Positions 1 through 64,000 of a stretch of DNA of 64,000 bases are shown here, piece after piece. The stretch comes from a virus. Taxonomy: Duplodnaviria; Caudoviricetes. Position numbers and translations under genes: made by a program. The stretch is taken from the IMG/VR virus record IMGVR_UViG_3300028400_000006, positions 1,269-65,268 of that record. One strand, given 5' to 3'. Below the pieces are notes generated by a model. The model saw only the letters and a program-made list of their open reading frames with translations, was not told the origin of the DNA and did not search any database. Positions within the stretch are counted from its first letter, which is position 1, and each line of letters starts with the position of its first letter.

Positions 1-800
1 GTCCGCGTAAACGCCCACGTCCTCGTGAACAGGAACGTGCGCAGCGGCAGCGGCGCAAGCCCTGTTGCCATCGGGCGCCCCGCCTCCTTCTGCAGCAACG
101 CCCGCGCATGAATAGCACCCAACAGACCAGGCACATGCATGTTCAGACAACGGCTCATGGCCACGCTCAACGCCACCAGCGCCGCCACCAAGTGCAGACG
201 GCGATGCATTGCCTTCGACGTCGGCAGCCCATCGAGCAAATCAACCAGCCGACCATACAAAATGGCCGCATATGTGGCCACCGGCAACTGCGACAACGAC
301 TCCTGTGACTCCCACGCCGCCCGCGTCGCCTGCTTCACCAGCCGGCCATACAGGCCATCAGCTAATACACCATAGGCGTGCTGACTGTAGCTCAACTGCA
401 TCGCCCAGCTACGATTGTTCGGCAGTCGCTCCACCACATCCTTCACATAAGGCCACACTTCCTTCACATAGGCCAGCACCGCCTCGTGCTCCCGCTGCGT
501 CCACGTCGCCAGCGACGCCAGATACGGAGACGCCTTCACCTTCGGGCGAGGCCGCCCGCTTTTCGCACCCTGCACGTCGATACCGGTATGCTCCGCCCGC
601 AACAAACCGGAACTATAACCAGAACGCACCAATGAGAGCAGCAAAGAACGATACATGTCGCCGGCGTCGCTGCCGCGCGCAGGATGGCTGTTGAGCAGCG
701 CCGCCAGCGGCGTGTCGTCGTTAAGTAGTGCCTTAATGCCACCTTCGGGCGAAGTCAGTAGGCGATCAACATACAACGTAAGATACTCTGGGTATCGCAT
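1..800 (-). CDS. Hypothetical protein, 3' end truncated by the window edge (absent from the ORF track)
   Basis: ATG at 800 preceded by GGAGGTGTGCT on the minus strand. The frame MRYPEYLTLYVDRLL... stays open for ~266 codons to position 1. Confidence 0.75.
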   Translation of the reverse strand, partial: MRYPEYLTLYVDRLLTSPEGGIKALLNDDTPLAALLNSHPARGSDAGDMYRSLLLSLVRSGYSSGLLRAEHTGIDVQGAKSGRPRPKVKASPYLASLATWTQREHEAVLAYVKEVWPYVKDVVERLPNNRSWAMQLSYSQHAYGVLADGLYGRLVKQATRAAWESQESLSQLPVATYAAILYGRLVDLLDGLPTSKAMHRRLHLVAALVALSVAMSRCLNMHVPGLLGAIHARALLQKEAGRPMATGLAPLPLRTFLFTRTWAFTR

Positions 801-1039
801 AGCACACCTCCTAGGTTAGTAAGCCTACAAGCGAAACGAAACACAAAGGAAGCACTTTGTCAACCCCATCTAAACTAAGTTTCCACGGAAAATTTCATAC
901 TTCATAGTGCTAGGTAAAGATATAACTTCCCTGAGTCGGGGATGTAACCGATGTCGCAAACCACGCCGCGCCGCAAGGCGTTGAAATATTCATGTAAAAG
1001 GGCAGCACCAATTACCCACAAGTATCGTGCGGGGTTGGA

Positions 1040-1330
1040 TTCACGTTTTTCTACGGCAGAAGGGCGAATTTCAAAAAACGATAACCATAGTATAATACGA
1101 GGGAAGCACTTTAATACAACTCAACGCGATGCTTTCCCTTAGGGGCGTCGATAAAAAGGTAACAAAAACATGGCGACGAAACCTACGAAATCGCGTAAAA
1201 CCAACAGGTTATGCGTATAATAGGTAAGGATACGACACACCGCTAGGTTACCTAAAACGTTAATTATACGTTAGTTTATATATACATATAATGTATAAAA
1301 GCATGCCACATTTGCATTTTTCATCAAAAA
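1040..1330. other. AT-rich non-coding region, candidate origin or control region
   Basis: Visibly AT-rich against the GC-rich genome (e.g. TTTATATATACATATAATGTATAAAA at ~1275-1300). Lies between divergent gene sets and next to direct repeats. Confidence 0.45.
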
Positions 1331-1380
1331 CGCCAACCGCCGGCCGGCAGGTGCCGGTCGGCACTATCCCCCTGCACAAC

Positions 1381-1396
1381 GTTACGCCGATGTAAC
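1381..1396. promoter_or_regulatory. 16-bp palindromic motif, copy 1 (GTTACGCCGATGTAAC)
   Basis: Matches the consensus GTKACAYCGRWGTAAC seen ten times in the early arm. Confidence 0.65.
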
Positions 1397-1511
1397 CCTC
1401 CCGAGCGACGCAGGCGACGCAGGCGACGCTTAATTCCCACCCTCCCGAGCGACGCAGGCGACGCTTAATTCCCTCCCGTTCGTCAAAGCGACGCAGGCGA
1501 CGTTTAATCCC
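1396..1511 (+). repeat. Iteron-like imperfect direct repeats (GCGACGCAGGCGACGYTTAAT, about 3 copies)
   Basis: CCCTCCCGAGCGACGCAGGCGACGC at 1396 and 1440; GCGACGCTTAATTCCC at 1423 and 1458; GCGACGCAGGCGACGTTTAATCCC at 1488. Confidence 0.85.
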
Positions 1512-1654
1512 CTCGGCCTCCACCCCACCGCATAAAACCGTCGCCCGAGCCATTTAGAGCGCCGCACAGCGCCGTTAGCCCACCTCCGAGTATCTCCTAC
1601 TTGCCGCCACCTAACGCCACTCAGCGCCGCTCCAAATCCGTTTCTCGCCATGAC

Positions 1655-1683
1655 TTGACATAAGCTCCCATATATGTTATAGT
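1655..1683 (+). promoter_or_regulatory. Strong sigma70-type early promoter P1
   Basis: TTGACA, 17 bp, TATAGT with an extended -10 TG; near-identical copy at 2177. Confidence 0.85.
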
Positions 1684-1688
1684 GTAAG

Positions 1689-1786
1689 GCAGAATGATGG
1701 GTGGGCTCCCGTCCCGCTTCCGGCGGGGTGCAGGTTGTAGCCCATCACGGTGCCAACCGCCGGCGTGACACCGATGTAACGCCGGC
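1689..1786 (+). ncRNA. Candidate structured 5' leader RNA, copy A
   Basis: Outer stem TGGGCT/AGCCCA, inner hairpin CCCGC/GCGGG, with CCCG and CAGGTTG shared with copy B. Confidence 0.45.
1765..1780. promoter_or_regulatory. 16-bp palindromic motif, copy 2 (GTGACACCGATGTAAC)
   Basis: In the P1 leader, flanked by GCCGGC on both sides, upstream of the RBS of ORF 1807. Confidence 0.75.
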
Positions 1787-1806
1787 AGATGAGAGGAGGT
1801 CCCGAC

Positions 1807-2157
1807 ATGGCCCGCTCTACCCGTGGACGTGGCCGCAGGGTGCGCCGCCGCCCTGACGGCATCCAGAAAATCGAAGCGGCGCTCCGCTTCTTCATGGAGC
1901 GCCTGCCAGGTTCCGACCTGCTGTCTGTGGTCTGGGACAGCAGGCATGCCGACGGCTGCCATGTGCGGCTGCATGCTGGCGAGGTTTCGCCGGACGTTGC
2001 CGCCCTGTTCCTCGCACGCAAATTCCATGCGTGCGGGTTCACCGCGCACCTACGCGCCGTGGATGGGCACGTGCAGGGATGGGTGGAGGCGACGCCGCTG
2101 GTGGCGCGTTTCGACCCGTGGCTCAAGCGCATCATTGAGCGCAAGCCATTCGCCTGA
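1807..2157 (+). CDS. Hypothetical early protein
   Basis: GGAGGT RBS before ATG 1807; first gene after P1. Confidence 0.75.
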   Translation: MARSTRGRGRRVRRRPDGIQKIEAALRFFMERLPGSDLLSVVWDSRHADGCHVRLHAGEVSPDVAALFLARKFHACGFTAHLRAVDGHVQGWVEATPLVARFDPWLKRIIERKPFA

Positions 2158-2176
2158 TGATGCGGGTTGCCCACAC

Positions 2177-2205
2177 TTGACATAAGCGCCGGCTTATGTT
2201 ATAGT
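2177..2205 (+). promoter_or_regulatory. Strong sigma70-type early promoter P2
   Basis: TTGACA, 17 bp, TATAGT with an extended -10; followed by the same GGCAGAATGAT as P1. Confidence 0.85.
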
Positions 2206-2209
2206 GTAT

Positions 2210-2341
2210 GGCAGAATGATAGGCAGGCTCCCGGCCGGTGACCGCCGGTGACAGGTTGCAGCCTGCTGGTAGAGGCTTGAGCAACGCAGGCGGCGCAGGA
2301 TACGCGCGCGTCGCGTCATATCATGTGCCGCCTGCGTTGTT
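2210..2341 (+). ncRNA. Candidate structured 5' leader RNA, copy B
   Basis: Outer stem GCAGGCT/AGCCTGC, inner hairpin CCGGT/GCCGG, second long stem CAACGCAGGCGGC/GCCGCCTGCGTTG. Confidence 0.45.
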
Positions 2342-2357
2342 GTGACATCGGTGTAAC
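2342..2357. promoter_or_regulatory. 16-bp palindromic motif, copy 3 (GTGACATCGGTGTAAC)
   Basis: In the P2 leader, upstream of the RBS of ORF 2382. Confidence 0.75.
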
Positions 2358-2381
2358 GTTCAACCGGAAGGGAGGGCACTC

Positions 2382-2699
2382 ATGCCGAAAATGATCCTGA
2401 GCACACTTTCACTCATCCCCGCCGGCCATCCGTTCCGGCGCGCTACCACACCTATTATCTACGGGCGTGCCGAAAACGGAGAGCATTACTACACCACCGT
2501 CAACTCTTTGTTCGTGCGGGATTTCAGTCGGTGGGGGCTGATGCGGGCGTTGCTCAATGCCCGTTGGTATTCGTGCATATCTTCGGTGAACGACGTGCGG
2601 GCGATGGAGCATGTCGTGCCGCTGCACGAAGATCTGCTTCCGAGGGAGCTGCCGGGTGGTGTCATTCGGTATCCGTCCGGTGAGCTGTTTGTGGCGTAA
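2382..2699 (+). CDS. Hypothetical early protein
   Basis: GGGAGG RBS; first gene after P2. Confidence 0.75.
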   Translation: MPKMILSTLSLIPAGHPFRRATTPIIYGRAENGEHYYTTVNSLFVRDFSRWGLMRALLNARWYSCISSVNDVRAMEHVVPLHEDLLPRELPGGVIRYPSGELFVA

Positions 2700-2717
2700 G
2701 CGGCGCCGATGTCTTTC

Positions 2718-2733
2718 GTAACATTGATGTAAC
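2718..2733. promoter_or_regulatory. 16-bp palindromic motif, copy 4 (GTAACATTGATGTAAC)
   Basis: Intergenic, directly before the GGAG RBS of ORF 2746. Confidence 0.65.
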
Positions 2734-2745
2734 GGGAGAACTCTC

Positions 2746-4074
2746 ATGTTCGAATATCGTCCTGATGTGAAGCTGGGTGTTTCGCTCGACACGGACGGGC
2801 GCGTGCGCGTGCCGGCGCCGCTGACGCCGGAGGTGATGTTGCGGCAATACAAGTCGGCGTGGTGGCCGCCTTATGTGCGTGTGCCGCTTCACAGGTTCGA
2901 CCTGTCCCTGCCGACTGATACGTTCGAGCAGGTTGGCTGGCGACGAACGAAGCACCACGCCGAGGCCGGCACGGTGGTGCTGATGGGGGACGGCGAAGTG
3001 CAGTTGCGCGCCATCAACATCGACGACGCCAGGCTGCAAGCGGGACTGCGGCTAAGCGCCGCCGATGTGTCGTTCGGCGATGCGCCGGGCGACCCCCCTC
3101 CCGAGACTACTCTGCGGGGCGTGCTGTGGGGCCTCGTGCAGCGGCACGATGGCGCCAGTTTTCGGCTGGAGCTGCCGTTCGAGGGTGTGACGCGGCGCAC
3201 GTGGAGCGTGAAACGACCGTGGGTGGAGCATGCGCATGTGCCGGACTTCGCCTCGATGGCGCTGCTGGCGTGGCTGGCGTGCCCGGGACCCATGTATAGC
3301 CCCGATGTGAAGCGCATGAGTGCCAAGCTGCCGCCTATCACCCTGTTCGGTGAGGGCCGGTCGGCGATCGACTGGGCGCTCTTGCGCCGCATGGTGGTGT
3401 CGCTGGCGCTGGGTGGGCTGGTGGAGCGTCCGGCACTGTTGACGATGGCGCACCTGCCAACCGGGGCGCTGCGCCGCATGGCGGCGCTGGCGTGGCCGAT
3501 CCTCGGGCACGCCGGCACGGGCGACGCCAGTTCGCCTGGGCTGGCGATGCCTTGCATCATCGGGGCCGGCGACGGTGGCTCGCCAGACAAGAGCCGGCAG
3601 GTGGCGCCTGTTGCCATCCATGCGGCGCGGGCGGCGCTGGCGACGCTCGCCGGCGTGGCGTGGGGGCGGGTGCACCACCCCGGACATACGGTGCCGTGGG
3701 CGCATCTCGTTACCCGCTGGCGGGACGTGGTGGCGCAGGAGAAAGGGGGCGTGCTGTGGCACACCGAGTATTCGGAGGTGGTGGCCACGGCGGACGGCAA
3801 GTTCAGACCGACGCAGACGATGGGGCTGCCGTTCGGACACGGCGGACCCTCCGCCATGTCGGAAGGGGCGGCCCGTGGCCGCCACGATGGAGCTGGGCTG
3901 GGGCCGCTGTATGGCGTGGCGGCGCTGGGCGCCGCCTGCGCCGTGGTGCTGCCTCTCGACCTCACCACCGTGGCGGTGGTGATGCGAGGGCGTGAAGGCC
4001 GGGCGCAGGTGCATACCTACGCCGGGAAGAATGCCCTGTTGGAAGCGATGAACATTCTGGGGTGTGAGCTATGA
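2746..4074 (+). CDS. Hypothetical protein (442 aa)
   Basis: RBS and ATG, long ORF with a 4-nt overlap to the next gene; no family recognised. Confidence 0.75.
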   Translation: MFEYRPDVKLGVSLDTDGRVRVPAPLTPEVMLRQYKSAWWPPYVRVPLHRFDLSLPTDTFEQVGWRRTKHHAEAGTVVLMGDGEVQLRAINIDDARLQAGLRLSAADVSFGDAPGDPPPETTLRGVLWGLVQRHDGASFRLELPFEGVTRRTWSVKRPWVEHAHVPDFASMALLAWLACPGPMYSPDVKRMSAKLPPITLFGEGRSAIDWALLRRMVVSLALGGLVERPALLTMAHLPTGALRRMAALAWPILGHAGTGDASSPGLAMPCIIGAGDGGSPDKSRQVAPVAIHAARAALATLAGVAWGRVHHPGHTVPWAHLVTRWRDVVAQEKGGVLWHTEYSEVVATADGKFRPTQTMGLPFGHGGPSAMSEGAARGRHDGAGLGPLYGVAALGAACAVVLPLDLTTVAVVMRGREGRAQVHTYAGKNALLEAMNILGCEL

Positions 4075-4334
4075 GATACGAACGGGTGGCCGAGAAGATT
4101 GGCCGGAAGGTGCGCCTGCTGAAGTTTCTGGGGCGCTGGGACGGCGCCGCCGGGAACAAAGCCGACAAACTGCTTCGGAGGCTGGTGCGCTTACAGGAGC
4201 GCTATTCCGATGTGCTCTATCGGATGGGAGCGCCGGCGCCGGAGGTGTATTGGTTCACCGCCTACGGCCGTATGCCGATGAACTGGTATGCCGAACGCAA
4301 TGCGTCATTGGTGGCGCGTGTTACACCGAAGTAA
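4071..4334 (+). CDS. Hypothetical protein
   Basis: ATGA overlap with the upstream gene; its stop codon lies inside motif copy 5. Confidence 0.7.
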   Translation: MRYERVAEKIGRKVRLLKFLGRWDGAAGNKADKLLRRLVRLQERYSDVLYRMGAPAPEVYWFTAYGRMPMNWYAERNASLVARVTPK

Positions 4335-4335
4335 C
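4320..4335. promoter_or_regulatory. 16-bp palindromic motif, copy 5 (GTTACACCGAAGTAAC)
   Basis: Contains the TAA of ORF 4071 and abuts the GGAGG RBS of ORF 4348. Confidence 0.75.
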
Positions 4336-4347
4336 GGAGGATGAACG

Positions 4348-4653
4348 ATGGACGTGGTGAAGAAGTGGACAAAAGGTCGGGAGCGGGTGGAGGTCGTTTA
4401 TGACCCGTTCGTTTATGACCCGGATGAGGTGCTGAGTGCTGGTGTGCGTATCGCCCACAAGGCCGGCGCCCGCGTCGTGCTGGGCACTGACCCGGTGGAT
4501 GACCTCGATGAATGGGAAGAGGAGATGCAAAAGACGCATCATCTCTTCCCAGTCTATGCTTATGTGCATGGTAACGTCGCCCTATCATTGGCGCCGTTTC
4601 ATGACCCGTGGGACAGCGGGCGCAGCGGCACTATCGCCATCCCGAAGGACTAG
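4348..4653 (+). CDS. Hypothetical protein
   Basis: GGAGG RBS and ATG. Confidence 0.65.
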   Translation: MDVVKKWTKGRERVEVVYDPFVYDPDEVLSAGVRIAHKAGARVVLGTDPVDDLDEWEEEMQKTHHLFPVYAYVHGNVALSLAPFHDPWDSGRSGTIAIPKD

Positions 4654-4713
4654 GGCGACGAAGCGAATGCCTGCCAGGCGGCGCGGGCGGAGCTGGAGAC
4701 GTTCGCGTCGTGG

Positions 4714-4914
4714 TTGAATGGTGAGGTGTTCTGCATTCGCAAATTGCGCCGCACATGTGATGACGCTGAAAAATACAACTGCGATTGCGACACCTGCTGG
4801 GTGACGTATGACGAAGAACTGCCGTTGGGCGGCGTCATTGGAGTGAAGCAGGTCGAGACGGCGGCGCGTGAAGAGTTCGGCGTGAACGATACGTGGGATG
4901 AGGAGGGCACGTGA
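4714..4914 (+). CDS. Small acidic Cys-containing protein; may be the C-terminal continuation of ORF 4348
   Basis: Same reading frame as 4348..4653 beyond a single TAG; no clear RBS. Confidence 0.4.
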   Translation: MNGEVFCIRKLRRTCDDAEKYNCDCDTCWVTYDEELPLGGVIGVKQVETAAREEFGVNDTWDEEGT

Positions 4915-5588
4915 TGAATATCGACAAGCGTATGAAGCAGCTGAAAGAAGACTGGGGTTACCTGCTGCCGCCAGGCTACGATATCGACGCATGGGCGCCG
5001 GGGGATGGCAAGGTGCGGTATCGGCTCGTTCGTCTCGGTGAAACCTACTGGGAAGCTGGTGATGGGGTCATGACGGCGTTTGGGCGGCGCAACGCCGAAA
5101 ACATGCTGGTGTGGGGCGGCACCATGTGGGTACGGGGTGAGTGGTTGGCCCGGCAGAATGCGCGTCAGCTGCGCAAGGCCGCCTACGCTCTGCTCAACGC
5201 CGGTCATTCCACCGAGTGGGTGGAGGACATCATGCAGGACGCCGATGAGTGTGCGGATAAGGATGTGGTGGCCGAGTTCGTGGTGCAGGTGCGCATGGAC
5301 CCGTGCGACAAGGCCGGTGTGTCGCGCATGGCGCGCGCCCTCAACATATATGGCGAGGCGCTGCGCCGGCACTATGTGAAACCGGAAGACGCCGAGGTCA
5401 TGACGATCCTGGTGTCGTATGCAAAGGCGGCCTCGTGGGAAGTGTTTGGTGAAGCGCTACCCTCACTGGCGGCTGGATGCGTGCGGGACGCCATCGCCGT
5501 GCTGAAGGGTGACACCAGTGTAACGGCTGACCCTCAGCCGTTGCGTGATGGCGACACTGGTTCACCAGCAACTGTAGCGGAGAACTGA
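4911..5588 (+). CDS. Hypothetical protein
   Basis: GAGGAGG RBS; operon-like coupling. Confidence 0.75.
   Translation: MMNIDKRMKQLKEDWGYLLPPGYDIDAWAPGDGKVRYRLVRLGETYWEAGDGVMTAFGRRNAENMLVWGGTMWVRGEWLARQNARQLRKAAYALLNAGHSTEWVEDIMQDADECADKDVVAEFVVQVRMDPCDKAGVSRMARALNIYGEALRRHYVKPEDAEVMTILVSYAKAASWEVFGEALPSLAAGCVRDAIAVLKGDTSVTADPQPLRDGDTGSPATVAEN
5509..5524. promoter_or_regulatory. 16-bp palindromic motif, copy 6 (GTGACACCAGTGTAAC)
   Basis: Within the 3' end of ORF 4911. Confidence 0.65.
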
Positions 5589-5590
5589 CC

Positions 5591-5887
5591 ATGCCGAAAC
5601 TCTTGGTAACATTCGACCATCCCCGCATCGTGCGGAAAGCGAAAAGGCTGACTATCACGGTCGAGGCCGGCGACGCCGAGGTGCTGAAGGCCGTGCCCCG
5701 GCGCATCCTGATGGAGGGCACAGCCTACGATGCGCTGACTACCACCGGCGACCTGCGGGAAATCGAGAAGGACCTGCGGGACGCCATCGAGATGGAGCTG
5801 GGGTTGGACAACGAGGTGTCCATCTCCATCGAGGACTTCGATGAGGAAGAACACTGGGTGCGAACTATCGAGACAAGGGAGGAATGA
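5591..5887 (+). CDS. Acidic hypothetical protein (paralog of 5884..6186)
   Basis: GGAG RBS; alignable by eye with the next ORF. Confidence 0.75.
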   Translation: MPKLLVTFDHPRIVRKAKRLTITVEAGDAEVLKAVPRRILMEGTAYDALTTTGDLREIEKDLRDAIEMELGLDNEVSISIEDFDEEEHWVRTIETREE

Positions 5888-6186
5888 CGGTGGCGATGGT
5901 GATCATGACGGTCGACAAGGCCCGGCTTCTCCGGGAGGGGCGGGTGACCATCATTATCGATACCGACAACCCGGAGGCGCTGAAAGATATCGAGGGTGCG
6001 ATCCTCTTGGAGTCGTTTGTGTTCGATATACTGGTGGCGCGCCCGGAAGAACATGACGATATCGCACAGGACCTGCAGACCGCCATTGAAGGAGAGGTGG
6101 GCGTGCCCTGTAGGGTGACCATCATTGTCGAGAAGGCAACCGAGGAAGTGAACCTGAAGCCACGGATCGAAGTGAAGGAAGACTGA
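5884..6186 (+). CDS. Acidic hypothetical protein (paralog of 5591..5887)
   Basis: ATGA overlap with the upstream gene; shared pattern RxTIxxxxxxxExLK...ILxE...IxxDLxxAIExExG. Confidence 0.75.
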   Translation: MTVAMVIMTVDKARLLREGRVTIIIDTDNPEALKDIEGAILLESFVFDILVARPEEHDDIAQDLQTAIEGEVGVPCRVTIIVEKATEEVNLKPRIEVKED

Positions 6187-6188
6187 CC

Positions 6189-6410
6189 ATGCCGAAGTAT
6201 CGTGTGCTGCTGCAGACCTTGGAAGTCAACGTGCACGAGGTCATTATCGAGTCTGATGAGGACCTCGCGAAAACGGAACTGGAGGACATGGCGCTGGATG
6301 CTTTCTTCGACAAGGACTTGCCGGAAGGTAAGAAGGCCACTGTCCTATTTAGCGATGACGGTGAGACTGTCGAAGGGCCGGAAGTTGTGGGGGTCAACGA
6401 AGAAGATTGA
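6189..6410 (+). CDS. Small acidic protein
   Basis: AAGGA RBS; D/E-rich. Confidence 0.7.
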   Translation: MPKYRVLLQTLEVNVHEVIIESDEDLAKTELEDMALDAFFDKDLPEGKKATVLFSDDGETVEGPEVVGVNEED

Positions 6411-6552
6411 ACATGCGGAGCATCATACTTGAGCCGGTGCCGAGCTGGATGAAGCTGCAACCAAATGGCGGCGGAGGAGTTTGGGCTTGGCAGCAACGAC
6501 GCGCTAGCTTGATGAGGGTGCTGAACCAATTCAACGGAAGGGAAGTCTGGCT

Positions 6553-7200
6553 ATGACCGAGACGGTAATCTTTCTGCCGGCATGGTATGATCCCGACGAC
6601 CATGATCCGTTCGACACCGAGGCGCGGTTTGAACTGGACCCAGACAATTTCTGCGACTGCAAGCCACCGGAACGCCTGCGCCGGCAGTTTCTCGACACGG
6701 TGCCGTGGGAGGCGTTCTGGAGTAAGTGGCGCGTTGCGTTGCAATCATGCTTGGCCACCTATCTGCGGGTGAAAACAAATGGCGAATGCCAATTGGCGTT
6801 TGCTTTTGATGACACATGGATGGCGCGGGTGTCGCTGGCGGCAGCGGCGAAGCGGCTTGGTATGGATGAAGATGATGTGTGGGAGTTGTCTGCGGGCACC
6901 CGTGTTCGCTTCGACAAGCTGATGTGTGAAGCCTATGAGCTAACAATGGACGACATCCATCAGGACCTCGTGGACAATTACAATCTGCCGGATGTTTTTG
7001 GGATCCTGGAAGAGATTGCAGCGCAGCATGGCGAATTGCTGCGCAAAGCGACGGAGCATCGCCAGCGGGGTATGGACCAGACGGCCGAACATTTGCACAA
7101 AAAAGCAACGCAGGCGGCGCGGGCGAAGCTGGCGCTGCGTATCGCCGAAGAGCTGAAGGAGCGTTACACCGATGTCACAGCTGATACGTGCCGCGCTTGA
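6553..7200 (+). CDS. Hypothetical protein
   Basis: Long ORF in the operon with a plausible RBS. Confidence 0.75.
   Translation: MTETVIFLPAWYDPDDHDPFDTEARFELDPDNFCDCKPPERLRRQFLDTVPWEAFWSKWRVALQSCLATYLRVKTNGECQLAFAFDDTWMARVSLAAAAKRLGMDEDDVWELSAGTRVRFDKLMCEAYELTMDDIHQDLVDNYNLPDVFGILEEIAAQHGELLRKATEHRQRGMDQTAEHLHKKATQAARAKLALRIAEELKERYTDVTADTCRA
7163..7178. promoter_or_regulatory. 16-bp palindromic motif, copy 7 (GTTACACCGATGTCAC)
   Basis: Spans the RBS spacer and the ATG of ORF 7172. Confidence 0.75.
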
Positions 7201-7612
7201 TGGCACATTGGCGTGGGAAGAGGCGCGGGCATACCTGGAGGAGGCCAGTCCCTCCCTGCCGTCGCCGTATCGCCAGCTGTTCCAACAGGCGATGCGGGCG
7301 GCGCAGGCGTCGCCGGATGCGTGGCGGGAGGTGGTGGTGCTTATCGCCGCCGCTTTCGCCAACGACGGGTACGCCTTTGCCGCATATGCTCCCCTGCTGG
7401 TGAAGGCGGCCATACACACCCTTCAGGCGGGTAAGGCGCGGGGCGAGCCCCGCATGATCAACACCACCCTACCGAAGCTGCATGACAGCCCAGGGTTGGA
7501 TCTGACTTGGACCTACCGCCGCCTACATGTGGAGGTGTCACTGCCGCCTGACGTGCCGAGCGCGGCGGTCTACTCGTTATTGTTGAACGTGGAGGTGGAG
7601 AAGCTGAAATGA
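7172..7612 (+). CDS. Hypothetical protein
   Basis: AAGGAG RBS and ATG. Confidence 0.7.
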   Translation: MSQLIRAALDGTLAWEEARAYLEEASPSLPSPYRQLFQQAMRAAQASPDAWREVVVLIAAAFANDGYAFAAYAPLLVKAAIHTLQAGKARGEPRMINTTLPKLHDSPGLDLTWTYRRLHVEVSLPPDVPSAAVYSLLLNVEVEKLK

Positions 7613-8625
7613 AAAGGACGCTGAAGGCCCTGAAGACTTACTGCTACAAAGAGTGGCGGCGGTCGCCGGAGATGGCCACCGTGCGCGTCGTCAACCCCGG
7701 CGAACTGCAATTCTGCGATGGTCGCATCGACGTGCATCTATACAGGAAAGGGGTGCAGGGGCCGCAGGACAAGGCCGCGCCGCTGGAGCCGCTGATGAAA
7801 GGCTTCGATAAGCTCGACATTGATGACGAAGGTGAAGCCTTCATCGAGGGAGACGATATGGCTCTGCTGGTTGAGGCAGAGCAGTGGCATGGCCAGGAGC
7901 TGAAGGTGGGGCCGTGGGACGACGCCCACGCCATCACCGACACGCGCTGGATGAAGGCGGCGGTGGAGATGCTAGCGCCGGCGATGGCGAACGAGGAAGC
8001 GCGCTATTATCTCAACGCCATCGCCATCGACGACCATGACATCGTGGCCGTCAACGGGCGCATCCTGGCGACGCTGGCGACGCCGGTGAAGCTGTATGAC
8101 AACGTGAAGCCGTTCCTCATCTGGCGCAACGCGGTGCCGGTCATCAAAGCGATGATCAATGACTTCGACCTACCCGAAGCGGTCTTCTACGACATGACCG
8201 ACAACAACATGTGCCTCGTGTTCGACGGAGCGGAGCTAACCATCCGCACCATCGAGAACCACCACTATCCCGATTGGCGTCGAGTCATTCCTTATGACGC
8301 CCCACTCCGGGGGAAAGTGCAGGCGGATGTTTTCGTGAAAGCGTGCCGCCAGTTAAAGAAAATGGGCGCCCGCTCCGTGACGTGGGCGAACGGCCGCCTC
8401 ATGGCGCGTTTACCTGAAGGCAAGATCAGTGTTGATATGTCGGGTATTCGAGATGATGCACTCATTCGCCTGGTCCCGGAAGAGGCCATTGCTCTGCTGG
8501 CGCCGCTGAAGAAGCGCACGGTGCGGCTCTATCAGAAAGACCCATCGTCGCCGATACGGTTCGAGGTGATGGAGCCGGTGGAGGCCGGCAAGTGGACGGG
8601 CGTTGCCATGCCTGCCCGCTTTTGA
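7609..8625 (+). CDS. dnaN: DNA polymerase III beta sliding-clamp-like protein
   Basis: AMANEEARYYLNAI, IVAVNGRILA and YPDWRRVIP correspond to DnaN signatures (ETRYYLNG, ATDGHRL, FPDYxRVIP). Confidence 0.75.
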   Translation: MKRTLKALKTYCYKEWRRSPEMATVRVVNPGELQFCDGRIDVHLYRKGVQGPQDKAAPLEPLMKGFDKLDIDDEGEAFIEGDDMALLVEAEQWHGQELKVGPWDDAHAITDTRWMKAAVEMLAPAMANEEARYYLNAIAIDDHDIVAVNGRILATLATPVKLYDNVKPFLIWRNAVPVIKAMINDFDLPEAVFYDMTDNNMCLVFDGAELTIRTIENHHYPDWRRVIPYDAPLRGKVQADVFVKACRQLKKMGARSVTWANGRLMARLPEGKISVDMSGIRDDALIRLVPEEAIALLAPLKKRTVRLYQKDPSSPIRFEVMEPVEAGKWTGVAMPARF

Positions 8626-8626
8626 C

Positions 8627-8642
8627 GTTACATCGGAGTAAC
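8627..8642. promoter_or_regulatory. 16-bp palindromic motif, copy 8 (GTTACATCGGAGTAAC)
   Basis: Fills the gap between the dnaN-like stop and ATG 8646; contains the GGAG RBS. Confidence 0.75.
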
Positions 8643-8645
8643 GCC

Positions 8646-8963
8646 ATGATCTGGGGTGAGCGGTTCGAGCTTTTTCACCAGCTACATATGACCAGGCGTA
8701 TGCTGCGCCGTATACAATGCCATGCGCAGCTGGTACCGGAATTACTGTTGGCGTATCGTCTGCTATGTTTACATCTACAACGGGCGGACCTGACGACATC
8801 TCTATGCCAGATCGCCATAGTAAACGTGCGCCTTAAGGTGCTGATCTTGATGAACAATTGTAAATTGCTGGATACGCTTCCTACGCATAGGCCCCTGCTG
8901 GCGCGTCGCTTGTCCGAAGCGGCGAGGGAAGTTGTGGGCGACATAAGGGAGGCATTCGCATGA
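8646..8963 (+). CDS. Small Leu/Arg-rich helical protein
   Basis: ATG after motif copy 8; weak similarity to the three following ORFs. Confidence 0.65.
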   Translation: MIWGERFELFHQLHMTRRMLRRIQCHAQLVPELLLAYRLLCLHLQRADLTTSLCQIAIVNVRLKVLILMNNCKLLDTLPTHRPLLARRLSEAAREVVGDIREAFA

Positions 8964-9007
8964 AGAAGACCTTTGAATTGCATAGGCGCTAAAGTAGGTG
9001 AGGAGAG

Positions 9008-9322
9008 ATGATGGGACCACATGAGTATCAGAGACGGCAGCGGGAGTGGCTGTCGCCGCATGCGCTGCTGCACTACGACCGGCGCCGCCTGCGGCGCATG
9101 AATGACCCAGTGTCCCGGCTGACCCATGCGCTCTTGTGCGATGTGTTGAAGCGGGTTTCGCCGATGGTGTTGCCGTCGTCGCTACTCTATACGCTACGGG
9201 TGATGTCCATGTTTTCGGGCGCTATACGCGGCGCCACGTATATCATACCCGTTGAACGCCGCCTGTATAACCTGGAAGCCCTGCGGCATAATGCCAGGAA
9301 AGTGCTGAAGGAGGTGCGATGA
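9008..9322 (+). CDS. Small Leu/Arg-rich helical protein
   Basis: GAGGAG RBS. Confidence 0.65.
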   Translation: MMGPHEYQRRQREWLSPHALLHYDRRRLRRMNDPVSRLTHALLCDVLKRVSPMVLPSSLLYTLRVMSMFSGAIRGATYIIPVERRLYNLEALRHNARKVLKEVR

Positions 9323-9323
9323 A

Positions 9324-9617
9324 GTGATGTGTAGTGAAGATGCAAGCATGAAGGCGGTGAAGGTTTTGCGTGAGGCAGCGCAGCGGTTGCGCGCGCGTGG
9401 CGAGGCGAAGCTGGCGGCGCAAGTGTCGCTGGCGGCGCGAGCGGTGGAGCTGTTACCTGCGGACGCGTGGGACTCTCCAACTCTGGCGGAGCTTTGGTTT
9501 GCGGTGACTATGGTGAAGGCGCTCGCACATGGTCGGCGCCCATCCGGAGTGTCGTTGCATTTAACTACAGTGCTAAACCTTGTGCGGCGGGTTCAAGATG
9601 AAGAGTTACCGGGTTAA
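9324..9617 (+). CDS. Small helical protein (paralog of 9598..9879)
   Basis: LREAAQRLRARGEAKLAAQVSLAARAVEL aligns with the next ORF. Confidence 0.7.
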   Translation: MMCSEDASMKAVKVLREAAQRLRARGEAKLAAQVSLAARAVELLPADAWDSPTLAELWFAVTMVKALAHGRRPSGVSLHLTTVLNLVRRVQDEELPG

Positions 9618-9879
9618 TCGGGAAACGGTTTTACGCACCCTACGTAGGGGTTGCGAGCGTTTGAAGCGTATGGGGGAGGATCGTTTGGTGGCACAGCTGA
9701 TGTTAGCTATCCGCACCCTTGAATTGACTGATGAGGACGCCTTTCCGTATTTCGAATGGAGTGATCTTGTCTTTACCACTTCGATGTTTGAGGTGGCGAT
9801 GAATGCGGAACTTCCGGGCCAAGTTATAGAAAGTGCACGGCATATATGCCTTGTGGTTGAGCGTGTTACAGCGAAGTAA
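9598..9879 (+). CDS. Small helical protein (paralog of 9324..9617)
   Basis: LRRGCERLKRMGEDRLVAQLMLAIRTLEL; stop codon lies inside motif copy 9. Confidence 0.7.
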   Translation: MKSYRVNRETVLRTLRRGCERLKRMGEDRLVAQLMLAIRTLELTDEDAFPYFEWSDLVFTTSMFEVAMNAELPGQVIESARHICLVVERVTAK

Positions 9880-9880
9880 C
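9865..9880. promoter_or_regulatory. 16-bp palindromic motif, copy 9 (GTTACAGCGAAGTAAC)
   Basis: Contains the TAA stop and abuts the GGAGG RBS, the same arrangement as copy 5. Confidence 0.75.
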
Positions 9881-9884
9881 GGAG

Positions 9885-10337
9885 GTGGTGATGCTGGAGG
9901 AAGTGATGGGGCGGATAGTGGAAGACCAGCTTCTCTCCCCACATGAAAAACAAAAACTGCTTGCGAAGACACAACTGGCGGCGCAAGCGTTGAAGCAGGC
10001 AGGTAGGCTGTCCGACAAACAACAAAGGATGGTGCGGCGCCTGGTTATACTGATAACCACCGCCATGGACGCCCTTGATATTGTCACGGCAAATGCGGCC
10101 TTATCGGAAATTGTTCGAGTAGCCAACGGTGCCGAGTGGCGACAGTATAAGGGCTACTCTACACAATCAGTAATCCAACACACTGTATGGGAATTGGAAG
10201 CGCCGAATAAGAAACTGGCTGAAGCCTTCCTGTATTATGAGTTCGATGGCGCTGATGAAGAACTGGCGAGGCGTCTCGGAGAAGAGCTGTATGCCGAAGA
10301 CGCTGATGTTGACCTTGAAGTGGAGGGGGTGGAGTGA
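9885..10337 (+). CDS. Hypothetical protein with acidic C-terminus
   Basis: GGAGG RBS; the start may be ATG 9891. Confidence 0.7.
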   Translation: MVMLEEVMGRIVEDQLLSPHEKQKLLAKTQLAAQALKQAGRLSDKQQRMVRRLVILITTAMDALDIVTANAALSEIVRVANGAEWRQYKGYSTQSVIQHTVWELEAPNKKLAEAFLYYEFDGADEELARRLGEELYAEDADVDLEVEGVE

Positions 10338-10678
10338 TGAGGGACGTGATCGCAGCCTTGAAGAAGCTTGACTTACCTGCCCATGAGCGGCTGGCGCTGG
10401 AGTATATCGATGACGTGGTAATTGACACAGATGACATTGAGGATGTCATTCGAGAACTGGAGGAGACGGACATTGCTGCCGGCTCTGGCATCGCTTCGGA
10501 CTTGATGTTCACAGACAAGGTTTACGAGTGGGTGCGAGAACATGTTGAAGCTTTTGACGAAGTTATCAGAAGTGGGCTGTTGGAAGGATATGGATACCGA
10601 AGCCTTGTGACGGTGGTGTGGGTTATTATCGAACTCGGTGCGCGGGACCTGGCGGCGCGGTTGAGGGGTGAGCTATGA
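10334..10678 (+). CDS. Acidic helical protein, possible DNA mimic
   Basis: D/E-rich; GSGIASDLMF...W..EH.E.FDE...VW..IE pattern resembles a common phage early-gene family. Confidence 0.55.
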   Translation: MMRDVIAALKKLDLPAHERLALEYIDDVVIDTDDIEDVIRELEETDIAAGSGIASDLMFTDKVYEWVREHVEAFDEVIRSGLLEGYGYRSLVTVVWVIIELGARDLAARLRGEL

Positions 10679-11709
10679 AGTCGTTCACGTCGTTGGCGGT
10701 GCGGTTCCTCTCCGGCGAAACGGAAGGGCGATACAAACACTACCACATCGAAGGCGACTGGCTGGCCTCGCATCAGCAAAGCGAGAGTTACCCTCTTGCT
10801 TATCGTCCCACTTTTCGGCGTGTGTTTGTCGCCTATCCCCATGAACGTGTGAGCAGGGCCTATCACATCTTGCTGGACCTTGCGCGGGCGAAACCTTCTT
10901 TGCGGCTGCATCTCGCCAATGCTTCCTTGTTGGCTGGCGGTTATTCGCTGGCGCAGAGGGGCGCCCTTCCTGCCTTTGGCGCAGGGCGGGAGATGCTTTT
11001 GAAGGCGGCCCTGCTGGAGATAGGGGACAAGATCACGGACATTATCACAGCTTCCTCTTACTCCACGCTTTACCTGCTAGACACGTTTTGCGGCGAGCCC
11101 ATGCGAGAAGAGCTAATAAAGCGTTGGCGCTGGGGTGGGTGGGAAGTGGTCTTGCCTGGTCGATTGGTGTCGGGGATCAAGACCATGCTGATGGAAGACC
11201 TTAACCGGCGCTGGAAACGTTTTACGCCTGAAGATGGCGTAGAGGTGGCGCTTCGCTTACTGCATCTGGCGGCGCATGCGCAGAAAGTGCGGCATCGCGC
11301 CATGGAGTGGCTGCGGCGCAAGAGCAAACGTAAGCTCCTTCTGGTCGGCAGGAACGGCGAGTACGCCACTCTGCGGCTGAATGACGTGGAGTTGCCTCCG
11401 ATTTATAACACTACCACGATCAAAAGGTTTTACCGCCGCGCAGCGCTGGTGGTGCAGGCGGCGCTTCGGGAAGCGCTACGCCGGCAGGACTGGAAGGCGG
11501 GTGTGTTTGTTCAGCTTGCGTGGATGGCGGGGGGCAGCGCGGCGTATATCGACGCTGTTTCTCGCCCGAAAGAGCAGCGCGGGTCTGCGTTTCGTGACTG
11601 GCTGTATTGGCTGACACATGTTGATCTGTCAGCCAAAGAGGCAGCCACCGTGTTGAAAGTGGTTGAGCTGCATCGAAAGATGCAAATCCAGCAAAATGGA
11701 GGTGCGTGA
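10675..11709 (+). CDS. Hypothetical protein coupled upstream of the AAA+ ATPase
   Basis: 344-aa ORF with overlapping start and stop codons at both ends. Confidence 0.7.
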   Translation: MKSFTSLAVRFLSGETEGRYKHYHIEGDWLASHQQSESYPLAYRPTFRRVFVAYPHERVSRAYHILLDLARAKPSLRLHLANASLLAGGYSLAQRGALPAFGAGREMLLKAALLEIGDKITDIITASSYSTLYLLDTFCGEPMREELIKRWRWGGWEVVLPGRLVSGIKTMLMEDLNRRWKRFTPEDGVEVALRLLHLAAHAQKVRHRAMEWLRRKSKRKLLLVGRNGEYATLRLNDVELPPIYNTTTIKRFYRRAALVVQAALREALRRQDWKAGVFVQLAWMAGGSAAYIDAVSRPKEQRGSAFRDWLYWLTHVDLSAKEAATVLKVVELHRKMQIQQNGGA

Positions 11710-12806
11710 TGGAACAAGCGATGAACAAGGTGACGGTGGGTGGTCTGAAGAAGTTCGTGAAGCTGTCGGTGGATACCGGCCATGCGCTGTTTGTGCACGG
11801 CACGTTTGGTGTCGGCAAAACCGAGATTGTTGGCAGCACCCTGCGGGAGCTTGGCTACGAGCCGGTGGACTGGTTCCGGGCGTCGTCCATGTCTCCGGAC
11901 ACGCTGGCCGGCGTGCCCTACGTGGTCGGTGAAAAGCTCGCCCGCGCCGTGCCGGAAATTGTCGACGCATGCCAGCGCGTGGCGGCGCAGGGCAAGCGGC
12001 CGGCGCTGGTGATGGATGAGATGAACATCGCCACACCGTCAATGCTCGGCGCCATGCTGCAGCTGCTGCGCGAGAAGCAGCTGGCCGGGTTCCACTTGCC
12101 TGACAGCACGCCGGTGATTGGTATGGGCAACCTGGCCACGGATGGCTCCATCGTCCATGAGTTGCCCCTGCCGGCGGCCAACCGTATGATGCATGTGGTG
12201 TTCACCGGCCCGACCTTCGAGGAATGGGAGCGTTGGGCCGGCGGCGCGGGCATTCATCCGGCGGTGATGAACACGCTGCGGGAACAACCGCACCTGCTCA
12301 ATGAACGGGCGTCGTTGGAGGACCCGACGGCAGGTATCGGACGTATCGTGTGGGGCACGCCACGCACGTGGGCGATGCTGTCGGATCTGCTGAAGGCTGC
12401 GAAACGGGAGGATTACATGACCGTCGCCGCCAGCGTCGTCGGCGACGCCTGCGCCGTGGCGCTGGAGACGTCGCTGCAGGGGTTTTTCGAGACGGTATCC
12501 TTGAATGAAGTGCTGCGCTCGCCGGAGACGACACCGGTGCCGAACGTGGAGCATCCTGGCCATTGCTACATGCAGATGCTGCGGTTGCTGCAGGAGCTGG
12601 AAGCGATGAATGGCGTCGACATGCGCCGCCAGGCAGCGGATAAGCTGACTATTTATCTGAAGCGGATGGATCGTTCGTGGGTGGCGGCGGCGCTGGCGCT
12701 GGTATATCGCTCTATGCCGAAGGCCATGCAGGCGCTGTTTGATGGTCAGGCGGTGATGGAGCTGGGCCTGGAGGAGATCGGCGACGTGGTGATGAGCCTG
12801 GATTGA
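11706..12806 (+). CDS. AAA+ ATPase (MoxR/dynein-related type)
   Basis: Walker A GTFGVGKT, Walker B LVMDE, GMGN sensor, PAANRMMH Arg finger, TPRTW. Confidence 0.9.
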   Translation: MMEQAMNKVTVGGLKKFVKLSVDTGHALFVHGTFGVGKTEIVGSTLRELGYEPVDWFRASSMSPDTLAGVPYVVGEKLARAVPEIVDACQRVAAQGKRPALVMDEMNIATPSMLGAMLQLLREKQLAGFHLPDSTPVIGMGNLATDGSIVHELPLPAANRMMHVVFTGPTFEEWERWAGGAGIHPAVMNTLREQPHLLNERASLEDPTAGIGRIVWGTPRTWAMLSDLLKAAKREDYMTVAASVVGDACAVALETSLQGFFETVSLNEVLRSPETTPVPNVEHPGHCYMQMLRLLQELEAMNGVDMRRQAADKLTIYLKRMDRSWVAAALALVYRSMPKAMQALFDGQAVMELGLEEIGDVVMSLD

Positions 12807-12810
12807 GGAG

Positions 12811-14001
12811 GTGGTGATGAAGAACGTCAATCGCGCCCTGTCGCGCATGGTCACGCGTATGCCGCTGCATGCGCAGTTTCTCCTGCGTTATCCCGTGAAA
12901 GAGTTGCCGGGCATCGGCACGGCAGGTGTCGGGCTGGACCGGCGCCGCCGCATGCCGGTGATTCTTGTCGACCCAGAGTTCATGGAACCGCTGTCGGAAG
13001 AAGAGTGCATGTTTGTGCTGGCGCATGAAGTGGAGCACCTGATGCGGCAGCATGTCTACGACCGCATGGAAGGGAAGGACAAGTGGCTGTGGAACCTCGC
13101 CACGGATTACGTCATCAACTCGGCGCTGGTGTCCTATGATCTGCCATCGCCGGTGCCGATACATGACGTTCTGAAGGATCGTCAGCTGCCGATGGGTGCC
13201 TGTGTTGGGTGCCCGGGCGGTAGCGTGCGGCTCATCGAAGAGGAGGTTTACAAGCAATTGTTGGAAGATCCGCCGCAGAGCGAAGGTGGCGTTGGTGGTT
13301 TCGATGACCACGATCTATGGGGGGAGATTGATGCTCTTCCCGAAGGTGAGCGACAGGAAGTGCGGCGACGCATGGAGGCCGTGGCTAGGGCGGCGTGGCA
13401 GGCGGCGCCAGAGAAGGCGCGTGGCAACGCGCCGGCGGCGCTACGGCGTCTTATTGAGTCGAAGGTTGAGGCCAAGGTGCCATGGCAACAGTTGTTGTCC
13501 CGTGTCGTAGCCGAGGTGTCCGCTGGCATCGAGGACTGGCGCTATTCGCGGCCAAATCTGCCGGCGCTGGCGCGGGATTGTTCCGTTATCATGCCAGGCC
13601 GGGTGCATTATGGTGTCAATCGGCTGGCCTTCGTCGTCGACACCTCCGGCTCCATGGGTAGCCACGAGCTTGGGCAGGCGGCGGCGGAGTTGGCGACGCT
13701 GGCGAAGCTGCGGAGCTTTAACGAGGTGGTTCTGATTGAGGTGGATATGGAGGTACATGCCTCCGAAGCCCTGCGTCCGGAACAGCTGGCGGAGCGCTGT
13801 CAGCAGATCGAGTTCCGGGGCGGGGGTGGCACCGCCATGCAGCCGGGTCTGGACGCTGCCTACGAGGCAAAGGTGGGCTTGACAGTGGTCTTCACGGATG
13901 GCTATTGTGAAGACCACGTGCAAGAGCATGGCCCGACCGTGTGGTTGACAACGACGGGGAAAGCTCCGCAGGGGGTGCGGTCTATCAGAGTGGAGGTATG
14001 A
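12811..14001 (+). CDS. DUF2201-type metallopeptidase plus vWA domain protein
   Basis: LAHEVEH (HExxH), WNLATDYVIN, MIDAS VDTSGSM, GGGGT, VFTDGY. Confidence 0.9.
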   Translation: MVMKNVNRALSRMVTRMPLHAQFLLRYPVKELPGIGTAGVGLDRRRRMPVILVDPEFMEPLSEEECMFVLAHEVEHLMRQHVYDRMEGKDKWLWNLATDYVINSALVSYDLPSPVPIHDVLKDRQLPMGACVGCPGGSVRLIEEEVYKQLLEDPPQSEGGVGGFDDHDLWGEIDALPEGERQEVRRRMEAVARAAWQAAPEKARGNAPAALRRLIESKVEAKVPWQQLLSRVVAEVSAGIEDWRYSRPNLPALARDCSVIMPGRVHYGVNRLAFVVDTSGSMGSHELGQAAAELATLAKLRSFNEVVLIEVDMEVHASEALRPEQLAERCQQIEFRGGGGTAMQPGLDAAYEAKVGLTVVFTDGYCEDHVQEHGPTVWLTTTGKAPQGVRSIRVEV

Positions 14002-14094
14002 GAAGATGAATTGAAGGGTGGTGAGGCTGCAGGCGGAAGTTCGATCCATCAATGCTGCTTGCGCTACTATCCAGAAAGATCAGGAGCGGATCAA

Positions 14095-14520
14095 ATGACC
14101 AGAGAAGAGGCGCTAGAGATCGAAAGGAAGCTGCAGGAGGCTGGCTCTATCTCGGCGTTGGCGGGTGTGCTTGGCGTATCACGCACAACTGCCCACCAAC
14201 GTCGACGCCTGGCTGAAGCTGTGCTTGGCCGTTCCTTGGTGTCGCCGGTGCGCGGTGCGACAAAAGCTGCTCTGGCGAAGGCGATTGCGGAGGCGGTGGT
14301 GGAGGGCCGCATTGGTCCCTGGTTTGGGGATGTGGCGAAAGAGTATGATAGCCACGAGCGTTGGGTGCGTGATATAGCCTCCCGTGCCGGCATCAAGCGC
14401 AGGTGTGTGTATCTGCCAGAAGAAGTATCTGACGCTGCGCTTAGAAATGCTATTCGGGATCTCATCCGTTACACCGGTGTAACTGAAGCGAAATTGGTGC
14501 GGCGCATGGAGGGCACGTGA
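14095..14520 (+). CDS. Helix-turn-helix DNA-binding protein
   Basis: AGSISALAGVLGVSRTTAHQR is an HTH signature; a second HTH-like segment FGDVAKEYDSHERWVRDIA; AGGAG RBS. Confidence 0.7.
   Translation: MTREEALEIERKLQEAGSISALAGVLGVSRTTAHQRRRLAEAVLGRSLVSPVRGATKAALAKAIAEAVVEGRIGPWFGDVAKEYDSHERWVRDIASRAGIKRRCVYLPEEVSDAALRNAIRDLIRYTGVTEAKLVRRMEGT
14468..14483. promoter_or_regulatory. 16-bp palindromic motif, copy 10 (perfect palindrome GTTACACCGGTGTAAC)
   Basis: Inside the 3' end of the HTH gene. Confidence 0.75.
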
Positions 14521-14756
14521 TGCTTTACTGGGATGGTGATGTGATCTGCTATCGGCGCGGGCGAGAAACGATCAGGTTTCCGAAAGAAGCGTCAGATATG
14601 CTAATTGATATGCTCCGACGCATGTGCGACATCTCTGGTAACTGCCAGGCTATGTTGGATTGGGTACTGGAAAATGGCGAGGTGGATCCAACCAGCAGGT
14701 CTATGCTGGTGGATGTGCAGGGTGCGCTAAAAGAAATAGAGGAGGTGTTGCCTTGA
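14517..14756 (+). CDS. Hypothetical protein
   Basis: GGAGG RBS with overlapping start and stop codons. Confidence 0.65.
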   Translation: MMLYWDGDVICYRRGRETIRFPKEASDMLIDMLRRMCDISGNCQAMLDWVLENGEVDPTSRSMLVDVQGALKEIEEVLP

Positions 14757-15313
14757 ATCCGGCGGAGGTGATGAAGGTGGTGCCGTATGCTTTGGCTAAC
14801 AGGGATTTGCATGTAACAAACGAGGGTTGGGCTTGTACTCCTCTTGGGGAGAGCTTTATTGAACTTCCTGTGGGGAAGAAAATTGGCCTTTTTGACGTCG
14901 GTGTTGTTGTTCGTGGCATATGGGTGCAGTCATCGTGGGGTAGCAGTTTACAACTTCGTCCTTCTTGGGCGTCGTGGCGCCATATTCAGTTAGATGGACA
15001 AACACACCGATTGGTGTTTGCTGTTCCTGATGATGATACTCTTGTTCGGAAAGTGGCTTATTTTCATTACTATGAAAATATACTTTCGTATGACGATGGT
15101 GCAGCCCCATTGGTTTTATATCCTATTCATTCAGCACCTACAGCGCTTATTAGTCAGGCGTACCGTCAAAGTTGGCGGCAAGTATGTCGATTAAAAGAGT
15201 TGACTTCTGGCACGTCACTTTCGCGTGTATCCCTGATCCACCTGCATGCTGTTCGCCTGGCCTTGAAAGAACGTTTGCAACTGTTGAAGGAGAGGCTCGA
15301 TGCAGCGGCCTAG
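14753..15313 (+). CDS. Hypothetical protein with lower GC
   Basis: GAGGAGG RBS before TTG 14753. Confidence 0.6.
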   Translation: MNPAEVMKVVPYALANRDLHVTNEGWACTPLGESFIELPVGKKIGLFDVGVVVRGIWVQSSWGSSLQLRPSWASWRHIQLDGQTHRLVFAVPDDDTLVRKVAYFHYYENILSYDDGAAPLVLYPIHSAPTALISQAYRQSWRQVCRLKELTSGTSLSRVSLIHLHAVRLALKERLQLLKERLDAAA

Positions 15314-15695
15314 GCTAATAGACGCCGGCGTAGTTATGCAGGCAGGGCGAGTAATCGAAGAGTTTTTGTCGCAGGTTCCGGAGGCGAAGCTATTTCTCAC
15401 GCCACCGGATACGTCGGTGGAGCTGTTTCAGCGGCGCGCGCGTATACCAGAGATCGCAAAGCAGGTTCATGACGTAAAAGGTAAGCAACGTCTGTCCGCT
15501 GCCTTACAAGTGGCGTCCTTCGTTCACGCCCAGAAGTTTGGCAAAGCGACCGCCGCTGATGAAGTGCGGGTGGCGAACCAGTGGGCGCTGGTCGATGAAG
15601 GCATGAAGTATAAGCTCAATGCCTACAAAGATTGGTTTCAGCGCATGCAGGATAGCCGTGAGCTCAAGGAAATGCAGCAGTGGGGGTGGGAGTGA
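15300..15695 (+). CDS. Hypothetical protein
   Basis: GGAGAGG RBS; coupled to the DNA polymerase gene. Confidence 0.65.
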   Translation: MQRPRLIDAGVVMQAGRVIEEFLSQVPEAKLFLTPPDTSVELFQRRARIPEIAKQVHDVKGKQRLSAALQVASFVHAQKFGKATAADEVRVANQWALVDEGMKYKLNAYKDWFQRMQDSRELKEMQQWGWE

Positions 15696-17644
15696 TGAAC
15701 GTCGTAGCGCCGCTTGATCTCGTGTTGGATTTTGAGACTTACTGGGACAAGGACTACTCCCTGTCGAAGATGACTACGTACGAATACTTGCTTGACCCCT
15801 GTTTTGAAGTGCTTTCTGTGGCGGTTAAACAGCCAGGCAAAGCTGCCATCGCTGTAGGCGGCGCAGGTAAGGTGAAGGCGCTAATTGACGCTTTGCCGTG
15901 GGAGCGTATCCGTCTTATCGGCCACAACCTACATTTTGACGGCGCCGTGCTGAGCTATCATTTCGGCAAGGTGCCGAACCAGTATGTCGACACCATGGGC
16001 TTGGCGATGGCGCTGCTAGGTGGGCGCGTCAAGAATGCGTCCTTGCTGGAAGTGGCGAAGTTCTGCGGGATCGAGGCCAAGAAGCACTCTGGCATTCTCA
16101 AATCGACGAAGGGCCGTCGTTGGGGCGATCTGTCGAATGAGGAGCAGGCGGAACTCCTGCGGTACAACCGGGAAGACGTGGATGTAACCGCTATCGTTTT
16201 CGAGAAGTTGTGGTCCTTGTTTCCGATGGGGGTTGAGTTGGCGTCGATGGACTGGTCTACTCGAGCAGCGTGTAACCCGCAGCTGATGCTTGACGAAGAG
16301 ACGCTGGAAGAGGAGCTGCTAAACGTCAAGCGGGAGCGCCTGCGCGTGGTGGCCAAGGCCGGCGTGCCCCGCTCCACCCTGATGTCGAATGAGAAGTTTG
16401 CACAGTACCTCAAGGAACTCGGCGTAGAGCCGCCGACGAAGGTCAACAGCAAAGGCAAGGAGACGTGGGATTTTGCCAAGACGAGCGAGGCATTTCAGGC
16501 ACTGAAGGAGCATGAAGACGAGCGCGTGCGCGCCGCTGTCGAGGCACGTTTGACGGTGAAGTCGACGATTGCCGAAACGCGTGCTGCCAAGTTGTTGCGG
16601 CTAGCGAAGCTGGGTAAGCCTGTGCCGGCGCCGCTTTATTACGCTGGCGCCGTCAACACGTTGCGCTTCTCTGGCGCCGGCGGCCTTAATTTCCAAAACC
16701 TGCCAAAGTCGGGCCTCATTCGTAAGGCGATCCGCCCACAACCTGGCCACAAGTTGGTGGTCGTGGACAGCTCCCAAATCGAGCTGCGCATCTGCCACTG
16801 GCTGGCCGGTGAGCAGCAGATATTGGATGCCCTGCAGCAGGGACAAGATGCCTATTCCGAGTTTGCCTCGCATATTTACGGTGTGGCGGTAAACCCGAAA
16901 GCCTTCGAGGAAGATGACCCCCGCCACGCGGAGCATAAGCGCATGCGCCAGATCGGCAAAATTGCCATGCTGGCGCTGCAATACGGCATGGGGGCAGAGA
17001 AGTATCGCCAGACGGTGCTCAACTGGACTGGTATTGATCTCTCGCTTGATGAGGCGCAACAGGTGGTGAACGTGTTCAGGACACGTTTCCCGCGCATCAA
17101 GGGTCTATGGTACGCCATGGACGACATGCTGCGCCGAGCGGCGCAAGCACAGCCATTCCATGCGCAACCGCTAGGGTATGAACATATACCCATACACTTC
17201 TACGTGTCGGATGAGTGGCCGGCGATGGGTAATGAACTGCGGGGGCGTATGCCGACGGGTGTCGAGTTCAAGTATCCAGATCTGCAGCTCAATACGACGG
17301 CTGGGGAAATCACATACTGGCGCCCCTATCGTAAAGCGGGAACCGAGCAGCGCATGTATATCTGGGGTGGTGTTCTCGTTGAGAATTGCACGCAGGGGTT
17401 GGCAGCGCTTGTGCTTCGCAAGCAGATGGCGGGCATCATGCACACGTTGATGGAACATGCGCTGCCTCTAGAGTCGATGGTGCTGCAGGTGCATGATGAA
17501 GTCGTGCTGTCTGTTCCCGAGCAGTTGGCGGAGGCTATTTATCAGCAAGTGCTGGCCATCATGTCCGACGCTCCGGCCTGGATGCCAGGTTTGCCGTTGG
17601 CAGCGGAGGGCGCCATCGCCGACAATTATGGAGACGCAAAATGA
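15695..17644 (+). CDS. polA: Family A DNA polymerase with 3'-5' exonuclease
   Basis: ExoI LDFET, GHNLHFD, YNREDV; motif A VDSSQIELR; motif B RQIGKIAMLALQYG; motif C VHDEVV. Confidence 0.95.
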   Translation: MNVVAPLDLVLDFETYWDKDYSLSKMTTYEYLLDPCFEVLSVAVKQPGKAAIAVGGAGKVKALIDALPWERIRLIGHNLHFDGAVLSYHFGKVPNQYVDTMGLAMALLGGRVKNASLLEVAKFCGIEAKKHSGILKSTKGRRWGDLSNEEQAELLRYNREDVDVTAIVFEKLWSLFPMGVELASMDWSTRAACNPQLMLDEETLEEELLNVKRERLRVVAKAGVPRSTLMSNEKFAQYLKELGVEPPTKVNSKGKETWDFAKTSEAFQALKEHEDERVRAAVEARLTVKSTIAETRAAKLLRLAKLGKPVPAPLYYAGAVNTLRFSGAGGLNFQNLPKSGLIRKAIRPQPGHKLVVVDSSQIELRICHWLAGEQQILDALQQGQDAYSEFASHIYGVAVNPKAFEEDDPRHAEHKRMRQIGKIAMLALQYGMGAEKYRQTVLNWTGIDLSLDEAQQVVNVFRTRFPRIKGLWYAMDDMLRRAAQAQPFHAQPLGYEHIPIHFYVSDEWPAMGNELRGRMPTGVEFKYPDLQLNTTAGEITYWRPYRKAGTEQRMYIWGGVLVENCTQGLAALVLRKQMAGIMHTLMEHALPLESMVLQVHDEVVLSVPEQLAEAIYQQVLAIMSDAPAWMPGLPLAAEGAIADNYGDAK

Positions 17645-18312
17645 CCTTGAACGTGCCTAGCTGGTCCACGTCGACCATCGAGCTATACCACAATTGCCCC
17701 TATCGGTATTATCGGCAGCGGGTGAAGAAGGACGTGCAGGACAAACCGAACGAGTATGCGGAGTTCGGCACCTATCTGCACCAGCGCATGGAGGACCGGC
17801 TGCGTGAAGGACGCCCGTTACCGCAGGATCTTCTGGTGCAATGCCCGAAATTGGAGGACTATGCGCAGGAGGTTGAAGCTCTGCCGGGCGATAGGATGCT
17901 TGAGCATCAGATGGCCATTAATCGGGCACTTAAGCCGGTGGCGTGGTTCGCCAAGGATGCGTGGGGTAGGGCCATCGCCGACGTGTTGGTGCTGAACAAC
18001 GACGAAGCGTGGGTGGTTGATTGGAAAACAGGCAAACCGAAAGATAACCGCCTGCAATCACACATTCTCGCTTTTGTGGCACTATGCACGTTTCCAGCGA
18101 TACAGACATTGCATGCGTCCTTTGTCTATGTGAAGCATGGAGTGAAGAAGGAAGAAACATACCGGCGCGCCGATGACATGGTGTTTCTCGCGGACGCCAT
18201 TTCCGATCAGCTAGCGGATATTTCATTTAGCTTCGCTAATGGTGGATGGGGAAAGAAACCATCCGGTCTTTGCAAGTGGTGCCCTGTGGAGGAGTGTGAA
18301 CATCATGGCTGA
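17641..18312 (+). CDS. PD-(D/E)XK Cas4/RecB-like exonuclease
   Basis: NCPYRY, FGTYLH, IADVLV...VVDWKTG, C-terminal CKWCPVEEC. Confidence 0.9.
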   Translation: MTLNVPSWSTSTIELYHNCPYRYYRQRVKKDVQDKPNEYAEFGTYLHQRMEDRLREGRPLPQDLLVQCPKLEDYAQEVEALPGDRMLEHQMAINRALKPVAWFAKDAWGRAIADVLVLNNDEAWVVDWKTGKPKDNRLQSHILAFVALCTFPAIQTLHASFVYVKHGVKKEETYRRADDMVFLADAISDQLADISFSFANGGWGKKPSGLCKWCPVEECEHHG

Positions 18313-18973
18313 GCGGTGGACCAAGCAGATGGACAACCTGCTTATTGTGCTGCGAGAGCAGGGTTATTCTTTCAGCGCTATTGCGGCGGAATTCACCGCC
18401 GTTGGTATACCTCTCGGTAAGAATGCCTGCCTTGGGCGTTGGCGCCGCCTGCAAGAAGGTGGCGTAATAACGAGTAGTGGCTGTCGAACTACTTACAAAA
18501 AGTGGACGCCTGAAGAAGAGGAAAAATTGGTGTCGCTCCTTATGGACGGTATGACGATACCTGACGCCGCTGCTACGTTGGAGCGTAGCATAACAAGTGT
18601 CAGGTCTAAATGGGAAGAGCTTCGCACTCGTAATCCAGCTTTGGCCGCACGTAAAAAAGAAGCCGTGGCCAAGCGGAGTAGAACTCCGACCGCGAAGAAA
18701 AAAGCACCCAAGCCTCCTGCAATCATTCATGTTGAGTATGACAATACAGATCGTGGGCCTTGGGTGATGACGCCAGCGGAGCGCCGAGAAACTTATCGGG
18801 CAGCGCCGGCGACGCTGATGTATCTATCTGATGAGCATCACCTTCCTCCTGATACCGGCGAATGCCATTTCATTTTGGGTAAGGGAGATCAGTGGCGGTA
18901 TTGTCGTCAGCCGTGTACAGGCTCATATTGCGCCGAGCACGAAGAGGTATGCTATGGCGGTCAGACAAAATGA
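18305..18973 (+). CDS. gcrA: GcrA-like transcriptional regulator
   Basis: N-terminal WT...QGYSFSAIAAE...KNACLGRWRRL and C-terminal CHFILG...YC...YCAEH...Y match the two GcrA domains; an extra WTPEEEEKL Myb-like repeat. Confidence 0.75.
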   Translation: MAERWTKQMDNLLIVLREQGYSFSAIAAEFTAVGIPLGKNACLGRWRRLQEGGVITSSGCRTTYKKWTPEEEEKLVSLLMDGMTIPDAAATLERSITSVRSKWEELRTRNPALAARKKEAVAKRSRTPTAKKKAPKPPAIIHVEYDNTDRGPWVMTPAERRETYRAAPATLMYLSDEHHLPPDTGECHFILGKGDQWRYCRQPCTGSYCAEHEEVCYGGQTK

Positions 18974-19325
18974 GGCTTTAGTCAAGCGTAAAGTTCGCAA
19001 AGTCTTGAAGCAGTATGGAGGTGATGAGGCATGGTTCTGTTTTCCGGTAGCGGGACCATACGGGCGCGCTGGGGTGCCGGACATCCTGGCAGTGGTGAAC
19101 GGGATATTCCTGGCGGTGGAGACAAAGAGCGGGCGCAACAAGCCGACAGAACTGCAGAAGCAACAGCTGAGAAAAATCCGTATGGCCGGCGGTCTTTCTA
19201 TGGTGGTGAACGAACAGAACCTTCCCGAATTCGAGCGGCTGGTTCAGATGGTCGCATCGCAGCCTACGCAGGCGGCGTTGTCATACTTTCAGGGCCGATG
19301 GTCGAACTTGACCGAGTTGTTCTGA
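18954..19325 (+). CDS. VRR-NUC nuclease (Holliday junction resolvase-like)
   Basis: GVPDILAVVNGIFLAVETK...PTELQ...IRMAGG. Confidence 0.9.
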   Translation: MAVRQNEALVKRKVRKVLKQYGGDEAWFCFPVAGPYGRAGVPDILAVVNGIFLAVETKSGRNKPTELQKQQLRKIRMAGGLSMVVNEQNLPEFERLVQMVASQPTQAALSYFQGRWSNLTELF

Positions 19326-20905
19326 CTATCGATGGAGCGGCGCCGGCGACGCTTGGTGGCAAGCGCGTCGTGCTGATACGCCACGGCCCGGACGAAACGA
19401 ATGTCCTGCGTAACCTTGGGTGGGATATCGACTCACCGGCGCTACATGCGCAACAGGTTTATCGGGGGCCGTTTACGCCGTTTGCGCATCAGCTAGCAAC
19501 AGTAGCGTTTATGGTGCAGAACGAACGGGGGTTCGTCCTAAATTCACTAGGTAGTGGTAAGAGCGCCGCCGCTATTTGGGCCTGCAAACTACTGCGCCGC
19601 TGTCGGGAGCTAAAGATATCGCGTGGTGTTCGTGCCGCTCTTATCGTGGCGCCGTTATCGACGCTATGTGATGTGTGGGAAAAAGAGATTAGACGGTTGG
19701 ATCCAAGTGCCCGTATCCAGATTTTGCACAGCACAAAGCGTAAGCGGTTGGCGGCGCTAGGACAAGACGCCGAGTATTACATCATCAACCACGACGGCGT
19801 AAAAGTTTTACGTAAAGAGCTTGCTTCGCATTGGCTGATTGATGCGGTCGTTATCGACGAGGCGACGGCCTTCAAGAACACCCGCACTGATCGATGGCGA
19901 GCCATGAACGCCATCGTCAACAATCCGAAGCATCAGCGCCGCTGCTGGGCGTTGACCGGCACACCGATGGCGCAGTCGCCGCTGGATGTGTTTGGGCAAG
20001 TGCGACTCGTGCGGCCAGATAAGGTGCCCCGTTACATGTCGACGTTCAGGGATGCGCTGATGTTTCAAGTTAGCCCACATGTGTGGGTGCCGAAAGCTGG
20101 TTATTTGGAAACAGTGCGTAACGTTATGCAGCCGGCTATCCGGGTGGCGAAGGAAGATTGCGTCAGCTTGCCACCCATCACCTACGTCGACCGTATGGCC
20201 GATAAGACAAATGAGCAGAAAAAAGCCGAAGAAGCTCTGCTTAAGGAGTGGATGGCGGTCAAGGGTGAGCAGACCATCACGGCAGTGAACGCCGCCGTGA
20301 AGATGAACAAGCTGCTGCAAGTCTACCAGGGTGTCGTTCTTGATGACCAAAAGGAGCCGGTGGTGCTTGACGCAGCGCCTCGACATGCGCTAGTGTTGGA
20401 ACTGATAGAGGAAGCGGAGCATGATGTAATCGTTTTCGTTCCCTATCGTGGCGTCCTTGACAAGTTGTCGGAGACGTTGGCAGAGGCTGGTGTCGAACAT
20501 GTGGTGGTGCATGGAGGTGTCGGCAGTAAGGAACGGGACAAACGGTTTAAGGCGTTTCGTGAAGGTGATGCGCGGGTCCTGCTGGCCCACCCCCGCACGA
20601 CGTCTCATGGCTTGAGCTTCACCAACGCTGACGTTACTATCTGGTACGGTCCAGTGACGTCGGTGGAAACTTATCTCCAGGCCAACCAGCGTATGGCGCG
20701 GCCTGGCCAGAAACACAAGATGACGATTTTCCATGTTGCCGCAGATAGTCTGGAGCGGCGACTATTCAGCCGCCTTCGTGAAGGGGCGAATGTGCAAGAG
20801 GAGCTACTAGCTTCATATCGTGAACTGATGAGGTGCGATGATGACGACGGTGACAAACAAACTGGCGGAAGCGGCCCGGATTTACCGGGAGGCGAAGCGC
20901 ATTAA
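19298..20905 (+). CDS. SNF2/DEAD-like superfamily 2 helicase
   Basis: LGSGKS, VIDEAT, LTGTP, HGLSFT, QANQRMARPGQ. Confidence 0.92.
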   Translation: MVELDRVVLTIDGAAPATLGGKRVVLIRHGPDETNVLRNLGWDIDSPALHAQQVYRGPFTPFAHQLATVAFMVQNERGFVLNSLGSGKSAAAIWACKLLRRCRELKISRGVRAALIVAPLSTLCDVWEKEIRRLDPSARIQILHSTKRKRLAALGQDAEYYIINHDGVKVLRKELASHWLIDAVVIDEATAFKNTRTDRWRAMNAIVNNPKHQRRCWALTGTPMAQSPLDVFGQVRLVRPDKVPRYMSTFRDALMFQVSPHVWVPKAGYLETVRNVMQPAIRVAKEDCVSLPPITYVDRMADKTNEQKKAEEALLKEWMAVKGEQTITAVNAAVKMNKLLQVYQGVVLDDQKEPVVLDAAPRHALVLELIEEAEHDVIVFVPYRGVLDKLSETLAEAGVEHVVVHGGVGSKERDKRFKAFREGDARVLLAHPRTTSHGLSFTNADVTIWYGPVTSVETYLQANQRMARPGQKHKMTIFHVAADSLERRLFSRLREGANVQEELLASYRELMRCDDDDGDKQTGGSGPDLPGGEAH

Positions 20906-21257
20906 GGATGACCTCACGCGCCAGTACAAAGAGCGCGTGCGGGAGCTGGACAAGATTATTGACAAGGCCAAGGCCCGAATGCTCGCCGAGCTGAACAAGA
21001 TGGGTCTGAAGTCGGTGGCCCTGCCGGATGGCACAAAGATCCAGCGGGTCATTCAGGTCAAGCCCCATGTGATGGACTGGGAGGCGTTCCATGCTTTTGT
21101 ACTGGAAACCGGAGCGCTTGACCTGCTTCAGCGCAGAATTGCCCAGCGCAACGCCATCGAGTGGGCAAAAGAACACGACACCCTGCCGCCCGGTGTGCAG
21201 GTAGAAGAAGAGTATATCGTACGCGTGACGGCCAAGAAGGAGAGCGACAATGACTGA
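20838..21257 (+). CDS. Conserved phage replication-module protein (coiled coil)
   Basis: DWEAFHAFV...LDLLQRRI...LPPGV pattern is common next to SSB/PolA in such phages. Confidence 0.65.
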   Translation: MMTTVTNKLAEAARIYREAKRIKDDLTRQYKERVRELDKIIDKAKARMLAELNKMGLKSVALPDGTKIQRVIQVKPHVMDWEAFHAFVLETGALDLLQRRIAQRNAIEWAKEHDTLPPGVQVEEEYIVRVTAKKESDND

Positions 21258-22413
21258 CAACCAGAACCCCATCATGCAGGCACCGCAGCAGGGTACGGCG
21301 GTGGCACTTCCATCATACCTGCAGGATGCGCAGCAAAAGTTCGGCGGGCTCGACCTCGGTGGCGGCGGCATTCCACGTGTGAGCCTGCACAACAACAATA
21401 TCGCACTGGTGGTGAACGGCGCCATCACCCACTCGTTTGGCCAGTCGGCAGATGTCATTATCGTTGGCGCCATGCCGGGTGTGGGGCGGATGTATTACGA
21501 CCAACCCTACAACGCCGGAGGCGACGAAGTGGTGCTGCCGGCGTGCTGGTCGACGGATGGCAACAAAGCGCACGATGCGGCGCCGCGCTGTCCGTCGCCG
21601 AACCGCAGCTGTGCTGGTTGCCCGATGAACGTCGCCGGCAGCGCGTCTAACGGGCAGGCCAAGGCGTGCCAGTACGTGAAGGCGCTGGCGCTGGTGTTTC
21701 CGAACGATCCGAACCCCGGTACGGTCTATCGCATGTTGGCCAAGGGTGGCACGCTGTTCGGGCAGGACAACTCCGCCCAGAACCTCTTCAACCTGAAGAA
21801 CCTTTCGGCGTTCATGCAGACCCATAATGTGCCGCTGGGCGGTATGGTGTTTACCATGTCCATCGACGTGGCGTCGCCAACGCCCAGCAAGGTGCTGTTC
21901 ACACCGAAGGACTGGGTGCCGGAGGATTTCTACAAGGGCGTCCTGCAGCAAATCCCCGACGAAAAGGTCGACGAGGCAGCGTCGCTGGATTTCGAACGAG
22001 CGTGGGCTGCGGTGCAACAAAAGCAAGCGCAGCCGCAGCCGGCACAAGTCCAGCCACAGCCTGCGCAGCAGCCAGTTCAGCCGCAGCCGGTACAAGTCCA
22101 GCCACAGCCTGTGCAGCAGCCAGTTCAGCCGCAGCCGGCGCCTATGATGCAACCTACGGCCGAAGCTCCTGCGCAGGTGCAAGGTGCCAACGAGTACCCG
22201 CCGGCACCGCAAGCGGCGCCGGTGCAACCGCTGACGGCCACGCAGCCAGTTCAGCCACAGCCTGCGCAGCAGCCAGTTCAGCAACAAGATCAGCCGCCCG
22301 CTCCGGTCGCTCCTGCCGCCTCCGACCCGACCCCGGGCGAGCAGGTAGCGACGGAGGAAGACCTGTCTGCGCTTCTGCAGCGCTTTCAGGAAAAAGGAGC
22401 TGGGCAGCTGTAA
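21250..22413 (+). CDS. Putative ssDNA-binding/annealing protein with Cys motif and Pro/Gln-rich tail
   Basis: CWSTDG...CAGCPMN..GS...KAC motif; position between helicase and primase; acidic end of the tail. Confidence 0.65.
   Translation: MTDNQNPIMQAPQQGTAVALPSYLQDAQQKFGGLDLGGGGIPRVSLHNNNIALVVNGAITHSFGQSADVIIVGAMPGVGRMYYDQPYNAGGDEVVLPACWSTDGNKAHDAAPRCPSPNRSCAGCPMNVAGSASNGQAKACQYVKALALVFPNDPNPGTVYRMLAKGGTLFGQDNSAQNLFNLKNLSAFMQTHNVPLGGMVFTMSIDVASPTPSKVLFTPKDWVPEDFYKGVLQQIPDEKVDEAASLDFERAWAAVQQKQAQPQPAQVQPQPAQQPVQPQPVQVQPQPVQQPVQPQPAPMMQPTAEAPAQVQGANEYPPAPQAAPVQPLTATQPVQPQPAQQPVQQQDQPPAPVAPAASDPTPGEQVATEEDLSALLQRFQEKGAGQL
22030..22281 (+). repeat. Intragenic tandem repeats encoding QPQPAQVQPQPAQQPV
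   Basis: A 48-bp unit duplicated at ~22030-22125, plus a partial copy at ~22243-22281. Confidence 0.85.
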
Positions 22414-22415
22414 CC

Positions 22416-22460
22416 GTGGTGGGGGCGTGGACGCACGTCCCCACCACCCCGCGAGGGGTC
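22416..22460 (+). terminator. Tandem hairpins between the SSB-like and primase genes
   Basis: GTGGTGGGGGCGTG-GACG-CACGTCCCCACCAC followed by ACCCC-GCGA-GGGGT; no U-tract. Confidence 0.45.
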
Positions 22461-22467
22461 GGGTTCG

Positions 22468-25338
22468 ATGCAAGCGATAAATTTTCTCAGGAAGATCCTA
22501 CCGGAAGCGGGGCTTTATTGCCTTGCTGTGCTTAGTGGTGGAAAGTTCCGCCATATCTGGTTTACCGATGTGGCGGCGCTGGCAACGCAGGCGGCGCATG
22601 TATCACAAGGTGATGTTTACTTCGCCATCGCTGCATTCGGTGAGCAACGTCGTCGCCGTGCATCAGTTCGATCCCTGCGCTGTTTCGCCTTCGATATTGA
22701 TGTGGGAAAGGAGGGTGGTTACCAGACAAAGAAAGAGGCGCTGGCGGCGTTATTGGCGCTAGTTGAAAGTAAGGCCCTACCGCACCCATCCTTCGTTGTT
22801 GATAGTGGTGGCGGGTTTCATGTCTATTGGCGACTGGATCGTGATGTTACGGTGGATGAATGGCTCCCCCGTGCGCGCTATCTGAAAGCTCGCCTAAAGG
22901 AATTGGATCCAAAACTTGCTATCGACACCGCACGCGTCGCTGACGCCGCCGGCGTCCTCCGCGTTCCTGGCACTCTCAACCACAAACGTGGTGCTGTTGT
23001 GCAAGTGCTAGTGGCGACGGAGCATGCATACTCTCTTGATGATTTCCCTCCTGATAAAACATCACGCGCTTCTGATAAGTTTAGTCGGCCACAATACATT
23101 GTAGGTGAATATGACGGCAGCTTGGCGGCTTGGCCGGATGAAGAAGTGCCGTCAGTACGAGATCTCTTTAAGGCTTGTGCTCAATTCAAAGATGCGTTCC
23201 AGCACCAAGATAAGGAGGGATACGATGCGTGGTGGTGTTCCATTCAGCTTTGCGCGTTCACCAAAGAAGGAAGCGCGGCGGCCCATGCAATCTCATGCCA
23301 GTATCCGGGTTACTCCGAGCAGGAAACAACGGAAAAATATCAGCAGGCTGCGCACTCCCGAGCCGAAGGCGTGGGGCCTGTTACCTGTGAGCGTTATGCA
23401 GCGGCAAGGGGAAGGGAAACTTTGTGTCGATCTTGCCCTTTCGCCGGTGTTTCTTCGCCGCTCGTTGCAGCGCGACGGTTGGCCAGGCGACATGCTGAAA
23501 AAGCGGCGCTGGATACGCCGGCGGCGCCTGCTCAACAGACTCAACAGCAAACGCAAGAAACGGAAACGCTGAACCCGCATGCTATCGCCGCTAAGCTAAG
23601 TAACCTCGCCGGCGTCAAGTTCTATTTTGACGTTTCTACCGGCAAACTTCGCATGCGCACCGAGGGCGCCACTGCTGGCTCCATCATCGATTACGACGCG
23701 GCGCCGCGCTTGATGTTTGTGCGAGAAGTCATTGATGGCGACGACCCCGCCGCCATCGTTGTTGAGCTTGATGAGTCCGGAACGAGGATTGCTCGGGAGC
23801 GCCCCGTCCCGTTACGGGCGTTTGGTCGGACACAGCAAATGTCCATGGTGATGGAAGCGTTTGGCTATACTCTTCCCCGTGGGTCCCAGCATGAGAAAGG
23901 CTACAAGGCGTTTATTGGTGCTCTAGCGGCGCAAGTGAATGAAACATTCGCTCGCCGCAGTAGTGTGACCCGTATGGGGTGGACGCCGAAAGGATTTATT
24001 TTGGGGTCTACGCTGATTACGAAGAACGGCGCGAAGGACCTCGTGGTGCCACCGTCGTTGCAGCGAGTGACGGACTTGTTCATCGCCAGGGGCGACGCGC
24101 AGGAACAGCTGCGACTTGTGCAGCGCATGTTCAACCTACTGACGCCGCATGCGTCGCTGGCGCTGCTGGCGGCGCTGGCGTCGCCTTTGATGGCCTTCTC
24201 GGGGGTCAATGGCCTGTTCATTCATCTTACCGGCCCCAGCGGTAGCGGCAAATCTACATTGCTTGAGATCGGCAGTTCGTTCTGGGGACAGCCGATGGCA
24301 GCGCACTTCACACCGTACGATACGGTGGCCGCGCGCGAAACGCGGCTGCACATTTATCACAACCTGCCAGCCCTTATTGATGAGGTCACGCCATTGCTGC
24401 GTGATACGGATACGGCTCAAAAGTTTATTTACGCTGTGACCAACGGTGAAGGCTATCATCGCGCCAAACGTGATGGCAGCCTGCAGCGGCCAGCCTCTGG
24501 TTGGCGCCTGATATCCGTAACCACTGCCAACCGTTCTATGAGATCGGCCTTTGGTGGGGGTGGCGAAGTAGACGAAGCCCTGCTGTTGCGCATCTTAGAG
24601 ATGCGGATTGAACGTTCAACGTTGGAGAAGGATGAGTATTTGTCGGAAGCGCAACAGATAATGGCGGGGCTGGAAGAACATTATGGCCATGTTGGTCGGC
24701 TGTTCATCCAGCGTGTATTGCAACGCCGAGATTGGGTAGAGCAAAAAGTGCGGCGCTTGACGCAAGAAGCGAATGCGCAATACTCACAACAATACCGGTT
24801 TATCAACGCCGGCCTTGCTTGCGTCGAAGTGGCTGGTGAGATCCTGGCAGAGATGGGAGTGCACGTGAACATGGACCTCATTCGACAGATTGGAGATAAG
24901 CTGCGCAACGCTTCGAAGGAAGTGCGGCGGCAGATTAAGGAAGAAAACAGCGCTCGCAAGAAGGCGGCAGCCATCGTCACGTGGTTCTCCGCACGCGCCG
25001 CCGTGTTCCGCAAAGCAGATGCAAACTCCATGTCCGTTGGTAGCATCCTGGATGGGTGGGTGTTGGAAGCGACGCAACGCGCTGGCACAATGCCCGAGGC
25101 CAGGTTGCTCATGGGTGATGGCTGGGCGAAGCTCATCATCCCAACATTCCACCTGCGCCGTTTTGTTGAACAGCAGTTCGGAATAGAGTATTTGTCGTTT
25201 ATGGAAGAGCTGCGCAATGAAGGTATTCTGGCCGGCGACGGCCAGCCGTTCTTGTGCGACTACCTGGATGGAGTGCCGGATCAGAATGGCAATGTGGCGC
25301 CGCATCCACCAGTTGAATGCGTAGCTATCGTAATTTAG
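22468..25338 (+). CDS. Primase (RepB/AEP-like) fused to a DUF927 helicase
   Basis: FAFDIDVG, VDSGGGFHVYW, LRVPGTLNHK; Cys cluster; Walker A GPSGSGKS; PALIDE. Confidence 0.88.
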   Translation: MQAINFLRKILPEAGLYCLAVLSGGKFRHIWFTDVAALATQAAHVSQGDVYFAIAAFGEQRRRRASVRSLRCFAFDIDVGKEGGYQTKKEALAALLALVESKALPHPSFVVDSGGGFHVYWRLDRDVTVDEWLPRARYLKARLKELDPKLAIDTARVADAAGVLRVPGTLNHKRGAVVQVLVATEHAYSLDDFPPDKTSRASDKFSRPQYIVGEYDGSLAAWPDEEVPSVRDLFKACAQFKDAFQHQDKEGYDAWWCSIQLCAFTKEGSAAAHAISCQYPGYSEQETTEKYQQAAHSRAEGVGPVTCERYAAARGRETLCRSCPFAGVSSPLVAARRLARRHAEKAALDTPAAPAQQTQQQTQETETLNPHAIAAKLSNLAGVKFYFDVSTGKLRMRTEGATAGSIIDYDAAPRLMFVREVIDGDDPAAIVVELDESGTRIARERPVPLRAFGRTQQMSMVMEAFGYTLPRGSQHEKGYKAFIGALAAQVNETFARRSSVTRMGWTPKGFILGSTLITKNGAKDLVVPPSLQRVTDLFIARGDAQEQLRLVQRMFNLLTPHASLALLAALASPLMAFSGVNGLFIHLTGPSGSGKSTLLEIGSSFWGQPMAAHFTPYDTVAARETRLHIYHNLPALIDEVTPLLRDTDTAQKFIYAVTNGEGYHRAKRDGSLQRPASGWRLISVTTANRSMRSAFGGGGEVDEALLLRILEMRIERSTLEKDEYLSEAQQIMAGLEEHYGHVGRLFIQRVLQRRDWVEQKVRRLTQEANAQYSQQYRFINAGLACVEVAGEILAEMGVHVNMDLIRQIGDKLRNASKEVRRQIKEENSARKKAAAIVTWFSARAAVFRKADANSMSVGSILDGWVLEATQRAGTMPEARLLMGDGWAKLIIPTFHLRRFVEQQFGIEYLSFMEELRNEGILAGDGQPFLCDYLDGVPDQNGNVAPHPPVECVAIVI

Positions 25339-28300
25339 TAGTCGACCTCGATACCATACTTGCCAAGAATGCGCAGAAGATCGTGCAGGCGCTTGGTCTT
25401 AAGCTTGTTATATTTGCGCCACGATTCCGTCGCTCGTTCGTAGTCACCCTTTGTCCGATAATCTAGTACCTGCGCCCGTAGTGCATTCAGCTCGGTGCTG
25501 TAGTTGCGCCACAGGCTGCGCACGGACCGGTAATAGGGATAGCGTTCGTAGAACTGTTTCAGCAGTTGACGTTTCTTCGTCTCGTCAGAAGACTGGCGAA
25601 GGATGGTGTTGTAGGCTTCATCCGCCGGACGCAGGTAGTTAGCGCGCACATACGCCTCCAGACGCTGCGGGTAATAACGTCGGTCATAGGCGACGCGCGG
25701 TAGCGGCGTCAGCTGCGAATTGATGATTTCCTCGATCGGGCTGCGCTCCGGGCGGGAGGTCATACCAACGAACAGGCGAGGCAGATGCGCAATAACAGGC
25801 CCCAGGATGGGGATGCTGTCCCGCACGAACACTTCGACCTGCTCCGGGGTCAGATCGACCTTCATCCACTCCGGCGTGCCTTCGTAGATCATCTCCGCCG
25901 CTTTGCGCCATCCGATGGGCGTGCCGATATAGCCCTGCACATAGCCGGCAGCTTCGGGAGTATGCTTGCCAAGGTGCCCGCCGAGCTTTTCTCGACCTAC
26001 CATAAGTTCAACCACGCCACTTAGAGCCGTAGGTGCGTAATCCGCTGCTAGTTGAGCTACCCAGTCACCGGGCGTGGAACGACCGGCAGACACTGCCCCC
26101 TCCGGCGCAGCAAATTGCCCAAGCGGAACAAAGTTGGTCAGGAACATCTCCGAGTAGGCGAACGCGATGTCGCGTGGGTTCGCCAGCCCCAGCGCTTTTA
26201 ACGCCAGCGCCGCGCCCAGCCCATCGAACAGCTGATGCAGGCCGTACTGCTTCGGTAGTTTGAGGGGCGCATCCTTGCCGAACGGCAGGATGTCATACAT
26301 CATCCAGGTGGAAGGCGTAATCTTCGCCGCTACCGGCACGCCATCATCGTCGACGCCCAGCAGCGCAGCGGTGCCAATGACGTTGGCGGCGCCCATCGCT
26401 ACGAACCACGCCGCCGCCTTCCAGTTGAGTTCGCGCATCAGCGTCTGTGGGCGTAGATCGAATTTGGCCCGGTAGTTATCGCCTTCCTTCACAAACACCA
26501 CCGGCGGCGCACCTTTCTTCCACATATGGTTTGTGAAAATCGTGGTGATGCCAGTAAGGCCGGACTGGGTAAAGGCCCACATGCTATTTAGCGCCTTACC
26601 AACCTCGGAGCGCTTGTTGAAATCCATGATGTCGCGCGCATATAACGCAGCTTCGGGTGGTGTGGCGCCGGTTTCACGCAAGATGTCGTAGACGACCTGG
26701 CGGTGCATGTTGTCGATCACCGCCAGCGCGGCCTCGACGTTCTCCAGCCTTTGGTCGGCCCAGCGTAACCCTTCGCGCCCCAGTTTCTGGCGGATATATT
26801 GCCGAATACGCCGCCCGATGGGGCCAGTTTCTAGGCTCAATCGACCAGCATCCTCACCTACTTGAGCTTGGAATGTGATAAGGCCACCGTTGCGCCAGCG
26901 CTCCACCAGTCGATCCATGCCTGGCTGCTTCAGGAACTCCGGATCGTTGGCCAGTCGTTCACGCTCAGCAGCATCGGCCCGCATGAAACGGAACATGTTG
27001 TTGGCGTAGCCAGCGGATTGCAGCTGAGCGGTGCGCGCAAGGATTTCCTTCTGCACTTTGAAGGGACTAACACCGCGTTGTGTAGCCACGAGGATCGGCG
27101 TCTGAATAAAATCGCGCCAAAAGGCCGTTAGCCAGTAGCTGGGGTTGAACGTAGTCAGGCCACGCGCGTGCAAGCGCGTCCAATCCCCGATGTTCTTCGC
27201 CAGTTTCGTTTGGTTGTAGTTAGTGGCGAAAGCGCGCAGCAAGTCCTTCTGGCGCGTAGCCGGATCCCACACCAGCTCTTCACCAAGCTGGTTACGCATC
27301 ATCGCCGCCATCTCCTTGTCGTAGACGACGAGCGCTTCCCATTTGCCGGTTTCGGGATTGAAGACGTTGAACTTGTTGGGGCTGCGAACGGACATACCTT
27401 CGGGGATCTTCCATCCCGCACGTGTCGTTTCGTCGCCAGTGTAGTATTCAACTTTGCCCAGCTCCTGAATAGCGCCAAATTGCACATCCAGGCCCTTTTC
27501 CTTGGATGTGCGCACGAAGTCCCGGAATGCCTGTACGGCACGATGCATGGCGGCGCTATAAGCGGCGTCCCGCGCCTCCTTCTCGAAGTTAGCCCACACA
27601 TCAATGTTGAGGCTCTTCCGACCCTTAGCCGCATCTCGCGTGAGGTTGGCCGGATTGAACACGCGCCGGATGGCGTCCTCACGTTCTGTAGCGTCGTAGT
27701 CGGCCTTGGCCTCCTTGGTGTCAAACAGCGGGACGTAGTGCTTCCAACCGTACATCCTCACGATATTTCCGGCCGGCCCGGCGTATACGCCTGCCTCCTC
27801 ACGCCATCGCAGAATTAGATCGGAGAGACTATTATGCAGCTCTAACAGAGGCTGCATGTGTTCCTCCAGCCCCTGCCCCCGGATGGCATCGATGATGGAC
27901 TGGGCTTCGACGTTGGTCATACCGGCATAAACAGCAGTATCTAGCAGCTCCTCAGGGTTACCATTCTTCGCCACCTCGATAAGGCGCGCCATCGTCGCTT
28001 CCGGAGCAGCGGCACCTGACATAACGGCTTCGTGGAGCGCCTGACGTTCCGCCCGCGCCTCCTTGTTTTGCAAGCGCACACGTGTCGCCCACATGGTAGT
28101 GTTGCGTTCGATGGCGTGCAGAGCAAGGCGGTACTGATTGTACTTCGTACGCAATTCGTCAACGGTGATGTCGAGCTCTTTTGCTTTCTGCTCCAGCATC
28201 AGGTCGAGCCGCCACTGGATGTCCGCCTGCAGGTTGCGATACTCTGTCGCCACTGACGTCATTGACCGCATGGCATTGATGAACTTTAGACCCGTGTCCC

Positions 28301-31300
28301 GCACGTCCTTGTCGACGCCATCCCGCATGATGAAGCCACGGATGAAGTCGAGCTTCACCGCATCGTCGGCGTTCTGCAAAGTGCGCCGCACCAGCCTGGA
28401 CAGCACAATCTGTGGCGGCGGTCCGGCTTCGCTGGGTTCTTCAGGTATAGGCGTTTCTTTATCCGCAGGCGGCTCAGGTGGCGGAGGCGGCGCTGTATTC
28501 TCGTGGCTCTTCTTCAGTGCCAACCTGGCCTCATGACGCGCCTTCTCCGGCGCCAGCGCCGCCTGCGTCTCTTCTTTGGCAGTATTACCAGTTTCCGTTT
28601 TTTCAACAGACGGTGTTTCACCGCTAGGCATGGGAGTGCCGGGCGGCGTCGCTGCGACGCGAGCGGCGTCAGTCTTGGGAATGAGGCCGGCTTCTACAAG
28701 AACACGCCACAGATGCGCGTTCGATACAAATGTCGGTAGGGGTTGCCCACGTTTGCGCGTCACCTTTTCCAGCTCTTGCCGGATGGCGTTCATCGCTGCC
28801 GGATCGCCCCGCAAGAGTTTTTCCTGAAATTGCTCAATGATAGCACGAGCTGTAGGACTAGTGGTACTTTTAAGGTTTTTTGGTAATGGTGCGCCACCAC
28901 CAAGCTCGGCATAGCCTTTCTTGTTTTTACGCGGAACTTTATATGTGATGCCGTAATCTACCGCTCGCGCCGCCGCCTTGAACAGAAAGTCTCTGTCTCT
29001 ATGCTCCAACAGCTGTTTGTAAACCAGATGCTGCGCAAACAAACGCCGCACAGAACGCGGGTCTTTGATTGCACCGGCGTTAACGACGATAAACTCATCC
29101 TTGCCACCATTCACCTTGAACGTGGCGATTGGCACTTCAGCCCCCATCCCGGGCATATCAGCGGCGGAGCGTACTACGTAAATACGCCCTTCCGTCGGCA
29201 GGCGATCCTTAATGGCGGCAACTCGTTCAGGCGGCGCCGGCGCAAACGATGCGCGTAGTTCTTCGGCCAATAGGTGGGGGTCAACCTGGCCATAGGTTTC
29301 CCGAATATCTTCCGGGATGGCCCGAGCACCAAAAGTTTTACGGGCGCTAGCAATGGCCAACTCCACGGGTTCGCCGGATTGAACCAGCATGTTGACATAT
29401 GCACGGATATTATCCGCCTGCGCCAAGCGCCCTTCAGGCGTTGCGATGTCTGTTTGTGGGCGTAGCGGCGCCGGCTGCGCATCTGCCTCTGGCGGCGCCA
29501 TGTCCTTACCTTCCAGCTGCGCTTCCGCCGCCTGCTCCGCCTGCGCTGCGGCGTCGACGCCCTGAGCATCTTCGATGACATCTTGCGGGATATCCAGCAC
29601 ATCGGCTTCGGCGAATCCGGCGCGGCGCACCTTGCTTAGAATGGCATTGGGCGGTGTCTCGGTTTGCCGCTCCACCTCGGTGAGCAGCGCCTGCACGGCG
29701 GGATTCGTGGTGTCGAGCTTGGTGTCATCGAGGTAAAGCTCGTCCCCCTTGCGAATGAGCTCGCGCCCGGCGATGTCCGCCAGCTGCTCGCCATCTTCCG
29801 TCATGGCGGCGGCGTAACTGACTTCATCACCAGTCTTGACCGCCGCCAGCGCCTCCTCCAGAGGCGACGGGATGTTTACGCCGGCCCGCCGCGCAGCGAC
29901 CTTGACCATCTCCAGCCCTGCAGCCTTAGACTCCGCAACGGCGGTCTGCACGTCCGGATCATGCATTACGTCGTCTTCGACGGCCTTGGCCAGCACGTCT
30001 TCCGCCGGACCAGACGGGGGCGGTTTGGGCGCCGCTTGGGCGCCACTCTGTCCTTCCGTGCCGGTGCCGCCCTGCGTCTGTTGGGGCGCGATCGACGTCA
30101 GCGCTCCACCGAAGAGCGCACCTAGGGCGAACCCCTGCGCCGCCTGCCCGCCAAGCTCGCGAGGGTCGGGCGTCAGCCCTGCCTGCTGCTCCTGATAATG
30201 CCGCGCGCCGACGAGCCCGACGTTCTCTACCGCTTCTGACACGCCCTCTCGCAGAGCGCCGCCGGCGGCGCTTGCTACGCGCCCACCCTTGCGTGCAATA
30301 TCTCCCATCGCCTCCCTGGCGACGGCGCCACCCAACTGTTTGGGCAACATGGTGAACATACGCTCGGAGATCCCACCCAGAAAATAGATGGATGCCGCTG
30401 ACGCCGCACCGCCGTATATCGCCGCGCGAGCAGCGGCCACATCGGCCATCGCTTGCTGCACCTCCTTGTCTGTCGGTGCTCGTCTAAGCGTGGCCGTCAA
30501 CTTGTCCACCATGGCATGCCAGGTGGGCGAACCTTTCAGCACGCGCGGATCGGCGTTAAGGATGTCGGCGGCGGTCTGTTGCCCCTCCTGATGCCCCTGC
30601 GCGGCGCCGGCACCGATCGCAAGCGTTGCCCCCGTGGCGCGCCGGCCCTTAAGCACGCGCCCCATACGCAGCGCCCACCCCGCTGATTTGGTAGCCAGGT
30701 AGCGCGCCGCCAATGCGCGAGCGCCGCCGGCGACGCCGCCGGAACCCAGCACGTAGCCACCCATTTGCGATGCAATGTATGCGTAGGTAGACGGGCTAAG
30801 CGCTGTTAAGGCATCAGTAATGCGGCCCTCATTGAATGCCTGCTGCATGGCTTGCAGTTCGCGTTTCACTTCGTCCGGAATGCTGGCGGTTTGGATTTTT
30901 TGTCCAAATTCAGCGATGTCTCTCGCCGCCTTGACGAGAGCCGCGTTACGCCATGAAGGGTCGCCAGTGGCGTAAGCAAGGATATCCCCGCTGGAAGCAA
31001 CAAGGTCCCCTGCACCCTCCACCACGGAGCCAAGCGCCGTACCAGCCAGACCAAGCCACCAGCGCAAAGAGCTGGACGGTTTGGTCGATTCACCATTGAG
31101 CTTTTCGTTGATAAAACCAGATGGATGCCTGACCGGAAATTCGTTATCCTGCGACGCTGGCCCCGCTACCGCATCAAATTGGTCTTTCATATACTGACGC
31201 AGCGTTTTTAGCGCCGCATCGCGTTGTTTCGCCGGAAGCGCTCTAAACGACGGATGCGCCGCCAGCTTTGACAGTTGCTCGTTGACGAAGGATTTGCCAA

Positions 31301-32234
31301 GCGACTTAAGGAATGATCTGCGTTCCTGCGGGCTATAGGTTATCCAGTATTCCCGCGTTGTCTTTGGTAGGGCTTCCCGGATCCAGTGCGTAACCTCATC
31401 CGGGCGGATCGCCACCCCAGCTTGACGAACGAGCTGATTAAGTGTCCCCTCTGGGTCATAAAGGCTAGTGGTGCCTAACGCCTTCGCCGAATTGATGCCG
31501 ATAAGCGGCACCAGCTGCGCCTTCAGCCGCTCTTCTTCAAACTTCAGCGCCAGCTGAATGGTTTGGTCGCGCCGTTTGGCGGTCATACCCTCGCCCAGGC
31601 CCACTTTGAGCAGCTCCAATACACGCTTACGCGCCGCTGTTTTAACCCAAGCGTCGATAATTTCGCGGCGCGCACGAGCGTCCCCTTCAAGCCATCCTTG
31701 GCGAGCAAGGGGGTTTTCTTCGAGGTGAGTCAAAAATTGTTTATGGGCCGGCTCTGTCGCCAACTGCTTATACACCTCTAGCGGCGACGCTGTGGTTTCT
31801 TGTCCTTCCGTAGTGGATGGAAGCGCCCCCTGCGGCCCTTGAACTATTTTAGGTGGAGGTAAAGGCTCCGCACCGGCAGATAGTTTATCCGCCGGAGATT
31901 TATCGCCTTTTGTGTCGCGCACTGGCATGGGTTCGGCCGGCGCTTGGTCGGCCGTACGACCAACATCTTGAGGGCTGATGGCGCTAACCGTAGCAAGTTT
32001 TTCTGCTGTTTCATTTATATCAGTCGGTTGTACAACTGACTGTGTGGTAGGAAAATTTGTTTTAGGTATAACAAGATCGGCCTGCACCAAACGCGCCGGC
32101 ATTTCGGGTACATTCTGTGCACCCAAAAGCTCATCTGTTTGACGAAGCAACGCATTTACATCAGACCGCTGCGACGGCTTTTTTGGTGACTGCTGCGTAG
32201 CCCCAAACAGATTATCCTGTGGATCGACGGCCAT
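25335..32234 (-). CDS. Giant internal virion/ejection protein (2299 aa), polyvalent-protein-like
   Basis: Last gene of the morphogenesis operon; Ala/Gly-rich membrane-like segment; C-terminal DFNKRSE..KALNSMWAF and LPKQYG resemble LPD38-associated regions. Confidence 0.75.
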   Translation of the reverse strand: MAVDPQDNLFGATQQSPKKPSQRSDVNALLRQTDELLGAQNVPEMPARLVQADLVIPKTNFPTTQSVVQPTDINETAEKLATVSAISPQDVGRTADQAPAEPMPVRDTKGDKSPADKLSAGAEPLPPPKIVQGPQGALPSTTEGQETTASPLEVYKQLATEPAHKQFLTHLEENPLARQGWLEGDARARREIIDAWVKTAARKRVLELLKVGLGEGMTAKRRDQTIQLALKFEEERLKAQLVPLIGINSAKALGTTSLYDPEGTLNQLVRQAGVAIRPDEVTHWIREALPKTTREYWITYSPQERRSFLKSLGKSFVNEQLSKLAAHPSFRALPAKQRDAALKTLRQYMKDQFDAVAGPASQDNEFPVRHPSGFINEKLNGESTKPSSSLRWWLGLAGTALGSVVEGAGDLVASSGDILAYATGDPSWRNAALVKAARDIAEFGQKIQTASIPDEVKRELQAMQQAFNEGRITDALTALSPSTYAYIASQMGGYVLGSGGVAGGARALAARYLATKSAGWALRMGRVLKGRRATGATLAIGAGAAQGHQEGQQTAADILNADPRVLKGSPTWHAMVDKLTATLRRAPTDKEVQQAMADVAAARAAIYGGAASAASIYFLGGISERMFTMLPKQLGGAVAREAMGDIARKGGRVASAAGGALREGVSEAVENVGLVGARHYQEQQAGLTPDPRELGGQAAQGFALGALFGGALTSIAPQQTQGGTGTEGQSGAQAAPKPPPSGPAEDVLAKAVEDDVMHDPDVQTAVAESKAAGLEMVKVAARRAGVNIPSPLEEALAAVKTGDEVSYAAAMTEDGEQLADIAGRELIRKGDELYLDDTKLDTTNPAVQALLTEVERQTETPPNAILSKVRRAGFAEADVLDIPQDVIEDAQGVDAAAQAEQAAEAQLEGKDMAPPEADAQPAPLRPQTDIATPEGRLAQADNIRAYVNMLVQSGEPVELAIASARKTFGARAIPEDIRETYGQVDPHLLAEELRASFAPAPPERVAAIKDRLPTEGRIYVVRSAADMPGMGAEVPIATFKVNGGKDEFIVVNAGAIKDPRSVRRLFAQHLVYKQLLEHRDRDFLFKAAARAVDYGITYKVPRKNKKGYAELGGGAPLPKNLKSTTSPTARAIIEQFQEKLLRGDPAAMNAIRQELEKVTRKRGQPLPTFVSNAHLWRVLVEAGLIPKTDAARVAATPPGTPMPSGETPSVEKTETGNTAKEETQAALAPEKARHEARLALKKSHENTAPPPPPEPPADKETPIPEEPSEAGPPPQIVLSRLVRRTLQNADDAVKLDFIRGFIMRDGVDKDVRDTGLKFINAMRSMTSVATEYRNLQADIQWRLDLMLEQKAKELDITVDELRTKYNQYRLALHAIERNTTMWATRVRLQNKEARAERQALHEAVMSGAAAPEATMARLIEVAKNGNPEELLDTAVYAGMTNVEAQSIIDAIRGQGLEEHMQPLLELHNSLSDLILRWREEAGVYAGPAGNIVRMYGWKHYVPLFDTKEAKADYDATEREDAIRRVFNPANLTRDAAKGRKSLNIDVWANFEKEARDAAYSAAMHRAVQAFRDFVRTSKEKGLDVQFGAIQELGKVEYYTGDETTRAGWKIPEGMSVRSPNKFNVFNPETGKWEALVVYDKEMAAMMRNQLGEELVWDPATRQKDLLRAFATNYNQTKLAKNIGDWTRLHARGLTTFNPSYWLTAFWRDFIQTPILVATQRGVSPFKVQKEILARTAQLQSAGYANNMFRFMRADAAERERLANDPEFLKQPGMDRLVERWRNGGLITFQAQVGEDAGRLSLETGPIGRRIRQYIRQKLGREGLRWADQRLENVEAALAVIDNMHRQVVYDILRETGATPPEAALYARDIMDFNKRSEVGKALNSMWAFTQSGLTGITTIFTNHMWKKGAPPVVFVKEGDNYRAKFDLRPQTLMRELNWKAAAWFVAMGAANVIGTAALLGVDDDGVPVAAKITPSTWMMYDILPFGKDAPLKLPKQYGLHQLFDGLGAALALKALGLANPRDIAFAYSEMFLTNFVPLGQFAAPEGAVSAGRSTPGDWVAQLAADYAPTALSGVVELMVGREKLGGHLGKHTPEAAGYVQGYIGTPIGWRKAAEMIYEGTPEWMKVDLTPEQVEVFVRDSIPILGPVIAHLPRLFVGMTSRPERSPIEEIINSQLTPLPRVAYDRRYYPQRLEAYVRANYLRPADEAYNTILRQSSDETKKRQLLKQFYERYPYYRSVRSLWRNYSTELNALRAQVLDYRTKGDYERATESWRKYNKLKTKRLHDLLRILGKYGIEVDY

Positions 32235-32623
32235 CAGATTTTCCTTACAGCTTGCTGCACAGCCGACCGTAGCTCTTCGCTGTTAGGGTCGAATACGGGC
32301 TCACTGTAGCCAAATTTGGATAGCGTATCAATCGACGGGCCTAGCGTTTTACGTAGCGGATCAGACGCCCGCTCTAGCTGCTTGCGCAGCATATACTGAG
32401 CCATTATGGCAGCGCCGAGTTCACGACCATTGATTTGCGGCGGCATCGGCTCCAAGGCCGGCGAAGGTGTGGTTGGACTTAAATATTCTCCACTCTCAGT
32501 CGCCCCAAAAGCGCCGACCCATTCATCCCCAGTCGTAGCCACACTCCGAGGGTTGGCATCCTCAAACGGGTCTTCCTCGACATCCGACGCCGGCACGGGG
32601 GGGATAATAGCATTACCTGGCAT
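32234..32623 (-). CDS. Small putative virion protein
   Basis: GGGAGG RBS before ATG 32623. Confidence 0.6.
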   Translation of the reverse strand: MPGNAIIPPVPASDVEEDPFEDANPRSVATTGDEWVGAFGATESGEYLSPTTPSPALEPMPPQINGRELGAAIMAQYMLRKQLERASDPLRKTLGPSIDTLSKFGYSEPVFDPNSEELRSAVQQAVRKI

Positions 32624-33890
32624 TGCTAGCCTCCCGCAGCTGCATATCAACACGTGCAAGTGCGTTGGCGAGTTCTGTTTGTGCCTGAATACTCAGAGAT
32701 GGGTCTTGAAGTTTTTTAACCAACTCCGCTCGCAGGGCCAATAGCCGATCCATCGGCACCTGAAGTTTACCAGGTGCCGAAGGTGTGGCCGGTTGCGCCA
32801 GCTTCGTGGGGATACGGTCATGGATATATTTCCTCGACCCAGGCGGTTTAGTAAGCGGCGCTTGCCCGAACCGCTCTGGTCCAGGCGGCGGAAGAGGCTC
32901 CGGCAAATTCGTCGCGGGTGCAGCTGGCGGGATACGGTCGTAAATATACTTTGATGCCGCAGGCGCTCTTTGTTCCTGTAGATTGGCAGCCAACGGATTA
33001 GGGACAGGTGTCGTGGGTGGCGCGGCTTGCATTTGTTGAGCTGCGCGCTGAGACAGGGTAAACCCGCCAATAGCTGTTTGTGACGGCGCCGGCTGCGCAT
33101 TCCCAGTAAGCGGCGCTTGCGCCGTCTGTGGTGCTACCGGTGGAGGCGGCGCCGCAGGTGATGCAATGATGCGGTCCTGACGCTTGGGGATAGGTAAAGC
33201 GGCCGGGGCTTCTGAAACGCGCTTCTGTTCTCCTTGCGCCGAAGGCACAGGTGGGGCCGGCAGGGATGATTGAGGTTTTATTCCCACCCCCGGTATGGAT
33301 TGCTGCTGTTTTTGCTGTTCGAGCCGCTCCAATGCCTTTAGGAGGTTTTCCATTGCGGACGGCTGGTTAAGCTCTTTTTCTTTCAAATCCAGCAGCTTGG
33401 TTTTGTATCTTTGGTTAAACTCTTCCGATTGTTTTCGAAGGCGCAAAGTTTCATTTCGGTACGCATTAAGCGCATCGAGGGCGGCTTTTCTATAGGCTTC
33501 CGCTGCAGCCTGTGAGCTTTTTCTCTGGTCGAGAACAGCCTTACGATAATTATTCAGTGCTTCCAGAGCAAGTTTTCTATATTCTTCCACCGATTCTTGT
33601 GCGCTTTTTCTCAATGCGAGGTTTGCTTCTCTGTATTTATCCAGAGATTCTTGCTCACTTTTTCGCAAATCTAGGGTTTCTTGTCGGTATTTGTCGAGAG
33701 ACTCTAGTGCGTCATACTTATATCCAAGCTCAGCGTACCCAAGATCCACCCGCCGCTCATTAAGATACGTTTCATACATACGCCGCAGCAGCTCCTGCTG
33801 CGCACGCATATCTGCCCATGCGGCACGTTGCCCTTCCAGAAACGACCCAAACGGGTCAGCAAAAATACGAGCTGTCGCATAATACGCCAT
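32613..33890 (-). CDS. Putative internal virion protein (coiled-coil repeats plus Pro-rich region)
   Basis: ESLDKYR-type repeats; start coupled to the upstream stop. Confidence 0.7.
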   Translation of the reverse strand: MAYYATARIFADPFGSFLEGQRAAWADMRAQQELLRRMYETYLNERRVDLGYAELGYKYDALESLDKYRQETLDLRKSEQESLDKYREANLALRKSAQESVEEYRKLALEALNNYRKAVLDQRKSSQAAAEAYRKAALDALNAYRNETLRLRKQSEEFNQRYKTKLLDLKEKELNQPSAMENLLKALERLEQQKQQQSIPGVGIKPQSSLPAPPVPSAQGEQKRVSEAPAALPIPKRQDRIIASPAAPPPPVAPQTAQAPLTGNAQPAPSQTAIGGFTLSQRAAQQMQAAPPTTPVPNPLAANLQEQRAPAASKYIYDRIPPAAPATNLPEPLPPPGPERFGQAPLTKPPGSRKYIHDRIPTKLAQPATPSAPGKLQVPMDRLLALRAELVKKLQDPSLSIQAQTELANALARVDMQLREASNAR

Positions 33891-34996
33891 CACGCGCCTC
33901 CGCTGTAACCCGGCGCACCAACCCAATTACCATAGGCTGGAGCGCTACCCGAAGTCATGTATACCGGAGATGGCAGGCCGCCAGCAAGGCCACCCGCCGA
34001 CATAAAGCTACCACCATGGTTGTCACCAAGCATGAAACCCGTGCTATAGCTGCCGCCACCCACAGCCATACCGTTACCCGCGCCGAAATTCACACTGCCT
34101 GGCCCGTAAAGACCATAGCTGCCACCGCCGTAGGGCGCCGGCGCCCACGGCATCTGCGACAGACCATAAGCATATCCGGCCATCCTGAACGCACCGTTGG
34201 CGATGGAACCCCAGAAGTTGCCGAGGTTGGCGTAAGCGGCGGCAAGTGGCCCTTCCGCCTCGATAAGATTGCTATAGGCGTTGCCCACAGCGTTAAGCCC
34301 CTGTACGGCGCCAATAACACCACGATTGAGGCCAGAGACGGCACGGTTGCCGATATTGGTTTCAAACTCGGCGCCACCCAGTTTGCGGTTCCAGAACCAC
34401 CTATCGAGACGCTCCTTCTTCGCCTCTTCGTAACGGAAGGCGTGGTTTACGGCGTCAATGGCCGCCAGCGCCCGCATGGACGCAAACCACGTCGCATTAT
34501 GACAAGGACGCCCGGCGTTGTACTTGCCACGTGCGCGGTTGGCGGTGCGTACGGCACGGTCGAACTGTGCGTAGACCTTGCTCAGGACGCGCGTTTCCTG
34601 CGTGTTGTACTCCGGCGTGTACTCGTCGTACTTGAAGGCGTCCTGCATGAAGCGCTCTTCGTAGCCGGCGAACTTGGAGATGTACCGGTCGAAGAGGTCG
34701 CGCACGCGGTTAAACGCCGGCACGGTGATCTCGTTGTAGTGCCGCTTGGCAAGGGTGAGGTAGTCTTCCTGCTGACGGAGAATCTCCTTGGCAATCTTAA
34801 GCTGCTCCTTGAAAAGTTCATATTGGCGCACTAATGCGTATATTCCAACGAAAGTTCCGAGTATCATCTGCCATGCGTTGCGCGCTTGGAGATACTGCAA
34901 GTACTGCTGCTGGGTTTGCGCCCAGCGCTCAGCCTGCTCCTTGGCGGCCTTGTACATGCAGTATTCGGCGGCTTTTTTAGAACCTGAACAGCCCAC
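33890..34996 (-). CDS. Putative internal virion/pilot protein with Gly-rich C-terminus
   Basis: Helical body, hydrophobic segment, Gly-rich tail; position typical of ejection proteins. Confidence 0.65.
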   Translation of the reverse strand: MGCSGSKKAAEYCMYKAAKEQAERWAQTQQQYLQYLQARNAWQMILGTFVGIYALVRQYELFKEQLKIAKEILRQQEDYLTLAKRHYNEITVPAFNRVRDLFDRYISKFAGYEERFMQDAFKYDEYTPEYNTQETRVLSKVYAQFDRAVRTANRARGKYNAGRPCHNATWFASMRALAAIDAVNHAFRYEEAKKERLDRWFWNRKLGGAEFETNIGNRAVSGLNRGVIGAVQGLNAVGNAYSNLIEAEGPLAAAYANLGNFWGSIANGAFRMAGYAYGLSQMPWAPAPYGGGSYGLYGPGSVNFGAGNGMAVGGGSYSTGFMLGDNHGGSFMSAGGLAGGLPSPVYMTSGSAPAYGNWVGAPGYSGGA

Positions 34997-35009
34997 GGAG
35001 GACCTCTAC

Positions 35010-36665
35010 ATGTCTACGAAGCTAAGCACCGAACAAATCATCAACCGGTTCAGAACCGTGCACGGTAGCCGGTACGATTATAGCAGGGTTCGCTATAAGA
35101 ATAAACATACGCCAGTCGAAATCCTCTGTCGAGAACATGGAACTTTCTGGCAATCGCCGCATCACCACGAGCGGGGGCGCGGCTGTCCTCAATGTGGCGC
35201 TCGGCAGGGGGCATACAAAGCGAAAGGACGAGTGCGTGTCACCACTGAACAATTCGTCGCCAAAGCCAAGGCCCGGTTTGGCGGCAAGTACGACTACTCC
35301 AAAACGGAGTACAAGGGCTACAGGACAAAAGTTACCATCACATGCCCTGAACACGGGGACTTTCACATGCTGCCCCACGAGCACTTGAAGGGACACGGCT
35401 GTGCATTGTGCGGCCGCAAAAACCGCCGGCGGGGGGCAGACAACGCCAAGGCGGTGCCTGCGGAAGAAGCCTTGCGTAGGTTAAGAAAAAACCACCCGCA
35501 CATCAATCTAATCACTTATAACGGCATGAACAACGAAGCAGAAATGTACTGTATGCGGCACCAGTATAGGTTTTATACATCTCCAAAACTACTGCTTAAA
35601 AAACAGGGTTGCCCTCTTTGTTCTAGCGGCTATAGAAGCGAACAGTTTTCTAAACGGAGATATGTCACATTCGAAGAAATAAAAAAAAGGTGTATAGAGG
35701 TGCACGGTCTAAAATACGAATACGACGCGCACAGCTATGACAAAACTAACGGCAAACTGAGAATAAAATGTTCTAAGCATGGTTGGTTCTGGCAGCGTGT
35801 TAGTGGCCATTTGAATGGTAGTGGCTGCCCAGAATGCGCCCGCGTCTTTGGAAAAGAAGAAGAAAAAATCGCTAGGTTATTCGCGGACCTTCCGCATGAA
35901 CGCCGCTGGCGAGGTTATGGCAAGGAGATAGACATTTGGTTCCCAAAGCAACGCGTCGGTATTGAATACCATGGTGCTTACTGGCACTCCGAGCAATACA
36001 GGGGCAAGTACGCGCACGCCGAAAAAGCGAACCTGGCTGACCGGCACCACTTTCGGCTTTTCCAGGTTTTCGACTTCGAGTGGGAGGAGAAACAAAATGC
36101 CATTCTTCGCCTCATAAAGGATGCTTTATATGGGCCGGCGCGGGTCAGCGGGGCCAGAGACTGGGAGATACACCAGATTTCTACCGACCAGGCCAGGGCC
36201 TTTCTTAAAGCCCACCACATACATGACTTCGCCGGGGGCAAGCCCATAGCTCTGGCAAAGGACGACGAAATAGCTGCAGTTATGACATTTAGAAAGAAAG
36301 GAGATGGGTTGGAGATAGCCCGTTTCGCCACCTCGCACCACATTCGGGGAGGGCTAGAACGCTTGGTCGCTCACATCAGAAAGCAAACCAACGACTCCAT
36401 ATACTCTTTCGTGGACCGCCGCTTCTTCACAGGCGCGTCGTTTCGCAGGTGCGGGTTCACGCTCCTACGCATAACGCAACCCAACTACTGGTACATAGAC
36501 AAGGGGGGACGGGTCGTAGGGCGCCGGCAGCGATTTCAAAAGCATAAACTCCAAACACTGCTCGGCGACAACTTCGACCCGTCATTAACTGAAGCCGAAA
36601 ACATGAAGCGAGCTGGGTACTACCGTTTGTTTGACGCCGGACACAAACTGTTTGTCTTACGATAG
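35010..36665 (+). CDS. Free-standing homing-endonuclease-like gene: 4 Zn-ribbon repeats (DUF723-like), PD-(D/E)XK (Hef-like) nuclease and GNAT/Mom-like C-terminal domain
   Basis: Repeats of the type YDYS..Y...V.I.C.EHG.F...H..G.GCP.C; EIDIWFP...GIEYHGAYWHS; EIARFAT...IRGG..RL...SFVDRRF..G; antisense to its neighbours and lower GC. Confidence 0.8.
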   Translation: MSTKLSTEQIINRFRTVHGSRYDYSRVRYKNKHTPVEILCREHGTFWQSPHHHERGRGCPQCGARQGAYKAKGRVRVTTEQFVAKAKARFGGKYDYSKTEYKGYRTKVTITCPEHGDFHMLPHEHLKGHGCALCGRKNRRRGADNAKAVPAEEALRRLRKNHPHINLITYNGMNNEAEMYCMRHQYRFYTSPKLLLKKQGCPLCSSGYRSEQFSKRRYVTFEEIKKRCIEVHGLKYEYDAHSYDKTNGKLRIKCSKHGWFWQRVSGHLNGSGCPECARVFGKEEEKIARLFADLPHERRWRGYGKEIDIWFPKQRVGIEYHGAYWHSEQYRGKYAHAEKANLADRHHFRLFQVFDFEWEEKQNAILRLIKDALYGPARVSGARDWEIHQISTDQARAFLKAHHIHDFAGGKPIALAKDDEIAAVMTFRKKGDGLEIARFATSHHIRGGLERLVAHIRKQTNDSIYSFVDRRFFTGASFRRCGFTLLRITQPNYWYIDKGGRVVGRRQRFQKHKLQTLLGDNFDPSLTEAENMKRAGYYRLFDAGHKLFVLR

Positions 36666-37163
36666 CAAATGCCGATCCTTGAACTCCACGATAGCGTCAC
36701 GGATCTCAATTGCGCGGTCAAAATAATCCGGGCATGCCAGCGACAAGATAGCGCACATCAACTCGACAAACGCCGACTGCGTTGCCAACGCTTGCACTCG
36801 GTAGTGTGACACCTGTTCGGAATTGGCGCCACTAGGTGGATTCAGAGCCTTGTCGAGATACTGTGCCGATGTCGTCCATGTCACGGCGGCGTTGGCGAGG
36901 ATGGGATTGAGGTGGCCACTATGTGCCGCCCAGAAGGGATTACGACCCAGCGCGAAGGTGAGGTCAATGACCACCTTCGTCACATCCTGCGCAAAATCCT
37001 CATCGATGCCGTCCCGCACCCACACCTGCATCGGCACGTAGAAGATGCGGAAAATGGCGACGGCAGCGTCTTCAGCGCTCTGGTCCAACTTACGGTCGCC
37101 GGTATTGATATAGCGCCGCAGCAGCGCACGCAGCTCATGCTCGAACCTCATATCTAACCCCAC
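36657..37163 (-). CDS. Hypothetical protein in the morphogenesis operon
   Basis: Helical 168-aa ORF with an NPFW motif. Confidence 0.65.
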   Translation of the reverse strand: MGLDMRFEHELRALLRRYINTGDRKLDQSAEDAAVAIFRIFYVPMQVWVRDGIDEDFAQDVTKVVIDLTFALGRNPFWAAHSGHLNPILANAAVTWTTSAQYLDKALNPPSGANSEQVSHYRVQALATQSAFVELMCAILSLACPDYFDRAIEIRDAIVEFKDRHLLS

Positions 37164-38827
37164 TTCAGTTCGCTTCGGCTGGTGGCGAACCAGACGCCAT
37201 AAACAGTAGTATCCCTACCTTCCAGCTCTATTTCAAATTCCACTCCACGGCGCACCTGCGGCAAGCGTGCCGTGTCGTAGCTGCCGTTGAAATCATGGCG
37301 CCAGACAAGCTGACCGTCGACGTACAACGACACGATCACCTCACCGTCGACGTTGACCTGGCAAGCGGAAAAGCGGATCGGACTGGGCATGCGAAACACC
37401 TTCGACCGCCACACCCAGTCCGACCGCGCCGCTCCCTCCTGCCAGACACCAACACCACCATCGTAACCAACGTAGAGTAACCCGTCCAGCCCCAGGTGCA
37501 GAGTTGTTACGCCAGGGTTATCGACGGTAACAAGATCACCAGGCTCCAACGCATCCGCTGAAGATGGCAAATCCAACACAAAGCCGCGCCCCGCCGGCGA
37601 CCTAAACGCCACCACGTACCCTTCCCACCAAGCAAGCACGTTTGGCGCCCAACGCTCCCAATCATCGATGCCAATACGCTGGTAAGTAATAACCCGCTGA
37701 TCCTGCACGCTTAGCGCCGCCAAGCCCTTGCGCGTGACGTAAAGTGCGCCCCATGGCGCCGGGCACCAAGCACGGCTACCCATCAGCGGCATGGGCGTCT
37801 CATACCGTACCACCTCCAGCTCCATGTCATTATCATTGCCCTGCATAGCCTTGAAATAGGGACGAATGCGGTAGGGGCGCCCCGTCGTCAGAACAAAGAC
37901 ATGCTCTCCATACGGCACCAACGCCTTGATGCGCTCTGGAAAACTATGCCGATACTGGTGCGGCCAATTGTGCGCTTCGTGTCGTTCAGACACGAACAAA
38001 TCGTTATCTTTGAATCCAACAAGATAGCCCTGTTCCGTGCCGACCACCTGTTCCATACTGACAGGGGGAGGTTCATCGTGGGCTGTCAGCAAAGTGCCAA
38101 GCTCCAATTCCGACGTAGTTATAGTGTCATCGAACGAAACGCCAAGCGCCGCCACCTCGACCTCGGCAAGGAGCTGGAACGAAGCGTCGAAATTGACATT
38201 AAGCACTTTGCCGTCAGAGTAAGACGGCAGGGAGCGATAAATGCGTATGTATTCGGCATTAGGTGGTGGAGTGTCGAACCCCGTCAGGCGCCATGTTTCG
38301 TCAACCCAGCTACGCACAGGCACACTTGGTGGCGCCGGCGGCGACTCCACGCCGAACTGGTCAACCCACGTGTAGGTATAGACCCGCATGTCGGGACCAT
38401 TAGGGTATAGGGCCGTATCGAGGCTAGTGGTTGTAAGTTGTGCTACCTGAAGTTGACGTGTTGGTGCCGGCACCACCAGCGGCGCCCACATATTGTTGGA
38501 AGGAAACCAACGCTGAGGCTCTGAACCATCGTGGTGAAACACGATATAATGTTCAAGGTCAGCCACGGAGCCGGGAGCGGGGAAATCGATAAGACTGACG
38601 CAATGGTCGAACACGACGACCTGTTGGCAACCGTTCATATCGTGGGGTTTGAACACCTGTGCAGGTGGCGCCGTGTCTTGTACTTTGCGGATGGAGCGCC
38701 AACCAGAGATCGCACCATCCACCAGTCGCGTATTGTGCGCCTCCTGCGCATACTCCTCGGGCAGCAGCCTGGGCGAGACACGTGGCCGCAAGCCACCAAA
38801 TCGTGTCAAGCCAAACCCCACCATCAC
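37154..38827 (-). CDS. Tail nozzle/DNA-stabilisation protein (tail tubular B-like)
   Basis: FGGLRPRVSPRLLP, YTYTWVDQFGVESPPAP, WVWRSKVF; beta-propeller-like composition. Confidence 0.75.
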   Translation of the reverse strand: MMVGFGLTRFGGLRPRVSPRLLPEEYAQEAHNTRLVDGAISGWRSIRKVQDTAPPAQVFKPHDMNGCQQVVVFDHCVSLIDFPAPGSVADLEHYIVFHHDGSEPQRWFPSNNMWAPLVVPAPTRQLQVAQLTTTSLDTALYPNGPDMRVYTYTWVDQFGVESPPAPPSVPVRSWVDETWRLTGFDTPPPNAEYIRIYRSLPSYSDGKVLNVNFDASFQLLAEVEVAALGVSFDDTITTSELELGTLLTAHDEPPPVSMEQVVGTEQGYLVGFKDNDLFVSERHEAHNWPHQYRHSFPERIKALVPYGEHVFVLTTGRPYRIRPYFKAMQGNDNDMELEVVRYETPMPLMGSRAWCPAPWGALYVTRKGLAALSVQDQRVITYQRIGIDDWERWAPNVLAWWEGYVVAFRSPAGRGFVLDLPSSADALEPGDLVTVDNPGVTTLHLGLDGLLYVGYDGGVGVWQEGAARSDWVWRSKVFRMPSPIRFSACQVNVDGEVIVSLYVDGQLVWRHDFNGSYDTARLPQVRRGVEFEIELEGRDTTVYGVWFATSRSELKWG

Positions 38828-40296
38828 GCAGCCTCATGGACGGACAACCAAAACGCATGATCCGCCGGCGTCGCCTGCAACGACGAGCCGGCCACCGACA
38901 TATCATAAGTATAAACCTCAATCAGGGTCGTCGAAACAACGGATGCTCGCACCGTGGCAAGAGGGTCGTTACCTCGAATATTTACATGCACGACCGGGCT
39001 AGTCATTGGTGCAAGCAACTGTACTTGAAATACCCCAGTCCCAGTAGCTGTAACGGCGCTGACACCCTCGCCAACTACAATCGTAGAGCTGGTGGGGTCA
39101 TATTCCAACAGCACCGACGCAGCGGGAATAAAATCCACCAAATCGCCAATTTGCATACGTTCATGCTGGTTGGTGGTATAATTATAGACGGCTATATCAT
39201 CGGTGTTGGTAACGCCACTGGCGATAGGAAGCGTATTGATCTCAAACGTGGCACCAACGCTGGAAAGCATCCGGTTAACTAGGGCCTCAGCACCCTCGTA
39301 GGTGATGGCGTGGCCTTTCTCTGCCGCCGGCACCGTATTATTAGTGATGTCTGCCACCGACACGTACGTGGTTACACCCCAAACACCACTGTAGTCAGCC
39401 TGATCAACAGTGTGAGTCCAGGTGTTGGTGCCAGCATCATAGGTCACACGCAGGGGCACTACAGCCTGGTGCTGTGGGTGATCAACCGCCACCGGCGTAA
39501 AAGACAAAACTTGGCCAAATTCATTAATCTCAAACCCAGCATAAGTGCCAGGCGTGATACCAGTAGGCGTTAGCGCCACCACGGGGTCAGTAGAAGAACC
39601 GGAAACAGTGATGCCATCGCCGGCGGTAACGCTCATCACGCCGCCGTCGAAACTCAGACCGCTAGCCCACTGCTCCAGCTGACACAAAGCATCCTGCACG
39701 TTGGCGCCAGTGACAAATCCACAGGGCGCATAAACCACATCCTGCGCTGCAACGTCGCCAGGTGTCGTACCGCCGCCACTACCACACCCGCAGGGATCAT
39801 ATACGGGCAGGGCAGATGCGGGCCAACCTGGCGGGATGTAAGTGAAACGGCCATACTCATCGACTTTGGCGCCACCGTAATTGCCCGGCAGTACACCGGT
39901 AGGCTTTACATCCAACACGGGTGCTGCTGAGTCGTCACGATTGAGATCGAGCGCCGGCCCTACTGTTACCATACCCCAAGGGTTAGGGGGGTTACAAAGG
40001 TCGCATTCGCCATCTCCCTCCGCACAAAAAGGCTCCTCATCGATAGCGCATACGCAAGTGCTGACTGGCCACACCCGCGCCAACGTACCGCGTACGCCAC
40101 GCTCAACGACCACCTTCTCTCCATCGCAATGCGTCGCCCGCACCAGCTCGGAGCCGTCCTGAGTGTGAAGCTCCAGGATAACCACCCTGGTGCCATCCAG
40201 ATACGCACGCAACACGGCCATGTCGGCAGCAGGGAGGAGGAGATAGCGCGTACCGGCGCTGGCGGGGGTGATGAGCTTGGTGTCGAGCGTCAGCAT
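38824..40296 (-). CDS. Tail fibre protein
   Basis: N-terminal attachment motif E.V....VERG..GT.A..W; PGxY...VDEYGR repeats; NVQDALCQL. Confidence 0.75.
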   Translation of the reverse strand: MLTLDTKLITPASAGTRYLLLPAADMAVLRAYLDGTRVVILELHTQDGSELVRATHCDGEKVVVERGVRGTLARVWPVSTCVCAIDEEPFCAEGDGECDLCNPPNPWGMVTVGPALDLNRDDSAAPVLDVKPTGVLPGNYGGAKVDEYGRFTYIPPGWPASALPVYDPCGCGSGGGTTPGDVAAQDVVYAPCGFVTGANVQDALCQLEQWASGLSFDGGVMSVTAGDGITVSGSSTDPVVALTPTGITPGTYAGFEINEFGQVLSFTPVAVDHPQHQAVVPLRVTYDAGTNTWTHTVDQADYSGVWGVTTYVSVADITNNTVPAAEKGHAITYEGAEALVNRMLSSVGATFEINTLPIASGVTNTDDIAVYNYTTNQHERMQIGDLVDFIPAASVLLEYDPTSSTIVVGEGVSAVTATGTGVFQVQLLAPMTSPVVHVNIRGNDPLATVRASVVSTTLIEVYTYDMSVAGSSLQATPADHAFWLSVHEAA

Positions 40297-40297
40297 G

Positions 40298-40993
40298 TCA
40301 GCACCCCTGCATGGCGTTGGTCACATTGGCTTCGGTCCACTCAAAACGAATAATGGCGCCGGCCGGGAATCGCTGCGGCACGGTGCCGCCCTTGCCCCGG
40401 TCGAGAATGACGTCGCCATTGTCGCAATGCCACTCGACGATCTCGCGATGCACTCCGTCATTGATAACCAGTTGCGCCGGGCGGCAAAGCGTTAGGCCAC
40501 ACAGCTGTGCCTTGAGATCGTCACTGATCGGCAGGACCGTGTCCCCCGGCTCCAGAATGGCACAGAGATGAGCCTGGAAGGACTCGATGGCCTCGTACAT
40601 GTCCGTCACCCCCTGTGGCTTCGGTGGCGCCTGGAAATACCGCTGGCGCATAGGCTGCACATCCTTGTTGGGCACCAGCACGCGGCGCGGCACATGCAGC
40701 TCAATAGCACCAAGCACTACATCATTATAGCGAATTTCCGCCTCGTAGCGACCATCTTTCGTAGGAAATTGAGAATCGAACATGAAACAAACGCGCCCAT
40801 CGTCTTTCAGTTCCCAGGCTGGGTATTGGATCAACCACGCCTGGTCACCACGGCGACGAACAAAAAGGCTCAGGCCATCCAGCGACTCAGGCGCACACGA
40901 AAGCCCACACGTAGCAAGTGGCACACAAACACCACGCACGTCATCACAAATGATGATGGTCCGCATGCGATGCCTCCTGAGCATTAGTACCAC
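40298..40993 (-). CDS. Tail/fibre adaptor protein
   Basis: C-terminal EIV...LDRGKGGT.PQRFPAG shared with the fibre N-terminus. Confidence 0.6.
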   Translation of the reverse strand: MVLMLRRHRMRTIIICDDVRGVCVPLATCGLSCAPESLDGLSLFVRRRGDQAWLIQYPAWELKDDGRVCFMFDSQFPTKDGRYEAEIRYNDVVLGAIELHVPRRVLVPNKDVQPMRQRYFQAPPKPQGVTDMYEAIESFQAHLCAILEPGDTVLPISDDLKAQLCGLTLCRPAQLVINDGVHREIVEWHCDNGDVILDRGKGGTVPQRFPAGAIIRFEWTEANVTNAMQGC

Positions 40994-41619
40994 ACCCTCC
41001 TGGCGCGCATGATGAGCGGACCCGCCTGGTTACCTTTGGCGAGCCGCACCTTCGTCCGAATGATGGCGTCCTTAAACCAGCGGTAATAGCGCAGACCAAG
41101 CCGTTGATCCTCCCAATCAACGTTCGGCATCATAAGCAGTTGCGCCCGTGCACCGATACCAATCTCCTCCGCGTGGTCCTCAAAAAAAGATTTCTCAATG
41201 GAGCAACTGTACTGCGATGGAAACACCGCCACTTCCAACTCCAACCCATCCAGTTCATCACGAGCTGGCGGAGGAAAGATATAAACCGTCGACGGCCGGT
41301 CAAAATAAATACCACGAGCGCGCCCTGACGCCGGATAGCGCTGAAGGGATGACAGCGTACACCCCGACGCTGTAGCGCGCATGAGGACATCTACCACGTA
41401 ATTGTCAGACGGCTCGATGAAGTAGTCCTCGACGCCCTTATACAAGTCGGCATAGTAAAGCCGGCGCAGCACCTTGGTACGCTTACAGAACTCGATGGAT
41501 ACGGCACGAATGGTATGCTCAATAAGATCATCCGGAGCGCCGGGGACGTACGGCCTGACATCGGGCAGAAACTCTGCCCAACCAACCATCTCAACATCCT
41601 GTTCACGGCACTTGGTCAT
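40984..41619 (-). CDS. Tail tubular/adaptor protein
   Basis: W.EFLP.V.PYVPG.PD...IR...IEFC..T...GA.A.L.MMP...W pattern of podovirus tail proteins. Confidence 0.7.
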   Translation of the reverse strand: MTKCREQDVEMVGWAEFLPDVRPYVPGAPDDLIEHTIRAVSIEFCKRTKVLRRLYYADLYKGVEDYFIEPSDNYVVDVLMRATASGCTLSSLQRYPASGRARGIYFDRPSTVYIFPPPARDELDGLELEVAVFPSQYSCSIEKSFFEDHAEEIGIGARAQLLMMPNVDWEDQRLGLRYYRWFKDAIIRTKVRLAKGNQAGPLIMRARRVWY

Positions 41620-42338
41620 CGTCTCATCGGAGCCGGTTGCGTACCCACTTGCTGGTTGGGCTCATCCTGAGCCGTGCGGCCAAGCCAGTTGCCGCTATTG
41701 AAGCGGCTCTCCTGCAGGTAATCAACCCCCAGGGCGGTGTAGAACGCCTGCTTGTGATGTGTGATCATGGAGGCATTGCGCTCGCTCTCCACGTCCACTT
41801 CGAGCGCACGCGCCATTACCCAATCAACCACCTGAGCGCGGTAGGCGCAATCAATACCAAGACAATCATCCAACCGCTGCTTATCATGCTTTGGTGGGTT
41901 GGCAACCAAAGTCGCTACAACCCGATGCGTCACACCCTTCGGTACCGGAGGGTTGACGTAGAAGGTGCGCCGGTCTTTGGAATTCCGGCTCCAACTCTGC
42001 ACCACATAGCAGGCGGAAGAAGGAAGGCGGCAGGGGCGCCCAACAAACGTACGCTGGATACTCTCCGCCGTCTCCTGGATTGGAGTTTCGTCGCCACCAA
42101 TGTTGTATTCGAGGGAGATAAGTTGCCGGTAACCATCCGGCACTCGCTGGAGCCGTCCAGGTTGGAGCGTAATTTCTGTCGTTACAGCAAACTCATCCGG
42201 GCGATAAGTGAGGATTTCGCAAAGAGCTTCATTAATAAAAGTGACAAGTTGCGCAACGGTCCACCGCTCCCTGTCAGGATCTCCCAGCAGGGTATAGACC
42301 TCATCGACGATTTCACGGACCGTTACGCAGCACGTCAC
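41616..42338 (-). CDS. Head-tail adaptor (DUF6682-like)
   Basis: L.D....RWT..QL..FINEA...I...RPD; TFYVNPP. Confidence 0.75.
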   Translation of the reverse strand: MTCCVTVREIVDEVYTLLGDPDRERWTVAQLVTFINEALCEILTYRPDEFAVTTEITLQPGRLQRVPDGYRQLISLEYNIGGDETPIQETAESIQRTFVGRPCRLPSSACYVVQSWSRNSKDRRTFYVNPPVPKGVTHRVVATLVANPPKHDKQRLDDCLGIDCAYRAQVVDWVMARALEVDVESERNASMITHHKQAFYTALGVDYLQESRFNSGNWLGRTAQDEPNQQVGTQPAPMRR

Positions 42339-42649
42339 TCCTCGACCTCCGGCACATCCAGCGCCGCTGCCTCGCGTGGCGAGGGCTTTTTGCGGGGTTT
42401 ACGTTTAGGCGCTTCTTTACCTTCGTCTTTGGCCAAAGCGCGCAATCGTTCAACAATGGCGTCAGCGCCGGACATACGCGCCACAAGCTCCCGGGCCTTT
42501 TCTTTCTCTTCACGCTGTTTCAGCTTCGCTTCCAAATACTGAAGCGCATCTTCCGCCGAAATCTCTTCGACGTCTGGGTGTTTCGCCATACCTTCATGGT
42601 AGGCAAACACGACGCCAGTGGCCCGGTTGCGCAAAAATTTGATAGCCAT
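42335..42649 (-). CDS. Hypothetical protein downstream of the capsid genes
   Basis: GGAGG RBS; LRNRATGVVF. Confidence 0.65.
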   Translation of the reverse strand: MAIKFLRNRATGVVFAYHEGMAKHPDVEEISAEDALQYLEAKLKQREEKEKARELVARMSGADAIVERLRALAKDEGKEAPKRKPRKKPSPREAAALDVPEVEE

Positions 42650-42666
42650 ACATCCCTCCATACAAC

Positions 42667-42692
42667 GGACGGGTGACGCATGTCACCCGTCC
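42667..42692 (-). terminator. Hairpin after the capsid/decoration genes
   Basis: GGACGGGTGAC-GCAT-GTCACCCGTCC, an 11-bp stem; weak U-tract. Confidence 0.65.
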
Positions 42693-42701
42693 TTCGTGTT
42701 G

Positions 42702-43292
42702 TTAGTTGCCACCAAACTCGTACTGCTCGACCACGGCAGTGATCCGCACGTCTGAGCCCTTGATGCCACCGGCGGGAAGGTTGTTGATATCCATCCGCAG
42801 CACGGCGTTCTGGTCAAGGTAGAGCTGGTTGCCAACCACAGTCGGCACATCAATCAGGCCATCAGCCGCTGTGGCAGCAGAAATCGGCGCCGTCGTAATC
42901 GGCGTCGTAGTGCCGGTCGGGGGCGGCACTTCCACCACCAGGTCAAAGTCAAAACCCGGCAGAGGCTTTTCAACCGACCACCACACCCGCAGCAGCGTAC
43001 AACGACGCGGCAGCAGAATAATACGCAGCTGATCACCCGCGGCGATGGGGTTGTTGTCGAGGTACGACGCCAGCGCCGGAGACAGCGGATCAAAAGTACG
43101 CTTCGGCCCCTCCGGGCGTTCCCAGACAAGCCGCCGCGTAATACCGCCCACTACCGGCGTACGCCGTGCATCAAAACGGTTGTAGGCATCGAGGTCAGGC
43201 AGGACCGACGGAAACATTTCAGCGTTGTAGGTGCCAGGGGCGACACCCCCATTCGGCCCCGCTCCACCCATGAAGAGATTATGAACAGCCAT
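42702..43292 (-). CDS. Putative capsid decoration/cement protein
   Basis: Immediately after the MCP; beta-rich; strong RBS. Confidence 0.6.
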   Translation of the reverse strand: MAVHNLFMGGAGPNGGVAPGTYNAEMFPSVLPDLDAYNRFDARRTPVVGGITRRLVWERPEGPKRTFDPLSPALASYLDNNPIAAGDQLRIILLPRRCTLLRVWWSVEKPLPGFDFDLVVEVPPPTGTTTPITTAPISAATAADGLIDVPTVVGNQLYLDQNAVLRMDINNLPAGGIKGSDVRITAVVEQYEFGGN

Positions 43293-43307
43293 TGTCGGTC
43301 CTCCCTA

Positions 43308-44258
43308 TCAGGCGAAGTAGGCATACAGGTTGGCCAGGAACTCCGGGCGCACCACATCATACCCAAACGCCGTCAGGCCCTGGAAATACATGCTCCAGGA
43401 ATCCTTATCGGTGTTCAGCACGCGATTACGCTCCAGCGTCATGGCGAACACAGCGGCCTCATTGGTGCCGGCGATGATGTTATAGGCAGTCGCACCCACA
43501 CCTGGGTCAGTCTGCGATGGCAGATACTGGGAGATGTAAATGCGGAAGCCCGCAATCTCCATCGGGATACGACCGTTCAACAGCATGGTCACGCCGTTGC
43601 CACCATAGAAGGACGCATTGGAGAGCTGCGAGTTCAAGATGTAGGTCTTCGCCGGCGGCGGCAGAATGATCCAACGCCCCTGCTGCGGAGCGCACTGCTC
43701 ATCCAGCACGCCAGACACATGCGTCAGCACCTCCACAATGTTGGCGGACGTAAGAGCCACCGGAGCACCCACTTGGCCAAGGTTGTAAAGGCCAGACGTC
43801 ACACCAGCGGTCGGACCCTGGTTGGCCGCGTGAACAGAAGCCGCAAGGTAAGCAAACGCTTCCTCGTCAATCTTCGTCTTGATGGCCTCACCGGCACCCT
43901 TGGTCACCCGTGCCAGCACTTTCTTCCACATCGGCGACATGTCGTAGTCGATCTGATCGACCTTGACGGAAAAGTGCTTCGCCCGGTTGATCATGATGGT
44001 GACCGGCTCCAGCTCCAGAGTATCATGCTCCAGAGTGCCGTCCTTCACATAATCGTAAACCGAAATGGTCGGTTCACGGAAGAATGTGATCTGATCACCG
44101 CGACCTTTGAGCTCACCGATAAAGTCGGTGGTGGTGATGCTCGGCAGGATAGCCGTGCAATAATACTGTTCGAGGAGCCGCTGCGAATAAACCGGCGGGA
44201 TAAACCCCGTCCCGGAATACTGGGGATAACCCGCAGCGGCAGGGATCGGCTGGGGCAT
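43308..44258 (-). CDS. Major capsid protein
   Basis: FIPPVYS..LL, GDQI...PTI.V.DY, LDEQ.AP..GRW.ILPP, GL.AFG..VVRPE; AGGAGG RBS; follows the scaffold gene. Confidence 0.88.
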   Translation of the reverse strand: MPQPIPAAAGYPQYSGTGFIPPVYSQRLLEQYYCTAILPSITTTDFIGELKGRGDQITFFREPTISVYDYVKDGTLEHDTLELEPVTIMINRAKHFSVKVDQIDYDMSPMWKKVLARVTKGAGEAIKTKIDEEAFAYLAASVHAANQGPTAGVTSGLYNLGQVGAPVALTSANIVEVLTHVSGVLDEQCAPQQGRWIILPPPAKTYILNSQLSNASFYGGNGVTMLLNGRIPMEIAGFRIYISQYLPSQTDPGVGATAYNIIAGTNEAAVFAMTLERNRVLNTDKDSWSMYFQGLTAFGYDVVRPEFLANLYAYFA

Positions 44259-44300
44259 CTCTACCTCCTTTTTGCCGTGGCCGCTCGCAGCGGCTCAGGT

Positions 44301-45167
44301 TTACGCCAACGCCGCATCGCGCACCCCATACCGCCGTCGTAATTTCATCACCGCTTCTTGATATTGCGCATCATCCAGCTCCTTGCGCCGATACATATCG
44401 AGCAGTTTCTCGCTGGCCGTAATATATTTTGCATCCAGGTCATCCTGGGAAGGCTCTTGTTTCGGCGTATCAGGCATACCAGAAAGTGGACGAACCTGCG
44501 GGCGCGCAGATACATCCTGGCCTTTCGTGTCACCCTTTTGCTTATACCCTTGGATAATCTCCACCGCCGCCATGAGATTCTGAGCCTGGTAGGCATCTTC
44601 CAACAACTCACGCAACGTGCGGCCGCCAGAATAAGGGGCTGGCTGTGCTAGATATTCAGCGAACTTAGCGTCGGTATGCAGCTTGTCCAGGTCAGGTATT
44701 TGCATGCGCAGCTGTTGTGCAAACGTCACTTGCGCCTGCTGCTGCATAGCTTTCTGCATATCAGAAAGCTGCCTGCGCAGATCCGACACCATTTCAGCGA
44801 CGGCTTTCATCTGCTCACCAGTCGCCACCTTGGCGATGGCTTCCAGCTTGTCTTTATACTCAGCAAGCTTCCCGAGGTCCTCGTCCTTGATCTCCGGGAT
44901 ATCCAGCTTAACTGTCGGCTCGTCGTCTTTTTCAGGCTCTTTCGCCACTACCTGTTTTTCGAACTGCTCCTCAATACCAGCGCGCAATGCCCGCAGCTCA
45001 GCCATTAGAGCCTGCGGGTCTAAAACTTGAGCCCCACCAGAAGCGCCGTCTGTGTTTTCAGACACATCTTCCGCCTTGGCTGATTCTTCGCCAAGGATAT
45101 CATCGAGGATGTCATCGACGCTAGTAGCGCCATCCACGTCCAGTTCTTTCGGGTCACGCAATTGCAT
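44301..45167 (-). CDS. Scaffolding protein
   Basis: Acidic and helical, directly upstream of the MCP. Confidence 0.7.
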   Translation of the reverse strand: MQLRDPKELDVDGATSVDDILDDILGEESAKAEDVSENTDGASGGAQVLDPQALMAELRALRAGIEEQFEKQVVAKEPEKDDEPTVKLDIPEIKDEDLGKLAEYKDKLEAIAKVATGEQMKAVAEMVSDLRRQLSDMQKAMQQQAQVTFAQQLRMQIPDLDKLHTDAKFAEYLAQPAPYSGGRTLRELLEDAYQAQNLMAAVEIIQGYKQKGDTKGQDVSARPQVRPLSGMPDTPKQEPSQDDLDAKYITASEKLLDMYRRKELDDAQYQEAVMKLRRRYGVRDAALA

Positions 45168-45193
45168 ATCACACCTCTTTGGTAGTTTTTCAT

Positions 45194-45222
45194 ATTATAG
45201 CGCGCTTAATTACGACTGGGAA
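45194..45222 (-). promoter_or_regulatory. Possible promoter for scaffold and capsid genes
   Basis: TTCCCA, 17 bp, TATAAT on the minus strand upstream of the GAGG RBS. Confidence 0.45.
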
Positions 45223-45476
45223 GAGGTATTCCCATCGTCACTCGCATCGCCCTCACTTTCAACTGGCGCCGCCGGCGTAGCTTTTTCCTGCGCCTTACCG
45301 ATCCGTTCATACAGCGCGTTGTATTTTTCAACAAGCGCCTTCAGTTCTTCACGTTTAGCGTCTTCGATAGCTGCGGCCGCCGCCGATACCGCCTCCAGAA
45401 ACTCCTTAGCTTCCGGATGCTGTTCGGCTAATTCCTCCACAGCCTTCACTTTATCCACAGCAAGTTCGTACGTCAT
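45210..45476 (-). CDS. Small coiled-coil protein
   Basis: Start coupled to the upstream stop. Confidence 0.6.
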   Translation of the reverse strand: MTYELAVDKVKAVEELAEQHPEAKEFLEAVSAAAAAIEDAKREELKALVEKYNALYERIGKAQEKATPAAPVESEGDASDDGNTSSQS

Positions 45477-47689
45477 CAGAAGTTCCTCAGCCCAAATGCC
45501 GTAAAGCTGGCGTTGTACGTTACGTTATAAGTGGTGTTTGGCTCGCCGAAAGCAACCAACCCTTGCACCCAAGCGTTATTAAGCGTCAAAGCGACACGAG
45601 TGCCGCTTGCGAAGGAACTACCACGAAGTGCAGCCTGTGACGAAACACCATTAAGCGAAACCTCAACTATCGCATCCGAAGAAACTCTCACCCCCTGCGC
45701 ATAAGCCATGCCTGCACCGCCTGTGCAGACAAAAGACAAGTTTGCATGAGACGTGGCTTCAATATGATTAAAGCGGCAAGAAGTTTGGCCAGTCGGGAAA
45801 TTAAAACTTATGCGCGCGCTTCCATCTGCTCGAATATCATAAAGCCATCCAGCCGGATTGCCGTAAAGCTGCACATAGCTCTGTCCTGAAATTCTCCACC
45901 CACGGCAATGCAAGTTGTTAGACGCGCGTAAATACACATATGCACTTGTAGAAAGCTCAAAAAATTCAGCGCCAAAAGTAACACCCCAGCAATTAAGCAC
46001 TGCATTAGACGTGAATGTAGACCAACGAATATTTTCACCACTAGCGGCGTTACCCCCTACATAAAGGTAAGCCCCGCTAGAAATCTCTACATCATAAAAA
46101 TAATGTGTGGCGCCATCTTGCCCAGCCAAGTAACAACGCCCACCAGACATCTGAAGATTATAAGCCTGCGTGCGAATAGATGTCGGTAGGGCATAATAGC
46201 TCGCACCGTCAGACAGAAACACGTTATAAAAATACCACGGCTCCATATAATCCCACGGGTTCGGCAAAACCGGATCGTGCACACCCACCTGAAAATAACT
46301 ACCGCTGGTGACACGGAGGTTATTTATCTGCACACCATCCAACATTTGAAAGCCGGCATACGGATTACCCATGCCAATCTGCACGAGCGATCGGTCAGAT
46401 GCAGTTAGCGCGTCAACTGAATTAACACCCCGCAGCATAATCTGAGCGCCAGTCGTAGCTGAAACATTACGCACATACCAATAGTACTGGGCGTACCCAT
46501 GCTCCGCTCGGATGCTCCCAAAGCTATCCGCGTGTAGATGTGCAAAATTCGCCCCATAACGCCCGGGGTGGGCTGTGTTTATGTCGATAGAACCGAAATC
46601 TGTAGCCGTCGAGGAGCTGATATAGCCAGGGCGTGCCAGACCAATATAACCAGCAGGAAACACGTGCCGAACCGTTATCGACCCATTAGAAGCGGCAGTG
46701 CACCGCAAAAGCGACGTGCCATTCTGCGCATTCAAGCGGCCATACGAAGTAACTTCACACCCGCTAACCAAAGAACCATCCATGGCATAAACGCTGCCCT
46801 TATCGACTCGGGTATCGACCAGCATGGATTTCTCGCCGACCGTAATAGTCCCCTGCCAAATGTTGCAACCCCAAACAGTGCACGTAGGCGCAAGGTTTAG
46901 GTTTGAATGCGCAATTCGGTTATTGAGGTGCGCCGAGTTCAAAAAGTCCCACTGCGCAATCGTGTTCGTCCCCTCAATAATGTTGTTACGCTCAGTGTCA
47001 TGCAGGTAGATAATTCGGCAAAGCTGTCTAGCGTCCATACGTACCGGCCAGAGCCCACGGCGCGTCACGCCAGGCCAATAGAACAAACCATTCGTCGAAA
47101 CATTGTCGGGACGCAACGCGATCAAATACACTCGCTGGTCCGTATGCAATACAGGAGACGTATTAGAAACTTCATACCAGCGGCCCGGCAAAAGCGAGCC
47201 ACTATTCATTAGTTTCACCAACTCTTCACACGTAACCGGTATCGGATCGACAGGAGTAGGAGGAGGCGTACTATCCGACCCACAAGCAGGACGAATAATA
47301 TGCACCGGTAGAACGCTATCGTCCAGTGTCCCTTCCTGGTCTTCTACCCAAACAAGCGAATTGGTGCCGGCCAAGTCATCCGGGTCAATACGATACCAAC
47401 CAGGATTCGTAACAAGAACCTGCGTGATCGGCTGCGACCCCGTCGGCGGCGTCAGTAAAAGTTCCTGCCCATTCAGGCGCCAATCTACCCACTTGGCGTT
47501 GAAGTCGCCAGGGTTATCGCCAACCAACACCTGGATATTGGTTTCGACTCCATCCATGAATGCTGTAACGCGAACCGCCGCCTTCTTAACTTCAAAGACG
47601 GAGCTTTGTTCCCGATACGGATCGGGATGAAACAACCATTTACCACGCCGGACACCTTGGATACTCACGGTCGGTAATCCCTCTGGCAA
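45476..47689 (-). CDS. Spike/receptor-binding protein with beta-helix-like C-terminus
   Basis: Periodic S/G/N-aromatic beta-solenoid pattern; N-terminal domain shared with three small ORFs. Confidence 0.65.
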   Translation of the reverse strand: MPEGLPTVSIQGVRRGKWLFHPDPYREQSSVFEVKKAAVRVTAFMDGVETNIQVLVGDNPGDFNAKWVDWRLNGQELLLTPPTGSQPITQVLVTNPGWYRIDPDDLAGTNSLVWVEDQEGTLDDSVLPVHIIRPACGSDSTPPPTPVDPIPVTCEELVKLMNSGSLLPGRWYEVSNTSPVLHTDQRVYLIALRPDNVSTNGLFYWPGVTRRGLWPVRMDARQLCRIIYLHDTERNNIIEGTNTIAQWDFLNSAHLNNRIAHSNLNLAPTCTVWGCNIWQGTITVGEKSMLVDTRVDKGSVYAMDGSLVSGCEVTSYGRLNAQNGTSLLRCTAASNGSITVRHVFPAGYIGLARPGYISSSTATDFGSIDINTAHPGRYGANFAHLHADSFGSIRAEHGYAQYYWYVRNVSATTGAQIMLRGVNSVDALTASDRSLVQIGMGNPYAGFQMLDGVQINNLRVTSGSYFQVGVHDPVLPNPWDYMEPWYFYNVFLSDGASYYALPTSIRTQAYNLQMSGGRCYLAGQDGATHYFYDVEISSGAYLYVGGNAASGENIRWSTFTSNAVLNCWGVTFGAEFFELSTSAYVYLRASNNLHCRGWRISGQSYVQLYGNPAGWLYDIRADGSARISFNFPTGQTSCRFNHIEATSHANLSFVCTGGAGMAYAQGVRVSSDAIVEVSLNGVSSQAALRGSSFASGTRVALTLNNAWVQGLVAFGEPNTTYNVTYNASFTAFGLRNF

Positions 47690-48066
47690 GAAAGCCCAGA
47701 CGACTCAACAAGGATCATCGCCTTGCTATCGTTGCTAGCCTCGTCGTGGACAGCAATGATACGAATGTTCGGCAGTTCCGCCGGGTCAGCAGCGCTCATA
47801 TCCAGCCGATAATAACCAGGCACAAGCTCCAAATAATGATTGTGTATGTTAGTCAACTGCACGAAGTTACCTTGTCGCGCTAGGGGTACCCACTCATAGT
47901 CGACTCCTTGCGTGCCGACAGGTGCCGGCCCAACCAAGACATCTATGCCGATAACTGACATGCCCAACCCATAAGCAAGGACGCGTTTAGGTGTACGACG
48001 CACCTCAAAAATTGGATGCGCCGCTGGGTCGGCCTGGTCATATAACACATCGACCTGACGCATCAA
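47665..48066 (-). CDS. Virion protein (four-copy domain family)
   Basis: PIFEV...VLAYGL...VLVG...VQLT..HN...VPGYYRL. Confidence 0.65.
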   Translation of the reverse strand: MMRQVDVLYDQADPAAHPIFEVRRTPKRVLAYGLGMSVIGIDVLVGPAPVGTQGVDYEWVPLARQGNFVQLTNIHNHYLELVPGYYRLDMSAADPAELPNIRIIAVHDEASNDSKAMILVESSGLSCQRDYRP

Positions 48067-48305
48067 ACCGTCTTCGCTGCGTAGTTGGACACAAAAGCAT
48101 CGATGGCAGACTGAAGGGCTTCCGTCGAGAGAGGATCCGACACGCCGTTCGGAAACAACGCATCATCTGTATATTCATCGACCGGCACAAGGTAGAACTG
48201 CGTCCCCTCAGGAAGAATACGCCGTGCCTCCTGCTCCGGATCGACACCGGTCGCCACCGAAGTCACAACCCAACCATCTTCCGGGTCTTTATGAAAAATC
48301 AGCAT
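48063..48305 (-). CDS. Putative fibre assembly chaperone
   Basis: Small acidic ORF after the fibre gene; LPEGTQFYLV; GAGGAG RBS. Confidence 0.5.
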   Translation of the reverse strand: MLIFHKDPEDGWVVTSVATGVDPEQEARRILPEGTQFYLVPVDEYTDDALFPNGVSDPLSTEALQSAIDAFVSNYAAKTV

Positions 48306-48315
48306 GACCGTCTCC

Positions 48316-50589
48316 TCAGATGACCGCATCATAAATTGCCGCCACAAGATAACTGATATGCCCCATCGTCGATCCACTCCATATGGACGACACAGGCCCG
48401 CTAAAAACATCTACATAAGAAATAGGAGCAAGCGACGGATACGACGACACACTCACATTCGGCCCACGGAAGCGGATAGACGAGCTAACACCTTCGTCTT
48501 CAAGCGGGGCAGGGTTGTTAAACACCGTCCCCACAGAAATCAACGCAACACCATGCCCAAGCACAGTACTATGTGGCTGGGCGTTTCCAAGTTTTACGGC
48601 CTGTATGGGGCTGGTCAGGTTCAAGCGTAGTCTACCACTAGACACGCTAACCGAAAGCGAGCTCACGTTCGTTTGACGCGCAATTACATAATTCACCGCA
48701 ATCGTATTGCGACGGTAAGCAACAATCTCAGCCGTCGGAGCCCCAGTAAACGGCAGTGGCCCACCAGACGTCGCAGACAGGGTACACAGTGCAGTCTGGA
48801 GATCAGTGTTCGTATTGATCGGTCCAGACGGACAGGCGGTGACGGTCACATTCGAAGCAGGAATATGAGTCACATAATCACTCAGCGTGCAAAAGGCCGT
48901 CTGAGCATCCGTATCTGCGTTAATCGGCCCAGCCGGGCAGGCGTTGACCTGCACGTTCCCCGCCGGGATACCGCCACCACCAAACGAGCCCAACAAGAAT
49001 AGATCAGAACTAGCGCCGCTCTCGCAACGGATATACACATCACCGGTGTTGCAGCACATCACTACTTTCGGCGTAAACGGCGCCAATGTCGAGGTGGTGC
49101 CATTGTAATGCATCAGCTGTGGCGGCGTTACCGACGTATCCAACCAATACTGATGTGCTTGCAAACCAGCGGCCAACGCATCAGCTTCAGAAGCGGCGCA
49201 AAAAACAGTCATCACCATATGCGCCAGCTCCGGCCCCACAGCCATAGCGCCAACCATCTGGCCATTACACTGCACATACACATCGAAACTATTGCAGCAC
49301 ACAAAGATATCCGGCAGAGGGCTGACGCCGGTCAAATTAGTCCCGTCCCACTGAAACAGCATCGGCGGGTTAGTGCCGGTATTCAGCCAATAGTCACCAG
49401 CCCCCAGCCCTTGCGCCAACGCGTCATCGAAACAATCAGCGCAAATGCCCTGCAGCACCTCTTCCGGCCCAGGCCCCCCACCACCAGAAGGCGGCGCAGC
49501 CGGCACCCACTGACCAGACTGGTACGTCAACACATCACCATTACTGGCGCCGGCGGTATTCACGTCGGCCAGATCACCAAGATCAATGGCGCCGGCAATG
49601 GTGGCAATAGCTGTGGCGTCAGCTGCAATCATCGTAGCCAGCTGCTGAATGGCCACAGGCGTCAGCGAACCCGGATCAAACTGCACCATAATGGTGTTGC
49701 CAGAAATAGACACCGACACACCATTGGCGCCATCAATCGACCGAAATTCGTGAAACCCAGAACCGGAATTATAACCCGCATAAACCGCCTGCCCAGTACC
49801 GATGTTGGTCATGGAGCCAGCAACGGCGGCGGCCAATTCGTCAATGGCGGCCTGCATATTCGTAGACGACAGGCCAGACGTAGAATTGTCGTAATTGGGG
49901 ACGATGTTAGCGACGTTGATATTCACAGGCGGTAGCGAGCCCGTATTGTACGTCAGGGTCAGCGTTGTACCGCCACCCGTAATAGAGCCACCATTCACAA
50001 AACTATCGTTGGTCAGTGCCGACAGCGGCACCGGTGCCCAGGCGCTGCCATTCCACACCAGGGCATCATTCACGTTCGGCACGCTGTTGGAGACATCCGA
50101 CAGCAGGCTAATCGTCGCAGCACCAAACAGCGTCGCCAACGCCGTGGTGTCGCCAGCGATCTCTGCGGCCCCACCCTGCGGATTGAAGCCAACCGCATAA
50201 TTGCTGCCGGAAGGCGTCACATCAATAGCCGCATCGGCACTAGATACCGTAGTTGCACCAACAATAGTGCCCACCGCAGCCGCAAGGTCCTGAATCGTCG
50301 CAACATAATATGTGCCGCTATCCGGGTTGCCGGGCGTACCACCACGATTGATGGTGATAAAATCGGTCGGCTGCAGCGGCGTACTGGCCAACGCACCAAT
50401 CATCCAATCAATAGGCGCTCGCGTAATCGACCAAGCTCCGCCGGACCACAACCACAAATGCCCAGTCGTAACATCACGATAAAGCGGAAGATGCGTTGTC
50501 GGATCAGGCGGCGTAACCGGCTGGCCGGCGCCGGTGAGGATAGGAAGGGCCGAAGCAGAACCAGACCCAGAACCGCAGCAGCAAGCCAT
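48316..50589 (-). CDS. Cys-rich fibre protein (757 aa)
   Basis: L.DV......D.L.W....W.P repeats, TNMQAAIDEL trimer motif, duplicated modules. Confidence 0.75.
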   Translation of the reverse strand: MACCCGSGSGSASALPILTGAGQPVTPPDPTTHLPLYRDVTTGHLWLWSGGAWSITRAPIDWMIGALASTPLQPTDFITINRGGTPGNPDSGTYYVATIQDLAAAVGTIVGATTVSSADAAIDVTPSGSNYAVGFNPQGGAAEIAGDTTALATLFGAATISLLSDVSNSVPNVNDALVWNGSAWAPVPLSALTNDSFVNGGSITGGGTTLTLTYNTGSLPPVNINVANIVPNYDNSTSGLSSTNMQAAIDELAAAVAGSMTNIGTGQAVYAGYNSGSGFHEFRSIDGANGVSVSISGNTIMVQFDPGSLTPVAIQQLATMIAADATAIATIAGAIDLGDLADVNTAGASNGDVLTYQSGQWVPAAPPSGGGGPGPEEVLQGICADCFDDALAQGLGAGDYWLNTGTNPPMLFQWDGTNLTGVSPLPDIFVCCNSFDVYVQCNGQMVGAMAVGPELAHMVMTVFCAASEADALAAGLQAHQYWLDTSVTPPQLMHYNGTTSTLAPFTPKVVMCCNTGDVYIRCESGASSDLFLLGSFGGGGIPAGNVQVNACPAGPINADTDAQTAFCTLSDYVTHIPASNVTVTACPSGPINTNTDLQTALCTLSATSGGPLPFTGAPTAEIVAYRRNTIAVNYVIARQTNVSSLSVSVSSGRLRLNLTSPIQAVKLGNAQPHSTVLGHGVALISVGTVFNNPAPLEDEGVSSSIRFRGPNVSVSSYPSLAPISYVDVFSGPVSSIWSGSTMGHISYLVAAIYDAVI

Positions 50590-50601
50590 CTTTCATCCTC
50601 C

Positions 50602-51039
50602 TCACTTGGTGCAGCAACTTTGCGCCATTAGCAAATGGCTGTAGTCCGCCGGAATGGCCGTCGGATACGCCACGATTACCAGATTAGGCTTAGTTGTATC
50701 AGAAACACTTACCAAGTTCAACCTGTAGCGCCCCGCAACAGGTATCACAATACAGTTCTGGCAAGCGCACATATGCACCGCCCCACAATTACCGGGCGGG
50801 TTAAATTCTGCAAAATGCGTGCCGTCGTTCGGGCCATAAACCATTTCGACGCAAATAAAGTCGTTATCCTGCAAACCATAAGCCTGCACGACCATAGGAA
50901 GGTGATCTACAACGAAAATAGGAGTTGTTGTGGGTGTCGGATCTTTCCCCCCATGAAAAAGCTGATATGCGCCACCGCGCGACAGCTCTACATTAGTAGC
51001 GTGGTGGGGTGTGATCGCGCCATTCGGTTGAAGGGTCAT
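50602..51039 (-). CDS. Virion protein (four-copy domain family)
   Basis: PIFVV...VQAYGL...VEMVYG...[10 protein letters not shown]. Confidence 0.65.
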
Positions 51040-51440
51040 CCTGCTGCTCCCACTCCAATAAGATATTCAAACGGAACAGGCACCGCATACACCGCAAACC
51101 CACCAAGCGGCGTATTCCCCTGTATTTTACGTAGTTGATACCTCATCGGCCACGGCAGCACAACCACATTATGCTGCCCGGTAAGCTGCAGCTTTTGGCC
51201 GTTAATAGTGATAGGTGCGGCATAAGACGCCGAATCGGTGCCAGCAACCATCTCGATGTCGAAGACATCCGACGCCGAAAGATTGAACCCCTGCAACAGC
51301 AAGGCATGTGCATTGGCCTCAACCACATGCGAAAGCGGGTCAGTACTGTCTGGGCCGAACAAAAGTCTGTACTGCGGCTTCTCTTGCTCAGACGCAGCAC
51401 TTACCGGGAATCCCGTCCTGATCTGACCGAAGCAGTCCAT
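51036..51440 (-). CDS. Virion protein (four-copy domain family)
   Basis: LQGFNL...IEMVAG...[24 protein letters not shown]. Confidence 0.65.
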
Positions 51441-51724
51441 CAGGTATTTGCCCTCAGTTCCTCGATCATGGCTGTGCACAGGCGCTTCGCCAAAGCCCAG
51501 CGAATGTCGTCCTTCTCCGGCAGCACGACAATCGGGTCATGCCAATAAAGCGTACGGAACTTAGAATCAACGCGCACGCCACGTTCGTCATACACATGCA
51601 TACCAGTGGCAAAACGTACACGAAAGCGCCCTTCAACTTTCAACTCGACCACCTCGCCAGGGCCGAACATAACATCGTAAACCTTATCCCCGAGGGCGAT
51701 TTCGTCGTTATCAAGCCTGTGCAT
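51440..51724 (-). CDS. Hypothetical protein (SH3-like pattern)
   Basis: GDKVYD..FG.GEV; RTLYWHDP. Confidence 0.65.
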   Translation of the reverse strand: MHRLDNDEIALGDKVYDVMFGPGEVVELKVEGRFRVRFATGMHVYDERGVRVDSKFRTLYWHDPIVVLPEKDDIRWALAKRLCTAMIEELRANT

Positions 51725-51759
51725 GGAACCAACTCCCTTTTCCACAGATTATCATACCA

Positions 51760-53895
51760 TCATCCAGGCGGCAACTTCTCCGTGCTGCCAGGTTCTGGAG
51801 GTAGAGCTTGACGTTGGTCAAGCGTGGGAGCCGGCGGCGCTCCGGCGAGTCCCTGACCAACCAATGCCTGCAACTCCGGTGGCAGCGCTGTAGGGCTGAC
51901 CTGCGATGCCTGCACCGGAGCCACCTGGGGTTGCGCTGCCTGCAGGAAACGCTGAATGTCTTCTTGGCGCCCCGGGTCGGGCAGGCGTAATTCATCAGGC
52001 GAAAACCCGAGGTTACGCACCACCTCCCGAATAAGCACTTGAATAACATCAACCGGCACCGCGCCAATTTGCACGTACGGGGTAAGCAGCTGCAACAGCT
52101 CAACCGCTCGCGCTTGTTGTATCTCACGCTGAAGCAACCCACTAGCTCCACGCGCCTTGACGATAGCATCAGCCTTAGCGGCAGCGTCCGGGTCATACTT
52201 CATAAGAATGGCGTACGCCTGTCGCACAATAGGCTCAATAACGCGCTTGTCGATCTGACCAACCGCACGTTTGACGCCTTTAGCCGCATTGCCCATCAAC
52301 AGCGCCAAGCCGCCTAACGTCCGGCCGGCTCCCGCCACCTGCGGCGACCCAATAACGTAGGCCGGAATACCCGTCGCATCATCAGCCTCCCGAACAAACT
52401 GATCATAAACAGCCAGCAACTCACGAGCGTGACTGTCGATGGAATGGAACCGCAACGCTGGCTGTGCCGCCACCTGATTAAGGTAGGTGTCATTCTTGAT
52501 GGCATACATACGTCGAGGTTCAATCTGCTCAATGTCCTCCTCGTTCTCCAAGCGCGAAACGTCATACTCACCAATTGGCCCGGACGAATACGCCATGTTT
52601 TCTACCAGCGAGCGCAAACAAGCGTTGGCGCCACGCTGGATTTCCCGAAGGATGATCGGTACTGAAACGCCCCAAAACGATCCTGGTCGCGGCAGAAACG
52701 ACACCGTAAACAGCGGCCGCTGCAGGATGTTGTCCTCGTTCACGATCAGGCGAAGCACCCGGTCCGCCAGTACCCAACATTCCACCTCAACCACATGCTT
52801 CGCAGCAAGATGCTCGTAAAAAGCCCGGCGCCCAACAAAGAAGTCCCGCAATGCTTCTACCCGCACGCGACCGTAGTAGACAATCACTTCATACTTGCGA
52901 GATTCATCCGTCTCATCTGTTTGTGGTGCATCTGTCGCTGCTACTTCTTCGGAGTCTTGGGGGTCATTACGAAAAGAATACTCATACCCATGGGGATGTT
53001 CCGCTAGCACATCAGTGATTGCATCACGTTGCACGCCATACTGCTCGGCGTCATCTAACATCGCCAACGACATAAGCGCATCCGCCGTCAGCCACATACG
53101 CTCAATGACGTATGTGCCATCGTGAGGTGTAGTGCTATCCGGAGAAGGAAATACATCAAATGGAGATACTCGTTCAGTGCGCAGCACCGCTTTTTCGCCT
53201 GGGGCCAGCTGCTCGCCATTCCACACCAACACAGGTTTGTCATCACGAAATGGACCACGCACAAAGGCATTCGGGTAAATAGAAACGTCGTGGATCAATT
53301 GGCTAAATGTCTCTCGCCAACCACCTTCCCCCAATTGATCCTCCAGCTTACGCGACATGCGATCAACAGCTCGCCGCGCCGTCCGCTCCATCTCCGACAG
53401 CTGAAGCGATGCCATCTCCTTGGCCCGCTCTTCCAGCATATCAGGAGTAATCTGAAGACCTTGCTGCTGCGCCACTGTAAGTTCGACAAGCAGCTGTTGT
53501 TCAATCTGGGTTTGGAGGCTATCTGGCAAATCTGGCACTGGTGTAGGTTCAATCACCCACGGCTTATCTTCCGCATTGGCAAAAATATCTGCAAGCCACG
53601 ACATAAGTGCCATACATTTAGTGCGGGTAATAGAGGCAAAAATATCATTCTGCTCAGTTATACCGAGGCGCTGCTTGTCATAATCTGTATACTCACACTG
53701 GTAAGCCTTCAAACAATAGTCCAAGTCATATTCAACCCCAGTATTCTGTCGGTGCATTCTGGCAATACGATACGCCTCCTGCACCAGATCCGCCAACGTA
53801 TCCGGCTCCTGCCCACGCTCCGGCAAAGCTTCGTCGATGATGCGATCCGCATCATCGGCAGCATCACGCATTTGAGGTGTAATCACTCGCACCAT
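51760..53895 (-). CDS. Portal protein
   Basis: 711 aa directly after TerL; ITRTKC, PW.IEPTP.P, RVSPFDVFPSP, GSFWG, ADDATGIP. Confidence 0.85.
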   Translation of the reverse strand: MVRVITPQMRDAADDADRIIDEALPERGQEPDTLADLVQEAYRIARMHRQNTGVEYDLDYCLKAYQCEYTDYDKQRLGITEQNDIFASITRTKCMALMSWLADIFANAEDKPWVIEPTPVPDLPDSLQTQIEQQLLVELTVAQQQGLQITPDMLEERAKEMASLQLSEMERTARRAVDRMSRKLEDQLGEGGWRETFSQLIHDVSIYPNAFVRGPFRDDKPVLVWNGEQLAPGEKAVLRTERVSPFDVFPSPDSTTPHDGTYVIERMWLTADALMSLAMLDDAEQYGVQRDAITDVLAEHPHGYEYSFRNDPQDSEEVAATDAPQTDETDESRKYEVIVYYGRVRVEALRDFFVGRRAFYEHLAAKHVVEVECWVLADRVLRLIVNEDNILQRPLFTVSFLPRPGSFWGVSVPIILREIQRGANACLRSLVENMAYSSGPIGEYDVSRLENEEDIEQIEPRRMYAIKNDTYLNQVAAQPALRFHSIDSHARELLAVYDQFVREADDATGIPAYVIGSPQVAGAGRTLGGLALLMGNAAKGVKRAVGQIDKRVIEPIVRQAYAILMKYDPDAAAKADAIVKARGASGLLQREIQQARAVELLQLLTPYVQIGAVPVDVIQVLIREVVRNLGFSPDELRLPDPGRQEDIQRFLQAAQPQVAPVQASQVSPTALPPELQALVGQGLAGAPPAPTLDQRQALPPEPGSTEKLPPG

Positions 53896-56237
53896 CAGAC
53901 AAGGGCCTTCGGTTTCAAGTTACCTTCACGCAACGCCGCTTTGCGCCGCTTGCGTTCTTCTCGTGCCAACCGTTGCGCGTCGCCAACAATATCCTTGTAG
54001 TAATACAAGGCTGCGTATTGCAAGGCGTCATGTGGATGGCTGTACTCGTTTTTCTCCGGCTTCTCGGCAAATACCTCTCCAATCTTAGACATACGCTGAA
54101 AATGATATCCGCCCTCAAACCCTTCGCGCAAGGTTACACAGGTTGGCGACAATAATAAACCATTTCGCTTGTTAAGAAAATGAGATACAGCCTGGATACG
54201 TGTGTTAATATCGTTCGTTGGTGCCGGCATCGCCGGCAGGCCACGCTCACGCAAATTCGTAAAAACCGTCTCCTTCCATGCCGCGTTACGTGCGGTGCCT
54301 GCGGGGTCGCCCACAATAAGCACCGGGTACTGCCGATACTTACGGTAAAGCAGCGGCAACAAATACTCGTCCCGAAATTCATCAAAAGTAACACCTTTTG
54401 GCACCAATTCGTCCAACACCCATAATGAACCCTGCGGCGTCATCGCTGTGACGACAGCCGCAGGGTTCAGCCCCCAGTCGCAGCCAATAATAAGAACAGC
54501 ACGGCCAAACGGCTTAAGATCTTCGCTCGCCACATGCTCCCGCGCCCGGAACATCGGGTAAACCGGCTTGCCAGAAATATCCGGCGAATATTCACCCAGC
54601 ACAAGGGAGCGCACCTTCGCCTCCGGCATGCCCGGCAACATGTTCAGGTAGTAGTCGTAGCCGGCGGTGAGATTCTCGATGTTCTCCGCCTCCGGGTTCG
54701 GAACGTACTCGCCGTCCTCCGTCAGCAGCAAAGCGCCCGGCTGGCGAAACATCTTCCACCCGCGAGGGCGTTCGACTTCAAAAATCTCAAACACCCACGA
54801 ACGAATGGACGGCGGGTTTGAGTCCATCCAGAGCCCGAAGAAAGGCTTCACACCGTCTGGCAAGTCTGCCTTACGCGGGTACCGGGTAAGGCGTGACCGC
54901 ACCGCATTGATAATCTCCAGCGGCAGCTCCGATGCCTCGTTGAGGTAGGCGAAGGTCAACTCCAATGATTTCAGCTTATCCTCGACGGTCAGCACCGGAC
55001 CATCAAGCGACATGAACAGCACCTCAGTGTGAATACGCGTGCCATCATCTAGCGGCGCCTCGAACGTCCACTTGATCGGCGACTCATACTTCCACGAGCC
55101 ACGCTGCCCGTACCATTCCTTGAAAGTGTTGATAGTCGTCGACTTCAGCTGCGGATAAGTCCGGCGCCCGACCAGCGCCCGCGAGCGCCGAACGCCGTCC
55201 TTACATGGCGGCGTCTGTACGGCACGATGCATGAGCTCCGCCAGGCAGCCCACCGTCTTGCCGGAGTTGCCGGAAATAAATACTCGCCCGTTGCGCCGCA
55301 CCACAAGTGCGCCGCCCGGCACGGTGCAGCAGTAAACAGGATACGTGCCCTCATACTTCCGGATAATGGGTGGCGTTGCCGGAGTTGCTACATCGCGACT
55401 CAAGTGGACACGCCACACACCACCCTTACATTCCGCAGAAGACGACCACCCAACCAACACCGCCGCAAATTGTAACCAGTCCACAAGCCGCCGATCACGG
55501 GTTTCAATTGGCGCATTACCCTGCCACACCATAAGTGCATCCAGCATCTTATGCGCCCGCTCCCGGTCCACCATCCACCACGCCGCCTGCGCCGTGTCCA
55601 CACGCCACGGTAATTTGGCTCGAATAACCCCCATGCCTTCTTCATCAACCCAGCGCCCAGAACAGCGATACCCGGCCAACACGAACGCAGCTTTCAGCTG
55701 TTCAAAGCGCGCGCGGTCTGTAGTAGTCACACAGCAATTACGCCGGGTTGTGGCGCAACTCCCCCAGCGCGCCCCAAGAACCAGCAATATTTGTAGTGCA
55801 AGTAGCTCAGGTCCATAATTCAGTGGCGACTCAACATCACACCGAAATCCCGCCAACGGCACACGGATGTTTTCCGTACGCTTAATATGTTCAGCGGTAT
55901 TAAACAAAACCCCAGTTTCATTTAACAACGCCACCCGATGGTTTGGTGTGACCACCTGCGTTACACCAGCCACCTCGACCTCTATCAGCCGGTCGCGCCC
56001 TTCCTGCCACTCCAGCGGAGTGACGAACGACACGGCTTCCGTTTCCGGATCGTACTGCATCACCTGCGGCGTCGGACCATCCCGAAACCGCTTCCAACCT
56101 TCGGGTGTCAAATATTCAGTATCCCCGTCAAAACACCCGACCGGACCCATAACAAGTCGCACAGGGCTATTATCGGCATGAAAACGCCGCAACGTCGGTG
56201 TAGCCTTGTAATAAATGATATCTTTGTCACTCATCAT
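53895..56237 (-). CDS. terL: Terminase large subunit, intein-containing
   Basis: Walker A GPVG|SGKT split by an intein; YLNEASE; DSNPP; nuclease GCDWG, GDPAG, SHPHDALQY. Confidence 0.93.
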   Translation of the reverse strand: MMSDKDIIYYKATPTLRRFHADNSPVRLVMGPVGCFDGDTEYLTPEGWKRFRDGPTPQVMQYDPETEAVSFVTPLEWQEGRDRLIEVEVAGVTQVVTPNHRVALLNETGVLFNTAEHIKRTENIRVPLAGFRCDVESPLNYGPELLALQILLVLGARWGSCATTRRNCCVTTTDRARFEQLKAAFVLAGYRCSGRWVDEEGMGVIRAKLPWRVDTAQAAWWMVDRERAHKMLDALMVWQGNAPIETRDRRLVDWLQFAAVLVGWSSSAECKGGVWRVHLSRDVATPATPPIIRKYEGTYPVYCCTVPGGALVVRRNGRVFISGNSGKTVGCLAELMHRAVQTPPCKDGVRRSRALVGRRTYPQLKSTTINTFKEWYGQRGSWKYESPIKWTFEAPLDDGTRIHTEVLFMSLDGPVLTVEDKLKSLELTFAYLNEASELPLEIINAVRSRLTRYPRKADLPDGVKPFFGLWMDSNPPSIRSWVFEIFEVERPRGWKMFRQPGALLLTEDGEYVPNPEAENIENLTAGYDYYLNMLPGMPEAKVRSLVLGEYSPDISGKPVYPMFRAREHVASEDLKPFGRAVLIIGCDWGLNPAAVVTAMTPQGSLWVLDELVPKGVTFDEFRDEYLLPLLYRKYRQYPVLIVGDPAGTARNAAWKETVFTNLRERGLPAMPAPTNDINTRIQAVSHFLNKRNGLLLSPTCVTLREGFEGGYHFQRMSKIGEVFAEKPEKNEYSHPHDALQYAALYYYKDIVGDAQRLAREERKRRKAALREGNLKPKALV
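55266..56135 (-). mobile_element. Intein (290 aa) in the TerL Walker A motif
   Basis: Starts CFDGDTEYLTPEGW; block B VTPNHR; ends VYCCTV...RRNGRVFISGN followed by Ser as the +1 residue. Confidence 0.92.
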
Positions 56238-56811
56238 CCACCACCACATACTCGCTTTCCGGAAGGGCAAGAACCTTCAGGTTTTCTTCAATAGGTCGCG
56301 CCACTTCTGCCTCGACCGGCTTGGCCTCCACCGACACATTCTTGTCACCAAAATTAAACACAAACTTTACCGGCGCACCGTCTTTATGCGCGGGTTTGAC
56401 ATCGCCCCAACGATTAGGGTCAAGGCGTTGCGCCACCCATGCCATACGTTCAGATAGCGCTTTAGCAATAGTGGCATGGCCAGGCTGATCATAAGTTACC
56501 GTCAACGGAAGGATAGACTTGACAACAAACGCCTCCGCCGCCGCCCGCCGGGCTTTATCTAGATCCGCCGGGTCAATCGTTTCTTCCACCCATGACTGAA
56601 AGTGCACCATCGGCACACCAACATCAGCGGCGATCTCCGGGCCCAAGCGCCCCTTGGAAATCATTTCCAACACACGCGCGACACCAAACCGATTGAGCCG
56701 CTCATACGCCTGCACCCGATCGACGCCAGTCGGCAGGGGTAACTGCCGCATATCGCCAAATAGCTCATCGAACGCGGCGGATGGGTTATGCACACCAAAC
56801 TTGTCGTCCAT
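56227..56811 (-). CDS. terS: Terminase small subunit
   Basis: HTH-like N-terminal half; W.A.RLDP.RWGD motif; directly upstream of TerL. Confidence 0.75.
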   Translation of the reverse strand: MDDKFGVHNPSAAFDELFGDMRQLPLPTGVDRVQAYERLNRFGVARVLEMISKGRLGPEIAADVGVPMVHFQSWVEETIDPADLDKARRAAAEAFVVKSILPLTVTYDQPGHATIAKALSERMAWVAQRLDPNRWGDVKPAHKDGAPVKFVFNFGDKNVSVEAKPVEAEVARPIEENLKVLALPESEYVVVDDE

Positions 56812-56990
56812 CAGCCCCCCTTCCCAAGCGCCTTGACTATCCACCCAATCGCCGTTAGCAGCCCACTGAACAGCAACGTCAACAGCGCCATGATGAACGC
56901 ATTGAATCGCTTGGACAACGCCACCAGCTGCCGCCCAAGCGACTCCACGCGCTCTTCCAGCCGTGCAACGCGCTCACGCATGTCCGCCAT
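56811..56990 (-). CDS. Small coiled-coil plus transmembrane protein (59 aa, not in the ORF track)
   Basis: MADMRERVARLEERVESLGRQL...FIMALLTLLFSGLLTAIGWIV; its TGA overlaps the terS ATG. Confidence 0.65.
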   Translation of the reverse strand: MADMRERVARLEERVESLGRQLVALSKRFNAFIMALLTLLFSGLLTAIGWIVKALGKGG

Positions 56991-57001
56991 GAAAGGTACC
57001 C

Positions 57002-57054
57002 TTGCAAACTACCAACCCATGCGGCATTATATGAAGAAACGCGCATAGCCTCAA
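57002..57054. promoter_or_regulatory. Overlapping divergent promoters (lysis and morphogenesis)
   Basis: Plus strand TTGCAA-17-CATTAT (57002-57030); minus strand TTGAGG-17-TATAAT (57054-57026). Confidence 0.5.
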
Positions 57055-57065
57055 GGAGCAACACT

Positions 57066-57722
57066 ATGGGCCAGTGTGTTCGGAAACTGCAACGCCTGCT
57101 CAGGACGTATGGGTATTACCATGGCAGGGTCGACGGTATCGAAGGGCCGATGACCCGCCAGGCGTTCCAGGACATGCTGAAAGCCGGACACGAGGACTTC
57201 GCCCGCCTGAAAGCCGAGGAAAAAACCGCACCCGAGCACCCCACGCTGAACACGCCGGATTGGCCGCGACAGAATGAAATGTTTTCTTTCTATGGTCGTC
57301 CCGGCACCAACCTGGTGACTGTTCGCTTCCCTATCGCCATGCGGCTGGCATGGGCGCCGGAGAAAAAGGTCACTCGCTTTACCTGCCACAAGAAGTGCGC
57401 CGAAGCGTTCCGGTCGATCATCGAGCAGGCGGTAAAGCACTACGGCGAGGACGAGTTCCGCCGTCTGAAGCTCGACATGTACGGCGGCTGCTACAACAAG
57501 CGTCGCATCCGTGGTGGGCGTAGTTGGTCGACGCATGCCTTTGGCGCGGCCATGGACATCTGGCCCAACAAGAATGGCATGTGGGTACGTGCGCCGAAGG
57601 CGCCGCTGTCACGCCCGGAGTACAAGGCGTGGTGGGATATCGTCGAAGCGCATGGAGCAGTGAGCCTTGGCCGCGCCATCGGCAGAGATTGGTGCCACTT
57701 TCAGTTTGCAAAGTTAGGGTAG
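57066..57722 (+). CDS. Endolysin: peptidoglycan-binding domain plus M15 peptidase
   Basis: LQRLL..YGYY.G.VDGI.GPMT; GCYN.R.IRGG..WSTHAFGAAMD; DWCHFQ. Confidence 0.92.
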   Translation: MGQCVRKLQRLLRTYGYYHGRVDGIEGPMTRQAFQDMLKAGHEDFARLKAEEKTAPEHPTLNTPDWPRQNEMFSFYGRPGTNLVTVRFPIAMRLAWAPEKKVTRFTCHKKCAEAFRSIIEQAVKHYGEDEFRRLKLDMYGGCYNKRRIRGGRSWSTHAFGAAMDIWPNKNGMWVRAPKAPLSRPEYKAWWDIVEAHGAVSLGRAIGRDWCHFQFAKLG

Positions 57723-57731
57723 GAGACTACC

Positions 57732-57950
57732 ATGGCTCGTAAACCCAGCCGCAAGGGCGGCAAGAAATGGATTCAGAAAGCGGTCAAACGGCCCGGCCGC
57801 ATTACCAAGGCTTGTGGTGGTAAGCCCTCATGTGAATGTATCGACAGACTTTCGAAGAACAAGAACAAAAGCCTCGCCAGCGCCGCCCGCCTTGCCAAAC
57901 GTTTCAAGGGATGTAAAGGTACAAAGCCCATCAGTCGCAAACGTAAATAG
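57732..57950 (+). CDS. Small highly basic protein
   Basis: KKWIQKAVKRPG...ARLA pattern; AGGAG RBS. Confidence 0.7.
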   Translation: MARKPSRKGGKKWIQKAVKRPGRITKACGGKPSCECIDRLSKNKNKSLASAARLAKRFKGCKGTKPISRKRK

Positions 57951-57961
57951 GAGGATTCAAC

Positions 57962-58138
57962 ATGCTCAACGGCTACAAGACTTACCTCGCCGCCTTCCTG
58001 CTCGCCGCCGTCGGTATCATCGAAGGCGTGCTCGGCATCGACATCCCCGGCGTGCAGGTGGACGATAACTGGTTCACTATCCTTATCGGCGCTCTCGGCC
58101 TTGGTGGCATCCGCCACGCTATCGCCAAAGGTGAGTAA
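57962..58138 (+). CDS. Putative holin (58 aa, not in the ORF track)
   Basis: MLNGYKTYLAAFLLAAVGIIEG...ILIGALGLGGIRHAI, two hydrophobic segments; GGAGG RBS. Confidence 0.75.
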   Translation: MLNGYKTYLAAFLLAAVGIIEGVLGIDIPGVQVDDNWFTILIGALGLGGIRHAIAKGE

Positions 58139-58350
58139 TGACCTGGGCACGCATCATTCTTCTGGCGCTGCAGGTGGCGAACGCGCTGCTACGTCGCCTG
58201 CAGCGCCAGCGTATAGAGCATGAACTGCTTCGCCGGCTAGAAGCAGAACGCCATGAGCTTAATGTTCGTCTGGTCGGTATTCGCCAAAAAGTCGACCATA
58301 TGCAGAGCGAAGAAGTTGACACTGCACTCAAACAAGACTATCGTGATTAA
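58138..58350 (+). CDS. Putative i-spanin-like protein
   Basis: N-terminal hydrophobic anchor plus coiled coil; last gene of the lysis cassette. Confidence 0.55.
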   Translation: MTWARIILLALQVANALLRRLQRQRIEHELLRRLEAERHELNVRLVGIRQKVDHMQSEEVDTALKQDYRD

Positions 58351-58389
58351 AAAACTTCTCTCCTCCCCGATGACGTCCCCCGCCAAACT

Positions 58390-58420
58390 GCCGGCGCTTC
58401 GGCGCCGGCCTTTCTATTTC
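58390..58420 (+). terminator. Intrinsic terminator between convergent operons
   Basis: GCCGGCGC-TTCG-GCGCCGGC followed by CTTTCTATTT. Confidence 0.8.
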
Positions 58421-58956
58421 GCTTTAATAGGTTCGGACGGTTGATCTTGGTATTTGCCATTATAACCTTCAACCCGGCCATCTATCTGATAAAACAATAC
58501 CTGACAAATCGGCATACCTTTATATAGTTGTAAGCAATAAGGGCCGTGGTTGGTAATTTCTAGCGTCAAATATCCCCTCCAGCCAGGCTCTATAACGGTG
58601 TTCTGCACAGCAAGCCCCAGCCGCGCCAACGTCGACTTGTCATGTACGACGCCAACGACGTCATCCGGCATTTCGATAAACTCAACCGCCGACCCCAGCA
58701 CGAACCCACCCCCTACGCTCTGAGGGCACAAGACAAACGGTTCTTCCAGCTGGTTCGCCTCAAGATCCGCCAACGGGTCAACCAGCACTGACGACAGACG
58801 CAGGTCATAGCCAGCGAACGACTCACCCCACGATAGGGTAAACTTCTTATCATCATACGCGTGGCCTGGCGCAACCAGTTTAAAGGCACCAGTCCTACGT
58901 TTGCTATATGGGCGGATTCTGACGCGGGAAGAAATGTCGTAACCTGGAATAATCAT
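58414..58956 (-). CDS. dcd: dCTP deaminase (trimeric dUTPase superfamily)
   Basis: GYDLRL, KSTLARLGL, IEPGWRGYLTLEI, GMPICQ, YNGKYQ; the start could lie further upstream. Confidence 0.88.
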   Translation of the reverse strand: MIIPGYDISSRVRIRPYSKRRTGAFKLVAPGHAYDDKKFTLSWGESFAGYDLRLSSVLVDPLADLEANQLEEPFVLCPQSVGGGFVLGSAVEFIEMPDDVVGVVHDKSTLARLGLAVQNTVIEPGWRGYLTLEITNHGPYCLQLYKGMPICQVLFYQIDGRVEGYNGKYQDQPSEPIKAK

Positions 58957-59047
58957 GGCAAAAACACCCGACGAGGCGCAGAGGAGGGTAGGGGGAAATG
59001 TGCTTTGGATTGCCTGCAATACACGCGCCTCGTCGGGCCCCCTCACT

Positions 59048-59254
59048 TTAGTTACACCCAATCGTCTCGTCAAGGCCCCAGTGCTTCAGCATCTGCGGAA
59101 CAACGTCCGACGGAACGCCATAGACACGACCATTTGTAGTCAGCGCCCACATGTCGCCGTCATACAACATCCGCATTTCGCCGATGCTGTCGTCCCTGAT
59201 AGACTGCGGATGTCCACTAACCTTGAAGTGAATGCTTTCGATCTCGTCGGTCAT
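59048..59254 (-). CDS. Hypothetical protein
   Basis: ATGA coupling; purine-rich RBS. Confidence 0.55.
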   Translation of the reverse strand: MTDEIESIHFKVSGHPQSIRDDSIGEMRMLYDGDMWALTTNGRVYGVPSDVVPQMLKHWGLDETIGCN

Positions 59255-59415
59255 TTCCTTTTCCTCCTTTTCTTCGCCTTCCGCTCCTTGCGGAAAAACT
59301 CATCGATCGTTTTCAACGGTGGGCAGGGCTGCCCCTGCCGGCGTCGCTTCGCTCTGAACGCCGGATTCTTGCAAGCTCCAAACAGCCGCTTCTGTTTGTT
59401 ACTTTTGAACGGCAC
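59251..59415 (-). CDS. Small basic protein MPFKSNKQKR... (54 aa, not in the ORF track)
   Basis: GGAGG RBS and GTG; Lys/Arg-rich. Confidence 0.65.
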   Translation of the reverse strand: MPFKSNKQKRLFGACKNPAFRAKRRRQGQPCPPLKTIDEFFRKERKAKKRRKRK

Positions 59416-59923
59416 CGGTGAGATCCTCCACTATGGCGTTAAGCGTGTACGCTTTGACCTCGGAGCGAACTCGGCGCCACTGCTTCGGCGCAATCTGTAG
59501 CCTTAACGACCATACGCCATACCGTTTTTTCTTGGCATTAGCGATGCATTTCGAAACCAACGAGTTCTTGTGTCGCGTTGGCCAGGCGTAACCAGCACAC
59601 GCCAACATCACCGATACCGGCATGCGGGAAGACAACGAAAAGAATTCACCCAGCGCTCGTCCGTAACGACCCACACGGCCTTTTCGCACTGCCACTAGTG
59701 CTGGTTTCTGAAGAACAGCGTCAACGATCTCTTTCGCCGCCAGCCCGCCCGGCTGATCCAGCTCCGGCGTGTCGACAAAGTAGAACCGCACCACCAGCTG
59801 CTTACCCGAAGCCGTCCTGATTTCAACAGTATCGCCATCGATTGTGCGGTGCGCCTCCACCTGTTCGATCACCCAGCGCGAAGTATCGACCGGTGGGATA
59901 TACTGCGGAGCATATGCATCCAT
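59399..59923 (-). CDS. Thermonuclease (SNase-like)
   Basis: IDGDT, VRF..VDTPE..QP, RYGRAL, GYAW, AK....GVWS. Confidence 0.88.
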   Translation of the reverse strand: MDAYAPQYIPPVDTSRWVIEQVEAHRTIDGDTVEIRTASGKQLVVRFYFVDTPELDQPGGLAAKEIVDAVLQKPALVAVRKGRVGRYGRALGEFFSLSSRMPVSVMLACAGYAWPTRHKNSLVSKCIANAKKKRYGVWSLRLQIAPKQWRRVRSEVKAYTLNAIVEDLTGAVQK

Positions 59924-59933
59924 ATCTCCCTCC

Positions 59934-60182
59934 TTACATCATGTTTACCAACCACGCAACAACAGCGCCAGTTACCGCCGGCACTCCCCCCTCAACCCAT
60001 TTATGCAAGGACGGTCTGAACGGCCATGGGGGGCGCCTACCAATGGCGACATCCTGCGCCCACTCCCGCCCCAACCAAAGCGCCGCATTGATTCCGGCGG
60101 CAAACCACCACGGCGTGCTCGCCAGCACCAACACCACCACAAGAACAACGGCGCCCAAGGTATGTAAAAGCGTATCTTTCAT
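59934..60182 (-). CDS. Small membrane protein
   Basis: Hydrophobic segments; GREWAQ. Confidence 0.6.
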   Translation of the reverse strand: MKDTLLHTLGAVVLVVVLVLASTPWWFAAGINAALWLGREWAQDVAIGRRPPWPFRPSLHKWVEGGVPAVTGAVVAWLVNMM

Positions 60183-60457
60183 AGGCTCCTACAAGCTATA
60201 GCATCAAGAAGTGCACCAAATGCATCAACGCCCTGTTTGCCAATAACTGCAAGAATATTTGTCATCCCAGCAACTTGCCTATACATACGTTCGCACGGAA
60301 ACGCCTTAACCTCAATATAAAGACCAAACTCAGGTAAATAAAAATCAAGCATCCGGCCGTTTGGGCCGCCACCCACAAAAACATCTCGCTTATAAGTAAT
60401 GTTGTGCCGGTCAAGCGCATCGGCGATTTTAGCCTCAAGGGGGTCCTCAACCATCAC
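60179..60457 (-). CDS. Small PD-(D/E)XK endonuclease-like protein
   Basis: E..IA.AL....I.Y...LDFYLP...LYIEVK. Confidence 0.7.
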   Translation of the reverse strand: MMVEDPLEAKIADALDRHNITYKRDVFVGGGPNGRMLDFYLPEFGLYIEVKAFPCERMYRQVAGMTNILAVIGKQGVDAFGALLDAIACRSL

Positions 60458-60467
60458 TCGCTCCTAA

Positions 60468-60947
60468 TCACACTGCCATCTCCTGCATCAAGCGTCTAAC
60501 CAGCGCCGCATGCGCCGCCAGCAGCGCCTTGTGAACTGCCGTCGCATGAGGGTTTGCACAGCGCAATGTCGCGTCACGCAGGCCGGCCAGCGGCGCGGCG
60601 GCGCAGGTATGCGCCCCAGTTACTTTCTGCACAGGACAGCCGGTGCACTTCGATTTTTCCTTGTACGCCTTGCAAAGCGGGCGATCATGGCGACGCTTAA
60701 GCCGTCCAGAGGTTGCGGAAAGCTCATCCAATAGCGCCAACTCTTCCATCAGCGCCCGCCACGCCTTGTAATCAAACGCCGCTAGCTTCGCCTTGCGCCG
60801 CTTTGCCTCTTCTTCCGCCGCTTGCGTCGCCAAGGTATAGCCTTTGATGGTAGCCAGCCAGGCGCGCTGGTTACCTGTGACCAGCTTGAGCTTCCAAACA
60901 TCCACCTGCGGATCGCCAGCCGGCACCAGCTTCAATACTACCGTCAT
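60468..60947 (-). CDS. Hypothetical protein with Cys cluster
   Basis: LC..Y....C.GCPV...TG...C. Confidence 0.65.
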   Translation of the reverse strand: MTVVLKLVPAGDPQVDVWKLKLVTGNQRAWLATIKGYTLATQAAEEEAKRRKAKLAAFDYKAWRALMEELALLDELSATSGRLKRRHDRPLCKAYKEKSKCTGCPVQKVTGAHTCAAAPLAGLRDATLRCANPHATAVHKALLAAHAALVRRLMQEMAV

Positions 60948-61225
60948 TCGTCCAGCTCCCCCAACTCGTCCTTCAGCATCAGCCGCATCTTAGCCATCTC
61001 CAGCGCCCCGACAACCAACGCCGGCAGAATTCGAGCGTGTTTATAGACCGTCACATAGACGTCCTCTTCTCCATCAAACACCAACAGTAACGCCGACTTC
61101 GGCACCTTGCCCAGCGCTCTTAGGTCCGCCAGTGCCGCCCGCACTTCCTGAATCAGCGCATCTTCATCCAGTTCCTTCTCTTCACGTTTGACCCGGACCC
61201 GTTCAAAGTCAATGACTTCCGACAT
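60944..61225 (-). CDS. Hypothetical protein
   Basis: VIDF, VGALEMAK; RBS present. Confidence 0.65.
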   Translation of the reverse strand: MSEVIDFERVRVKREEKELDEDALIQEVRAALADLRALGKVPKSALLLVFDGEEDVYVTVYKHARILPALVVGALEMAKMRLMLKDELGELDE

Positions 61226-61392
61226 GCTTCCCTCACAACCATATTATGCGCCAGTATCTGACGCTTCGTCCCCAACGTATCCTGCCGCGACGGATGAATG
61301 ACCCGCAACGCTTCACATGGTACAGATCGAGGTAAAGGGCGCGATACAACATCGCACCACATGACCAACCCAAGCAGCCCAACACACGTCAT
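61153..61392 (-). CDS. Possible o-spanin (Rz1)-like protein
   Basis: C..L..I.PS..DT..T.RQI.AHN......C pattern. Confidence 0.45.
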   Translation of the reverse strand: MTCVGLLGLVMWCDVVSRPLPRSVPCEALRVIHPSRQDTLGTKRQILAHNMVVREACRKSLTLNGSGSNVKRRNWMKMR

Positions 61393-61871
61393 ACTTTCAG
61401 CTCCACAGTGAAATCAAGGATAAGCGCCGCACGCGCCACCCAGGTCGTCACCGCCGATAGCGTCGCATCCTCCACCACATGGCTCCACACTATGGGGCCA
61501 TGCGGCATCGGTCGACGATTTACACCGTCGTCGACCATAGGCAGAATCACTTTATTGGTGATGTCGATGCACAGCACGCCTTTCAGGCTGCCTTTCATCA
61601 GTTCATACAGTGCCAATAGTGCCAACACCACCAACGGCGACACCGCAACGATAGACGGCCCGTCGTCACCCTTACGCCGCAGCCCAAAACATAAAGGCTG
61701 CGGATTGACACGCAACGTCATTACAAGGCTACGCGGTATCTCTAATTCGAGCGACGCAGGCGCCGCAGGCGTCGCTGGTGTCATGGAGACACGTGTCGGC
61801 CTGTGCGCCAGCCAACCATCACCATGCGATGCTAGCACCACCATCTCCCAATCACCAACCTCCGTTTTCAT
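61389..61871 (-). CDS. Hypothetical protein
   Basis: GGAGG RBS; operon coupling. Confidence 0.55.
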   Translation of the reverse strand: MKTEVGDWEMVVLASHGDGWLAHRPTRVSMTPATPAAPASLELEIPRSLVMTLRVNPQPLCFGLRRKGDDGPSIVAVSPLVVLALLALYELMKGSLKGVLCIDITNKVILPMVDDGVNRRPMPHGPIVWSHVVEDATLSAVTTWVARAALILDFTVELKV

Positions 61872-61978
61872 CGCACCACCTCCAGAATAGCACGCACAAA
61901 TGCCACCAGCGCCAGTAGCGCATAGCTGCCCGACACCACCAGAAGGCTATAATCAATGATCCGCTCGAACCGACGCAT
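61868..61978 (-). CDS. Tiny single-TM protein (MRRFERIIDYSLLVVSGSYALLALVAFVRAILEVVR)
   Basis: GGAGG RBS; fills the gap between coupled genes. Confidence 0.5.
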   Translation of the reverse strand: MRRFERIIDYSLLVVSGSYALLALVAFVRAILEVVR

Positions 61979-62246
61979 CATCGCCTCCCAGGGCCTCGCT
62001 CAGCCCTTCGCTCAGTTTCTGTGTAAGCGTAAACGCCTGCTCCGATAACGTTTCCAGCAGCAGCGCCGTAGCCCGCGCATACTTGTCATCGTCGATTTCG
62101 TTGCTGTCGACCCCCATGACGGTCAACAGGGTATCCAACAACAACGTCGCCGCGCCGACCTGCCTGGAAACCGCCCCCTTATCCCCGCTGCACAAGGCGA
62201 TGGTTCGTGGGATATACGTGGCCGGCACCTCTATCTGTTTTTTCAT
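61953..62246 (-). CDS. Hypothetical protein
   Basis: GAGG RBS; ATGA coupling. Confidence 0.6.
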   Translation of the reverse strand: MKKQIEVPATYIPRTIALCSGDKGAVSRQVGAATLLLDTLLTVMGVDSNEIDDDKYARATALLLETLSEQAFTLTQKLSEGLSEALGGDDASVRADH

Positions 62247-62674
62247 GTTGACAACCTCTTCTTGTCCGCTATAGAGATACTCTCGTGGGTCGCATCACCA
62301 CGCACCTCATCACCACCGCCGCCCGGTCGGACTCGTTCCGACCGGGCTTTTTCAAGCGCCAAAGCAATCAATATGCATGCAGCGGCGTGCGCCAGGTGCG
62401 GCAGACCACTCTCTTCATCCCTCGGCAGTGGAGTCGGGAATCCTTCGATGTGGCGATACAAGTGTCGCAGCGCCGCATCGATGTACGGCACATGCGAAGG
62501 CGCCCTACGCCAATTGTCGCGTGAATACTTCCGCGCCCCATAAGCAAAGACGTAGGCCGTTTCAAACAATGCCTCGGCCGGCAGCAGCGACATTTCCGGC
62601 TTGCCATCACGCTCCTTGCGCCAGGCCAGCTGGCCACCTTCGACGCCCCAGCGAACACGACCATCAGACACCAT
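62243..62674 (-). CDS. DUF5664 / dATP-dGTP diphosphohydrolase N-terminal-like protein
   Basis: GKPEMSLLP..AL...A.VF.YGA.KY..DNW...Y.DAALRHL...D.ESGLPHLAHAA. Confidence 0.85.
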   Translation of the reverse strand: MVSDGRVRWGVEGGQLAWRKERDGKPEMSLLPAEALFETAYVFAYGARKYSRDNWRRAPSHVPYIDAALRHLYRHIEGFPTPLPRDEESGLPHLAHAAACILIALALEKARSERVRPGGGGDEVRGDATHESISIADKKRLST

Positions 62675-63002
62675 AAATCTCCCTATACAACCAAGGCTGC
62701 AAAAGAAACACCGGCAGCTCCATGGCGTCAGCCCACCACGGCAGCAACCGGTGCCACTCCTTCTTCTCCTGTTCGAACGTGCGGATCTGCATGGCCATCG
62801 GGTCAATGTGAGCATCCCGCACCAGTTCCGCGTAGTGTGAATCAACCGTGCGCGCAGCCAAGTGCCACTCCGACCAGCCACGCCATTCGCGCCACGCCTT
62901 CAGCGGAGCGTCGCCGCGCTTGATAGTGATCATCACCTGATCCGGCACCAAGGCTTGTATGGCGCCGTAAATGCGCGGTCTTATTTCATATGGTTTGACC
63001 AT
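62664..63002 (-). CDS. Hypothetical Trp-rich protein
   Basis: Operon position. Confidence 0.55.
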   Translation of the reverse strand: MVKPYEIRPRIYGAIQALVPDQVMITIKRGDAPLKAWREWRGWSEWHLAARTVDSHYAELVRDAHIDPMAMQIRTFEQEKKEWHRLLPWWADAMELPVFLLQPWLYREIYGV

Positions 63003-63463
63003 GACGAAACCGCCTTCCGCAAAGTTGCACGTACCTTGGACGGTAGGGGCACCCGGCACATCTTAGCATCACCTTCGTCTGCTGCAAACATGTCGCGCAT
63101 CTCTTCCGTAAAAGCTTCAGATGTTACAGCATGCAGCAGACGCAGCGGCAACTCAGGCGGCGCCAGCGGCGCCAGCGACGCCTGCAGCGCCCAGATGTGC
63201 CCGTCCGTATCCCACACCACGGCAATAGCGTCATCGGTGATACCCAGTTCCCCACACACGGCACAGGTGATGGCAACGGTGCCTGGCTGCGCCAAGAGAT
63301 GTCGGTGAAGGTTGTGAAGCCCGGCGACGCCAGCACCGCTTGCGACGCCCAATAGGGTAGTCACGCGCTCGCCAGACTCAGCTTGGAGAAGGACCGGAAC
63401 ATAGCGCCCCTCCTGGACATACAGCGGCAGAAGCGCTACGTGGTCTTCGTGAACTTCAATCAC
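62981..63463 (-). CDS. Hypothetical protein
   Basis: Coupled to the KilA-N gene. Confidence 0.6.
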   Translation of the reverse strand: MIEVHEDHVALLPLYVQEGRYVPVLLQAESGERVTTLLGVASGAGVAGLHNLHRHLLAQPGTVAITCAVCGELGITDDAIAVVWDTDGHIWALQASLAPLAPPELPLRLLHAVTSEAFTEEMRDMFAADEGDAKMCRVPLPSKVRATLRKAVSSWSNHMK

Positions 63464-63813
63464 CCCACACCTCCACCATGCAGTTGCTCCATAACAGCGG
63501 AATAAAGCTCAAAAGCCAATATGTCAGAAAGATCACTCGCGGCCCGCAAGATTACAAAGGCATGAGCTTTCGTAGACGAATCACCACCGCCAGAACGACC
63601 AGGGATCACAGGCGGAAAACCCAACCGTTTTTCGAGGAACTGAAGATACGCCTTGGCATGCTTGGTCTTGCGCCAACCATAATGCGTCATAGTCGGCCGG
63701 CCCTCGGAAAGACGCACAGCGTTGATAACACGAAACGCCGCCGCCAAATCACCAAAGAACGTTTCCGAATCCACTACGATGTCGCCGTATGAGGTTGAAA
63801 GTATGGTTCGCAT
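63460..63813 (-). CDS. KilA-N domain DNA-binding protein
   Basis: IN..R...G.....W.KTK..K.YL..L...GR.GG..TKAH..V.L..A..LS..LA.E.Y; GGAGG RBS. Confidence 0.8.
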   Translation of the reverse strand: MRTILSTSYGDIVVDSETFFGDLAAAFRVINAVRLSEGRPTMTHYGWRKTKHAKAYLQFLEKRLGFPPVIPGRSGGGDSSTKAHAFVILRAASDLSDILAFELYSAVMEQLHGGGVG

Positions 63814-63839
63814 TGGTTCCTCCGTTTATATTAATTGGC

Positions 63840-63868
63840 ACCTTAAACCGAATAATTAGAATGGTCAA
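63840..63868 (-). promoter_or_regulatory. Sigma70-like promoter for the leftward accessory operon
   Basis: TTGACC, 17 bp, TAAGGT upstream of the kilA-N RBS. Confidence 0.55.
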
Positions 63869-63879
63869 GGAGAAACGTC

Positions 63880-64000
63880 GCCTGCGTATTGGCGCCGCCT
63901 GCGTATTGGCGCCGCCTGCGTATTGGCGCCGCCTGCGTATTGGCGCCGCCTGCGTATTGGCGCCGCCTGCGTATTGGCGCCGCCTGCGTATTGGCGCCGC
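63880..64000 (+). repeat. Perfect 17-bp tandem repeat (GCCTGCGTATTGGCGCC), at least 7 copies, running off the window
   Basis: Seven full units at 63880-63998 plus a partial unit. Confidence 0.95.

Follow-up and report, generated by a model that had tools for sequence, protein, structure and literature searches.

Tandem Early Promoters of an Orphan Phage Lineage Are Each Followed by a Probable Structured Leader RNA

Introduction

Two near-consensus promoters stand in tandem at the left end of the phage genome studied here, which raises the question of what kind of RNA heads each early transcript and what that RNA might do. The original prediction for this locus described twin early promoters, each followed by a leader RNA with compensatory changes in its stems, and proposed that this RNA acts in cis on RNA polymerase in the manner of the put RNAs of phage HK022. 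Very few systems are known in which an RNA element reprograms RNA polymerase from the nascent transcript. If such a role is true here, put and nut sites would have an unrelated counterpart at the same genomic position in a lineage whose closest cultured relatives show only about 26% portal identity, which would mean that this solution arose more than once, and the two copies would make a compact system in which to study how a nascent hairpin communicates with polymerase. Whatever the function, the locus provides a clean natural case of compensatory evolution between paralogous leaders.

Genome Context and Lineage

The DNA analysed (the window, 64,000 nucleotides) comprises bases 1269–65268 of a 65,268-base virus record that is rated complete by CheckV. 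The plus-strand arm encodes DNA polymerase A, a helicase, and a primase-helicase, and the minus-strand arm encodes portal and terminase proteins. The plus-strand genes between 1807 and 25338 form one tight, almost gapless string of about 23.5 kb. Portal identity to the nearest GenBank phages was only about 26% (33 records, all below 60%), the closest IMG/VR DNA polymerases were 28–40% identical (17 loci), and no match was obtained among GenBank phages by blastn and tblastn of the leader region and gp3. These low identities and the lack of a GenBank match indicate that the phage belongs to an orphan lineage.

Promoters and Transcript Starts

As had been predicted, two promoter-plus-leader cassettes are present; they lie in tandem on the same strand, 522 bp apart. 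The promoters and the sequences directly behind them are as follows:

1655–1683, plus strand: predicted promoter P1 (−35 TTGACA at 1655–1660, 17-bp spacer, TG at 1675–1676, −10 TATAGT at 1678–1683).
1688–1698, plus strand: invariant 11-nt initial transcribed sequence GGCAGAATGAT, copy A, directly behind P1.
2177–2205, plus strand: predicted promoter P2 (−35 TTGACA at 2177–2182, 17-bp spacer, TG at 2197–2198, −10 TATAGT at 2200–2205).
2210–2220, plus strand: invariant initial transcribed sequence GGCAGAATGAT, copy B, directly behind P2.

The sigma-70 criterion applied was TTGACA, 17 bp, and TGnTATAAT. Both P1 and P2 match the sigma-70 consensus at 11 of 12 positions and have an extended −10 element (TG at −15/−14). 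In total, 11 sites scoring at least 10/12 were found on the two strands of the 64-kb window, and a score of 11/12 was reached by P1 and P2 only. No other promoter above 10/12 was detected on the plus arm (1807–25338). The 32-nt promoter pattern common to P1 and P2 occurs exactly twice in the window, and none of 100 shuffles contained a match.

The identity of the two promoters is confined to two stretches. The first begins two bases 5′ of the −35 element and extends through TAAGC, after which six of seven spacer bases differ; the second runs from TATG through the −10 element and GTA and, past one variable base, into GGCAGAATGAT. The 7-bp spacer core, with one of seven positions identical, is saturated with change, and its flanks are identical, which indicates that the duplication is old and that the identical parts are under selection.

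From the usual distance to the −10 element, the transcription starts are inferred at about 1688–1691 and 2210–2213. The sequence GGCAGAATGAT contains two overlapping −10-like hexamers (CAGAAT and AATGAT) with the critical A and T. A third exact copy of it, at 43660, was dismissed as a chance occurrence, being located in coding DNA with neither a promoter nor a hairpin.

Structure and Compensatory Changes of the Leader Hairpin

Each leader can fold into the same two-tier hairpin, whose parts are located as follows:

1700–1746, plus strand: leader hairpin A (outer stem 1700–1707/1739–1746, CC/GG 1708–1709/1733–1734, inner stem 1712–1717/1723–1728).
1710–1711 (CG), 1731–1732 (CA), and 1735–1737 (UUG), plus strand: invariant unpaired bases of hairpin A, from the comparison of the copies.
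2222–2267, plus strand: leader hairpin B (outer stem 2222–2229/2260–2267, CC/GG 2230–2231/2254–2255, inner stem 2234–2239/2244–2249).

Hairpin positions were numbered from the first G of GGCAGAATGAT (i = coordinate − 1687 for A and coordinate − 2209 for B), and the pair table was produced with our own script. In the numbering of copy A, the shared structure consists of 13–20/52–59 (8 pairs), 21–22/46–47 (2 C-G pairs), and 25–30/36–41 (6 pairs). The hairpin is 46–47 nt long, with five nucleotides in the terminal loop of A and four in that of B. Both hairpins begin 12 nt after the first base of GGCAGAATGAT, that is, at the same distance behind each promoter.

The original prediction held that the outer and inner stems pair despite sequence change and enclose an invariant CCCG and CAGGTTG, and the comparison bore this out: 11 of the 32 paired bases differ between A and B, and all 16 pairs are standard in both copies. 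Pairs 15, 16, 25, and 28 changed on both sides (four double changes), and at pairs 13, 14, and 30 a G-C or C-G pair in one copy corresponds to G-U in the other (three switches). Among the unpaired positions, 5 of 14 differ, so the rate of change is similar in stems and loops (34% vs. 36%), with the stem changes keeping the pairing. Were 11 changes to fall at random on paired positions, all 16 pairs would survive with a probability of 1.2e-5. A and B have nine invariant unpaired bases in common (C23 G24, C33 C34, C44 A45, and U48 U49 G50).

The alifold consensus energy of the two copies was −26.0 kcal/mol vs. −11.7 ± 2.8 for 1000 column shuffles, none of which was as good (z −5.2), and the SCI was 0.99 at 66% identity. 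On the minus strand, the shared fold loses strength (−20.5 vs. −26.0), as four G-U pairs would lead one to expect. The compensatory statistics together with the weaker reverse-strand fold, and stems that have drifted yet still pair beside nine invariant unpaired bases, point to selection on the folded sense RNA.

Downstream of the hairpin, leaders A and B are unrelated and unequal in length, with 60 nt in A and 114 nt in B between the hairpin end and the AUG. The fixed distance to the promoter and the unequal distance to the AUG tie the element to the transcription start rather than the start codon. A third copy of the hairpin was not found in the genome. Judging from these sequence comparisons, the cassette very probably specifies a real, selected, structured leader RNA that is present twice, and the element is apparently new.

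Competing Folds and a Strain Variant

The hairpin comparison is based on two copies and one strain variant, and the shared structure was chosen from the same two sequences on which it was tested. For the consensus fold, one gap was placed by hand in the loop; the plain MAFFT alignment gave a consensus energy of −22.65, with the inner stem out of register. The predicted MFE fold differs from the shared structure in both copies (shared −23.0 vs. MFE −26.6 in A; shared −23.5 vs. MFE −25.7 in B). The MFE of A is an alternative register in which UGAUGGGU pairs with GCCCAUCA, and that of B has a different inner fold. The TGATGGG/CCCATCA pairing, which had been pointed out earlier, therefore exists as the MFE of A but is not conserved, being absent from B and lost in the strain X2 described below. 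Pair probabilities under the shared structure fall to 0.08 in the outer stem of A and 0.04 in the inner stem of B. The stability of the 63-nt hairpin segments taken singly is ordinary (z −0.75 for A and −1.04 for B), with 43 of 200 shuffles in A and 27 of 200 in B as stable as the segment.

Hairpins that are not unusually stable and occur in only two copies could be a duplication remnant of no function whose pairing is coincidental. Against this, all 16 pairs were kept after 11 changes, with the chance probability given above, no column shuffle out of 1000 was as good, and a saturated spacer core (1/7 identical) lies beside identical flanks; a functionless remnant is thus very improbable.

The contigs of run X2 represent a strain about 92% identical over 1653–2389 (60 differences), and the differences were fully listed within 1653–1821, i.e., for copy A. 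In this copy, no difference falls in the promoter, the invariant start, or the outer stem, and none affects an invariant loop base. The substitution T1712C turns a U-G pair into C-G, G1722A falls in the loop, and G1726A creates one C·A mismatch in the inner stem of A. Another change, G1699A, abolishes the competing register of copy A, and because of this removal the shared structure becomes the MFE of X2 copy A (−25.0). Taken together, two of the X2 changes speak for the shared structure, one speaks against it, and one speaks against the alternative pairing.

The X2 differences also bear on a possible leader peptide, whose translation would be the regulatory event. An AUG at 1694 in A and 2216 in B, located inside GGCAGAATGAT and near the inferred 5′ end, opens a frame of 24 and 11 codons, respectively; the peptides share M-x-G-x-L-P-x-x-x-R-R, and two codon differences are synonymous. 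However, the AUG lacks a ribosome-binding site and stands at too great a distance from the −10 element for a leaderless start, the frames differ in length (24 vs. 11 codons), and differences occur at first positions as often as at third ones. In X2, four of the five changes within the frame alter the residue. Since every stem change is explained by the keeping of pairs and not by coding, a regulatory leader peptide has little to recommend it and is considered highly unlikely.

Second Stems and Repeat Families

Further elements lie between the hairpins and the genes behind them:

1759–1786, plus strand: second stem of leader A, made of the 16-bp palindrome GTGACACCGATGTAAC (1765–1780) and GC-rich flanks.
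2280–2341, plus strand: long hairpin of leader B (arms 2282–2302/2319–2339), formed by an inverted pair of the 13-nt motif ACGCAGGCGRCGC.
2342–2357, no strand assigned: 16-bp palindrome GTGACATCGGTGTAAC, 5′ of the gp2 ribosome-binding site, a member of a 12-copy family.

A second stem in each leader and a 16-bp motif before the ribosome-binding site had also been proposed. Both leaders do have a second stem, and the motif is present, but the second stems of A and B are not homologous and the motif belongs to a DNA palindrome family of 12 copies and is not a shared RNA feature. As conserved RNA parts, these elements were rejected, being copies of two genome-wide DNA repeat families. In X2, C1782G breaks one flank pair in the second stem of A.

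The first family consists of 12 imperfect palindromes GTNAC-N6-GTNAC (24 matches over both strands vs. 2.0 in shuffles), all of which map to the leftmost 16 kb. At least five (1765, 2342, 2718, 4320, and 9865) are situated 30 nt or less upstream of plus-strand start codons. The palindrome at 8627 may be a sixth one near a start codon, if its gene begins at the downstream ATG. Because the third positions of the palindromes vary without compensation, they resemble sites on DNA for a dimeric protein and not RNA stems, and they look like candidate binding sites of such a protein.

The second family is the 13-nt motif ACGCAGGCGRCGC, of which 26 copies were counted in the window vs. 0.64 expected. 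Four copies in tandem lie shortly upstream of P1, and seven or more form an array at the record end. The long hairpin that it forms in leader B is very stable (z −4.65) and is absent from leader A.

With two protein-site-like DNA repeat families in its surroundings, the shared hairpin could likewise be an element of double-stranded DNA, either an operator or a downstream promoter element, in which the invariant GGCTCCCG and CAGGTTG would serve as half-sites. Its stems, however, conserve complementarity and not sequence, its four G-U pairs are mismatches on the other strand, on which the fold is weaker, and its outer arms are 31 bp apart, too far for the usual dimer site. We regard a DNA-level element as scarcely probable.

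Search for Homologues

A covariance model of leaders A and B (R2) was built on the MAFFT alignment, in which the gap lies outside the loop and the inner stem of B is misregistered; the true copies score 86–93 bits with it. Over the window, R2 recovered the two copies only (93.5 and 86.3 bits), and the next best score was 10.9. It found nothing over 19 loci (334,622 bases) or in the whole records of the nearest phages (0 of 5; 28–40% DNA polymerase identity). The two most complete of the nearest-phage records have no pair of 11/12 promoters. No further homologue was recovered with the covariance model over these sequences.

The promoter-plus-start pattern had no match in viral contigs (IMG/VR) and none in metagenome contigs. 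The single match of the hairpin signature in viral contigs was rejected as coding DNA without a promoter. In GTDB genome contigs, the signature selected at least 120 stretches, and the best R2 score among the matches listed was 23.7 bits; one stretch that gave a full-length R2 alignment (L064) has no promoter and was discarded. Alignment-based scans of viral, metagenome, and genome contigs did not find the DNA of the gp1 and gp3 homologues. The Rfam search that had been suggested (cmscan of 800–3000, E ≤ 10) returned four chance-level matches and nothing at the gathering score, the best match having 21.4 bits vs. a gathering score of 90.

Proteins Encoded behind the Promoters

The first genes behind the two promoters are the following:

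1807–2157, plus strand: gp1 (116 aa), the first gene behind P1.
2382–2699, plus strand: gp2 (105 aa), the first gene behind P2.

The gp1 protein has eight Arg in residues 3–15, and its N-terminus is disordered in the structure model. The body is modeled as ferredoxin-like alpha/beta, a generic permuted fold according to the fold search and the Atlas search. Only one homologue was found, 87% identical overall and with the first 18 residues invariant. No family match was detected in Pfam or PHROG, and the PDB sequence search gave chance-level matches only. For gp3, three homologues with 59–69% identity were found. A scan of 30 protein sequences, from 28 distinct genes and including 23 plus-arm products, did not reveal any RNA-binding family. 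By analogy with N and nut only, we infer gp1 as a candidate reader of the hairpin. Arginine-rich tails are common among nucleic-acid-binding proteins of any kind.

Comparison with Known Systems

The put RNAs of HK022 work with no protein factor, and terminators ahead of the early genes have to be read through. According to the HK022 study, put RNAs lie just behind early promoters, each being an element of about 70–74 nt that starts at +3 and has two adjacent stems arranged in a V, which clamp the beta′ zinc-binding domain; a −10-like element in putL (+23 to +28) was proposed to help folding (PMC9378689). The leaders resemble put in having one RNA element per early promoter, in copies that are alike more in fold than in sequence, and in an early −10-like hexamer, which in putL is at +23 to +28 and here falls within +3 to +11 of the inferred start. 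They differ in forming one nested hairpin of 46–47 nt instead of two adjacent stems of about 70–74 nt, in having no evident terminators downstream, where terminator-like sites are not enriched, and in belonging to an unrelated, podovirus-like genome. The HK022 promoters are divergent, whereas those described here are in tandem on one strand.

A put model (R1) was built from eight sequences, namely, HK022 putL and putR and six phage records matched by putL (blastn, GenBank). Over the whole window with filters off, R1 gave 40 matches at E ≤ 10, and the best one (12.1 bits) is not at the leaders. The match to leader A, at 4.9 bits (E 8), ranked 37th among the 40, and leader B was not matched. Among phage records, the put family was found in enterobacterial phages only. 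Membership of the put family was rejected given these noise-level scores and the different architecture. Of the put-like character originally proposed, the position behind each early promoter stands and the family relationship does not, and the put label survives as a possible mode of action.

In lambda, the early transcripts start with a conserved linear element followed by a hairpin (nut), and N is a small arginine-rich protein. The leaders resemble this arrangement in having a linear element and then a hairpin, and the first gene product is small with an arginine-rich N-terminus. The hairpin is, however, far larger than a boxB-type stem-loop, with 16 pairs and an internal loop, and the body of gp1 is folded and ferredoxin-like, with neither Pfam nor PHROG giving a match for this protein. 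No boxA/boxB-type element was found by Rfam cmscan (800–3000, E ≤ 10).

The T7-type phages have tandem strong near-consensus promoters for the host polymerase at the early end and long hairpins in the leader, and both features are seen here. We are not aware of any report from these phages of a shared covarying hairpin that recurs at a constant distance from every start.

The conAn system of Gram-positive conjugative plasmids is described as a bipartite antitermination system with a large RNA element (PMC8191782). It is similar in placing an RNA element and a small protein at the head of a very long operon, and it differs in the large size of the RNA and in the hosts and kinds of mobile elements (PMC8191782).

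Possible Function

The best guess for the function, made by analogy, is a loading site of the nut/put type on the nascent RNA, possibly read by gp1; we give it a probability of roughly 35%. Like nut and put sites, the hairpin would act in cis, on the very polymerase that transcribed it. By retaining sigma-70, the −10-like hexamers of GGCAGAATGAT may cause a pause that gives the hairpin time to fold. The invariant internal-loop bases might then be recognised directly by the polymerase, in the put manner, or, in the nut manner, by a factor, for which gp1, the arginine-rich first gene product, would be the obvious candidate. The polymerase so modified could run through pauses, roadblocks, or Rho-dependent stops along the 23.5-kb plus-strand arm. 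An element that can act only on the polymerase that transcribes it would need a separate copy for each promoter, and the presence of such copies, along with the tie to the start site and the invariant unpaired bases, fits an RNA that is read while emerging.

Against an antitermination role, intrinsic terminator-like sites are not enriched on the early arm (22 vs. 17.4 ± 4.3 expected, 6000–25900), and its intergenic hairpins are without U tracts. Rho-dependent sites cannot be predicted. More tentative still is the proposal that this uncultured, non-lambdoid phage has a site for processive antitermination or anti-pausing that forms a class of its own. The hairpin at +13 to +59, aided by a sigma-dependent pause, would then convert host RNA polymerase for all of the 23.5-kb arm, either alone in the way of put or jointly with gp1, which would make the pair an unrelated analogue of N and nut.

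A post-transcriptional operator, i.e., a protein site controlling the fate of the early transcript and not termination resistance, is a possible though less likely alternative. Such a site could mediate an early-to-middle shut-off, polymerase arrest, repression of translation, or decay. Covariation of the stems beside unpaired bases that stay constant is typical of a protein site, one hairpin is present per early transcript, gp1 has an arginine-rich tail, and the density of protein-site-like repeats in the early region suggests elaborate control. The hairpin, however, lies 60 and 114 nt from the start codons and cannot directly occlude the ribosome-binding sites, and the 30 protein sequences scanned include no recognised RNA-binding family.

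The fixed position relative to the 5′ end and not to the gene in both copies, and the need of every primary transcript for a copy of its own, would also suit a determinant of stability or processing, a 5′-proximal structure that blocks 5′-end-dependent decay or directs a cut. A stabilising hairpin at the 5′ terminus has its stem only a few nucleotides from the end. From the inferred start, however, 9–12 conserved unpaired nucleotides precede the stem, and in 5′-end-dependent decay such a stretch would leave the end accessible. Protection requires a stem and neither nine invariant unpaired bases nor an invariant start, and an interrupted stem of 16 pairs is short for RNase III, to which the long hairpin of leader B, missing from A, would be better suited. 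A role in stability or processing is therefore rather improbable, and the nut/put-type loading site is retained as the preferred reading.

The Cassette in Related Strains

In X2, the DNA to the left of the −35 element (1577–1652) and the gp2 body (2390–2733) are swapped for unrelated sequence, and the block 1653–2389 is kept. The gp2 body is replaced by 340 unrelated letters behind the retained leader. Since the block persists while both flanks are replaced, the cassette behaves as a conserved expression module, and the genes that follow it are exchanged between strains. The contig of run X3 is identical to the window over 2174–2322.

Palindromes and repeats in the genome

An imperfect 16-bp palindrome, GTNAC-N6-GTNAC, was found 12 times in the genome (the whole virus record), giving 24 matches over both strands against 2.0 expected. 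The left 16 kb hold all 12 copies. Of these, at least five precede plus-strand start codons by no more than 30 nt; the copy at 8627 is a possible sixth case. The copies are located as follows.

Genome 231, 438: palindromes left of the window
Window 1381, 1765, 2342, 2718, 4320, 5509, 7163, 8627, 9865, 14468: palindromes in the window

Since position changes in the half-sites are uncompensated, the palindromes look like DNA sites of a dimeric regulator. The perfect copy is located within the gene at 14011-14520, the product of which is a weak HTH protein.

The second family is built on a 13-nt motif, ACGCAGGCGRCGC, present in 26 copies versus 0.64 expected.

Window 1408-1503: tandem run of four copies upstream of the early promoter P1
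Window 2284-2337: two inverted copies forming the long hairpin of leader B, which follows the second early promoter, P2
Window 63875-64000: array at the record end, with at least seven units of 17 nt each, continuing past the last base
Elsewhere: scattered copies

The array running off the record end is probably the reason why the assembly stopped there.

Strain variation around the promoter-leader block

The related strain from run X2, another sequencing run (~92% identical), carries 77 unrelated letters in place of window 1577-1652 and 340 unrelated letters in place of 2390-2733, with the intervening promoter-leader block retained. Given this replacement of the flanks alongside a retained block, gp2 (2382-2699, 105 aa) is a swappable cassette with a conserved leader ahead of it.

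Region left of P1 and other genes

Upstream of P1 lies a leftward gene whose product has at least 689 aa; the gene reaches beyond the record start (genome 1-90, left of the window), which it crosses via a 9-nt repeat encoding Gly-Ala-Ala units. The AT-rich region between this gene and P1 contains a direct repeat with GGAAGCACTTT (window 840-858 and 1094-1112). On the minus strand, a terminator-like hairpin with a T run (1331-1349) separates P1 from the AT-rich divergent region; it could mark the end of a short leftward transcript.

The 2299-aa ORF (25335-32234, minus strand) had no match in Pfam or PHROG. A GcrA-like/Myb-like regulator (18239-18973) scored 25 bits, just below the Pfam cut-off of 26.9, and matched PHROG 323 at 2e-13; this regulator hints at an alphaproteobacterial host. 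Window 11706-14001 encodes an AAA-like protein followed by a DUF2201 metallopeptidase-VWA protein.
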